In this document: positions 1 through 64,000 of the stretch, in pieces
How positions within the stretch are numbered: position 1 is the stretch's first letter
Layout: each line of letters begins with the position of its first letter
Source: Mercenaria mercenaria
Lineage: Eukaryota
DNA length: 64,000 nucleotides
Assembly (NCBI RefSeq): GCF_021730395.1
Contig: NC_069369.1
Coordinates: 29,869,250-29,933,249 of the forward strand
Direction: 5' to 3'
The notes under the pieces: generated by a model
The model's input: the letters and a program-made list of their open reading frames with translations, nothing else
Databases searched by the model: none
What the model was told of the DNA's origin: nothing
Translations under genes and position numbers: made by a program

Positions 1-65
1 TTCAGTCGTTCAACAAAGGCACCATGTAGTTTGTTAGCGTGACTGGTTTCATCCATCATTGCATC
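1..65 (-). CDS. TEP1: Probable TEP1-like exon 25, partial and continuing beyond the window start (DAMMDETSHANKLHGAFVERL..)
   Basis: Acceptor ctacttttag| at 66-67 and an open frame to position 1. I cannot exclude an additional exon between 1615 and 65. Confidence 0.4.
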
Positions 66-1614
66 CTAAAAGTAGTTCATGACATAAATTTTTAACGAAA
101 ATAAAAATTTGACCAATATCCAATTCATTTCAGTATACAACACATACATTTAAATGGAATGAACCATCTTAATATGAGCAGGTTTTTTTAAATCCCTATT
201 TATTTTTTCAACACTGAAACTCCTTTTAAAATCAAACAATTAAGACAAAAGCAGACATCCCAACTTTTTCTGAATGCCAAGTGGGAGTTTTTGCTTTCCG
301 AAGTGGGAGATTGAGGTGTTCAAGTGGGAGATTTTATACCGCGGTAACTGTTCATGATAACGAAGCTTTTAACAAATCTAATGATAATATAAACTTATTT
401 GCCCTTATAAAATCACTAGTCTTAAAAAAATTCACTTGTCTATATCTTATTATTCGTGCATTTTTAATGTTTTGGAACAATAATACATGAAGCCTTCTGT
501 GCAAAATTAAATAGTTATGGCACTTTAAGCACTATGTCTAAATTCAAAACACCACTGAGAATTAAACCTGCACTTTTATTTCTTTTGTTGGAAAGAAGAC
601 TCCCCAGGTGAATTTTACATGACAAACAGTACAGCTGTTAGAACTGTAAAAACAAAATGTATATAGCTAAAAGAATAAAAGTTCAAGCAATAGAAAATTT
701 ACTGTTTGATTCTCATCCCTGTCAACCAGTATTTAAAACCCCTGGCTCAAATACTTTTATTGATCAAAATCCTGTTATCCAAAATTGAATGTCCGGGTAT
801 TGTTACACTTTCGTAGATTTGCCTAATCTCCAGTTAAAAGGATGTGTTTGACAAATTGTTATGATGCAAAGACAGTTTAACAGCATTTGATAGTAAGTGA
901 TATTACAATTTACCATGACATTTCCTCTTATCAAAATGATTTTAAGAGAAATGTTTTTTAAAACCTAGCAGCTAGGTTGACTTGGCGACCATCTACTTTC
1001 GATTTCAAAAAAGTACAGAAAAAGGTAAAGCCAGTATAATTTCTAATCTAAATTTGATTGAATTTAATTAGATATCTAATGTCTGGATTTTAATTTCAAC
1101 TGTGACACATTAATCAACACCTGGCTTTGTTAAATCGTGTAATAAACAATAATCAGCACGGGTAGAATAAGGTGCGAAAATATCTGAAAGCTGTTGTTTA
1201 CAGACTCGATACAGTATCAGATAGGCACAAAGAAGCGGATTATTTCATAATTTTTGTGTGTTTATGTTGTTTTGTTGTTTTTTTTTTTAATCGGGAGATT
1301 GAGACTTCTGATCGGGGTGATCGGGAGAAACCCGATCGGATTGGGAGAGTTGGGATGTCTGCAAAAGATGAGAAAATTCAAATCAGAAAATGACTAAAGA
1401 GAGGACAGCATATTTTTTTAATACTATTACACTCTTTAATCTATTATTTATTCATTCTGACAGAAAACAATATCTGTAATGTCTTGATTTTTAAATATAA
1501 TGCACAAGAGTCGATGAACGATTATTGGCTATAAACTTAAGATAATTTCTTAACAATGATTTTGTACATCAAAATGAGTCTACATGAAAGCATTTAAACC
1601 TGTAACCAATTTAC

Positions 1615-1735
1615 CTCATCAGGGTAGCATTTTTGAATACCATTCCAGAGGTTGTTCAATGCCCGTAGTCCGAACTGTTCCAGACCAGCAACAATAGGTT
1701 TACCATCCACAACACCACCCCAGTGACAGGGATAA
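1615..1735 (-). CDS. TEP1: TEP1-like exon 24 (NYPCHWGGVVDGKPIVAGLEQFGLRALNNLWNGIQKCYPDE)
   Basis: Acceptor ..atgttcttcag| and donor GATGAG|gtaaat. 1+40 codons. Confidence 0.65.
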
Positions 1736-1782
1736 CTGAAGAACATATTTCAGATACTTTTAACAGGTCTAAAATAAAACTG

Positions 1783-1936
1783 ATGCTAAATTTCTGTAAT
1801 GAACTTGTCCATCTTTCAATTTGGACAGTACCATTAACTGTTAAAAGGGGTGCTTACCAAAAAGATACTGACTGAATGGCGAACAGTGCAGATCATGATC
1901 AGACTGCACGGACGTGTCCAACATGTTAAGGTTTAA
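1783..1936 (+). mobile_element. Family A MITE copy with internal deletion (lacks the second palindrome arm)
   Basis: Shares gctaaatttctgtaatgaacttgtccatctttcaatttggacagtaccattaactgttaaaagg... with the other copies. Confidence 0.7.
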
Positions 1937-2143
1937 CATTTTCTGTAGATATCTCTTGTAAAAAACCAAAAACAATTGTGTATTAACAATCACAAAAGAA
2001 GGACATTATTAAGTAAGGAAAATTCTGTACTATTTGCTGATCTTTCTGAACAAGTGCTACAGCTCTCCATTATGTCTTGAAATTGTTTGTTGGACTACAC
2101 TGTTGATAAGCTCAAATTCAAGGCAAGTTTAAACGTAACATAC

Positions 2144-2257
2144 TTGTCAAAAACTTCAAGGCCACTAACGCGTATCCTGCGCTTCAACGCATCCATCTTT
2201 TCTTTATTTCTGTCACTTTCACACTCAAAGTCTTCACGGTATTTCTTTGGAATATCA
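2144..2257 (-). CDS. TEP1: TEP1-like exon 23 (SDIPKKYREDFECESDRNKEKMDALKRRIRVSGLEVFD)
   Basis: Acceptor ttacattctag| and donor TTTGACAA|gtatgt. 1+37 codons+2. Confidence 0.65.
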
Positions 2258-2825
2258 CTAGAATGTAAACATTTAAAACACTGTTAAATTATCTGTAAAA
2301 TTCACAGTCTATCTAGAAAGCCATTTCTCTAACATGAATTTTAACTATATACAGTCATTAATACTACAGAACAGTTTAACTTCTCACAAAAACGAATTTT
2401 TCAGTAAGTATAAACGATCCGCTGTTGAAAAACATAGGACTTGCAATGAAAAATTACAAAATTTAGGTCAATTAGCTCTTTTTTAATTGTGACCATAAGA
2501 AGCTGTTTTGGCAAAATCCACTAAATTTTGCGCCAAATTTTTTTAATAATTTCCCAGTAAACCTTTCATTTTCAATCACATATGATCCAAAGTATGACAA
2601 TTTAACAGCTCCATCAAGAAAAAAAAAATGTCACTTATTTCTAAGAAATTTTGAAGGGAGATTTAATAAAGTCAATTACAATTTTGTCACGACAGTGAAT
2701 TCTCATTTCACATCAATACTTTCTTTTCAGGCAAACTTTTCTTTTGTCATTCATGTAAATTTCAAGCTTTTTTTACTACTGAGCAAAATTACATAGTATG
2801 TATAAATAATATCTCCATCACAAAC

Positions 2826-3074
2826 CTTTCAAATGAATTGTCCCTGAACATGAAAAATGCCTTGTCCCTCATATCAGTTTTGTCTTTATGTCCGAGCGCT
2901 GCTGCCTGTATTTCAAGTTCTGTGACAGAAGCTCCTAGCGGATACTCCTTCACCCATTTGAACTCTGGAGTGTCTGGAACATCGTATTTATCTGGAACCC
3001 AGCCATACCGTTCTCCAAGAATTCCGACAAAGAACTGACATCTTGAAACTTCCGACAAGCACAACTCAAGAGTC
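2826..3074 (-). CDS. TEP1: TEP1-like exon 22, C-terminal half of DUF4062 (RTLELCLSEVSRCQFFVGILGERYGWVPDKYDVPDTPEFKWVKEYPLGASVTELEIQAAALGHKDKTDMRDKAFFMFRDNSFE)
   Basis: Acceptor ttctaaatttcag| and donor TTTGAAAG|gtttgt. Corresponds to ORF 2789..3109. LCL.E..RC..F.G.LG.RYGW is the DUF4062 signature. Confidence 0.8.
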
Positions 3075-3171
3075 CTGAAATTTAGAATAAATGTTACCAC
3101 TGTTTTCATTTTTTTTCACTGAAATCTGTATTTCATTTATTTTTACTGTAAAATTTAGAAAAACCAAGCTT

Positions 3172-3383
3172 GAACCCTTACACTGCTAAATTTCTATAAT
3201 GAACTTGTCCACCTTTCAATTTGTGCAGCATTATTAACTGTTGAAAGGGGCAATTACCAAAAAGATACTGACTGAATGGTGAACAGTGCAGATCATGATC
3301 AGACTGCATGGATGTGCAGGCTGATCATGATCTACACTGGTCGCAAAGGCAGACTCAGTCGTGTCCAACATGATAAAGGTTAA
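3172..3383 (+). mobile_element. Family A MITE copy, full length, in the TEP1 intron between the two DUF4062 exons
   Basis: More than 85% identical by eye to the 6851 copy. The ends are slightly mutated (tgaa|CCCTTAC...AAAGG|ttaa). Confidence 0.8.
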
Positions 3384-3632
3384 TGTATTTACACTGGCAT
3401 TTATATCATTACTGCAAGATATCAAACACACGAAATCTAATGTATCATCTCTATGGGATATGGAAATTATTTAGTTTAACAAATTTCAGGTCTTCATCCC
3501 AAAATTACTGGCCACTCTGCCAGGAGATCCTTTGATCAAATCCCACCCAGTCATGAACACGATCCTTTATTTGACAAAAGAACCTGCTTTACCCAGGAAG
3601 CATATTCAACAGTTCAACAATTCATAATTGAA

Positions 3633-3852
3633 CCACACCATGAGAAAACCAACAATTAGTGCATTTGCAACCAACATGGATCCAGACCATCCGTGCGGTC
3701 TGGTCAGGATCCATGCTGTTTGCTTTCAAAGCCAATTCAATTAGAGAAACCATTAGCAAACAGCATGGATCCTGACCAGAATGCGCGGATGCGCAGGCTG
3801 CTCTGGATCCATGCTGGTCCCAATGCACTATGTTGGTTTTCTCATGGTGCAG
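3633..3852. mobile_element. Family B hairpin MITE (about 220 bp): 23-bp terminal inverted repeats CCACACCATGAGAAAACCAACAA plus a central 50-bp palindrome ATGGATCCAGACCAG..CTGGTCAGGATCCAT
   Basis: Nearly the whole element is self-complementary. ORF 3622..3828 is an artefact. Confidence 0.75.
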
Positions 3853-3970
3853 CTCATTAATATAAGATTCGTATTTTGAATGAAATTAATTGGCACAATT
3901 TAATTTAATTCAATGGAAGGTGAGTCAACATTGCAGAAAACACAAAAAAGATATTACAATTCTATTATAC

Positions 3971-4147
3971 CTTGACTGTTTTGTCTCCTCCTCTGTGACT
4001 CCCCATCTCAAATCCACCTCATACACATTGATAAAATGTTTTTTTCCAAGGGCACGTAACTCTGGGAACACATATCGTGTCAGGAGATCTCTTTCCCCGT
4101 GCATGTCGCGGAATGTTGATGAAATAAAAACTCTGGCAGTTCTCCAG
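3971..4147 (-). CDS. TEP1: TEP1-like exon 21, N-terminal half of DUF4062 ([59 protein letters not shown])
   Basis: Acceptor tatttattaccag| and donor GTCAAG|gtataa. 1+58 codons+2. Motifs [12 protein letters not shown] and DLRWGVT are characteristic of DUF4062 (from memory). Confidence 0.8.
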
Positions 4148-4299
4148 CTGGTAATAAATAATTACAACACTTTATACATTAACTGTGAAAAAATCGGAAA
4201 TATTTAGGACAGCTATCAATCCACAAAACTAAATGCAGCCTACAAGCACAATTAACTCTTATTTTATCTTCTCTTTTGTTTTTGCATGGTTCAGAAATA

Positions 4300-4545
4300 A
4301 TTTAGGTCATATGGTGACTTGTCCTGCTTTTGAAAGTGGAGGAAGACACCAGGTGCCCCTTTAAGCACTGTTTTGGGCATGGACTACCAACTAGGTAGAA
4401 TCACCAACCTTTCGTAAGCATGCTGGATGTCTTCTTTACATGAAGATTTCTACATCCCTAAGTGAGGTTTTGAACCCACACTGATACGGGTCAAGTGATT
4501 CCAAGTCAGCAATCTTAACACTTCACTATAAAGGGTCCTTCTTAA
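4300..4545 (+). mobile_element. SINE-like module C with a box-B-like GGTT(T/C)TGAACCCACA motif
   Basis: Shared blocks ..ggtagaa.cac..c.ttc..aagc..gctgg.tg..ttct...c..aag.gaggttytgaacccaca.tg.ta...gtcaagtga.t with 5855-5965 and 13995-14170. Confidence 0.5.
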
Positions 4546-4610
4546 AATTGCAAAGTTTTACCTAAAAGTTTTTTTAAACTAGAGCTATCACTGAAGGTGA
4601 TGAATGTACC

Positions 4611-5140
4611 CCCCGCATGCACTGACACAGTACATAGCAATTTGATCATTGCAATTTGATGCACACAAGACTGCATAATTATGTGGACTGTAAGTATAAA
4701 GACTCTATGTATATAGTATAGTAACAAAAATCAAAGTCCCGTAACTCTGCAATTTTTTTTTTCTGAAAGAACCTAACATGCACCATGCACAACTACTGTT
4801 GTTACTGAACTTCTGTGTGAAGTTTCATTAAATTGTGTCAAGGGGATGAGGAGAGTTGGTGCGCACAAGATTGTGTCTATGTATATAGTATAGTAACAAA
4901 AAACAAAGTCCCATAACTCTGCAAAAAAAATTTCTGAAAGAACCTAACATGCATCAAGCACAACTACTGTTGTTACTGACCACTTTTGTGAAGTTTCATT
5001 AAATTGTGTAAAGGGGATGAGGAGAGTTGGTGCGCACAAGATTGTGTCTACGGACAGACGGATGGACAGACAGACAACCTGAAACCAGTATACCCCTCTT
5101 ACAACTTTGTTGTCGGGGGGTACAAAAAATGAGTGCACTG
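4611..5140. mobile_element. MITE-like element with inverted repeats TGTACCCCCCG / CGGGGGGTACA enclosing a tandem duplication of about 180 bp (4700-4880, 4880-5060) and a (GACAGACG)n tract
   Basis: Inverted termini and duplicated block tatgtatatagtatagtaacaaaaa.caaagtccc.taactctgcaa..ttctgaaagaacctaacatgca. Confidence 0.5.
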
Positions 5141-5476
5141 ACATCTTCCACTCCTGTTTCAATTCAGTATCATGTCAGAAAGCATCAGTATATTCTGTAA
5201 AATCACTTCATCTTGTGATAAAATTTTGTGGTTTCAGCAAAATAAACTAGTTCATTGGGACATAAATTAGCGGATTTTAAATTTTTAAGATGAAAAAAAA
5301 AGGGTATTAATTCATCCTTAACAACAGTCACACATGATTCAAAACTAAGCAGTCTCTAGCCTTTAACTTTAGAAAAAGAAGAAATCAGTTAGACAGAATT
5401 TGAACTTGTATAACATATGCCCTAAATATAAGAAGGTGGAACAAAGAAGAGTCTACTGAAATTGTGACTAGCATAC

Positions 5477-5635
5477 CTTGGTGTTTGTGATGCTATCTGT
5501 AATGGTTTCTCTATATCAAGTTTAGGTGGAGCTGGCTTCTCCCCAGGAGCAGACGGCAGAGGTTTCAAATTGAAAGCCTCATCAATCTTCTCTATATGTC
5601 GAAGCTGACCACCTTCTCCTCTCTCGGCGATAAAT
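5477..5635 (-). CDS. TEP1: TEP1-like exon 20 (RFIAERGEGGQLRHIEKIDEAFNLKPLPSAPGEKPAPPKLDIEKPLQIASQTP)
   Basis: Acceptor ttgttttccag| and donor CACCAAG|gtatgc. 1+52 codons+2. Corresponds to ORF 5422..5646. Confidence 0.65.
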
Positions 5636-5679
5636 CTGGAAAACAATATTGTGGAAAAGTGAAATAATTGCTATAATTG

Positions 5680-5850
5680 AGCCGCACCATGAGAAAACCA
5701 ACATAGTGCATTTGCAACCAGCATGGATCCAGACCAGCTTGCGCATCCACGCAGTCTGGTCAGGATCCATACTGTTTGCTTTAAAATCCTATTGCAATTG
5801 AAGAAACCGTTAGCGAACAGTATGGAATCTGACCAGACTGCGTGAATGGT
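5680..5850. mobile_element. Family B MITE, 3'-truncated, immediately followed by the SINE-like module C
   Basis: gagccgcaccatgagaaaaccaacatagtgcatttgcaaccagcatggatccagaccag... matches the 3633 copy. Confidence 0.7.
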
Positions 5851-5854
5851 ATTA

Positions 5855-5965
5855 TCTCAGGCTTGAGTAGACTGCTGGGAAGAATCCGACATTTTTTAGA
5901 CAAACTGGATGGCTTCCCAGCATGATGACCTGAGTTAGGCTTGAGCCCATAGTGGTAAAGGACAG
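5855..5965 (+). mobile_element. Module C partial copy
   Basis: ggcttcccagcatgatgacctgagttaggcttgagcccatagtggtaaagg resembles the 14060-14160 block. Confidence 0.4.
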
Positions 5966-6341
5966 ATGATTAGAAGTAAGCTACCTTAAACTATCAGCAT
6001 CCTGGCTTATCTATAACACTGATACAAGGAATTGAAAAACAAAACATGTTTTTTTTTTAACTTTTAAAGCATATTATAAAATCTTCTAAGACACCATCAT
6101 ATTATATACTCTATTAATAGTCACACCCACACTTAACAACTTTCTCAAATATATTTTGCTGCATTTTTCAAAATTAACAAACACCTATAAATGTATTTTA
6201 TGATTCTACAAGACTCAAGAATACAAATTTCAAGTGTTCAAATAATTTTGACACGTAAGTACTCATTGCAATCATATCTTGCATTTTACATACAGGTTAA
6301 AAACAATATTCCACACTACAGCGAAAGTACAGAAACTTTAC

Positions 6342-6413
6342 CTGAGAATCTGGTCACTAAATCCAGAGATGTATATATCATTGTCATGTTCAGGCTTTAT
6401 ATCTGTCGCAAAT
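6342..6413 (-). CDS. TEP1: TEP1-like exon 19 (FATDIKPEHDNDIYISGFSDQIL)
   Basis: Acceptor ttcctgtttcag| and donor TTCTCAG|gtaaag. 1+23 codons+2. Confidence 0.6.
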
Positions 6414-6850
6414 CTGAAACAGGAATATAGCGAGTCAATATAAACTAGCTGATCATATCGGGTGGGGAAATCTTTCTATTCATCCAAAAATACTCAGAAT
6501 TGCCAAAAGAATGAAATGCAATTTATTTGCTTATCTAAGATCAATTTTCAATATACATTTTTTTTTTCATCAGTAGAAAGTAACAGTAGTGGTTCAATTA
6601 TTAATCTACCAGAAAACGTTTGTTTCCTAATCAAACAACGAGTACAAACCCCAAGAAAACAAGAAATCTGTAAACACTATACAGAATAAAATTTTCAGAT
6701 GTCTTCTGTTCCCCTAAATTTGATGTCCTTTCAAAAACCTCTGACTAACATATCACTGTTGTAGAATATTTTAGAAACTGACACAAAGACATGAAGGATA
6801 AAGGTAAATGAAACTTAGACAAATAATCCTCCAGCAAATGATACACGAAT

Positions 6851-7063
6851 TTAACCCTAACAATGCTAAATTTCTATAATAAACTGGACCATCTTTCAAT
6901 TCAGACAGTACCATTAGCTGTTAAAAGAGGTGCTTACCAAAAAGATACTGACTGAATGGCGAACAGTGCAGATCCTGATCAGACTGCATGGATGTGCAGG
7001 CTGATCATGATCTGCACTGGTCGCAAAGGCAGAATCAATCATGTCCAGCATGATAAGGGTTAA
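6851..7063 (+). mobile_element. piggyBac-type MITE (family A, about 213 bp), full-length copy: TTAA|CCCTAACA..internal 50-bp palindrome CAGATCATGATCAGACTGCATG/CATGCAGGCTGATCATGATCTG..ATAAGGG|TTAA
   Basis: Terminal inverted repeats CCCTTACC..GGTAAGGG flanked by TTAA on both sides. Multiple copies in both orientations. The embedded ORF 6914..7111 is an artefact. Confidence 0.8.
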
Positions 7064-7145
7064 AGGCCACAGGTTAGCTGAACTTACCCACAGGACTTTA
7101 ATCATATACACAATGACATAAAGGTCAAAGGTTAAATGAACTTAC

Positions 7146-7288
7146 CCGCATGACCTTCCAGCAAATGACACATTGACATAAAGAAGGTCAGGGTTCACAA
7201 GCCGTCTGTATATTTCCAGGTAAGAATTCAACACATATCTTTGAGCATACTGGTCACCTCCTCCAGTCAACAGCAGCAGGTTGTCAAT
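7146..7288 (-). CDS. TEP1: TEP1-like exon 18 (IDNLLLLTGGGDQYAQRYVLNSYLEIYRRLVNPDLLYVNVSFAGRSC). An alternative in-frame weak donor 9 nt upstream would end the exon at 7155
   Basis: Acceptor ctatatgtag| and donor TGCGG|gtaagt. 47 codons+2. Both candidate donors keep the frame. Confidence 0.55.
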
Positions 7289-7758
7289 CTACATATAGAT
7301 ATAATAAAAATACAAGCTGTTTTAATGTAAACCTGTGTAACACAACCTTAAATAAAGATTACAAAAATGGCACAGTTTTAAAATCATATACCCAAATACC
7401 ATTAAACCTCTTAGCAACAAAAAGTTGTATATTTATATAAATGTTTTGCTCTGTTAAGTTGAATTCCTACGTAAAATGAATTTTTTACTGAGCTATTGTT
7501 GTCTTTGTGTGGAAACCTTATCATATTTCTCCAGTTAAGTGTTCTGAAAGAAGTTTTTCCCCCCGATACTCTAATTTGCGTGTCACACTTTTTTTTGCCT
7601 CTCTCTCCTGCGTGAGCAGCAGGGAAGGTTGCTGACAGCCTTGTATCAAATTACAGAAACAAAGCCATTAAAAGTATTGTAATATACAGTATCCTCTCTA
7701 ATATTCGCATTTGTAGAAAAACCAGTCACTTAAATTCACAAAACCTTGATTAACCTAC

Positions 7759-7839
7759 CTGTACCCTGTCTCTAAGGTTGTCATACAGCACTGACATTGG
7801 CAGATCTGCTTGCAATTTGGTATAGCGGGCTTTTGGGTC
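7759..7839 (-). CDS. TEP1: TEP1-like exon 17 (DPKARYTKLQADLPMSVLYDNLRDRVQ)
   Basis: Acceptor tgtttcag| and donor GTACAG|gtaggt. 27 codons. Confidence 0.6.
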
Positions 7840-8226
7840 CTGAAACACAAGTGTTCATTTCATTGACTTTCTACGTGTACTGTCAAACTTTGTCTAAAAT
7901 GACTTGTAACCTGCTGAAGATAGTTCTGACTTATTTCTGTTAACACTGTTTGATGAAATAACAAACTGTAAGAAAATCATTTAACTAACAACAAAGGACT
8001 TTTAAATTAATAAATCCTATTCTCCTGTGTATAATAGAGTTTTTATCTCCATTTTCTTTAAAATCTCCCTCACACACTTTGTATCATACGGTTTTTATCT
8101 GCATCTAAATAATCATTCTAATGCTTTGTCTTGCAAATCCTCGTCCAATACTTTACTTAAGAAATCAGCCTCTCATTATATATCTCTTTCAAATATATAC
8201 CGTATCAGAAATCTTCAATACTTTAC

Positions 8227-8340
8227 CTCTGAAATGTCCTTCTCCAAAACTGTAGCCATATTTTCTAGGATGGTTCCACTCTCAAGTTGTACAGTACAGT
8301 ACATAGAGGTGGAGCTGTCAAAAATCACCATGGTACAATC
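8227..8340 (-). CDS. TEP1: TEP1-like exon 16 with MIDAS-like DxSxS motif (DCTMVIFDSSTSMYCTVQLESGTILENMATVLEKDISE)
   Basis: Weak acceptor ..aatactcctgcgag| and donor TTCAGAG|gtaaag. 38 codons, phase 0/0. Confidence 0.55.
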
Positions 8341-8413
8341 CTCGCAGGAGTATTTACACATCAGTCCAAGTAAAACACTCACTTCTTGCATCTATACCAA
8401 ACAGACAAAAGAT

Positions 8414-8510
8414 AAACCCTTACCCTGCTAAATTTCTATAATGAACTTGTCCATCTTTCAATTTGGACAGTACCATTAACTGTTAAAAGATGTGCATACC
8501 AAAAAGATAT
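8414..8510 (+). mobile_element. Family A MITE, 5' fragment; part of a tandem segmental duplication of about 150 bp (8345-8500 repeated at 8500-8650)
   Basis: Repeated block catcagtccaagtaaaacactcacttcttgcatctataccaaacagacaaaagataaaccc + MITE head. Confidence 0.7.
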
Positions 8511-8563
8511 CAATCCAAGTAAAACACTCACTTCTTGCATCTATACCAAACAGACAAAAGATA

Positions 8564-8802
8564 AACCCTTACCCTGCTAAATTTCTATAATGAACTTGTC
8601 CATCTTTCAATTTGGATAGTACCATTAACTGTTAAAATGGGTGCATACCAAAAAGATACTAACTGAATGGCAAACAGTGCAGATCATGATCAGACTGCAT
8701 GGATGTACAGGCTGATCATGATCTACACTGATGTGCAGGCTGATCATGATCTACATTGGTCGCAAAGGCAGAATCAATCTTGTCCAGCATGATAAGGGTT
8801 AA
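8564..8802 (+). mobile_element. Family A MITE copy with an internal duplication of the second palindrome arm
   Basis: Ends aaaccCTTACCCTGC...GATAAGGG|ttaa. gctgatcatgatctaca occurs twice (8708, 8736). Confidence 0.8.
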
Positions 8803-8924
8803 CTGACAACTTCTACATATGAAGCATAGAGCAGACTGAAGTGGAGTTCAAATACTGTCTTCTACAGCATAGTGCCTACTCTAAAATAATCCTTACGAAC
8901 ATTGCCTGGTAAGAAGCAACTAAC

Positions 8925-9105
8925 CGTTCTAGGTTTTCCAAGACCTCTGGCTGCTGTACATGGTATCTTCATGTTAGGACCCACATCACACAGAATAATT
9001 GTCCGTCCTCTGATTGGCTGAACATTGTACACTGTTGCTAGTTTCACTGCAGTGTCCAGGGCCTTACGGTAACGATTTATTAAGTTTGAATCAAAAGGTG
9101 TCTCC
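8925..9105 (-). CDS. TEP1: TEP1-like exon 15, vWA-like part of TROVE (KETPFDSNLINRYRKALDTAVKLATVYNVQPIRGRTIILCDVGPNMKIPCTAARGLGKPRT)
   Basis: Acceptor tatttttccag| and donor AGAACG|gttagt. 1+60 codons. Corresponds to ORF 8862..9047. Confidence 0.7.
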
Positions 9106-9618
9106 CTGGAAAAATATGTCTATAGTTTAATTCACAGAGATTAAGTGTTACTTAAATAAATTCTTCAAAGGAAAAAGAATAAGTAAAAGCCATATATCAA
9201 TAAAGTATTCTACTTGATACTTGTTCAACTGAATATTAATCTTATTTTAGGCAAAAAATCTTTATGAAACATTTCAAAAAATGAAAAGTGAAACCATATG
9301 TAATAAAAAAAGTTTAAAAGCGTCAGTGCTAAGATTGGGCCCCGATGTAAGAGAAAATAGCGGTTAATGAGTTTTAAAATCCAAATAATGTCCTTTTAAC
9401 ATAAAGCGGAAAAACAGTGTTTTTGGTTTTCAAAAATTACCAATGTCAAGAATATTAACAAGAAGTATCTTTAAAAATGTTACACAGCCGCATAAGTCAA
9501 TGCACACTTTGCACTTGTACGTACGATCGGGTATTTATATTTTCATGTTTTTTATGTAGAACATATTTTACAGAACACATATTTTACATCATAATTATGT
9601 TGACCATTGTCTAGGAAA

Positions 9619-9648
9619 CTTTGACAAAAAAAAAAAAAAAAAAAAAAA
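9619..9648. repeat. Poly(A) tract of about 28 nt, followed by a (AAAGTGGGAGGGAG)x2 repeat
   Basis: Read directly in the sequence. Confidence 0.9.
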
Positions 9649-9730
9649 AGACTAAAAAGGAGGGTCCAAAAAGTGGGAGGGAGAGGCCAAAAAGTGGGAG
9701 GGAGTGGGGGGATGAAATGACCATTTTTGC

Positions 9731-11295
9731 TGAATAATCTCTCTACCATATCACTTCTGAATAATATCTCTACCAATCCCCTGCTACCATATCACTGTTG
9801 AATAATCCCTCTACCATAACACTGCTGAATAATTTCTCTACTATATCACTGTTGAATAATCCCTCTACCATATCACTGCTGAATAATCCCTCTAATATAT
9901 CACCGCTGAATAATCTCTCTACCATATCACTGCTGAATAATCCCTCTACTATATCACTGTTGAATAATCTCTCTACCATAACACTGCTGAATAATTTCTC
10001 TACTATATCACTGTTGAATAATCCCTCTACTATATCACTGTTGAATAATCTCTCTACCATATCACTGCTGAATAATTTTTCTACCATATCACTGCTGAAT
10101 AATCCCTCTACCATATCACTGCTGAATAATTTCTCTACTATATCACTGTTGAATAATCCCTCTACCATATCACTGCTGAATAATCCCTCTACTATATCAC
10201 CGCTGAATAATCTCTCTACCATATCACTGCTGAATAATCCCTCTACTATATCACTGTTGAATAATCTCTCTACCATAACACTGCTGAATAATTTCTCTAC
10301 TATATCACTGTTGAATAATCCCTCTACTATATCATTGTTGAATAATCTCTCTACCATATCACTGCTGAATAATTTCTCTACCATATCACTGCTGAATAAT
10401 CCCTCTACCATATCACTGCTGAATAATCCCTCTACTATATCACCGCTGAATAATCTCTCTACCATATCACTGTTGAATAATCCCTCTACTATATCACTGC
10501 TGAATAATCCCTCTACTATATCACTGTTGAATAATTTCTCTACTATATCACTGTTGAATAATCTCTCTACCATATCACTGTTGAATAATATCTCTACCAT
10601 ATCACTGCTGAATAATCCCTCTACTATATCACTGTTGAATAATCCCTCTACCTTATCACTGTTGAATAATCTCTCTACCATATCACTGCTGAACAATCTC
10701 TCTACCATATCACTGTTGAATAATCCCTCTACCATATCACTGTTGAATAATCCCTCTACTATATCACTGTTGAATAATCCCTCTACCTTATCACTGTTGA
10801 ATAATCTCTCTACCATATCACTGCTGAACAATCTCTCTGCCATATCACTGTTGAATAATCCCTCTACTATACCACTGCTGAATAATATCTCTACCATATC
10901 ACTGCTGAATAGTCCCTCTACCATATCACTGTTGAATAATCCCTCTACCATATCACTGCTGAATAATCTCTTTACCATATCACACTGTTGAATAATCCCT
11001 CTACCTTATCACTGCTGAATAATTCCTCTACCATATCTCTTCTGAATAGTCCCTCTACCATATCACTGTTGAATAATTCCCCTACCATACAACTGCTGAA
11101 TAGTCCCTCTACCATATCACTGTTGAATAATCCCCCTACCATACAACTGCTGAATAGTCCCTCTACCATATCACTGTTGAATAATCCCCCTACCATACAA
11201 CTGCTGAATAGTCCCTCTACCATATCACTGTTGAATAACCCCCCTACCATATAACTGCTGAATAGTCCCTCTACCTTATCGTTGCTAAACAACCC
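9731..11295. repeat. Intronic minisatellite, about 58 copies of a 27-bp unit (CTCTACCATATCACTGCTGAATAATCC with variants ttg/ctg and ccctct/ctctct/ttctct); distal part organised as 54-bp higher-order units
   Basis: Perfect 27-nt periodicity read directly in the sequence. It produces stop-free ORFs on both strands (9770..10978 minus, 9798..10991 plus) translating as NNPSTISLL and SDMVEGLFN repeats. Confidence 0.95.
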
Positions 11296-11363
11296 CTTTG
11301 ACATTTTGTCACAAGATGACTAATTAAAACACAAAACAATGACAATGTATAAATTTTACTCAC

Positions 11364-11541
11364 TTTGGTTTCTTATTCTTGTCCATTTTTCTTTGCTTTT
11401 TAATGATCCACCAGTTTTCTGCTGTCAATTTTTCAGTAGTCTTTCCTCCTGCTCCACCCCTACCTCTACCACGCCCTCTGCCAGTAGCTCCACCTCTAGG
11501 AGCACTTGTCTCTCTCACCGCCTCATCTACAATAGCTGCCT
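11364..11541 (-). CDS. TEP1: TEP1-like exon 14 with a second RG-rich low-complexity insert (QAAIVDEAVRETSAPRGGATGRGRGRGRGGAGGKTTEKLTAENWWIIKKQRKMDKNKKP)
   Basis: Acceptor ttttttttttacag| and donor CCAAA|gtgagt. The donor lies before the in-frame TGA that terminates ORF 11360..11743. 2+58 codons+2, in frame with both flanking exons. Confidence 0.65.
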
Positions 11542-11879
11542 CTGTAAAAAAAAATAAAACAAAAATCACCTTCTTTACCTGAATTGCATTTACGAGCCCT
11601 TTCCGGACATGGTAAAACTGTGGACATGTGTAAGAATTTTCACCAGTCACAGAGAATAATCTGTTTAATGCTCTACAATATATACATTCTTTTCTCATTA
11701 CTACCCCCAATAGCAAACACTTTCTGAATCTAAAAAAAATCAACTTCTAGAGATTTTTGAGCACACAGACTTTGATTTCTCAGATTTAGCTCTAACCTTT
11801 AAGTTGGTGTCACTGCAAAGGTTACATCCTTTTACAGATATTTTCTGATAATCCAGTCGAAATAATACATTTTCTCATA

Positions 11880-12060
11880 TCATGTCCTTAAAATGTTGGC
11901 CAAAAAAACTTTTCAATCATTATGTGACTTTTCATTTTCCAGCAAGGGAGCTACTGGTACCCTTTTTACATGTCTTTGGTATAACACAGCCAGGGATCGA
12001 ACCCACGACCTCCCACACTCAAAGCGGACACTCTGCCACTAGGCTATCAAGGTGGTTTCA
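11880..12060 (-). mobile_element. tRNA-derived SINE (minus orientation)
   Basis: Revcomp gives TAGCCTAGTGGCAGAGTG (box A) ...GGGTTCGATCCCTGG (box B). No pairing acceptor stem, so it is not a functional tRNA gene. Confidence 0.7.
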
Positions 12061-12309
12061 ATAAACTGACTAATGGGTGTTACATGTATTATGGTTATGT
12101 TTTATCAAATTAAAATGCTCATTCAACATGGTGTCTAACTTTCACAGAAATAATGTCAATAACTGACAGATATACAAACACAATGAAAGAACAACAACAA
12201 ATTGTGGAATTAGAAAAGTTGTTAAATATTTACTTCCTTCTTTATACAGTTACTGAGTTTTAGAATACTAAGAAATATGTGTTAGGTAAAATAGTCCTAA
12301 AAAACTTAC

Positions 12310-12400
12310 GAGAAGCGTCATAGTCTTTCTGTAGTTGTTCGAGGACTTCATATGCCGAGAAAAATCGGAATGGAAACTGTTTGCTGTTGATCACAGACCT
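12310..12400 (-). CDS. TEP1: TEP1-like exon 13, TROVE (RSVINSKQFPFRFFSAYEVLEQLQKDYDAS)
   Basis: Acceptor tgtttgcag| and donor CTTCTC|gtaagt. 30 codons+1. Confidence 0.7.
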
Positions 12401-12965
12401 CTGCAAACATGTTTTTGTTTGTACAATTCATTTACATGTATAAAAGAAATATTAGAATTCATAACTATCATTCATCACAAGTTTTTCCCAAAACTATAAA
12501 AAGTTACAATGTTTGAAACATTAAAACTAAAACATGTACAATATAAGAGGACTTTCCAAACAGATTAAAGGCAACATGCAATTTCTGGTCTTCTATAATC
12601 ATACATGGAATTCTGTTTCCACCATTAAATTTCTGACCTAATGGTGCTTAAAAACAAGTCATTTACATTTAATATGTCAAATTCTGAGTTTTCAGCTTTA
12701 ATGAATCATCAAAGTAAGAGCAGTGTTTTTAAAAATTACAATTTAAATTTTACATTTAGAAACACTTCAAATTTTTTCTTTTAAATTACATATTTTAACC
12801 CAGAAAACTTTTTTACATTTAATGAGAAAATTTCAGAGTAAAGTGCCAACAATTAAGTGTAAATGTTTGAGTTGATAAAATTTCCTGCTTCCATACTAAA
12901 ACAGTCATTTGTAGTTATGGGATCTTGTCCAGGCATACAAAATATTCAGGTAAACAATTTCATAC

Positions 12966-13075
12966 CTCATCTGTCAGTCTCCGAATGACTCCAGTGTGAT
13001 GTTTCGAGGAGATGCCTGCTTTAATCAGGTTCCTCAAGTTCCTTAACATAGCCATGAATGGTAGCTTCTTATGGT
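12966..13075 (-). CDS. TEP1: TEP1-like exon 12, TROVE (DHKKLPFMAMLRNLRNLIKAGISSKHHTGVIRRLTDE)
   Basis: Acceptor gttttcag| and donor GATGAG|gtatga. 2+36 codons. Confidence 0.7.
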
Positions 13076-13747
13076 CTGAAAACATTCATTATATATCCTT
13101 TAATACAGTTTAAAATCTTCCAGTGTTTGTTATAACCTAATATTATAAACCTGACTCGCCAGTCAATAGTCAAAACTATTGCCAAAGTTCTGAAAGACTG
13201 AGGGGAAATAAATGTTACTACTGACTGGCGAGTCATTCAATGTGTTTTGTTACATGACATCAGAAACTGACTTTCACATTTTTAAATTTTCTTTTTACTT
13301 TTTAACCAAGTAAACGTCTGTTGAAAAAAGACCAGTCATATAGCACAAACTATGGACTAGCAATTTATATAAACAGCCATGTAATAATGTACAATAAGAC
13401 ATCTCTATGAATAGATATAACTTCTTTAGTCAAGTGGTTATTCAGCTTATCTGCACAACTTTTATCTCACAGCTGCGGGTTTGAAAACCTACTTGAATGA
13501 AGAATTCTTTCATATGAGGAACCTATTTAATTGCCTAACAGAAGGTCAATGGCTCTGTTATATACCCATTAATGCCTGAAGTAAAAAGTCCACAAGGTAC
13601 AGGGTATGCCTTCGCTACTAAAGCTGCAAAGTTACCATAAGACCAAACAGTGTATATGTGAATTAAAACCTAACAGCAATATGAACACAGATTTCTCATT
13701 CAGACTTTCATGTATAAAGCACAAAAACACAAAATATTTGTGATTTG

Positions 13748-13895
13748 AGCCGCGCCATGAGAAAACCAACATAGTGGTTTTGCGACCAGCATGGATCCAG
13801 ACCAGCCTGCGCATCTGCGCAGTCTGGTCAGGATCCATGCTGTTCGCTAACAGTTTCTCTAATTGCAATACACTTCGAAAGCGAACAGCATGGCT
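13748..13895. mobile_element. Family B MITE, truncated, again followed by module C
   Basis: Same head. The overlapping ORFs 13632..14027 (minus) and 13774..14064 (plus) are artefacts of the palindrome. Confidence 0.7.
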
Positions 13896-13994
13896 CATTT
13901 GTGATTTTATTTCTAGTTGTTCTGGGTTTAGAGTCACCTCAACACAATTTAGGCTGTTTAGTGACTTTTCCAGCTTTTTATGGTTGAGGAACAG

Positions 13995-14170
13995 CCCAAT
14001 CGCCCCTCTGGGCATTATTTCGGTCATGAGCAGGAACCTGGGTAGAACAACTGCTCTTCAATAAGCCAGCAGGGTGGCTTTCTCATGCGAAAGTCTTCTA
14101 CACCTCAAGCGAGGTTCTGAACCCACAATGGTAACAGTGCAAGTGACTGTTTGTTGGGTACTGAGGCCTC
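13995..14170 (+). mobile_element. Module C copy
   Basis: See 4300-4545. Confidence 0.5.
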
Positions 14171-14874
14171 TCTTGTGATCTTAAAAGGAAAGGCAATGTT
14201 GTTTTTACGTTAATTCCGTCAGCTAGGAATTATTAAATCATTTAAAGAAGTGAAAGAATTTTCAAAATCGGCTTTAAAATGTGAAAGTTATGAGCGGTTG
14301 AATATTTGATTCCATGCCAACAGAAATCAAAATGGTGGATTTATTAAATTTCTATATACATATTTGAATTGTATTTTCTTATTTCTGTAAAGTAATTTCG
14401 CTACTGTTTCCAGCTATAATGAAAGAAATTACCATGTTTTACATCTTACACTCAAGAAACATATGAAATCTATCTACTGAAAAGAATTCAGCAGTGTGTA
14501 AATGACGACATAAACACACTAAAATGGCTGCCTCATAGCCATTTTCTTAAATTTAAAACTGTCATATCTTTTTCAATAGTGGTCCGATTTTAAAAATTCT
14601 TTCAGCGTTATGAAAGGCTTGAGGATGGCTCAAGCAAGTTCACTGGAAATAAAACTTCTTCTACAACACAGCAATTGTTAATCAAATAACTGTTACACAA
14701 AAAGGACCATAACTCAAATTATTCCTCATTAATGCCCTCTTCGAAAGAAACCCATTATTCAGTAAGCAAATGATTTTTAAGTTTTTAGCCTTTACTCTAA
14801 CCTGTTAGTATACAATTTATACCATCATTGCAACAGAAGTATGATTTAACAGACATTTTACTCTCACACCATAC

Positions 14875-15032
14875 CTAACAATTCTTGCCACGTAGAAGCC
14901 TTGTTCCCTTTAAGTGACACCTGTGTCTCCCATGTTTCAGGAACAGGAAGTTTCATCCTCTTTCCGGCACGCTCCTCCTCGTAGGTGCCTGGTAATCGAG
15001 ACCGGTAAAACTCATCCAGTGAACTTGGATAC
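14875..15032 (-). CDS. TEP1: TEP1-like exon 11, TROVE (KYPSSLDEFYRSRLPGTYEEERAGKRMKLPVPETWETQVSLKGNKASTWQELL)
   Basis: Acceptor ..tctacaag| and donor TTGTTAG|gtatgg. 1+52 codons+1. Corresponds to ORF 14864..15157. Confidence 0.7.
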
Positions 15033-15683
15033 CTTGTAGACAAATCAGAATTTAAATATAATCTGTACGGCCAAAACAAATGTTTAAAAGTAAAAGATAA
15101 AAGGAATTTTTCCCCCAAATTTATGTTTTTTGTTTTTTTTAAAATTATAATGAGCAAATTCTGGTGTTGAATGGGTTTTTGTAATGAAATAAATCAATCC
15201 TTCTATTCTGTGAATGATTTTAATGGCATTTCTGCGGCACAATTTTGCCCAGTCACCCTACCATGAACAGATGCCCAGTTATCATACAGCAAACGGAAGA
15301 AACTGTTGTTTAACCAAATCAATCTGCCGAACTTCTAAGTTCCTTCCACGAAGCATGGAAGATTAATGTATATCACTAAAATATGTACTGTATGCTTTGT
15401 TATATTAGTGCAGCACTATTTAAGCGCTACCCCAAAATTTAGTATTTTTTTTACCTATTTGTGCAGTTTTATTTAGCATGGCACTGATGCAGAATTTGTA
15501 TTTTGCACACACTGAAGGTGCAGAATAAACAGAAATTCAGATTAAAACTGACATCAATGCCATATATTTGCAGTTAATATCTATGTGCAATGTGCTGAAA
15601 TCGCCCTGAGGCTACTCCAGGACAAGGCAGTGTCATGAACAAGCTTGGTAGTGACTAGCACTAGCTGCACAACAATACTCTCT

Positions 15684-15894
15684 AACCCTTACCATGCCGG
15701 ACACAATTGGTTTTGCCTTTGCGACCGGTGTAGATCATGATCAGCCTGCACATCTGTGCAGTCTGATCAAGATCTGCACTGTTCGCTATTCAGGCAGTAT
15801 CTTTTTGGTAAGCACCCCTTTTAACAGTTAATGGTACTGTCCAAATTGGAAGATGGACAAGTTCATTATAGAAATTCAGCAAGGTAAGGGCTAA
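15684..15894 (-). mobile_element. Family A MITE copy, minus orientation, flanked by CTAA on both sides
   Basis: ctaa|CCCTTACCATGCC...GGTAAGGG|ctaa. The identical variant tetranucleotide at both flanks supports a target-site duplication. Confidence 0.8.
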
Positions 15895-15982
15895 TACAGT
15901 ATGATACAGAAGTAACCATAAAGTACCAGAAAGAACATAAGTACAAGAAAGAATACTATATGCTATAGTGAACCATACTCAC

Positions 15983-16134
15983 TTTTTCCCAATGAGACAC
16001 ATAACATGCTCTACAGGTTCTGTTATATGAAGTTTTCTGATCAGTTGTTTTATCGAAAAACTCATTTTCTGCAGCTGTTCCGGACTCTCTCCATCATCAA
16101 ACATAACACTATCCAGACCTTTCTCTGCTTGATT
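15983..16134 (-). CDS. TEP1: TEP1-like exon 10, TROVE (NQAEKGLDSVMFDDGESPEQLQKMSFSIKQLIRKLHITEPVEHVMCLIGK)
   Basis: Acceptor catttcag| and donor GGGAAAAA|gtgagt. 50 codons+2. Confidence 0.7.
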
Positions 16135-16508
16135 CTGAAATGAAAAATGTAAATACTGAAGTTAATGGTAATTGAGAGAACTACACGTAAGCTTTTTATA
16201 AATTTGACATAAAACAGACACGTCTTAGAAAAATCTTGTCCAAAAATATTTACATATTCATTAAGAGAGAGTTTAAACAATACTATTAATTTAAAAAAAA
16301 ATAAAATTCAGCTTTCCGCAAATATCGCAGTTCTTATATATGTAACATAACAATAAAAATAATCGTTAAGATACTGAAATTCAGCAAAAGTGATTTTTGT
16401 AAGAAAAAAAAAGAAAACTGCATTGATTTATACATGTACAAATAAAAGACACCCCCACAATGCAGCTGGAATCGTTATCAAAACCCAAATATGAGCAAAG
16501 CAAAACAC

Positions 16509-16759
16509 CTGTCTGTGAGTTTCAGCTTCTTCATCCGAGTCAATTTCTGACCCAGAGCTTGAGCTGTCGGAGTCCAACATTGAGCCACGACCCCTGCCAG
16601 CGGCTGCTCCATCTCTTCCTCTAGTAGCTGCAGCTCCACGACCCCTACCTCTCCCTCCACGCCCTCTACCCCCTCTCGTGGAGACTCCTCCCTTTGCTTC
16701 TTCGGCTTTCCTCAACTTCTTCTTTTTCTTCTTTTTGGAACTCTCCTTGTTATATTTGG
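16509..16759 (-). CDS. TEP1: TEP1-like exon 9: ..AKYNKESS then a poly-Lys, RGG/RG-rich and acidic Ser-rich low-complexity insert (KKKKKKKLRKAEEAKGGVSTRGGRGRGGRGRGRG...SDSSSSGSEIDSDEEAETHRQ)
   Basis: Acceptor ttgtttttctctccag| and donor ACAGACAG|gtgttt. 2+83 codons. Corresponds to ORF 16428..16781. Confidence 0.75.
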
Positions 16760-16986
16760 CTGGAGAGAAAAACAACAACATTTATTGTTAAATATTCAGA
16801 AACTGGTAAATATTCATGGTAGTCATTTGCGAGTTGCACTATTTGTAAATAATACAATTATAATAACAACAGTAATAAAGCCATCTGGAACACCATCTGG
16901 TCTTTACTATAATGTTACCAGAGAAACCTGCATGTTATAGAAGTATCAAATATGGACATCTACAAAAGAAACTACTGGGATTTCAT

Positions 16987-17194
16987 TTAACCCTTATCAT
17001 GCTGGACAGGATTGGGTCTGCCTTTGCGACCAGTGTAGATCATGATCAGCCTGCACATCCATACAGTCTGATCATGATCTACACTGTTCGCCATTCCAAC
17101 AGTATCTTTTTGGTTAGCACCCCTTAGTTAATGGTACTGTCCAAATTGAAAGATGGATAAGTTCATTATAAAATTTTAGCAGGGTAAGGGTTAA
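16987..17194 (-). mobile_element. Family A MITE copy, minus orientation, TTAA-flanked
   Basis: ttaa|CCCTTATCATGCTGG...GGGTAAGGG|ttaa. ORF 16912..17127 is an artefact. Confidence 0.8.
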
Positions 17195-17270
17195 TATTGT
17201 GGGCATAACATTTTGTGGTCTTCAAAAAAAGGCTATTTTGTGGGGACATGAACTGATGGATTTCAAATGT

Positions 17271-17483
17271 TTAACTTTTACCCTGCTAAATTTCTAAAAT
17301 GAACTGGTCCATCATTCAATTTCAGCAGTACCATTTATTATTTGAAGGGATGTTCACTGAAAATTTACTAACTGAATAGCAACCAGTGCAGACCAAGCTT
17401 AGCCTGCATGAATGTGCAGGCTGATTTTGGTCTGAACTGGTCGCAAAGGCAGAATCACTAGCGGCCAGCAGGCTAAAGGTTAA
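17271..17483 (+). mobile_element. Divergent family A-related MITE (palindrome arms altered to cagaccaagcttagcctgcatg / cgcaggctgattttggtctg)
   Basis: Same architecture and end motifs (..ccctgctaaatttctaaaatgaac...ctaaagg|ttaa) with about 70% identity. Confidence 0.6.
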
Positions 17484-17542
17484 CAGAAAACAAAACTGAA
17501 ATGCCAAATAAGCCAGACAATCTGTTTATGATAACTTCTTAC

Positions 17543-17639
17543 CAAGCTGATACTTGTCAAAGTCAGGAAACTTGGCTACCATGGCACGTCTCAAAGCTGA
17601 AGGCAAGGAACCAAGAGGTAATGTCTTTTCTGGGAATGC
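17543..17639 (-). CDS. TEP1: TEP1-like exon 8, TROVE (AFPEKTLPLGSLPSALRRAMVAKFPDFDKYQL)
   Basis: Acceptor ttattttag| and donor CAGCTTG|gtaaga. 32 codons+1. The DFDKYQL.KYN motif is completed across the junction to the next exon. Confidence 0.8.
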
Positions 17640-18366
17640 CTAAAATAAAATACAAAATTGAGAAAGACATAATCAGCTGTTACATATATATCTGAAATTC
17701 AAATGCAATTGGTCTAGCAGTAAAATCAGTTCATAACTGTGTTGACCTGGTAAAGTTGAAGATGCTGGTTTGTCAACTTTGTTTTATAAATGACAGTGTT
17801 GTACCCTCCATTCTATACTGAATTATAAGCTCTTCATACTTTTGACTAAATGAAACATTAACCATCATATGACAGTAAAAACTCATTACTGACTCCAATG
17901 GTGATCATTCATCTGTAGTTAAATGTTGACACAGTCTAAATTGTGCGTATTTGTTAATTTTTTGAAAATGAGGTAAATTAATCCAAATATAGCATTCTTA
18001 TCTATGAAATGTGTTGCTAAGAAAAGAAAAATTATTGTGGATCATTCATGCTAATGCAGTACAACATTCAAGGTTTGCTGTGGTGTTGTGCAATCAATTA
18101 GACAGCCAAAAGTTCAAGCCCTAGCGCAGACCTCTACTCCTCCACAAGTGGTATAAGATTTCAGAGACAAGGATCTAAGTGTGACTAATCCCACCTTCTT
18201 AGATTTAGATGTGTGTCAATCCACAAAAACTAAATTACTAATTAACAAATACAATACCCATTTATTTCATCTTCCAGGAAATTAGCCGCTTCAGGAAAAC
18301 GAAGAAATATTACATAATTTTAAAGAATATTACAAGAATTATAAAGTTAAACATTAAACCACTTAC

Positions 18367-18528
18367 AGAATAGATCTCGGCAACTTCTATCCAATCAGAT
18401 GGCAGGGCTATAGATGCACTGAAGTATTTCTTCAGGTAAGGTCTGCAGGCTGGCATGTGTGATGCCAGAGCCAACATAAAGTTTGCTGTAGTTCTGATGT
18501 TCAACTGTTTTCTTGTATACAGTGCAAC
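18367..18528 (-). CDS. TEP1: TEP1-like exon 7, TROVE (VALYTRKQLNIRTTANFMLALASHMPACRPYLKKYFSASIALPSDWIEVAEIYS)
   Basis: Acceptor ttgtttag| and donor TATTCT|gtaagt. 54 codons. Strong similarity to human TEP1 HLHTAANFLLALACHLPQCRPHLAHVFPLALALPRDWLTVASTYS (from memory). Confidence 0.85.
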
Positions 18529-18599
18529 CTAAACAATCAACGGTACCATATCATAGTGATTATCTAGAATCTTGTATTTGATAATCCTTCTTAAACACA

Positions 18600-18900
18600 T
18601 CATCTAGTGGGTACATCAGTGTGTTTTGGTGACCGGCATGGTATGGATTTTAGCCATGCCGTAAATAAAGGAGGCCCAACATAATCCGGGAACTCAGAGA
18701 AAAAGCCAAAAGGCACTAAAGAATAAACGCATATAAACCGCATTTTTACAATTTAACTTGGGGATTTGTAAAGCCTAAAGGTAAGCGCGGCAATGCGGTA
18801 CCATGGCCGTACAAGCGGGGTAGATTGGAGGCCCGAGTTTCACTACCTAGGGACGACGAGAGTTTTTGGTCTTAAACTAGAGGTATGGGATTTAAATGTC
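18600..18900. other. GC-rich structured island inside a TEP1 intron (hairpin GGCATGG-tatggattttag-CCATGCC; GC-rich stem region ending in TTTTT)
   Basis: Local GC content is far above the surroundings. A minus-strand stretch TACGGCCATggTACC weakly resembles a 5S rRNA 5' end. No confident assignment. Confidence 0.2.
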
Positions 18901-19536
18901 TACAAATAAGTTCCTGAAGTACTCTGAACAAGATTTTTACAAAAAGTTCACACCTAAATGCTTAGTATTATACCTCTAACAGAAGCTACTGTGAGAAAAA
19001 TAATTAATTAATCATGACTGGAAACAGTATTCCTTTTTTCAAACAATTGGTAAGACAGCTTTTACATTTCAAAAACTTTCAATGAAAAGTAGACCATATG
19101 CAATACCTTGACTTGGTCCTTTGGGATCATGGGGAACATTTATTTTTTACTATAATAGAATTCCCCTTAAGCCAGTGCTAGGGGGAGCACGAGAGGTGTT
19201 GCACATTTTATCACATGTCATGAACAGACTCAATCAAACCGAGACTGCTATTATATTGTTTGGTTGCACTTTATGCTTCCAAAGAATCTTCTCACAGAGT
19301 TTATTGGCTGTGAGCTTTTTGATAAGAAATCTAAAGCAAAGCTTTCAAAAGCATTTTGTAATCTATAGTTAAACAGTTTTTTCAGCTCATTTTTTTCTAA
19401 AACAAATAACACTTAAAATCGACACAAAAACTTCCAGTTGTATTAGACAAGGAATTTAAATCTGTAAGGCTTCTCAACAAAAAAAAAAACAACACAGGTC
19501 TAAGCAGACCAAATGTGTGACATATTATTGTCATAC

Positions 19537-19671
19537 CTTGAGAACAAACTCCGGATCATAGCAGATCACCTTCTGAGCCATTGTTACAAGAGCTACCCGT
19601 GTAGGATCCGTGCCGAGACGGAAATCTGGCTGACATATCAGTGAGCCACTCACAGCATTCACTAGGGCAAA
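19537..19671 (-). CDS. TEP1: TEP1-like exon 6, start of TROVE domain (FALVNAVSGSLICQPDFRLGTDPTRVALVTMAQKVICYDPEFVLK)
   Basis: Acceptor ttctttcag| and donor CTCAAG|gtatga. 45 codons, phase 0/0. Resembles human TEP1 ...AARVALHTMARDAVCADPHFAL... (recalled from memory). Confidence 0.8.
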
Positions 19672-20825
19672 CTGAAAGAAAAATATCAAATTTGGCAATC
19701 CTCATAAATAAATCAGTAACTGTTAACCTACCAACATGATCAAGATATCAGACATTAAAAGTGATATTTTTGATTTACAGTCCTCCCATCATTTCAAACT
19801 CATTCAAACTGAATTGCTTTGCAGAACATGATTTAAATCTGTGATTCCATTACAGCATGACAGATACAGGGTCTCTTCCGAGGCAATTGACTAGATGACT
19901 GTAGCTTACTATATGAATTTCAAACATCATTTATAAAATACATTTACGATCTAAGATTTAAAATGGTTTTGTCTTGTTTCTTTTTAATTACTTACATATC
20001 GTAACTTTGAACAAAGAAAAATTCCAGGGCTTTTTCAGGGGGTTTTGGGAAAAAGGCCCCTGGTCATATTGGGAATTTTTAACGCGGTAAATTGTCAAAT
20101 TTGGGAAAATATACTGACAAATTAAGTGAGTTTTTAATTAATATATATATTAGTTTGAATCTTCAGTTTTAAATTTTACTGGTAGACAATATCCCCTTGT
20201 GAAATTTTGAGAATTCTTTTTTCAGGATTGTGTTCCAGTATTGCCTAAAAATATTTATTTGTCATGCTAAAATTTTTGTTTACAGTTTGTTTTCACCAAA
20301 GTTATAACTGAAATTATCCAAAAAGTAGAATGGCAAAGTGCGTGTATTTTCGAGTGTAAAAGCTGGGTCGCGAAAATATGTGACAGTTGATTTTAATGGT
20401 ATAAGAACTACCTGTCAACATGTTTTAGGTACTTTATTCAATTAATATTTGTGTTTTTATGCATTTTGAGAGGTTTTTGCATACAAATCATACATTTCTC
20501 CAGCAAAATTTTGTTATTATTTTTTACCGAGGTTGCAGACGGTCATGTTATTAAAAATAGAAACGAGTTGGTTTTTCCAACATTTTGTTTGATTTACTTG
20601 GCAAACAAAACTAATTGTGCAAGAATTATTAGAAAGTAACTGATTTCAGTTGGGAAAGTTTTCATTGGATTGGGAATTTTTTGCTCCAGATTGGGAAAAA
20701 TAGAGCATATTTGGCATTGGGAATGGGGCCGAATATCGGCCCCGTGAGATAGGGTGAAAACGCCCTGAATTCTCTGAAATACCTATATTATAATTATTAA
20801 CGTTTAGCCAGCTGGTGGCAAGTGA

Positions 20826-20963
20826 TTCAGGCTGATCATGGTCTACACTGTTCACTATTCAGTCATTAAATTTTCAGTGAACACCCCTTTGAATAATAAA
20901 TGGTACTGCCCAAATTGAAAGATAGACCAGTCCAATTTAGAAATTTAGCAGGGTAAAGGTTAA
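20826..20963 (-). mobile_element. Family A MITE fragment (minus orientation, 3'-half)
   Basis: ggctgatcatggtctacactgttcac...gggtaaagg|ttaa. Confidence 0.6.
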
Positions 20964-21003
20964 GTTTATGGCAAGCTTTGACACATATATTTCAGTGATC
21001 TTA

Positions 21004-21170
21004 CCTTCAAACCATTGACATCATGAATTTTTGCAGCTATTATAAGTGATCTGTCTCTATCTGGAGGTGTGAACCTTGGCATCTCTATTTCCCGCCCTGC
21101 TGAAATCTCATTGGATAAATTGTAAGATGGGGGTGGAGCTGCATGCTTATCAAATCTGGCACGTTTTCTG
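21004..21170 (-). CDS. TEP1: TEP1-like exon 5 (RKRARFDKHAAPPPSYNLSNEISAGREIEMPRFTPPDRDRSLIIAAKIHDVNGLK)
   Basis: Acceptor attttacag| and donor TTGAAG|gtaaga. 167 nt gives 2+55 codons. Matches ORF track 20966..21226. Confidence 0.65.
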
Positions 21171-21795
21171 CCTGTAAAATTATAACAGTAAATGGCAAAA
21201 TTAAAAGGATTGTTTGATTTACACACTACTGCTTCAGCTGCATACTGTTAAAGCAACATAGCAGCAGCATCTTTATCAATATTCTGTGAGACAATGGTTT
21301 TATGTAATTAGAAAATATGAAATATATTTAACAAAATCTGTAAGAAGATCCCTTGGAAGCACTGAATGCAACCTAAAAAGAATAATAGCAGACTTGGTTT
21401 GATCGAGTCTGTTCATGAGAGGTAATGAAATGTGCAACACCTCTCACGCTCCCTAGTACTGGCGTAAGCAGCTCTATTACACATCAATTGAATGGACTCC
21501 ATGATCCCAAAGGACCAGTAAAATCATTTGGCCTTCTCAACTCTTCCAATTGAATTATTTCTAAAACATTAAGCCAATGGTGCAACCTCTATTTAGGTGC
21601 TAGCTCAGAAATGGTTAATCTATTAGAAATGATTCTAGTTAGAAAGATAAAATTTGCCCTTAAATTTTGAGGTGTAAAAATCAAGGATTTATCAAAGTCA
21701 AAAACTTTTAAAAGCTCAATTTAATAATCTGCATTATGTTTTAATCTTAAAAGCTAAATTATATCATACTAATGGTTTTAACTTAAAAAGTTTAC

Positions 21796-22239
21796 CTTTG
21801 CCCATCTTTTTCTCTCCTTTCCCCTTCTTTGGTTTTGCCTCTTCTGACTTTGAAGAGGTCACACTTGTACTTCTCAGTAAATCACTTTTCAATCCAGATG
21901 TCAAACCCATTGACAATGATCCTCCTGTTTCCTTAAATTTTGTTTCAATCAAGGTGGAGCTTAGAGAAGATGTGGGTGGAGCTTTGGATAAGAAGGCTGA
22001 GCCACTTGTTAATGATGACCCACCTCCTGTTAATTTCTTAGAGACAGTGGTAAGTTTGGGTGACCCCAGTAATTCTGATCTGTGACTGGCCTGACTGCTC
22101 CCACCACTGCTGACCTGCGACCTTGTCCGTTTCCCTGACAACATGTCACTAAGGTCTCTGGACGGCTTGCTCAACAATGATGATGACAGTGAAGATTGAG
22201 TAATAGAGCCTCCCTCCACTGGCGATTTCTTCAAAAGCC
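21796..22239 (-). CDS. TEP1: TEP1-like exon 4, long Ser-rich low-complexity segment (LLKKSPVEGGSITQSS...KPKKGKGEKKMGK); corresponds to ORF 21764..22234
   Basis: Acceptor ..ctccaaaatcag| and donor GGCAAAG|gtaaac. 444 nt gives 2+147 codons+1, in frame. Confidence 0.6.
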
Positions 22240-22556
22240 CTGATTTTGGAGATTATAAAGAATAGTAATATCATTCAAACACTTTCATTAGCAAAGATTA
22301 ACGAAACTGCTGCCAAAGAAATTAGAAAGCTTCCTTTGTCACAATATGTTTTCCCCAAAATTACTTAAAAATATCACCAAGAAAACAAGGTTTCATATTA
22401 TACATTGCACCATGAATTATCTTTAAAAATAAATAAAAAAATTCCAGAAAAGCAAAGAAACCATGCATATATATCACATAAAAAACTAAGGCCACTTCTT
22501 CAAGTTCTTGGAGGAAGCCACAAAACCATAATAATTTTAATTGTTATTCTTTTCAA

Positions 22557-22779
22557 TTTAACCCTTAGCATGCTGGAACAATTGGTTCTGCCTTTGCAAC
22601 CAGTGTAGATCATGATAAGCCTGCACATCTATCACATCCGTGCAGTCTGATTATGATCTACACTTTTCGCTATTCAGCCAGTATCTTTTCTGGTAAGCAC
22701 CCATTTTAACAGTCAATGGTACTGTCCAAACTGGGAGATGGACAAGTTCATTATAGAAATTTAGCAGGGTAAGGGTTAA
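22557..22779 (-). mobile_element. Family A MITE copy, minus orientation, TTAA-flanked, carrying a 10-bp internal insertion
   Basis: ttaa|CCCTTAGCATGCTGG...GGGTAAGGG|ttaa. Confidence 0.8.
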
Positions 22780-22822
22780 CATCATTTACTTTCAAATTTG
22801 AATGTTCAAATTGTGATAATAC

Positions 22823-33735: not shown

Positions 33736-35224
33736 TCTTTGGTAATATGCACCCTAAATGTAGGATTGTTCAATGTTCTTTTTGTGTTGAAAAAAAAACT
33801 TGAAATTTGTCTGAAATCATAGACTGTAAACTTACCTGAAGTATTGAGAAATATTAATATCACTGTGTATCAGGCTTTCCATAGTTGACACTTTTTTATG
33901 ATTACACCGGTATCATGGGAAACAACTTTGACGTGTCAGATTTCAACATGGCATCATACTCATCGGGAATTAATGAACAATAACCAGATAATTAAAGTTT
34001 TAAGAATTCAATTCATTATAATAATGAGGAAGGATGTAGGAAGCAGCAAAAAAATAAAAAACTGAGGTGAATTGTTTTCTTTAGTTTCGTTCGTTTTGCG
34101 CATGTTAAGTACCCTGGTATCATGAGAAACCAGGCTACCATGCCTTTCTGTTTTATCAACAGATTTCATTCGGTACACCAAATCTGTAAATTAACAGACT
34201 GAAAAGTCTTGAAATTAACCGTTAAAAAGAACCTAAATCCGAAAAAAATATATAATCCAGTAATTCACCGTATTCTAGAAAATTATGTTTGGATATCCCC
34301 AAGGATAGGTATGAAAAAATATTCCAAAAAGTTTCCTTCATTTTAAACATGTTTGACATTTTGATTTTGCAATAATACCTTTGTGATTTATGTTCTGTCG
34401 AATGCTATGATGCTAGCTGCATGTCATGGCAAAATTTCTTGAGAAATTGGAAATTTCACAACACTTGCAAATTATTTTTGTGCTGAGACTTGCAAAACTG
34501 TCACCTCCTTCGTGGAGAATACTTGTGTAACGAAATGAACAATAATACGGTGGGGAGGTCGCTATAAAACCCGAAAAGTTTAGGTTGCAAATTCAAATTG
34601 TATAACTTAATTACCATCTAGAAAACAAAGAAGTTTGTTCCAGTTAGATCTACTCCTATTCGATGACCACTAAAGCTTAAATAACGATTTCCAAAAAGAG
34701 CTCCTCCAAAACTAGAGAGTTCAGTTGATGTACTGGTTTGTGTACTGTAATTTAATGTGAAATTATAGCCAATTCTGAATCTGCAAAACACGTGCTGTTG
34801 TTATTAAACATGTACTTTTTTACATTTCATTTAAAGAATGGACATTGAACATCATGTGTCGAAAAAATCATGCGATTCTATAAAATATTGAATTTGTTAT
34901 CATAATTTTATCAAACCCCTTAAAAGTGTGCTTCAAAAGCTTTTGAAGTGAAATTTAGCTTTAAATTTTGAGGGTAGGGAGAGAAAAATGCATTTATTAG
35001 TGAACTGTGACAATCTGTAGTGTTTCTGACTGTTTGAAACGATGAAATAGTCATCCGACTACACTAAAGCAGATGCTGCGTTAAAACATTGATATTTTTC
35101 GAGAATAATTTCGGAAAATCACAATTTTTTGGTATTCTAGCATAAAAAACAAAGACAAATACTAAACAGGGAATGCCACGCACCAAAAACGCAGCCTCCC
35201 CAAAACGAAACCCACAGCACGCAG

Positions 35225-35290
35225 ACGTGCACACCACAAACACACACACACATACATGCGCGCGCACACACAAAGCCAACACAAGAAGAC
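35225..35290. repeat. (CA)n-rich microsatellite / low complexity
   Basis: cacacacacacatacatgcgcgcgcacacacaaagcc. The surrounding ORFs 35064..35386 are artefacts. Confidence 0.9.
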
Positions 35291-35534
35291 AAAACGAACA
35301 AACAAAGGAACACAGTGGGGCACCGCCTTGGAACGGTCAGTGCCAAAAACACCACTGGGGAGCTTAAACCGGTTCATGGTGCGCACCCAACCTCACTCTT
35401 ACCCCAACCATGTTCCAAAGACACGGGACAGTGTAAATAAAAGTAATCTCCTCCAGGTGAATCTCTAACACACGTAATGGAAAGAAAAAGGCATGGCATG
35501 TAAAACATAAAAATGCTCGTGTATAAATATATAA

Positions 35535-36360
35535 AAAGCAAGCCTAAAACTGCTGTTCTTTCACTTTTCGGGTGTGTTTTAACAGGAGAGAAAACGTGTG
35601 TTAACAGAGAGATTCTCGCGCTCACGTGCTGTTATAACACCTTTTTATATATGCGCGTTCCGTGGCAAAGTGTAAACGTCATTCGTCCCGAAAACGGATA
35701 ATTAAAAACGAAAAAACGTAGAAAGCAACCCAGACATTCTTGCGCATTTCGTGGAAATCTAATGACGCTGAGAGACATTGTATCAATTTGTAGGGATAAC
35801 GCATGTTTTCTCGTGTTATAACGTCTGCAGAATCCCGAGGGATGCTGCATATGTTATAACACGAAATCAACATGCGCTAACGCTATTCTAGCATAAAATG
35901 CGAAAAAAAAAAAACTAATAAATTAAGACATTGTCACTCAACGTCGTTAGATTTCCATGAAACGCGCGGAAACGTCTGCGTTGTTTTTTCACGTTGACGT
36001 CATTTCCATTTGAATTATCCGTTTTGGGGCCGTAATACGTTTACGCTCTGCCACGGAACGTGCATATATAAAAAGGTGTTATAACAGCACGCGAGCGCGA
36101 GAATCTCTCTGTTAACACACGTTTTCTCTCCTGTTAAAACACCCCCGAAAAGTGACAAGAACAGCAGTTTTATGCTGGAATATCAGTTTTTACGCGTGTT
36201 ATGCTAGAGTAGCGTTAGCGCATGTTCATTTCGTGTTATAACATTTGCAGAATCCCTCGGGATACGTTGGTACCCTCGCCCTAACGGGCTCTGGCACCAG
36301 CCAATCCCTTGGCATTCTGCAGATGTTATAACACGAAAAAGCATGCGTTATCCCTACAAT
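35535..36360. repeat. Complex foldback region: 165-bp inverted arms (35535-35700 vs 36000-36180) plus nested inverted and direct repeats sharing the motif TGTTATAACA(C/T) at least 6 times
   Basis: aaacgtgtgttaacagagagattctcgcgctcacgtgctgttataacacctttttatatatgcgcgttccgtggcaaagtgtaaacgt is mirrored at 36040-36130. A second inverted pair lies at 35760-35890 vs 36190-36360. Confidence 0.75.
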
Positions 36361-36442
36361 ATTGCTCGATATTAGTTTATTAAAACACATTGTTTCAAAT
36401 GCAGCATTCATTTTCTAGCACCTCAAATAGGTTTCTTCTTAA

Positions 36443-36474
<32 letters not shown>

Positions 36475-36508
36475 TGTATAAATGTAAACAGCACGAATAA
36501 TCACTGTT

Positions 36509-36545
<37 letters not shown>
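36443..36545. repeat. Poly(A) of about 27 nt followed by (AT)19 microsatellite
   Basis: Read directly in the sequence. Confidence 0.95.
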
Positions 36546-36550
<5 letters not shown>

Positions 36551-37974
36551 ACATATTTAACTGGTACCCACCGACCTTTTTATGATTACAAGATAGCATA
36601 TCTTTGACATATTTTTAAATCTTTGCAATATTTTATTAAATTATTGCTCTCAACAATGATACATAGACATACCTATAACATTGAAGCCTGACAAGAAATG
36701 CAATATTCTGTATAATCCAAAGGGTTGTACTTTTTGATATTTTACAAAATTTGGTGCCTTTTCAGTAATGTATTTTCTATAAGCAAAATGATTACAAAAT
36801 TTCGCAATTTTACAGACATTCAAAATTACATATCTCAAAAAGTATAAAAGTTATATGAATGATCTTTACACCATTTTGTTGCTAAAGATATGGGCTTTTA
36901 ACCTAATTTAAATTCAAGAGAAAAGGAATTGAAATAAAAATTCACACGAAACCCTTACCAAAACCGTTTTTCCGATTTAGATATACATCTTATTTCACTC
37001 CGTTTTTGCTCGCGTGACCATTCACCAAAGTTGTGCATATTGTTCTAATATGTTAAGTATGCAAATAGCCACCAGAGTTGAAAGAATTTCAATTACTGGC
37101 ATAGAAAAATTCCTTGGGTGATCCAAAGAAGCAATATCCCCACTCGCTTAGATTGCCAGTCACAAATATAAAACAACATGAATTATTTTGACTAGGGTTT
37201 AACGCAAAGGTGTCGTAATCTGTTCTTTAAATTCACTGTGTTCGACGGTTTTTCCATTTTTTCCGTTTAGCTCTCAACTTATCAGAAATTTTCCACGAAA
37301 TTTTGAACATTTAGTTTTACACAAATGTTCCTTGGATGTCACTCTTTCAATATTGCAATGTCCCGTATTTACAATAATTTTACATAAACGAATCTTGGAA
37401 GAGTGTCCAAATTATCTGCAAAAACATTTTTCTTGGACCTGCTAGGAATGTGCGTATTATTCTTATTTGATAAAAGATGTCCAACAGAGCTTAAATAAGA
37501 AAACATCTTCAAATGACACCTCCATTAAAACCATTTATCGGATTCTGAAATAATTTCATAGAAATGTGTTTTTTAAAACACTTTACCAAGACTATTTAGA
37601 TCTATCAGAAACATGGCCACCAGATGGCCGCGTGGTCACATATCTTTTTCTCTATACGGTGGAACTTTGAACAATAAAAGTGTTTTGCACAAACACTTGT
37701 TTTTGTCAGATAGAAATTCAACATTTCTGTACTACATGTACAGAAAGCTGCATGATCTTCTAATAAAAATGACAAAGCTGTTTGAACTATGAAACTCATA
37801 TGAGCCATTTAGGATCATAAAATGGCCCTGTCGCTTTAATCACTCCATGCCTTAACATATTTTAAACATTCTTAGACACTTGTAGTTATTTTTATCATTT
37901 GATCCTTTGACTTTAGTCTTGATAGTGTTATTTGAAAACAGAACAAAATCCCGCTAACGTTTATACGAAAACAA

Positions 37975-39375
37975 GAGGGCCATGATGGCCCTATATCGCT
38001 CACCTGTTATCATTCCACTTGAGGACAAGAAGGTCCTCAGAAAAAAGTCCAAATGACAGGAACAACAAAGGGAAGAAATTTAACCAAAAAGAAAAAAAAT
38101 TCTTACAAGGTACAGATATGTCAAAAAATTGGAGGTACCATCCATGTTGTACCACAGAAAAGTCGTCTCGGTTTTTCCCTACGGCCAATAATAAAAAAGT
38201 TACTAAAAATAAGCTATTTATAGTAACGTTAAAGGGAAGTAGTTAAAAAAAATTATTGTAAGCGAAGGATCTGCCAAATAAATATGTTGACAATAATGAA
38301 ATTTCAGATCAGTATCTTCATTAGTTACGGAGATATGCCCTGTTTAATTTGAAATAAAGGGAGGTAATTTGACATAAAATCAGTCCATATTTATCTACCC
38401 TGATTGGCACAGTCCAACTAATGACAATAATGAAATTTCAAATAAGTCCTATAAGTACTTACTGATATAAATCCATTTTGATTACAATCAGGGGAGATAA
38501 TCAGATATAAAATAACTCTGGAACCTACGATTGGATCTGATTTGTCATGGAATCCAAGATTTATTGTTGTTGAAGATATTTTGGAAGTTTGTATCAAATA
38601 AAACAATAAATGAAGTCTCTATATGGCTGCAAAAGCCAAAATAGCCAATTTTGGACCTTTCAGGGGCCATAACTGTGGAACCCATGATGGAGTCTGGCCA
38701 GTTCAGAAAAGGAACCAAGATCTTGTGGTAATACAAGTTGTGTGCAAGTCTGGTTAAAATCAAATCATAAATGAAGCTGCTATTGTGCAGACAAGGTCAA
38801 AATAGCTAAATTTGACCCTTTCAGGGGCCATAACTCTGGAACCCATAATAGAATCTCGCCAGTTGAAGAAAGGAACCAAGATCTTATGGTGATACAAGTT
38901 GTTTGCAAGTTTGGTTAAAACAAAATCATAAATGAAGCTGCTAGACAAGGTCAAAATAGCTAATTCTGGTCCTTTCAGGGGCCATAACTCTGGAACCCAT
39001 AAGGAATCTGGCCAGTTCAAGAAAGGAACCAAGATCTTATAGTTTTACAAGTTGTGTGCCAGTTTGGTAAAAATCAAATTATAAATAAAGCTGCTATTGT
39101 GCAGACAAGGTCAAAATAGCTAATTTTGGCCCTTTCAGGGGCCATAACTCTGGAACCCGAAATGGGATCTGGCCAGTTCAAGAAAGGAACCGAGATCTTA
39201 TGGTGATACAAGTTGTGTGCAAGTTTGGTTTAAACAAAATTATAAATGAAACCATTATCGTGCAGACAAGAAATTGTTGACACACGCACGGACGCACGGG
39301 CTGACGACGGACGACGGACGAACGGTGATCACAAAAGCTCACCTTGTCACTATGTGACAGGTGAGCTAATAAAAA
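37975..39375. mobile_element. Satellite-carrying element, second type: header AACAAGAGGGCCATGATGGCCCT..CGCTCACCTGT, internal array of about 165-175-bp units (about 38270-39250), tail with (ACGGACG)n and GTGACAGGTGAGC (inverted match to the header end)
   Basis: Monomers ataaatgaagctgct.....gacaaggtcaaaatagctaa.tttg.ccctttcaggggccataactctggaacccat.a..gaatct.gccagtt.aagaaaggaaccaagatcttatgg. ORFs 38418-39032 (minus) are artefacts of the repeat. Confidence 0.75.
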
Positions 39376-41159
39376 TAAAAAGCTCAATTATCTTAAAATT
39401 GTATTTTATAGTTTCCATCACCATTCAGCTACAAATGAGCGCAAGAATATATGTTTGCTGAAAAAGGTCAAAACTTTGTAAATCAAAGTGTTAGAAAGTA
39501 ATAGTATCAGTCTCAATGGCCATTAACGTATAGTGGCTCGTTTATGACATGTTGACTGTCACATTTGCGCATCCGCCAGAACGACAAGAAGACAACACGA
39601 GAAACCATTTCCGCCGCGTTTTCTTGTTGAACGACAGCACGAGGACACGATAAAGGCAGGGCGACGAAACCACAAATTTTGATGTTGTGTTGGCTCCTTA
39701 GTTTATTATGGCCCCGTAGTAATAGGGCAAGGCAAGTAAGTATCACATTAAACGATATAAAATAGCGAGTTTATGTGACTTGTAAATGAACATACCAGTT
39801 TTATACAGAATTTCCACGACAAATTTCTTACAGTTACAGTTTTTATTTGGCAAATTGGTATTATCATACTTTTGGCCAATTAAACAATTGTAAGTGATGG
39901 TTATGGCCAAGACATACAACGACATACACAAGATGCATTTAAGGTGGAATGCGCCCCAAAATTTTTTTCCGAATTTCGTCCTGAAATTTATACTATACAA
40001 AATTCAGGATATATGCGATTAGGTTCCGATTTTACTTTGTCGCCATATTGTTCGAGTTTTTTGCTATTGTGTCACAAACATGGCCCCTGGCGTCACTTTT
40101 CGTGCAACGCCCAGTTCCGAATGCTCTCAGCATTTTTCCTTTCCTGCGCTCTGAATGTCATAAAAATGAAAAATACAAAATAATTGTCACTTTGCATTTA
40201 GAAAATGCTACTCAATGGTACAAAATTCAGCGAAATAAGATTGACGCTTAAGACGTCAGAGGCGATATTGTGACGTCAGAACGGAAAAACTCACATCAAG
40301 TTTTGCTATAAATTTTGCCTTAAAATCCAGTTTATAAAAAATCGGCTCGATAAAAAAATGTATAACTTTGGTATGTTGTTTCGCAGTATGTGAACGTCTA
40401 GCAGACATATAAATACTTAGGGGTCACCGACTTTCATTTTTCAATATTTGACGATATTTTACCCCTACCCCATTAAGAAATTTCACGCTAAATCGTGTTT
40501 TATTTAACAAAATAATCTAAATAGTATGCGAAGTTGCACGTATCAACGGTAAATCGGAAAGTATTGAGAGACATAAGGGGAGATTCGCTAAGAAAGTGTT
40601 AAAGAAAAAGTCAGATATTTTAAAACATGTAATAAATTGAAACATTCAGTGATTACGGACATGTTCCGAAAAGAAGAATTGTAGATATGAAATATCTTGG
40701 TGAGATATTTGATAAAGGGTGTAAATCATGTTAACGACATGTCGTATCTAAGGATATTATCGAAAAAAAACTTTGTTCATTGGTTAAATTTAAGTGTTCA
40801 GAATGTGAACACGAAACTATAATTTCTACATCCAGGACATTCGGAGAAACAGATAGGACTTTTACTAAATCTCCGTACTCCGTAAATCTGAACACTGCAA
40901 CTGGTGAGGGTTTTATAACATCTTTTCTAGTATTTATTACTTTATTAAGAGTTTGTTACTGCACTTGATTAAAAGGTTTCCGCCAAGAAATGAATTCTTT
41001 GCATCGGACCTGCAGCTGTGCTTAATTGTAATAAAAAGACACTCAAGAATAAATTCTCTGCGTCGGACCAGCTGCAATACTTTATCGTCATCTGAAGATA
41101 TGTCTTTCAGAAATAAAGTCTCTTCACTGGACTAGCTACTCTACCTAACTGTGACCTCT

Positions 41160-41166
41160 CTGTCAC

Positions 41167-41217
<51 letters not shown>

Positions 41218-41225
41218 GTCTCTCC
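41160..41225. repeat. (CTGT)8(CT)9 compound microsatellite
   Basis: Read directly in the sequence. Confidence 0.95.
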
Positions 41226-41345
41226 GGTGGGGCTCAAACTCCGAAACTCGCGCTCCAGAGGCGAACGCTCTTCCACTGAGCTATAATTGCACACGATTCC
41301 ATTTTCAGTGAAGTCATCTTGTCTGGAGCGTCCGCCTCCGGTGCG
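41225..41345 (-). mobile_element. tRNA-derived SINE-head fragment (box A TAGCTCAGTGGAAGAGCG, box-B-like GAGTTTGAGCCCC) with an inverted partial second copy
   Basis: Revcomp TTATAGCTCAGTGGAAGAGCGTTCGCCTCTGGAGCGCGAGTTTCGGAGTTTGAGCCCCACC. 5' and 3' ends do not pair, so it is not a functional tRNA. Confidence 0.5.
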
Positions 41346-41876
41346 AAATATCATGACTTTGATCGCCAGTCGTTTACCAAGAATGTGAAAAATGATACCA
41401 TTTGCTCAGCTTTATGCGGATAGAATAGACTCTTTTCTCAACTCGTAATCTCGCATGAATGAGATGTGGAGATTGATGTCTAAATTAGTAGAATTTATTT
41501 CATGATTCACCATAAATTAATTAGTGTAAAAAATAATAATTTCTTATCAGATATAGGATCCGATATACTATTTTCGTGCTGATTATACATGTAAAGTGGA
41601 GCAACCGTCTGCCATGCGTCGATAAATATTTCTGGTAAAATCAGGCAAATGCTCATTTCATAAAATTACATTTGAACGAACTTTCTAAATGTTAAAAACA
41701 TGTTAAAGTACCTATTTTCACGATATTAAATCGACAACGGACCACATACAAGCCTTTTTACAAAGCTAAGTTAGCATTTGCAAGAGACTGTGTGAACGTT
41801 AAACTATTCTTCAACTTTTGAATTTGCATTTTGAAAACATCAATAGGAAATAAACAATAGATAGTAAATAGTGGAT

Positions 41877-42720
41877 ATTGTCCGTAAGTATTGACCTGGC
41901 ACTCATGAATATTCCGTACATTTCCGTAATTTAATTCTCCGTGCCCGGACCTAAATAGCATAAATATTTCTTGATGATAAACAAAATATCGCATGTTTAA
42001 GTAGCTGCGGGGACAAACCGATTATCCATCAATCTCGGGTTGTGGGTTCGACTTCTCTGTCTGATAATCTATTTTTCAAATTTCATCTCCAAATTTTACA
42101 GGCCGGAAAATTAAAACTTACCTGATCAAATTTTATGGTTCATTTATTGAAAGAAATACACTTGTATTCACTATATTTTGTAGAATGTGTCGAGTAAAGG
42201 TATCTTAGATAAAAAGACAAATTACTCCCGAAAATTGATACTACAAGTGAAAACAAATTAAAATGCGTGAATATTGTCGCAAAGATATGTAAGAATACAA
42301 GCAATAACGATAACACTATATTACATTTTGTACATTGAATATACAAAAATGGTCTGAGGTAATTTTGAACCCGCGCAACGTGCATGGAAGTAAGACAGTT
42401 AATCATAAAGGTTATTTGTGTAATAATAGATCTTTTCAGGATACAATATTGCGTAATTTAAAAGTAACGAAAGCGCCCGAAAATATTAGTGAAGATTAAT
42501 GAGTGCCAGGTCAATACTTACGGACAATAGTATAAAACATACATTTTGTCAAAAGTGTTTACCCGTGGTAACGTGCGTGGAAGTCAGACGGTTAACTATA
42601 AAGGTTATTTGTGTACTAATAGATCTTTTAAGGATACAATATTGCGTAAAGTAACGAAAACGCCCGAAAATATCAGCGAAGATTAATGAGTGCCCGGTCA
42701 ATACTTACGGACAAAAATAT
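41877..42720. mobile_element. MITE family C nested in the large inverted-repeat element: about 27-bp inverted termini GTCCGTAAGTATTGACCTGGCACTCAT, with the right end tandemly duplicated (42420-42520 and 42600-42720)
   Basis: 41877 gtccgtaagtattgacctggcactcat is inverted at 42488-42513 and 42684-42709. The internal ..gggttcgacttctctgtctgata block is shared with the copy at 50690-50720. Confidence 0.65.
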
Positions 42721-44039
42721 TAAGTATATACATTTTTTTCAAAGTTGTTTTCTTTTCTTCTGCACTTCAGATCGAATATATCGTGAACATTTCTTATAAT
42801 AAATACATCTCGTTTTTAACACGAACGTAAGTTGTGCAAGTTGAAAACGCATTCTTTTTAACTCTAACATGATATAGCCTAAAACCATGTGGGGGTGGGG
42901 GTAAAGTTATATTATATTGCGAAAAATAGAAGTCGGTGACCCCTAAGTATTAATGTGTCTGTTAGACGACCACATACTGTGAAACAACATACCAAAGTTA
43001 TACATTTTTTTATCGAGCCGATTTTTTGTAAACTGGATTTTAAGGCAAAATTTATAGCAAAACTTGATATGAGTTTTTTCGTTCTGACGTCACAATATCG
43101 TCTTTGATGTTTTAGGCATCAATCTTATTTCGCTGATTTTTGTACCATTGAGTAGCATTTTCTGTACGCAAAGTGATAATTAGTTTGTATTTTTCATTTT
43201 TATGACATTCAGAACGCAGGAAAGGAAAAATGCCGAGAGCATTCGGAACTGGGCGTTGCACGAAAAGTGACGTCAGGGGGCCATGTTTGTGACACAATAG
43301 CAAAAAACTCGAACAATATGGCGACAAAGTAAAATCGGAACCTAATCGCATATATCCTGAATTTTGTATAGTATAAATTCCAGGACGAAATTCGGAAAAA
43401 AAATTTGGGGCGCATTCCACCTTAAACATAATCAAATGCAATATCTTGAAAAATACTTTTATAAGCACGCAAAGATATATATAGCATTAAAGTAGCCGCT
43501 TCCGTTTCAAGTGTTAACTTCCTAAGCTGAAAAGTCACACACATACATTTTGCAGTGTTATATAACCTAGATTTACATTCAGATGACATAATATTTACGA
43601 ATTTCTGCACACTAGCCCATGCACAGTGACCATAGCGAAATGTCTACTTATTATTGGTTTTAACGTACGTATTAACTTTATACATAAATCATCAGGGGGC
43701 TCCACATGATTCATATAAACGAATAGGTGTTTTTCAAAGATGCAATAAATAATAATGCCATCAAAATAGTTCGTTATGCAACATAAATATTACTGAGATT
43801 ATACAATCGAGTCATTATAATAGTAGCTTCATCTGGGATGCTGTATTCGGCTCGACGGTTGATCCGACCTGGCTAAATCCACTCAAGCCGAATACAAAGT
43901 TCCAGATCTAGTTACTGTTATAATAATAATGACCATTTTATGATATACCTCTACATTTTTGTTTGTTGTTTTGTTATCGAAACTTTTGATGTTTATTGAT
44001 GTTAAAATATTTATTAAAATAACAAAATATTTATAGCTA

Positions 44040-44355
44040 TCTATCGCACTGTGTCAGGTCATGCATATTAAATGAATGCAGTTCGGCAACATATAATACA
44101 AAAGGTGAAATACGGATTTTTTCCTGCCTTTTTCGTATCTATTTGCGAGATACAACCCGTATTTCGTTAGAATTTATAAGAATATAATAAAACATATTAT
44201 TATATACCTATATAAATTCTGTAAATATCGGCTTGTTTTTCACAAGTAAATATGAACAGGCAGAAAAAAATCCGTTTTGTACATTTTGTATTGTATGTTG
44301 CCGGACTACTTTCATTAATATGCATGACCTGACACAGATCTATAAATAGCGCACA
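44040..44355. repeat. Hairpin/foldback: about 100-bp inverted arms (44040-44140 vs 44255-44355) around a 110-bp loop
   Basis: atctatcgcactgtgtcaggtcatgcatattaaatgaatgcagttcggcaacatataatacaaaaggtgaaatacggatttttt is mirrored downstream. Confidence 0.8.
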
Positions 44356-44959
44356 TACAGCACATACAAACTTCACTATATAAGTTCCATTCAACATCGA
44401 TAAACATTAAAAATTTCGTTCAATAACAAAACAACAAACAAAAAAGGCGGATGTATATAGGTCACAAACAGGTAAATATTTTCCCCTATATATTCTATAT
44501 AAAACTGACATTTTCTAAAGAGCTACCAAACATAGCTAGACCCATTTCAGAGAACAAATCTTTACCTCATTTTAAATAGTTATGATAAATCTGATATAAA
44601 ATGAAGAGAAAAGTAGGGGTCATGTATCTTCTAAGAGATTTCTCTGGTCACATTTGTATACTGTGAAATCACATCCAAATAACACTGCTGTGACCTGTGA
44701 GTACTACTCATACTAAAATTGAGCTTCACTTCACCAAAAACAAACTGCTCTCCCATTTTTCCTACCAAAATGTCAAAAATACATCCACAATGAAATTTAA
44801 ACAGAAACTATCTTTCATTAAGACCTCTGTTGCAATGCCAAGTGAAAAATTAGTGTTCAAATACCTGGCAGCTATTAGGCGACTAGACCAGATGGCTCCC
44901 ACGCTGGTTCCTTTACTTTAGTTAGGCCTATAATAAAAGTGTCATTACAACTATGGTGT

Positions 44960-45180
44960 ACGAACTGGTTCAAAACTCTCAGAAACCGCATCTTGCGGTT
45001 TATAAAACCGCATCTTGCGGTTTAAAACCGCATCTTGCGGTTTATAAAGCGCATCTTGCGGTTTTAAAACTGCATCTTGCGGTTTCTAAACCGCAAGATG
45101 CGCTTTTTATAGTTTTGAACCGGTGTGCACGTTCTATTTATAAACCGCATCATGCGGTTCTTTTATCTTCCATTTCCGCC
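44960..45180. promoter_or_regulatory. Array of seven copies of a 20-21-bp near-palindromic motif AAACCGCATCTTGCGGTTTA (five direct, one inverted, one degenerate), bracketed by inverted GGTTCAAAACT / AGTTTTGAACC
   Basis: Read directly in the sequence. Each unit is CCGCA(A/T)CTTGCGG-centred. ORF 44953..45321 is an artefact. Confidence 0.5.
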
Positions 45181-48100
45181 GATGTTACGTTTTTTAAGAT
45201 CAGCCAATCAGACTGCCTTTTACATTTTTATCGCGCCAAAAAGCAGTTGGCGCCACATTCTGTTATTAAGGTTTCACAACACTATTTTTTTTTTTTGATT
45301 TCGCTGTACTGGTATCCCTAAAATCGTATGTTAAATCCCAATCTACTAATACTACAAAGGCTCAAAGTATGCAGATATGTTATGTATATCTAAATTTGGC
45401 AATTGTTTTTGTGTAATATCCGTTCTATTGTCGGCCTCTCAATTATAATTAAAAATATATATTCAAGTTAGAATATGGGTCAGAAGTTAGTTGATATCCT
45501 TAAAGTGGAGCTTACCTTTTTGGTTCAGTCTGAACAGTTTTAATTTTACCAGTATAAAAGCCAATATCAGTCTGCCTTACACTAAAATGTTCGGTCTATC
45601 ATAGTCTAAATTGCTATAAAGTTAGTGTTTGATAGTAATAATTGTTAATTTTTTTACAATGTAACATTTTGTTTTCAAATTTTTATGCATATACTTATAT
45701 GCAACTTTTTATTCATATTGGGTATGCAAAATTTCACAATTTAGTTATTTGTGATATCTTGAGCCGGACTTTGATTGTTTGATTTAACTCTTTGAATGAA
45801 ATTAGGATTCAAGAGGTACTCAGTGCAGAGATTGTTGAATTATTTCAACATGTTCATTTCCACAAATGTTATGATGGAATGAATATATGCCACTGAAAGA
45901 TGATAAGAGTGAGTGAGTGAGTTGGGTTTTACGGCGAATCGACACAAAATGGTCATATATAAAGTGGGTGAATATAACAGCTAGGTATTTGTATGAATGC
46001 AAGAAGAGCGTTAATTTTCAGCATTATTTCAAAGGCATTTCTACCTTATGCACAAAAGTTTTGGTTACAGGCATGAAAATACCTGTTAATATTAGACTAA
46101 ATCTGCCTGATCCCTATGTTGCATCCATAATTATGTTACTCATGTGAGATATGGGGTTTTAATTATGCAGATAAACTTGAAAGACATAGAAAGTATTTTA
46201 AGAGAATGTTAAAAGTGAAAATGTCAACATGTAATGCTTCTGTATATGATTTTAACAACGATCAAATATGTTGACTATGACGCGACTATTCATATGTCAA
46301 AATATTTTTAATATATCGCGGTCATTGTCTTTGCATGTATCAGTCATGCGAAAGTGCAAAAACAGTTTTTACTCCAAATTATGATAAAATAAAACAGTAC
46401 AGTTCAATAATCTAGGCTGTCGGTAATCCAAATGCAAGCATATCGTTGATGCAAAACTTTGACACACTGAAGGAGAACTTTCCACAAATCTAACTGATCT
46501 AAAGTACTTTACTGATATTCCAACGTTCATTCTTGTAGCTATTTGAATACCTGAACAATTTTAATTTTCAGCACTGTAAATGTGTGCTAATGTGTTTCAT
46601 GTCCATCCAATTTAAATCGCTTTATTTATTTTAAATAATTTTATTTTTGTTTTATTTGTGTTATATATCAGTATTAACAAACGAAAGAACTTTCGACAGA
46701 AGCGTACATCTGGGGACATTTGTCTGCAGAAAATAATAATTGAAAACTGGTCTCAGCAATCAGACCGCCAATATTACATGCTGTCAAGATCTTTATCATG
46801 TTCGAGTACAAAAAAGGTAATTAATTAAATCATTATGTGTATAATACCAATTTATATGACAGAGAGCAGATGTTTTTTATCAAGCTTCATCTTCATTAGC
46901 AGTTAAGTGCAAGTTTTAGACGTTTGTTCACATGCAACTTCATATTTGTAACTGATCTACATGAATATGTGATACATTTTTTCAATTAAATGGACATTCC
47001 AACGCTTTGAACCTTACTCGCTAGTCTTGCAAATGATAAGAAATCTTCCTTAAAGTAAGGCCAATTCTTTATTAACTTCTTGTTTTCACCAGCATCAGTA
47101 AATTAAGATTGCTAAATATCTATGACACGATAATTCATAATTAATTATTCACTCATCTGAAATTCAATGGTACCTGAAACGTTAATATTTTATTCTCCAA
47201 ATTGAGTTTAAATCATTTCTGTGTATGTGACATCATTTTTGACGTCGTCTCATGTATGTCGTCGCATTTAAGTTCTAAGTTCTAAGACGGTATTTCAATT
47301 TCACTCAGGCCTAATAACAGATTTATATCATTTATAAGACGTTTAAGTGTAGATCGATTTGTTATAAAAAGATTATCAGATTTGCATCGAAAAATATGCA
47401 TACTAATAATATTTCCGCTGCAGAGCTCATGTATACATCTCGATACAAATCTTATAACCAATGAACATTACGCACTTTATGAAGAGAAATCTAGTAAAGG
47501 AACATATCAAGAATAAATCTCAATTAAACAAAGGAATGTGAAAGATGGCTATTACAGTTTCAAGCAGCAGCGTAGTTATGAAAAGGTGTTTAGGTTCTAA
47601 ATTATAATTTTTTAAAAAAAAATTTTGTAACGTTAACGAATGTCTTCTCACCAGTTAATCACGGTAACTAATAAAAAGCTGGCATTTATTTACTATGATA
47701 GTACGCCCCTGAACGACTGATTTTATTCAAGAAAAAATCACTAAATGAAATATATTATTTCGATTCTAACACGTTACAAAGGAATTTGAAGTACCCTAAA
47801 AGCTTGACGGCATTAAATATTTGCCGTAAGCCGTTTGGCGCTATGACGTTACAAATGTGACGTCAGAACAGTTAATTGTTGTATTATAATTCACTGTTTT
47901 CAGCCTCCTTTTTGTAATAAGAAAATGAATCGGATCTTGTTAGAATCTAAAACACTACTTCTACTTTTTATAATTATAAAGTAAGTTTGATTTCAGAAAA
48001 TTACGGAAAATTTGTAAATTAGTTTTCCTTTTTTGAAAGGGAGGAGGGACATTACACCAAAATGTGGTACTAGAAAAACGTTAAAGTGTACTATACCTTT

Positions 48101-48549
48101 GTATGATTTCTGACATTTTGTATGCAGTCATATCAGTTTTAACCGAAACAAGTTAGGGATACATTTCAAATTCTCTCTTCTTTCGAACAGAAACAATAAT
48201 TTATGACATGCTTAATGATGTGCGAGCGTTTTTTTTCTTCTTTTTTTTGTTTTTTGTTGTTTTATTTTTCATGGTTATCCGCCATTTTGATAAAAATCTT
48301 GGAATAATTCTTTCAAACAATAAGACCAGTGGGGTAATTATGCAAAAATGTAAAAATGTAAGATATTTGTAAGTAACATTTATGCTTATATGATACTGAT
48401 ATTAGAAACAAATTGTAAGACCTGAAATCGCTAGAACATTGATTTGAATATATAATAAGAACAACGAATTTGACCAAACTTTTTTTTATATATTTCTTTT
48501 TAAATCTTTATTGTTGTAACGGTGACAATAGTCACGTCATTGCCGTTTA

Positions 48550-48868
48550 CATTTTCAACCAATCGAATCAGTTTCATGTTCTTGGCATTTTTTTCTCCAA
48601 AAATATTATCCAATCACAACAGTGACAATGACTTATATAATTTCGGGCTGGACATTATTCTGTCATTACAACCTAGTTCGTTACTTGTATTAAGTGGATT
48701 ATTTAGATTAATTCTTAGCTTTCTATTACACGTTTGGTTGATTATTTCGTTGCGTTTAATGTAAAGAAAGACAGAGTGTAACAGTTTGAAACACCAGCAA
48801 GTATTCCGATATATAGGCGTGTTCTGTTTTCCGAAGACAGCATCGAGGCATTCAGATTTAAAAAAGGT
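48550..48868 (+). promoter_or_regulatory. Candidate pol II promoter and non-coding first exon: CCAAT boxes (48552, 48611), TATATAA (48637), atatatagg (48809), and an exon ending CAGATTTAAAAAAG|gtaagt (donor at 48867-48868)
   Basis: Motifs read in the sequence. There is no ATG in the putative exon. It may serve the plus-strand gene whose ATG exon is at 53035. Confidence 0.3.
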
Positions 48869-50519
48869 AAGTATATCTTTTTATTTGTATTTGCGCTATA
48901 ACTCCTGTGTGTTAGCTTACTTTACCCAACATACAATACTTATTCACCTTGAAAAATACAGTACGGCAAGGTTTTAAATGAGCTCGTAGAAATTAAGCGG
49001 TGTGCCGTTACCATGGAAACGGCTACAACTTATCTTCGCCATATTACAACAGTTAGTTATAACATCAGCTTGACTTTTCATATTTTCATCAAGTTATGAA
49101 TACCTAATGTTTGCAGTTACTTTATTCTAAATATCTTATTAAATTCCTTAATTGCCGTCAGCTGGTACATTTTTAGAAATTAGCACGTGCATTTAATAGT
49201 GAACCAAAAAGGAGCCTTTTAAGCAGGAGTTATTTTAGACTTTATTTCAACTATGGCCAATATTTTGGTCTGAAATTGTTGTATAATATGCATGCAATTA
49301 AAATTCTAAAATTTTGGATACGTCTGTTTAACAGTACTTAATAAAACAGATTATACGCCGTATGGGTTCTTAATTCGCTTCATTTTTGAAAAGATATGGA
49401 CAATGAAATTTAGGAATAACTCGTTAAATCTCCGCATTGAATATTTAACGTATATATATGAAAAATAAGTATTTATTAAATAAATTGTTGAAAAACATCG
49501 GATAAATTATGTTGATGTTTTTTTTCCGGTGACACAGCCTTTAATACATTGATCAAAATTCCTAATCGGTCAGTTTATATTTTATAACTATTTTGTTAAT
49601 AATGCAAGTACTAGTATTCACAAGAAATATCACATACAGACATTAGGATTAGAATAGGCAGTGTAGCTAACTATTTATATATTTTTGGTAATTCACGGCC
49701 AAATTAAACGGATTATGCATTTTGACCAATTATTTTGCCCGTTCATGGCATGTGCATCAATATGCACGTGCTCTTTTCCAGTTTTGGCGTTACTGACGAA
49801 AGTTCTTCTAGAAAAACACATATCATGGTGAAATTGACAAAAAAGCAATGCGATCGAGCTGTCGGAATGTAGCTAGCCGGGACACATTTACAACACTAGT
49901 CTAATTACTTTTGCAATTTCAAAAGAATTTTGATATAATTTGTTTGTATCTGTTACTTTGATAATGATTGTTATTTACATTTTTAACCTTATTTCCGTTT
50001 ACGTGAACCTTCAATCTGTGGTTCTCTTTTGGCGAAATTCAACCCAAGTACAGTTCATTGAAGTAACCGAATTTTGTTGTAAAATTCCGACAGCCCAGGC
50101 GTTTTGCTCTTGTGTTAAATTCAGGATGATATGTGTTTTCTAGTAGGACTTTCGCCAGTTATGTTAAAAGTGTTCATTAACACATGCATATGCCCTGCAC
50201 GTGCAAAATATACTATATTGATCAACACGCCTAATGCGGTTACGCTGTTCGTGAGTCGGCCGAAAATAAATCAAATTTAATGAAAATTAGCTACAGTATC
50301 TATTTAATGTCCCCATTATATAGTATATAGTAATTTAGCACAATTTCTACTGAAATATTTTACATGTATCGGAAAAATCATGTTGAGTCATCAAAACATA
50401 CATGTATCATGCCTTCATACCCTGACGCCAACAAGACTTGTGATTTATTTGAACATGATTTATGTAGACTTTACCGCGCAATATTTATTCAGCCATCCGT
50501 TTTAAAATAATGATTTCAC

Positions 50520-51230
50520 GCAGTATTGTCCGTATAAGTATTGACCTGGCACTCATGAATATTTCGTATGTTTCCGTAAATTAATCTTCGGTGTCCGAAC
50601 CTAAATAACGATATAACTATAATTGAAAAGCCAGTTATATGCAACTATGTTTCATGTGCAGATATAGTCGTGCGTACAAAGTGTTTTGCCACTAACCTCA
50701 GCGTTCGAGTGTTCGAGTCCTCTATCTGACCATATCTTTATTTTTTTATTAAAAATATCTGTAAAATTGACAGATGGAAAAATTGTCACACTTATCCTGG
50801 TTTATCAGAGAAATACTCTACTATTGATTAACATTCTTCTACGTACATAAAACCGTTCTACAAAATGTCTTTTAAAACCTTCAGGACCAGACAAGTATTC
50901 ATCCATTCAACGGACAATTCAAAGAACTGTTGTAACGACACAAAATGAAATGTTTCTAAAATAATGTAAAATAGTTACAAATACAAACACACGGAATTAT
51001 ATGGAAAAAAAATGGTTAGAAATGAATTCGAACCCCATCACATGTCCTGGTAATGCTGTTCTAAGTCGGAGGGCTTACCACTACACCATTGTGCCGTTGG
51101 TTATCTTTGTCGAATATTTTAATAAATATAGATATTTTCAGGACACAAATATTGCGTAAAATAACGGAAACGCCCGAAAACTTTGGCGAAGATTAATGAG
51201 TGCCAGGTCAATACTTACGGACCACTTATT
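50520..51230. mobile_element. Second copy of MITE family C (inverted termini at 50522-50548 and 51199-51225) containing a degenerate tRNA-like sequence on the minus strand (51030-51110; box A TGGTGTAGTGGTAAGC, box B GGGGTTCGAATTC)
   Basis: Same terminal 27-mer as at 41877. T-arm and acceptor do not pair, so this is a SINE-like or pseudo-tRNA. Confidence 0.6.
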
Positions 51231-52109
51231 TATGATAGGTCTGAGATAGTTATTTCCATTATATAAAATCTATGTGTTGGATACTGATGAAATAATACTG
51301 TTTTTCAAGTTTCACTAAAAATATTCAGTAGTTTTGGTTTAAAATAATTTTGTTTTTATTTCAATTTTCGAACATGACCAGTTTCTTATCAACTGTTGCC
51401 ATGGTAAAGCACACCGCTACATTTCTATGGTCGATTTTTAAACTCTGTCTTATTTTATCTAAATGTTTTAACGCAGTAAAAAAGTTTTGTATGATGGGTA
51501 AATTCAGTTTGGTAGATATTTTGAAAGATTCTTTGTATACCATTCATTATATTGACTTGTGTGCTTTTTTGCACTGAAAGCACACTAGCATGTTTCTTTT
51601 CTCGCTTTGCATCCTAATGCATCATATAGATTTCTCTTAGGACACTGTTTTGGTATTTGAATTGAATTCTCTGTAAAGCTTCCACTCATTAAGGGGAGAC
51701 AACGTATGTGTTATCCCAATGCTGAATTTTAATTTTCTAGACCATTTTTATTGCCTACTTGTTTTTCTTCCTTTATTGTTTAGCTACAGCTATAGACAAA
51801 CAGACATACGCATTTTTTATAATGTCAAAGTTTCCATTTATTTAATTTTTACGCATATTATGGAAACTGATGATTGCCAGTCACTGCTGATATCTTAAAT
51901 TTACTAAAGAATTTTTCGCAAAGAGGAAGTGAAACATTTAAGCTATAGTATCATATTTTTGATGTTAATTGTTAGGCGAATCAAATTCTATATGTATTGG
52001 GTTTCTAAATATCATTTTTTGGAATGGATTCTTTTCATACACAAACTTTCAGTACTTTGATTATCGATATTACTTCACACAATGGGCCTTAATATAGTGC
52101 GCGCGACTT

Positions 52110-52250
52110 TCTATATGGAGGTAAGATGTCGAGTGCTCCAGATAAGAAGACGTGCGCACGAGATAAGATGTCGAGCGCTTGAGATAAAATGTCTTGCCCT
52201 CGAGATCAGATGTCATGTGCACGAGATAAGATGTCGAGCGCACTAGACAA
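52110..52250. promoter_or_regulatory. Tandem array of six units of about 22 bp, (C)GAGATAAGATGTCGAGCGC, each carrying a GATA-type AGATAAG core, about 800 bp upstream of the ATG exon at 53035
   Basis: gatgtcgagtgctccagataagaagacgtgcgcacgagataagatgtcgagcgcttgagataaaatgtcttgccctcgagatcagatgtcatgtgcacgagataagatgtcgagcgcactag. Confidence 0.4.
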
Positions 52251-53034
52251 ATTAATCTTTAAAAAATTAAAGGAATATCCTAAAAATACCGTAATGTCTA
52301 CCGGTTTGTACTCTTCTGTGTAATTTCCAGAGTCATTTTCGTAGTATGTGTGTGTCTTATGCAGCAATAGGCACAGTCTTGTCAAGTATAAATAACATAT
52401 TTCTTGCAAGCAATTTTCGTGGAAAATCAAGACATAGGCCGAAAATAGGTTACAAATATATTTACGTACACGTACGCACTATGACCAAAAGATTTAAGAT
52501 TTTAGGATGTAACTTTTAAATAAATATAGAACATATTTTTGATCAAAAACGTTCTACCTGTAAGAGTCGCAAGACGTAAGTTTTTTTGTTGCTGTTATTG
52601 TTGTTGTTGACATTACACGCGATGTAAAGGTGGCATGAAGATAAATGTCGTGCAAAATTTAAAATTATTTGTACAGAGAAAAGAGAACCAAATAATATGT
52701 CTACACAAAATGGGATGCATGAAAACCAGAACTTTATAGACATACATACACAAAGTAGTAAAATGGCGTGAAAAAATGTTAGTCGCATAATGGCGGATAC
52801 AAATAGTCCTCAGTTTTTGTTGTTTTTTTGTTTTGTTTTTTGTTTTGGTCTTAATTAAATCAATTTACAAACAAGCGACAGTATTAAAGATAATTCATAA
52901 ATTTTATAAGTGTATTATCATCTAGAGACCTTTAAAAATAAATCGCTTCTACTTGAAGCCGCTATTTATGAAAATTCATGTTAAACATTTGGTGCATCAA
53001 ACAGTAACTTTGTGCATGTGTTTTATATTTACAG

Positions 53035-53111
53035 AATGGAGAATAACCAAGTCCCCGACGATACTCCAACAGATGTTGAAACCCCAGTCCGACAACGGTC
53101 GCCAACACGCA
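53035..53111 (+). CDS. Plus-strand gene, ATG-containing exon (MENNQVPDDTPTDVETPVRQRSPTR)
   Basis: Acceptor tgttttatatttacag| and donor CACGCA|gtaagt. ATG at 53036. 25 codons+1. Confidence 0.5.
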
Positions 53112-53764
53112 GTAAGTTATATTATAAGTTTGAGAGTTAACTGGTAGGATATTTGTTGAGTCTTATAACTGTAGGTTTTGCGCCTCAAAATGGTTTACAA
53201 AATGTAGTACCAAAATGCGTTGGATATGTACACAGCCAACGCAAAACGGTATTAATAATAATGACATGATTTACAAAAAAGAATATTTTGTGACGAAGGG
53301 ACAATATCGAACTAATCGGCTGATTATAGAACTTGCCCGAGATATTAACATTCTGACCTATTTTGGTAAACATTGGATGAGAACTGCTCCAGTTAGATAG
53401 CGAAAATTTTTTAGAGCCCAAGCCCCCACCACCCCCTACCCCTCGTCCCCCGCCCTACGCAGGTGTTCTCATTATACGTCGTATGCAAATGAAGAAAAAA
53501 AGGCCAAAGTCTGCGATAAATATTTAGAGAAAATCATTCGCATTTATATATTTAATTCTAACACGATCCGATTCATTTTCCTATTAAACAAAGAAGGCTG
53601 GAAACAGTGAATTATTAAACAACCATTCATTGTTCTGACGTCACAACTATTACGTCATAGCGTCAAGCGGCGTAGCGGCGCGCTGGAAAAGAACCCGACT
53701 GAAAACGCATGCCGACAAGGGTGTACTTTAAAGTTCTTGATAACGTGTTAGAATCTAAATAATA

Positions 53765-53925
53765 TATCTCATTCAGTGATTTGCTCTTGAATAAATCACT
53801 GTTTGTCGTTCAGATGCGTAGCATTATATCACTCGGGCTACGCCCTCGTGATATAATTCCTTCGCATCTGAACTCCAAACAGTGATTTATTCAGCGACAA
53901 ATCACCGATGAGATATATTATTTCT
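53765..53925. repeat. Near-perfect palindrome (about 80-bp arms, centre about 53838) with core ..CACTCGGGC|GCCCTCGTG..
   Basis: aatatatctcattcagtgatttgctcttgaataaatcactgtttg.cgttcagatgcgtagcattatatcactcgggc is mirrored. Flanked by TGACGTCA motifs at 53640 and 53966. Confidence 0.85.
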
Positions 53926-54282
53926 TAAATTTAATATGGCTAACAATGCTTTAATCACCACAGCGTTGTTATGACGTCACGTCAACGTGATATTTAGCAC
54001 CATGTACGCATCGAGAAATAGCGCTTTCAAATTTCATGAAATATTTTATTTAATAACATGTTTTAAACGAAATATAAGATTGCACAAATGTTTTGATCAA
54101 TTTATACACATACTGAATTAGTTATTCGCTTTTCTGAATAATTCGCAATAATTTCCGCTCGAAATGAATTCTGCCGCAAGACGTATTACCGTTTCCGGTT
54201 CTGGCATGTTTTAACAAATACCTACTACTGGCGCCATGCTTGCGTGAAGAAACAGTTCCATCGTAGTTGATATAAATTTTAC

Positions 54283-54490
54283 AATAAAGAACATATTAGA
54301 ATCGAAATAATTTATAGCAAAACAGTGCTTTATCACTATTTATACACTCGGGCGGTTATACGTCGTCCGAAATAATTTCACTCGGGCTGCGAACCTTGTG
54401 AAATTATTACGCCCGACGTATAACCGCCCGTCGTGTATAAATAGTAATAAAGCACTGTTTTGCTATAAATTATTTCTTAAGTAAATAATA
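54283..54490. repeat. Near-perfect palindrome (about 95-bp arms, centre about 54385) with core ..CACTCGGGC..GCCCGA..
   Basis: ttatagcaaaacagtgctttatcactatttatacactcgggcggttatacgtcgtccgaaataatttcac is mirrored. The left arm is shared with 60128-60215. Confidence 0.85.
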
Positions 54491-54774
54491 AAGTACATGA
54501 CATTTAATACCTTACTGTGGAGGAAGCTTCATTTATGAGTATATAATATATTTCTTGCCTACCTAGCGGGGAAAGTATACATTTATCCGAGCACGCGCCA
54601 GGGATAGATATTCCTGTATTTCCCTAGGAAAAAACCCTTGTCTAAAATAGCGTGCACTAAGGTGACGTCACATAGTACTGGTACCATTGTGACGTCATAA
54701 ACTTTATAAATAATGTCAGGAAATACCCAAACCTATTTGTCTCCACGATCTATTTTGAACATGATAGGCAAGAA

Positions 54775-54935
54775 AAATGATCTAACATGTCTGCCTGTGT
54801 AAGACAGCTGTTTTCCCTACCCTCGGGACAGCATGGATAAAAAACCTCGCTAACGCTCGGTTTTCCATTCCACACTGTCCCTCGGGTAGGGAAAATCCCG
54901 TCTTACACAGGCAGGCATGTAAGATCCTTATATTC
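54775..54935. repeat. Palindrome (about 60-bp arms, about 35-bp loop) with CCCTCGGGACAG / CTGTCCCTCGGG
   Basis: catgtctgcctgtgtaagacagctgttttccctaccctcgggacag ... ctgtccctcgggtagggaaaatcccgtcttacacaggcaggcatgt. Confidence 0.85.
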
Positions 54936-55453
54936 TTACCCATTTAAAACACGCATAACCCTCTATTTCGGGGAGGAATCCAAAATATCACTTGCATGTA
55001 TACATCAAAACAGAAATCTAAATCTGACGAATGAGAATTTAGTTTTAAGAAAATTATCGAGTAATCCCAAGCCTACATTTTAGTCTTCTTTTACGTTGTG
55101 CGAAAACTTTAAATCTCGGGATGGGAACTCGAAACCCCAATCCCCAGCGTTTGTATAGTAGACATTACCTCATTTTATCTTTCTCTTTTGTGCGTCATGT
55201 AAAAAATGAGCACAGCTCCTGATGTAGAAAGAACTACTAAAATACGTTACATTCCATGATTTTTAGCACATCATATGTGCCAATAAAATGCAATTTGCCA
55301 CTACCAAAACTCGGCCGAATTTTGGTAGTGACTACCAAAATGCGTTGCTACCATAGGTCGAATACTTTTAGTCAATACTTACGCCCCAATCTCATGTCGA
55401 CAGAATTAATTTTTCCGTGAATAAACAAATACGGCTTACTTTTTTTGTTTTAG

Positions 55454-55767
55454 ACACATACATGTCGCGGTTGGTCGGTATTGGGCAGAGTATTAATCAA
55501 AGTATCAGAAGGCTCCAATTTGATCCCGACATGCAGCAGGGACTTGCGGCACAGCTCTCGGCGTCATTCAACCGGGCGAGTCCAATTCGCAATAGGGAAA
55601 CAGCACCAGTCCGTGTTAGAGGACGAGGCGGTCGTGTTCAAGGCGGTAGGGGTCGCCGATCACAGGAGCTCCAGATAAGACTAGTGTGCCTCAGAAGACC
55701 TGAGCGATCTAGCTCGAACATTAGCTACCAAGAATTGAGAGAATATGGTTTGGGTTCGTGTACTTAA
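55454..55767 (+). CDS. Possible alternative terminal or cassette exon of the same gene (NTYMSRLVGIGQSINQSIRRLQFDPDMQQGLAAQLSASFNRASPIRNRETAPVRVRGRGGRVQGGRGRRSQELQIRLVCLRRPERSSSNISYQELREYGLGSCT, stop TAA at 55765)
   Basis: Acceptor tttttttgttttag|. In frame with exon 53035-53111 (A+AC). Corresponds to ORF 55417..55767. An internal weak donor GAATATG|gtttgg would also keep the frame into 56596. Confidence 0.35.
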
Positions 55768-56595
55768 CTATATTAATCTGGGTACATGTAGGTAGTGCAA
55801 ATTACACTTTATTTGATACTTAATACTTGACTGAGTGCAGAAAAACGTAATTGGTGCATTTTATCCGCATTTAAAAGCAAAAAAAAAAAAAAGAAACAAT
55901 TCAACAGGAGATCAAAATATGAAGCCAAATCTCCCTAAATTCTGTATAAATTAACGGTAGTTACATATTAGTTGATGAATGTTTCCAATTCGCTAGAACA
56001 ATTTGATAAACTGATTTTACCAATTTTGAACTATAGGAGCAAAACCTGTGGATTCTGACAGGCTAATCAAATAGAGCGAATTCATTTACAATTTTGTAAT
56101 TCTCTTTTGGAGTAACGCTTATATAGCATTACGTTTATAGAAACAAAAATCAAACAACACCGAATCATAAAAACAAAGAGTTGATTTACATAAAAATTGA
56201 ACAGCATGTACAAAATGAATATAACTCTACGAAACAAGAGCTGTAAACTGATGTAAAAACTGAATTCCGGAAAAGGACTGCGTAAAGGGGCCCAACTTCC
56301 GGACAGTCGAACGCCTTTAAAACTCACCATTTTTCGAAGAACTGTTACATATGTTCGTTTTGATGCATTTGTAATAGCAATCTGACTAAAGTACAACTCC
56401 TATTAGGCTACGCTTAGGATTTGAAGACGTTCTATTGATAGCCTCGTTCTGACGACCCTTGCACTAGCCAATTAGAACGCTTACTTACAATATTTTGTAA
56501 GATTTAAAAACCCATATTTAGCCTGTGTTTTTATACTTGCAATTCTTATGACGACCACATTGCGAAGTAGAATATACACTTTCTTCTATTTTCAG

Positions 56596-56879
56596 GTAAC
56601 GCTTCAACCGCAGACGAGAGAGGGGTTTGCGTCATTCCCATAGATTGGACGGAGGAGTCATTTCGTCAATATATCGAAGAGGCCTTTCCGGTGCTTAGGT
56701 CAACACAGTACGAAGCTAGACGGTCAGAGCGTGGAGGTCGCCTTGTCCGGTTGGAGACTTTAATACCAAGCGATCTTCGCAACGTTTTCCTGGCGGGCCG
56801 TGACAGGATTAGAAATCCACCAACGGTATTTATCACCCCGCTTGAAGAGATCCACCACAGAACGATGGATACACCAACG
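56596..56879 (+). CDS. Plus-strand gene exon (SNASTADERGVCVIPIDWTEESFRQYIEEAFPVLRSTQYEARRSERGGRLVRLETLIPSDLRNVFLAGRDRIRNPPTVFITPLEEIHHRTMDTPT)
   Basis: Acceptor ttcttctattttcag| and donor CCAACG|gtaagt. 2+94 codons. In frame with 53111 (A+GT) and with 58200. Overlaps ORF 56691..56954. Confidence 0.6.
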
Positions 56880-57774
56880 GTAAGTCATGGTATTTTTGTG
56901 TCATATTTATTTTTACATCATTACAGTATTAACATTTTAAGTATTAAGTATTGATACGTAAGGAATTTGGCTTAACTCAATGTTGAAACCGTACATTCGT
57001 TTGCTGAACACGATATCTTTATAATTATTGCATTTTCCGATTTAAAACAAATTATAAAACTCACATTTTCTTGATAAGACTTGAACTCAAATTGATTAAA
57101 ACTTAGGCACCGCTGCAAATATATGTTACAGTTTGGCTTGAGTTCAGTAATATATCTAATGGAAAGTAAATTCCTTCGACGTGCCGCGATACAAAATTAG
57201 AATCTAGTAAGATGCATTTTTGGGAAATTTAGCCAGAGCAATCAGAACAGCCAGAGTTAGGGATCAGTGTTAGGGTTAGGATTAGTTCTGGCTACTCTGG
57301 TTACTCTGGCTGCTCTGGCTAAGTTCATGAACGTGTAGAATGCAGAATATTCTCATAAAAACGGAATGAGAAACAATGGAAAACTGTGTTTCTACAAGAA
57401 ATCTATACATGCAACAGAGTTAGCAAATGAAATACAGATACCGATACTTTATTTTATGTTTTCCAGTGAATTATAGAGTTTTCTCAGTGAAATAAAAGTA
57501 ATAATCCACAGTTTTGAAACAGTAGATTATCATTTTTATTTTTCACTGTTTTTGCCGAACTAGTTCCAGTCCTCCGTCGCGATCGAAGTCATATTGTATA
57601 CCTAGCGTTATATATGAATACCGGGGACCATAATGACGATGACGTCGTTAACATGACGTCATTTGTGTTATGTTTTCTGTTGATCTTTCCCGCGATTTTC
57701 GACATTTTATAAATTACGCAACAAAAATAGTGTTTAACATAAAATAAAAAGAAAATTTGTTTGTGTCAGTGAAA

Positions 57775-57905
57775 CATCAATTTTATTTCACTCGTGAGCA
57801 CCAAACAATGTCATTTTCACTCGTGGCTAGCCTACGCCACTCGTGAAAATATCAGTTTTTGATGCTCACTTGTGAAATAAAATTGATATTTCACTGAAAC
57901 AAACA
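57775..57905. repeat. Palindrome (about 55-bp arms) with TTTCACTCGTGAGCA / TGCTCACTTGTGAAA
   Basis: cagtgaaacatcaattttatttcactcgtgagcacc ... gatgctcacttgtgaaataaaattgatatttcactg. Confidence 0.85.
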
Positions 57906-58199
57906 AATATCCTCTATATAATTTTATTCCAAATCGGTATAGTACATAAATAGACATCATATCAAAGCCATTTATTCCTATATCGGCCGACATATAGGCT
58001 TAATGAAATAATGTATGGAGCTTATTTTTATTGCACAGCTGCAATACAATTATCATCCGCTACATACAGAGATAAACAACTTCATACATTGACAATACCA
58101 TTATAGGCAGTGTCCCTGTATCATTCTAAGTAAGGTGATTGTTTAGTACACTCGAGTGTATCTTCTTTATTAGATCTATCTCTATTTACATTTTTACAG

Positions 58200-58790
58200 G
58201 TCATGGCTAGGGTCTCCTCGGGAACAAACACACAGCCACCTAGTTCGTCATCAAATCATGCTGTCCAGTCACCTTCTGCTCCTGACCACTTGACTACTTC
58301 CTCGGATGATCAGCCGTCCATCTCACTATCCCGCCAACCAGCACGGTCGCCTTCTTTACAGCCTCAACTGGCTAGTCAGGCGCCCTCCTCAACACCCCAT
58401 CAGACAGACCAGCAGCCATTTTCACTACCCCATCAGCCAGAACAGGAGTCGTCTTCACTACCCCATCAACCAGACCAGTCACCTTCGCCACCGTTTCATC
58501 ATGCAGACCAGACTCTTTCTTCATCGCTTCATCATGCAGACCAGACGCCTTCTTCACCGCTTCATCATGCTGGCCGACCGTCTTCGTCACCCCTTCATCA
58601 AGTTGACCAGCCGCCTTCTTTACCGCTTCATCAAGTTGACCAGCCGCCTTCTTCACCGCTTCATCAAGTTGACCAGCCACCTTCTTCACCGCTTCAACAT
58701 GCTGACCAGCCGCCTTCTTCACCGCATCATCCTGCTGACCAGTCACGAAATTCTCCACCTCATCAACTGCAGCAGGAGCAGCAAAGGTAA
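58200..58790 (+). CDS. Plus-strand gene exon, probably terminal: Pro/Ser/Gln/His-rich with about nine tandem 13-aa repeats PLHQVDQPPSSPL (39-nt DNA period 58480-58760), stop TAA at 58788-58790. An alternative donor CAAAG|gtaaaa sits at 58786/58787
   Basis: Acceptor catttttacag|. ORF 58203..58790. No stops for 196 codons. Codon-level repeat with synonymous and non-synonymous variation. Confidence 0.6.
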   Translation, partial: VMARVSSGTNTQPPSSSSNHAVQSPSAPDHLTTSSDDQPSISLSRQPARSPSLQPQLASQAPSSTPHQTDQQPFSLPHQPEQESSSLPHQPDQSPSPPFHHADQTLSSSLHHADQTPSSPLHHAGRPSSSPLHQVDQPPSLPLHQVDQPPSSPLHQVDQPPSSPLQHADQPPSSPHHPADQSRNSPPHQLQQEQQR

Positions 58791-59059
58791 AACACATGCA
58801 TTTAATTATTATATATTCATTTTTGTCTCTGCTTAATGTTATTCGAACCTGAAATGCTAATAGATAAAGGATAATTGTTTGTTTAGAGGGAACATAGAAT
58901 AGATCTAGATCTTGGCGTATATATCACTGAGAAGTGTGGACATTTAAAAAAAGTTCACGAGCGCGTAGGTGAGATATATGTATTCCATATTCACTCAAAA
59001 CAAACACATTTTCTTTTTAGCTTTTCTGATAGCTCGATGTCCGTCGTCCGTCGTCTGTC

Positions 59060-59400
59060 TGTAAACATTTAGCTTGTGTATGCGATAGAGGCTGTATTTT
59101 TCAACTGATCTTCATGAAATTTGGACAGAATGATTGCCTTGGTAAAATCTAGACCGAGTTTGAAAATGGGTTATCTAGGGCCAAAAACTAGGTTACTTTG
59201 TCAAGTAAAAAAAAAAACAAACAAACTTGTGTATGCGATAGAGGCTGTATTTTTCAATTATTCTTCAAGAATTTTGGTCAGAATGAGTACCTTAATTAAT
59301 GAAACCTAGACCGAGTTTGAAAATGGGTTATCTTGAGTCAAGGACTAGGTCACTAGGTCAAATAAAAAACCCTGGTGTATGCAATAGAGGCTGTATTTTT
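59060..59400. repeat. Tandem repeat, about 165-bp unit x 2.3 (cttgtgtatgcgatagaggctgtatttttcaa...gaccgagtttgaaaatgggttatct..actaggtcactaggtcaa..)
   Basis: Direct repeats read in the sequence. The ACTAGGTCACTAGGTCAA block is shared with the 28690-29290 satellite. Confidence 0.8.
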
Positions 59401-59495
59401 CAGATGGGAATATCCGACTCTCGGGTAACTGTTTAGGCGGAACTCGGTAGGAACCTCGTTACTGCCTAAACAGTTACCCTCGAGGCCGGAAATTC
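59395..59495. repeat. Palindrome (about 40-bp arms) GGGAATATCCGACTCTCGGGTAACTGTTTAGGCGG / CTGCCTAAACAGTTACCCTCGAGGCCGGAAATTCCC
   Basis: Read directly in the sequence. Confidence 0.85.
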
Positions 59496-60039
59496 CCGTC
59501 TGCACCTATAACCAGTGAAAGAATCTTATAGTCTGCAATACATTTCAATCTCAGTGCGGGAAACAGACGCGCATAAACGAACATAACGTCAGACGTGTTT
59601 TGGCGTTAGAAAAACGCAAACGACATTTCTATTTCTTCTTGCTGCATAACCACGCCCGGTAAACAACAGAGGACACAGCCAGTTTGATTGTAGCCTACGT
59701 GAATACATTGTACTTCGTACAAATAACAGAGACGCTGTGAATTTATCATTGTATGCGCACGTTCAAATGCACTTGTGAATCAAATATTCTAAGTTTTAAA
59801 CAGTTATAGATCTAGCTCTACTGATTTATCAGCTAATTAAAATTTATAGGACAACTTTTTGTAGAGTTATGATGTATACATTACGTGTGTTAACAATGTT
59901 CGCATTACAATAGCAACCTTAATTACATATACAATACCTGACCAAATGACTATTTCGATCATCTGAATGTTAGAAATTCGTGTATTATTGAAATTCTATT
60001 CTAATATGCTTGCCTCTGTTTAAACACACTTACGCTGGA

Positions 60040-60215
60040 ATGACGTCACATTCACGTGCGGTGACGTCAACGTTTTTGTTGCGACCAAGAAAGAGCGCTT
60101 CTATATCTTATCTACTGTTTTATATTAAGGGCATATTAGAATCGAAATGATTTATAGCACAAGCGTGTTTTGACACTATTTATACACTCGGGTGGTGATA
60201 CGTCGTTAAATAATT
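60040..60215. repeat. Dispersed repeat copy related to 53955-54385 (two TGACGTCA motifs + ..AGCGC.. + catattagaatcgaaat.atttatagca..cactatttatacactcggg)
   Basis: 60128-60205 is about 85% identical by eye to 54293-54370. CRE-like motifs lie upstream in both copies. Confidence 0.7.
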
Positions 60216-61429
60216 TTGCTGTCGGGAGAAAATTGGAAAAAAAATGTCGAAAAACATTTTGATAATCTTATGAATTATTATTTTCTGTTTCTTGAGTTAT
60301 TTTATGAATAGTTATTAAGAAAGTAGATCGAGAAATCGACTGAAATGTCTAATTTTCGCGGGTTAAACTATTCTATCTTGACGATGTCATAAGCCCAACT
60401 AAAGACCCGATGAATTCTGTTTGCAGATGAAAATTGCGTTATCGCTATTCTTGCATAAAACACAACAAAGTGCTGAAAATAACAGACATTTAGCAGCGTA
60501 AATGTAACAAAGAAGGAAAATTGCAAACTGTTCCATAGAATTTTTTTTTAAACTTGGTATGATTATAGAAAATCACATCAGGAAGAAATTTATGCCCTTG
60601 AAAATGACCTAAAATAGTAAAACTCTCAGATTCAAGGGCAGATAACTCAAAAAGTAGGACGGTGACCCCCGATTTTTTTATATATACATCTTACAATGAA
60701 TTTAACAACGAACTCAGGACACAACTTTCATCAGGTCACTGGGAAATGAACTTTGCGTGAAACCTGCATTCCAGTTCTTTGGGATTTTTCTTGTATATCA
60801 TGCAGCAAATGTCTTTTGTTGTCAGAGCATCCAGATTTTAATAAAATGGAAGTGTTTTCCCTATTTCAGGATTTTTACTCTAAATCAGATTATTATTGTA
60901 TACCTTTTTCGAAAAAATACCTTTTAAGATTTCTGTTACTTTCCTTTTACTGAAGGAATTTTTACATGCACACTGATTCAGTCAGAACAGGATATGTTTG
61001 AGTTTCATAAAATGACAACTTAAAGAAATAACTCACTAAGCAAAGCAGTACATGACTGAACTGAATTGTTTTCTAAACTTAAACCTCAGTGCCCTGAAAT
61101 CCGCTTTAGGACGGATTACACCAAACCGGTAGTGACTACTCAGTGCTACATGCAAATTAGTCAAAAATGTTGTTTTATCTGATATAATGACTCGTATGAG
61201 GAGGTGACAGTTCTATTTGGCGTAGTAACATTGCTTATTGTATTGAAAAATGATTATAGCAAAGGAAAAAAATGTTGTTCAAACAGATTTTCAAATTCAA
61301 ATTGTAACATGTTTTCAGGAAGAAAACAGGTTTTAAATTTTCAGGATATGGTTTGAGTTAAATAGTTTGTATTATATTCTCATGTGCATGTTTAATAATG
61401 TTATAAAATGGTTTACTGAACTATGCATG

Positions 61430-61625
61430 TATGTACATACTGTAAAATCATTTAATTTCGTGGTCATGAAATTTCGTGGTTTTGGTCAAAACAGCAATTT
61501 CGTTGGGATATGAATTCGTGGATTTCAACTTTTGAACATAAAATGAATGGGAATTTTACTTGTTCGTTGGGATTAAATTTCGTGGATTGATTCAACTACG
61601 AAATCCACGAAAATTAATCCCCCAC
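61430..61625. repeat. Cluster of 7 copies of the motif (A)ATTTCGTGG(A/T)TT (5 direct, 2 inverted) ending in a 20-bp hairpin GGGATTAAATTTCGTGGATT / AATCCACGAAAATTAATCCC
   Basis: Read directly in the sequence. Confidence 0.8.
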
Positions 61626-62279
61626 GAATATTAATGATTTCACAGTATAACTGTTTTAATTTTAGTAAGAATGAACAAAAATGAAATATATTTATCAAAG
61701 AACCAACACAAAAGTATTTCTTCTCTTTTTAATGAGTGTTATTCAGATCGAACAAACAGGTATAATTATAAATATTAAAATACTGTTTTGCTACATTTCA
61801 TATCTGAAAGATGGAACACTTCAACACAAAATATCTTGGTACACAAAATGTATGGGACATGCTTCCTTAAACAAGAGCAATGTTAGACATGGCTAATCCC
61901 CCAGCCGGGCATATTATAATTGAAGGCTAAAGTTCCTGGCAAGTTAGTGTCTGAAAGTATTAATTTTGGGGAAAGCTTTGAAGAACCGTTTAGTCGTGGC
62001 CGCATCAGGGGTTTTAAAGATGTGAAAGAAAGAATAAGTCAGTAGTGAGGTGGTTTACTGCTAAATTTTATTAATTTTCATGAACAGTATAGCTATGATG
62101 TTTTTCTATACGGCTACTGTAAAAAGAAGGAATGGAAAGCTAACAGGGAACAAGAGTCCCAGAATGTCACAATATACGCCCGTCACAGCAAATTTCTTTA
62201 CTCTAGCAGCTGTATTTGCAAATGGAATTTTAATTTTGTGGTTGTTTAGTAATCATTCTAAGTCTTTTGTTTTTCTAAG

Positions 62280-63055
62280 TCCATAAAAAAACTCCTTACA
62301 AGGTAGAGTCCTTAAAATACACCTAAAATTGGAAAGTAACATCTATGTTGTACCACAGAAAAGTGAACTTGTTTTTTCCCTATGTTCATAATTTAAAAAA
62401 AAAATTGAAAGTCCACACAAAAATATTAACCAGGTAGAGATTGGTAAAAAAAACACCTCAAAACTGGATGTAGCATGCACGTTGTACTACAGAAAAGTGG
62501 TCTCGATTTTTTCCTATGACTAGTAATGAAAAAGTTACAATAAAAGCTTTTAAAGTTACAACAAAGGTAGGTAATTCTGCGCATGACACTTCGTCTCATG
62601 ATGGTGTATAATTGTGCCAAGTTACATCAAAATCTCTCCATGCATGAAGAAGAAATGCTTCTGACAAAGTCATTCTTGTATCTGACCTTTGGCCTCCGAG
62701 TGTGACCTTGACCTTAGACCTAGATCTTGCACAAGACACTTCGTCTCGTGGTGGTGAACATTTGTGCCAAGTTATATCAAAATCCCTCTATACATGAAGA
62801 AGATATTCTCCGGACAAGGTTTTCATTCTTGTATCCTTTGACCTCTGTGACCTTGACCTTAGACCTAGGGACCTGGTTCTTGCGCACAACACTCCGCCTC
62901 GTGGTGGTGAACATTTGTGCCAAGATATATCAAAATCCCTCCAGGCATGTAGAAGATATGCTCTGGACAAAATTTTTTTAAGAAAATATGATAAAGGGGA
63001 ATAACTCAAACAAGAGGGCCATGATGGCCCTGTCTCGCTCACCTGAGTACCATTG
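62280..63055. mobile_element. Third satellite-carrying element: GTTGTACCACAGAAAAGT module (62340, 62475), tandem array of about 150-bp units x 3 (62575-62990), then the AACAAGAGGGCCATGATGGCCCTGTCTCGCTCACCTG terminus at 63008
   Basis: Array monomer gcacaagacacttcgtctcgtggtggtgaacatttgtgccaagttatatcaaaatccctc.a.acatgaagaagata.tctccggacaagg... Shares the terminal and subterminal modules with 37975-39375. ORFs 62727..62981 and 62788..63060 are artefacts. Confidence 0.65.
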
Positions 63056-63124
63056 CTCAAAATTATATGTTCGTTTTAAACCAATCTCATTAGAAGCTGC
63101 TAAGGTGTATTCATTTAGATAACA

Positions 63125-63900
63125 AGAGCTGTCACAGGAGACAGCGCGCTCGACTATTTCGATGCTGGATAGTGAAACTGGGCACATCTGAGGAAACTAA
63201 GAGCTGTCACTGGAGTGTTTAATGACTCCAATTGTGGATGAAGATATTGCACAATAGCCTGAGTTTATGTCAAAAATATCAACTTAAAGTAATAAGAGAG
63301 GTAAAGATAAAATGTATCAAAACACTATATAAGTATATCTTACGCAAAAGGGGCATAATTCATTAAATATTGGTGACAGAGTTATGCAGCTTGTGTCATA
63401 TAGTGTGGGTTATGATGTTGAACAACTATTTTAAGTTTGAATCAAATCCATTCAGTAATAACAGAGACAGAGTGAAAGTGCATCAAAACTTTAACCTAAA
63501 ATTCTAAGTAAAAAGGGGGAATAATTAATGAAAAATTGGTGCCAAAGTTATGCAGCTTGTGTCATATAGTGTGGGTTATGATGTTGAACAACTATTTTAA
63601 GTTTGAATCAAATCCATTCAGTAATAACAGAGACAGAGTGAAAGTGCATCAAAACTTTAACCTAAAATTCTAAGTAAAAAGGGGGAATAATTAATGAAAA
63701 ATTGGTGCCAAAGTTATGCACCTTGCATCAAAAAAACTCAAAAAATAGGCAAGGTAGAGTTACTGTTCTTGCAAACTGCACTTCCTCCCAATGTGTTCTA
63801 TCAGTGTATGAAGTTTGAAGGAAATCCCTCCAGTACTTTTGGAGTTATGCTCCGGACAAAGATCGTTGCGGACACACGCACGGACAGAGAGCATTTCTAA
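63125..63900. mobile_element. Fourth satellite-carrying element (continues to the window end): header AACAAGAGCTGTCACAGGAGACAGCGCGCTCGACTATTTCG (same type as 26053), tandem array of about 165-bp units x 2.6 (63290-63720), (ACGCACGGAC) tail motif at 63870
   Basis: Array monomer ..aaaactttaacctaaaattctaagtaaaaagggggaataattaatgaaaaattggtgccaaagttatgcagcttgtgtcatatagtgtgggttatgatg.. shares the AAACTTTAACC..AAAAGGGGG..ATAATT blocks with the 26110-27650 satellite. Confidence 0.65.
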
Positions 63901-64000
63901 TATCCCCTTCGCCTTTGGCGGGGGAGAAACAAGGCAATTGGTAATACCAATGGATTCTTCCCTTACCAATGGAGGGTCACATAAGGACAGACTTGGAGTA

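Follow-up and report, generated by a model that had tools for sequence, protein, structure and literature searches.

RG-rich low-complexity tracts in two variable basic loops of the TEP1 TROVE module of Mercenaria mercenaria: candidate flexible arms for RNA binding

Introduction

The closest relatives of the gene described here are the TEP1 proteins of other bivalves: Mya arenaria WAR22045.1, the Saccostrea cucullata 'telomerase component p80-like' protein, Mizuhopecten yessoensis XP_021378535.1 and Solemya velum ScPMuIL_001568. These proteins are 55-64% identical to the part encoded in the window (64% being the best in the databases searched), which is the whole 64,000-nucleotide stretch of Mercenaria mercenaria contig NC_069369.1 that was analysed. 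They resemble it in the layouts of two low-complexity sites, in a Ser/Leu-rich N-terminus and, for Saccostrea, in intron positions, and differ from it in the number of RG units.

Vertebrate TEP1 (human/gorilla) consists of the Pfam domains TEP1_N, TROVE, DUF5920, DUF4062, NACHT and WD40. Mercenaria has the same order of TROVE, DUF5920 (which covers the vWA region) and DUF4062. Both sites are present and basic in vertebrates too, but there they are R/K/P/L-rich and have neither RG repeats nor an acidic-Ser tract. Site 1 is 60 aa long in vertebrates versus 108 aa in the Mercenaria gene, and the vertebrate N-terminus carries four 30-aa TEP1_N repeats where the Mercenaria gene is Ser/Leu-rich. In vertebrates the TROVE region, the RNA-binding part of TEP1, binds vault and telomerase RNA, and removal of vWA affects binding (PMC7916137).

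The RNA chaperone Ro60/Rsr (PDB 1YVP, 2I91, 9NEN, 2NVO, 9L5Y) combines TROVE with vWA and has the same ring and vWA fold. The K-Y and His motifs that flank site 1 are also present in Ro60, with marginal sequence similarity, and the Ro60 H187S mutant does not bind Y RNA (PMC11277228). GAR/RGG-box proteins (nucleolin, fibrillarin, GAR1, hnRNP U, FMRP) likewise contain disordered RG/RGG sequences of the di-RGG or tri-RG type, and nucleolin-type proteins also combine RG repeats with acidic-Ser and K-rich tracts. RG/RGG repeats are known to act in RNA binding, as sites of arginine methylation and in condensates (PMC9957100). The Mercenaria tracts are short (9 + 5 RG), have no tri-RGG and are internal loops, not terminal domains; their resemblance to GAR proteins is compositional only and does not represent homology.

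Results

Gene identity and exon model

By its sequence, the gene on the minus strand is an orthologue of TEP1 (telomerase/vault protein component 1). Pfam identified TROVE (E=2.4e-104), followed by DUF5920 and DUF4062, and a single TROVE match spans residues 21-478 of the gene model. The 18 exons, all bounded by AG/GT, join into one open frame of 905 aa (Table 1). In tblastn comparisons the TROVE exons align colinearly with TEP1 of Solemya, Saccostrea and Elysia, and intron positions and phases are identical in Saccostrea, including the end of exon 8 and the phases of exon 14. The Saccostrea counterpart of exon 9 is also a single exon with identical boundaries.

Table 1. Position of the TEP1 exons and low-complexity blocks in the window.
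Feature	Position	Strand	Evidence or region
Exons 2-4, Ser/Leu-rich N-terminal region, SSLLS motifs	21796..23733	-	AG/GT, in frame
Exon 2, 201 nt	23733-23533	-	
Exon 3, 111 nt	22933-22823	-	
Exon 4, 444 nt	22239-21796	-	
Exons 6-15, TROVE module	8925..19671	-	junctions AG/GT and in frame, Pfam TROVE
Exon 6	19671-19537	-	TROVE module
Exon 7	18528-18367	-	TROVE module
Exon 8, ends ...FPDFDKYQL + 1 nt (phase 1)	17639-17543	-	
Exon 9, 251 nt, site 1 low-complexity after invariant K-Y of AKYN	16759-16509	-	
K-rich block KESSKKKKKKKLRKAEEAK, net charge +8	16692..16748	-	
RGG/RG block GGVSTRGGRGRGGRGRGRGAAATRGRDGAAAGRGRGSM, 9 RG, 2 RGG, net charge +9	16578..16691	-	
Acidic-Ser block LDSDSSSSGSEIDSDEEAETHRQ, runs on into exon 10	16509..16577	-	
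Exon 10, acidic segment end DSVMFDDGESPEQLQK, then conserved helix FSIKQLIRKLHITEP with near-invariant His	16134-15983	-	
Exon 11	15032-14875	-	TROVE module
Exon 12	13075-12966	-	TROVE module
Exon 13, FPFRFFSAYEVLEQLQKDYDAS, last conserved ring helix ahead of site 2	12400-12310	-	
Exon 14, 178 nt, site 2, helical ring-to-vWA linker	11541-11364	-	
RG block RGGATGRGRGRGRGGAGG, tri-RG	11444..11497	-	
NWW motif, (N/M/E)WW across molluscs	11408..11416	-	
K-rich tail IIKKQRKMDKNKKPK	11364..11407	-	
Exon 15	9105-8925	-	TROVE module
Small exon outside the RG region, part of the gene model	7839-7759	-	

Sequence of the two tracts

Direct translation of the minus strand reads exon 9 as (A)KYN-KESSKKKKKKKLRKAEEAK, GGVSTRGGRGRGGRGRGRGAAATRGRDGAAAGRGRGSM, LDSDSSSSGSEIDSDEEAETHRQ. 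The acidic-Ser segment of site 1 has a net charge of -11 over 46 aa and contains three of the four S/T-x-x-D/E sites in site 1, and the position of the K-rich block is basic in all homologues compared. Site 1 satisfies the published di-RGG and tri-RG definitions. The initial annotation had counted eight RGG/RG units in exon 9; the run is present, with nine RG, two of them RGG. Translation also bore out its second RG tract, in exon 14, which is ordered (Q)AAIVDEAVRETSAP, RGGATGRGRGRGRGGAGG, KTTEKLTAE, NWW, IIKKQRKMDKNKKPK and contains five RG, sufficient for the tri-RG definition. The Pfam envelope places the RGG/RG, poly-K and acidic-Ser tracts inside the TROVE match, as had been described.

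The RG clustering is well above chance expectation. There are 17 RG dipeptides with a maximum of 9 in 40 aa, while 20,000 composition-preserving shuffles reached maxima of 15 RG in total and 5 in 40 aa. The tract codons are mixed (AGA/CGT/AGG for Arg and all four codons for Gly), and Tandem Repeats Finder identified no array in exons 9 and 14. Thus, the tracts are not DNA microsatellites, and this origin was ruled out.

The combination of K-rich, RG/RGG and acidic-Ser sequence is also the composition of nucleolar GAR proteins, in which GAR domains carry methylation and contribute to condensates (PMC9957100). The tracts could therefore be mainly localisation or protein-interaction signals rather than RNA contacts, with the K-rich parts as nuclear/nucleolar signals and methylated RG docking to Tudor-domain proteins, like that of nucleolin-, fibrillarin- or Sm-type proteins, and could steer TEP1 between nucleolus/Cajal bodies (telomerase) and cytoplasm (vaults). 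This we regard as quite improbable. TEP1 is common to nuclear telomerase and cytoplasmic vaults (PMC7916137), but vertebrate TEP1 reaches both locations without RG runs, and the tracts are internal to the RNA-binding module, not terminal. In addition, such signals would be compatible with basic arms that assist RNA binding and do not exclude them.

Splicing of exons 9 and 14

Exon 9 has the acceptor ctctccAG/CC and the donor CAG/GTGTTT (the slash marks the exon boundary), and exon 14 has the acceptor ttttaCAG/AG and the donor AA/GTGAGT with an in-frame TGA inside it. Both tracts had been reported as in frame and spliced, with which the minus-strand translation and the AG/GT sites agree; there is no frame break in the 905-aa model. 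The sites had also been called strong. The exon 14 donor bypasses the TGA as described, but the exon 9 donor is only a moderate consensus match.

It is very improbable that the low-complexity parts fall outside the mature mRNA, through other exon boundaries or intron read-through, for several reasons. First, exons 9 (251 nt) and 14 (178 nt) are not multiples of three, so skipping either breaks the frame. Secondly, a scan of both exons found no plausible in-frame internal donor that would remove either RG run. The moderate exon 9 donor would fit such an artefact, as would a weak in-frame internal donor in exon 14, which moves the exon end to 11412 and is matched by the junction ...TADNW/ETPFD in the Mya arenaria annotation; however, the RG run lies upstream of this internal donor, which could drop only W44 and the K-rich tail. 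Third, the exon 14/15 junction KNKKPK/ETPFD matches KKKPKETAFD in Saccostrea and GKTKETLYD in Solemya. Lastly, five mollusc orthologues, including the RefSeq protein XP_021378535.1, are colinear through both tracts, and the Saccostrea introns agree in position and phase. Exons 9 and 14 are probably constitutive coding exons.

Comparison with homologues

Both sites are K/R-rich and length-variable in every TEP1/p80 homologue compared. Lengths run from 10 to 240 aa at site 1 (median ~46 aa) and from 20 to 124 aa at site 2 (median 64 aa), and the median K+R fractions in ~150-170 homologues are 0.27 and 0.20, respectively. Mya arenaria and Saccostrea cucullata share the K-rich/RGG/acidic-Ser layout of site 1, and Solemya shows it weakly; Mizuhopecten keeps the block order without RG. 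The acidic-Ser block is kept in Mya, Saccostrea, Solemya, Mizuhopecten and Elysia. At site 2, Solemya (ENWW), Saccostrea (DNWW) and Mizuhopecten (EMWW) share the RG/(N/M/E)WW/K-rich layout, which is partial in Elysia, where RG runs and EWW (as TEWW) are followed by the end of the gene model. Branchiostoma, Adineta (a rotifer) and two protists, Gocevia and Apiculatamorpha, have RG runs at these sites as well, with those at site 2 of the two protists found in transcript-derived proteins. In the homologue alignment, Mya has no RG at site 2 and Mizuhopecten none at site 1, and Octopus (a fragment), echinoderms, one tunicate, one priapulid and the vertebrates compared lack it at both sites. RG content thus changes between lineages, which indicates that RG itself is not essential.

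The initial annotation had considered the tracts an insertion and an unusual lineage-specific elaboration, and neither description survived the alignment of orthologues, in which the layouts are common to other bivalves, RG recurs elsewhere and the tracts occupy sites that are variable and K/R-rich in all homologues. Site 2 is 87 aa in the Mercenaria gene and likewise in gorilla TEP1, which represents a change of composition, not an insertion.

The same variability raises the possibility that the loops tolerate almost any sequence and hold neutral low-complexity filler, in which runs arise from slippage and drift and only spacing, and perhaps net positive charge, matters. The wide length ranges, the varying composition and the loss of RG in close relatives such as Mya (site 2) and Mizuhopecten (site 1) are consistent with this, as is the predicted disorder of the tracts. 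In Brachionus-type TEP1 site 1 hosts a galectin-like domain (220-240 aa), which marks it as a permissive insertion hotspot. Filler is nevertheless unlikely, because the order of blocks and the short motifs SMLDSD..., DDGESPEQLQKMSF, NWW and KPKET.FD are kept across bivalve orders, both sites stay basic from amoebae to mammals, and unrelated lineages have RG runs at the same two sites. The mixed codons and the lack of a DNA tandem repeat also argue against it.

Structure and the RNA-binding surface

The AF2 (AlphaFold) model of the Saccostrea TEP1 orthologue was used as a stand-in for the Mercenaria protein. It has a confident Ro60-like core, which matches Ro60/Rsr structures with Foldseek E values of 5e-13 to 8e-9, and the RG and acidic tracts have pLDDT below 50, including residues 698-708, the counterpart of the site 2 RG block. 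The tracts, for which the initial annotation had proposed a disorder prediction, are thus predicted to be disordered in Saccostrea. The counterpart of the K-rich block continues a helix (pLDDT 78-88). From this model, both low-complexity segments are probably intrinsically disordered, and site 1 would be a disordered charge-block surface loop directly after the invariant Lys-Tyr of AKYN. As modelled, site 2 is the linker that joins the helical ring to the vWA domain, and hence it is not embedded within the ring. This ring-to-vWA linker has ~107 residues in the Mercenaria gene versus ~30 in phage Ro60 (9kop/9L5Y).

Residues 166-191 of Ro60 were compared with the flanks of site 1. A colinear profile alignment places Ro60 K170-Y171 on TEP1 K133-Y134, weakly (domain score 0.1 bits, E=0.004), and the best local alignment, at FSIKQLIRKLH in exon 10, is also weak (shuffle p=0.24). 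These alignments suggest that site 1 takes the place of a short turn of 4-5 residues (Q173-G176) that Ro60 has between K170/Y171 and H187. Together with the loss of Y RNA binding in the H187S mutant and the effect of vWA removal on RNA binding by TEP1, they support a position of the loops close to the RNA. K170 and R174 of Ro60 presumably form a basic RNA platform.

N-terminal region

Exons 2-4 encode 252 aa (201+111+444 nt), in agreement with the Ser-rich N-terminus of about 250 aa that had been proposed. Pfam gave no match in this Ser/Leu-rich N-terminus, TEP1_N included, unlike the gorilla N-terminus with four TEP1_N repeats. However, the region is not unique to Mercenaria, since it is common to Saccostrea, Elysia and Solemya. 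In tblastn, N-terminal residues 20-159 of Saccostrea and 18-163 of Elysia matched exons 2-4, and residues 1-274 of Saccostrea have pLDDT below 50.

Discussion

The explanation that we favour, with somewhat better than even confidence, is that the tracts are flexible basic arms in two family-wide variable loops and assist RNA binding. The arms would adjoin the RNA-binding surface of the ring and may supply further contacts, both non-specific electrostatic ones and ones made by arginine, with the small structured RNA of TEP1 (vault or telomerase RNA). By folding back onto the basic blocks, the acidic-Ser block could act as a competitor tunable by phosphorylation. In addition, the arginines of the tracts are predicted to be methylated, and nuclear localisation may be a second role of the K-rich parts. 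Lineages probably have several interchangeable means of keeping both sites basic, of which RG is one.

The tracts fill variable basic loops that are found throughout the family and are common to other bivalves, and thus they are not a unique insertion. RG-rich loops are an ordinary feature of the TEP1 family.

Gene Model and Family Identity

TEP1 is a poorly understood RNA-binding subunit common to vaults and telomerase. Splice sites and stop-free frames were used to rebuild the gene on the minus strand. Eighteen exons, running from 19671 to 1615 with AG/GT at all boundaries, gave a single open frame of 905 amino acids, the numbering of which is used here as model residues. Comparison with Solemya and Saccostrea cucullata identified an extra 81-nt exon. 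NACHT and C-terminal WD40 regions would fall outside the 64 kb because, beyond exon 23 (1615), the gene continues past the low-coordinate edge of the window.

The Pfam search placed TROVE (PF05731) at model residues 21-478 (E=2.4e-104), DUF5920 (PF19334, a vWA-like region) at residues 574-661 and DUF4062 (PF13271) at residues 690-798, which is the domain order of gorilla TEP1. Annotations of the top homologues read TEP1 or telomerase protein component 1. The closest is that of Mya arenaria (64% identity over 905 aa), followed by those of Solemya, Mizuhopecten and Saccostrea, and a profile from the window protein matches human TEP1 (PDB 11gz_A). Low-complexity words dominated an initial search for homologues and the word-indexed database gave only TEP1 fragments below about 1600 aa; full-length mollusc TEP1 proteins came only from an exhaustive representative search. 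The gene is a normal TEP1 orthologue in which the variable basic loops found throughout the family are RG-rich, as in other bivalves. The DUF4062-encoding exons are homologous to the recently solved 220-residue human TEP1 fragment 11gz_A (profile E=3e-89), and they show weak similarity to a bacterial "KpSwz TIR/DUF4062" chain (10wc_A, E=0.15).

Features of the window (nucleotide positions) and of the AlphaFold2 model of the Saccostrea orthologue (residues)
Feature	Position	Strand	Description
Exons 2-4	21796-23733	minus	252 aa, Ser/Leu-rich with SSLLS motifs; 201, 111 and 444 nt
Exon before site 1	17639-17543	minus	ends ...FPDFDKYQL plus one base completing the Ala codon of AKYN
Exon 9 (site 1)	16759-16509	minus	251 nt; (A)KYNKESSKKKKKKKLRKAEEAKGGVSTRGGRGRGGRGRGRGAAATRGRDGAAAGRGRGSMLDSDSSSSGSEIDSDEEAETHRQ
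Acidic-Ser tract of site 1		minus	candidate phospho-serine tract; SDSSSSGSEIDSDEE
Exon 14 (site 2)	11541-11364	minus	178 nt; (Q)AAIVDEAVRETSAPRGGATGRGRGRGRGGAGGKTTEKLTAENWWIIKKQRKMDKNKKPK
Extra exon	7839-7759	minus	81 nt; DPKARYTKLQADLPMSVLYDNLRDRVQ; between exons 8391-8227 and 7288-7146
DUF4062-encoding exons	1615-4147	minus	
27-bp minisatellite	9779-11280		intron between exons 14 and 15; 55.5 copies, 87% match
Amphipathic-repeat frame	58375-58923	minus	183-aa open frame
Dispersed repeat, about 210 bp	15683-15896		
Further copies of this repeat	3175-3382, 6851-7062, 8566-8728, 16988-17196, 22559-22779		at least five, 86-91% identity
Second repeat	13746-13896, 3708-3856		
Saccostrea whole model	1-940		417 residues with pLDDT of at least 90
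Saccostrea Ser-rich N-terminus	1-274		pLDDT <50
Saccostrea poly-K after AKYN	432-452		helix continuation, pLDDT 78-88
Saccostrea site 1 RGG and acidic tract	459-499, 503-514		pLDDT <50
Saccostrea site 2 RG run	698-708		pLDDT <50
Saccostrea NWW and K-rich tail	713-725		helix, pLDDT about 65

The RG Tracts in the Coding Sequence

Two low-complexity sites were analyzed. Site 1 is the loop after the AKYN motif, encoded by exon 9, and consists of K-rich, RGG/RG and acidic-Ser blocks. Site 2 is the linker between the helical ring and the vWA domain, encoded by exon 14, and consists of an RG run, an NWW motif and a K-rich tail. The initial annotation read both tracts as in frame and spliced at strong sites. 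Translation, and the one 905-aa open frame with its AG/GT junctions, bears out the reading frame. The splice positions also stand, as does the in-frame TGA at the end of exon 14, which is part of its AA|GTGAGT donor, while the exon 9 donor (CAG|GTGTTT) is moderate rather than strong. Given their sizes, neither exon 9 nor exon 14 can be skipped without a frameshift. The sole in-frame internal GT of exon 9 has a poor context and that of exon 14 lies downstream of the RG run. The latter, a weak donor (TG|GTGGAT) at the NWW motif (11408-11416), would end exon 14 at 11412, giving ...TAENW|ETPFD and dropping 16 residues, the K-rich tail. This very junction is used in the Mya arenaria annotation WAR22045.1, where it could reflect either alternative splicing or the annotator's choice.

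The 905-aa model contains 17 RG dipeptides, with up to 9 per 40-residue window, against maxima of 15 in total and 5 per window in 20,000 composition-preserving shuffles. A regular-expression search of the model with the Thandapani definitions of RGG/RG classes (PMC9957100) found a di-RGG at residues 160-167 and tri-RG motifs at residues 160-171 (site 1) and 401-414 (site 2), and no tri-RGG. Low-entropy windows covered residues 127-194 and 394-408. Arg, Gly, Lys and Ser are encoded by mixed codons within the tracts and Tandem Repeats Finder identified no array in exon 9 or exon 14; therefore, the repetition is at the protein level. The net charge of the successive blocks of site 1 is +8 over 19 aa, +9 over 38 aa and -11 over 46 aa, and that of site 2 is +5 for its RG run and likewise +5 for its NWW/K part. 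Site 1 has four S/T-x-x-D/E sites (S191, S200, S202 and S206), three of them in the 46-aa acidic block. Such clustering in an acidic run is that of a CK2-type acidic serine tract, a putative target of phosphorylation.

Conservation of the Exons and Distribution of the RG Loops

When aligned with orthologues, the tracts proved to be shared with other bivalves and their exon boundaries to be those of Saccostrea. In the Saccostrea genomic locus, residues 426-508 and residues 673-729 are each encoded by one exon. Position and phase agree at the exon 8/9 junction (G|CA AAA TAT), the exon 9 donor (...CGT CAG|gt) and the exon 14 donor (AAA CCG AA|gt), and the exon 14 acceptor has the same phase. Since these intron positions and phases are identical, the low-complexity sequence is integral to orthologous exons. 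An origin of the tracts from an exonised intron or a transposon was rejected because of these shared boundaries.

The site segments were extracted from all retrieved homologues by means of conserved flanking motifs. Site 1, between YQLAKY and ..LIRxLH, has a median length of about 46 aa (range 10-240 aa) and a median K+R fraction of 0.27. Site 2, between FPFRF.. and RYRxALDTAV, has a median length of 64 aa (range 20-124 aa) and a median K+R fraction of 0.20. A basic run directly follows AKYN in every TEP1 examined, from Acanthamoeba to gorilla. Both tracts lie inside the single TROVE match, as initially annotated, but their description as insertions fails at site 2, which is 87 aa in both the window gene and gorilla. 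Thus, site 2 differs from the vertebrate protein by a change of composition and not by an insertion. At site 1 the window gene exceeds gorilla by about 48 aa.

Saccostrea cucullata, Mya arenaria (RGGGRGRGRGASRGSRGGRGASRGARGG...SMLDSDTSSSESDSESDSDSDEE) and the window gene each contain all three blocks of site 1. At this site RG is limited to one RGRG in Solemya, Mizuhopecten has the poly-K and acidic-Ser blocks without RG, Elysia has K-rich and acidic-Ser blocks, and a long run of RGG occurs in the bdelloid rotifer Adineta. The full layout of site 2 (RG run, (N/M/E)WW, K-rich tail and KET.(F/Y)D) is found in the window gene, Solemya, Saccostrea and Mizuhopecten. At this site Mya lacks RG, Elysia has RG runs and EWW before its gene model stops, Branchiostoma belcheri has a long RG run, and RG runs are likewise seen in proteins derived from transcripts of Apiculatamorpha and the amoebozoan Gocevia. 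No RG runs were found at either site in an Octopus fragment, sea urchin, crinoid, tunicate, priapulid or vertebrates. Overall, a tri-RG was present in 5 of 154 homologues at site 1 and in 15 of 170 at site 2. In the Branchiostoma belcheri TEP1 model (P0002), the segments ...TLKQLIRKLHITQPVEHVMALIGK... and FPFRFFSAYEVLNQLEKDLTAAE are each present twice, which is most likely an artefact of assembly or gene-model duplication; the RG run at site 2 is still clear.

The proposal of a lineage-specific elaboration is therefore not supported, as bivalve relatives share the layouts and RG recurs in Branchiostoma, Adineta, Gocevia and Apiculatamorpha. Judged from the sequences compared, the RG feature is old in bivalves, variable in detail, recurrent elsewhere and not confined to one lineage. 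RG has been gained and lost repeatedly, as would be expected under the main rival to a functional role, namely compositional drift in permissive loops. However, the block order and motifs are conserved across bivalve orders, which argues against drift. The best reading is that the loops may act as basic arms, a role suggested by their composition, their position and the family-wide conservation of charge.

Site 1 also accommodates larger sequences. In monogonont rotifers, inserts of 220-240 aa occur at this site in four homologues, P0169 (Brachionus plicatilis), P0172, P0174 and P0101, and one rotifer insert passed the threshold for galectin (Pfam PF00337; 28.6 versus 22.1 bits). The galectin-like insert indicates that site 1 is a general insertion hotspot. 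Thus, the loop that carries RGG in the window gene can carry a whole folded domain in these rotifers.

Structural Context and the RNA Surface

AlphaFold2 was run on the Saccostrea orthologue as a proxy, with 69 aligned sequences. The RG and acidic tracts had pLDDT values below 50, so that in this proxy the RG motifs are situated in an intrinsically disordered region. A Foldseek search of the PDB with the same model matched Ro60, Rsr and phage Ro60 (E 5e-13 to 8e-9; TM, target, 0.57-0.71), and the proxy has the helical-repeat ring followed by a vWA domain of the Ro60-type TROVE fold. At the sequence level, a PDB search with the single window protein did not reach Ro60, a profile search reached it at E=0.004, and BLASTP with a short Ro60 segment gave no match.

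Ro60 residues 166-191 form a 26-residue segment with the same reading in human and Xenopus. In a weak colinear profile alignment, Ro60 K170-Y171 fell on the invariant K133-Y134 of TEP1. A local alignment placed the His-containing half of the Ro60 segment on TEP1 FSIKQLIRKLH (not significant, p=0.24), the His of which is near-invariant, and placed the K-Y half elsewhere. From the K-Y and His mappings, which are weak at the residue level, site 1 would replace a four-to-five-residue turn of Ro60 (Q173-G176). In Ro60, K170A/R174A reportedly disrupts a basic RNA platform. Ro60 H187S lacks Y RNA binding (PMC11277228, a review); mammalian TEP1, known to bind vault and telomerase RNA, engages vault RNA through its TROVE region, and this binding is affected when the vWA domain is removed (PMC7916137). 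Taken together, the Ro60 H187 and mammalian TEP1 binding data make it plausible that both loops are located near bound RNA. We know of no structure of the TEP1 TROVE module with RNA, and of nothing published on the internal loops of TEP1. No paper in the literature searched treated TEP1, TROVE and RGG together; thus, the loop feature appears to be previously undescribed.

The N-terminal Region and Other Features of the Window

The Ser-rich N-terminus of 252 aa had been described as absent from vertebrate TEP1. This held, and the region is mollusc-wide, a Ser/Leu-rich N-terminus being common to Saccostrea, where it is predicted to be disordered, Elysia and Solemya. The 352-aa N-terminal model gave no Pfam match at E<=1, and no exon 1 carrying the start codon was located. 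Gorilla TEP1 has four 30-residue TEP1_N repeats, which the mollusc orthologues lack; on this comparison, TEP1_N repeats define vertebrate TEP1 and not the whole family. The sizes of exons 2-4 are all multiples of three, so each could be skipped in frame and alternative splicing could produce variants of the N-terminal low-complexity region.

The plus strand of the minisatellite is strongly enriched in C (GC skew -0.475), and its minus strand contains open frames of 411 and 115 aa (SDMVEGLFN repeats). The 411-aa frame was rejected as coding, since orthologues contain no counterpart and the junction of exons 14 and 15 is conserved; the array is considered intronic because of the missing counterpart and the lack of a genuine Pfam domain. 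A plus-strand gene under exon 9 was also rejected, with only antisense low-complexity frames there. Scanning the window for tRNAs and Rfam families gave no hits. The dispersed repeat of about 210 bp and the second repeat are intronic interspersed elements. The amphipathic-repeat frame consists of about ten 11-residue repeats (AVKKAAGQLDE-like) and scored 27.1 bits against apolipophorin-III, below the cut-off of 36.3. The frame probably belongs, as an exon, to another gene that lies some 35 kb upstream of TEP1 exon 2.

Possible Roles of the Basic Loops

As basic arms, the disordered loops could add non-specific RNA contacts beside the ring. The arginines of the RG tracts would be likely methylation sites, and the acidic-Ser block may be an internal competitor tunable by phosphorylation. 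A more specific proposal, which we consider unlikely, is that evolution has turned the two basic loops beside the TROVE RNA surface into RG arms open to methylation and coupled to an acidic phospho-serine tract, in bivalves and recurrently in other eukaryotes, forming a charge switch that would gate the loading or release of vault or telomerase RNA, or drive RNP condensation. If true, this switch would be an undescribed regulatory layer on vault and telomerase RNPs that is missing from vertebrate TEP1.

The RG loops themselves are a modest elaboration in a known family, an unremarkable trait of its members rather than a novel type of system. For annotation, the low-complexity exons belong in mollusc TEP1 gene models. 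For the family, all TEP1 proteins have basic sequence at two defined loops, which have repeatedly acquired RG repeats, and the alignment of the site 1 flanks with Ro60 K170/Y171 and H187 gives a concrete idea of where auxiliary RNA contacts may sit.
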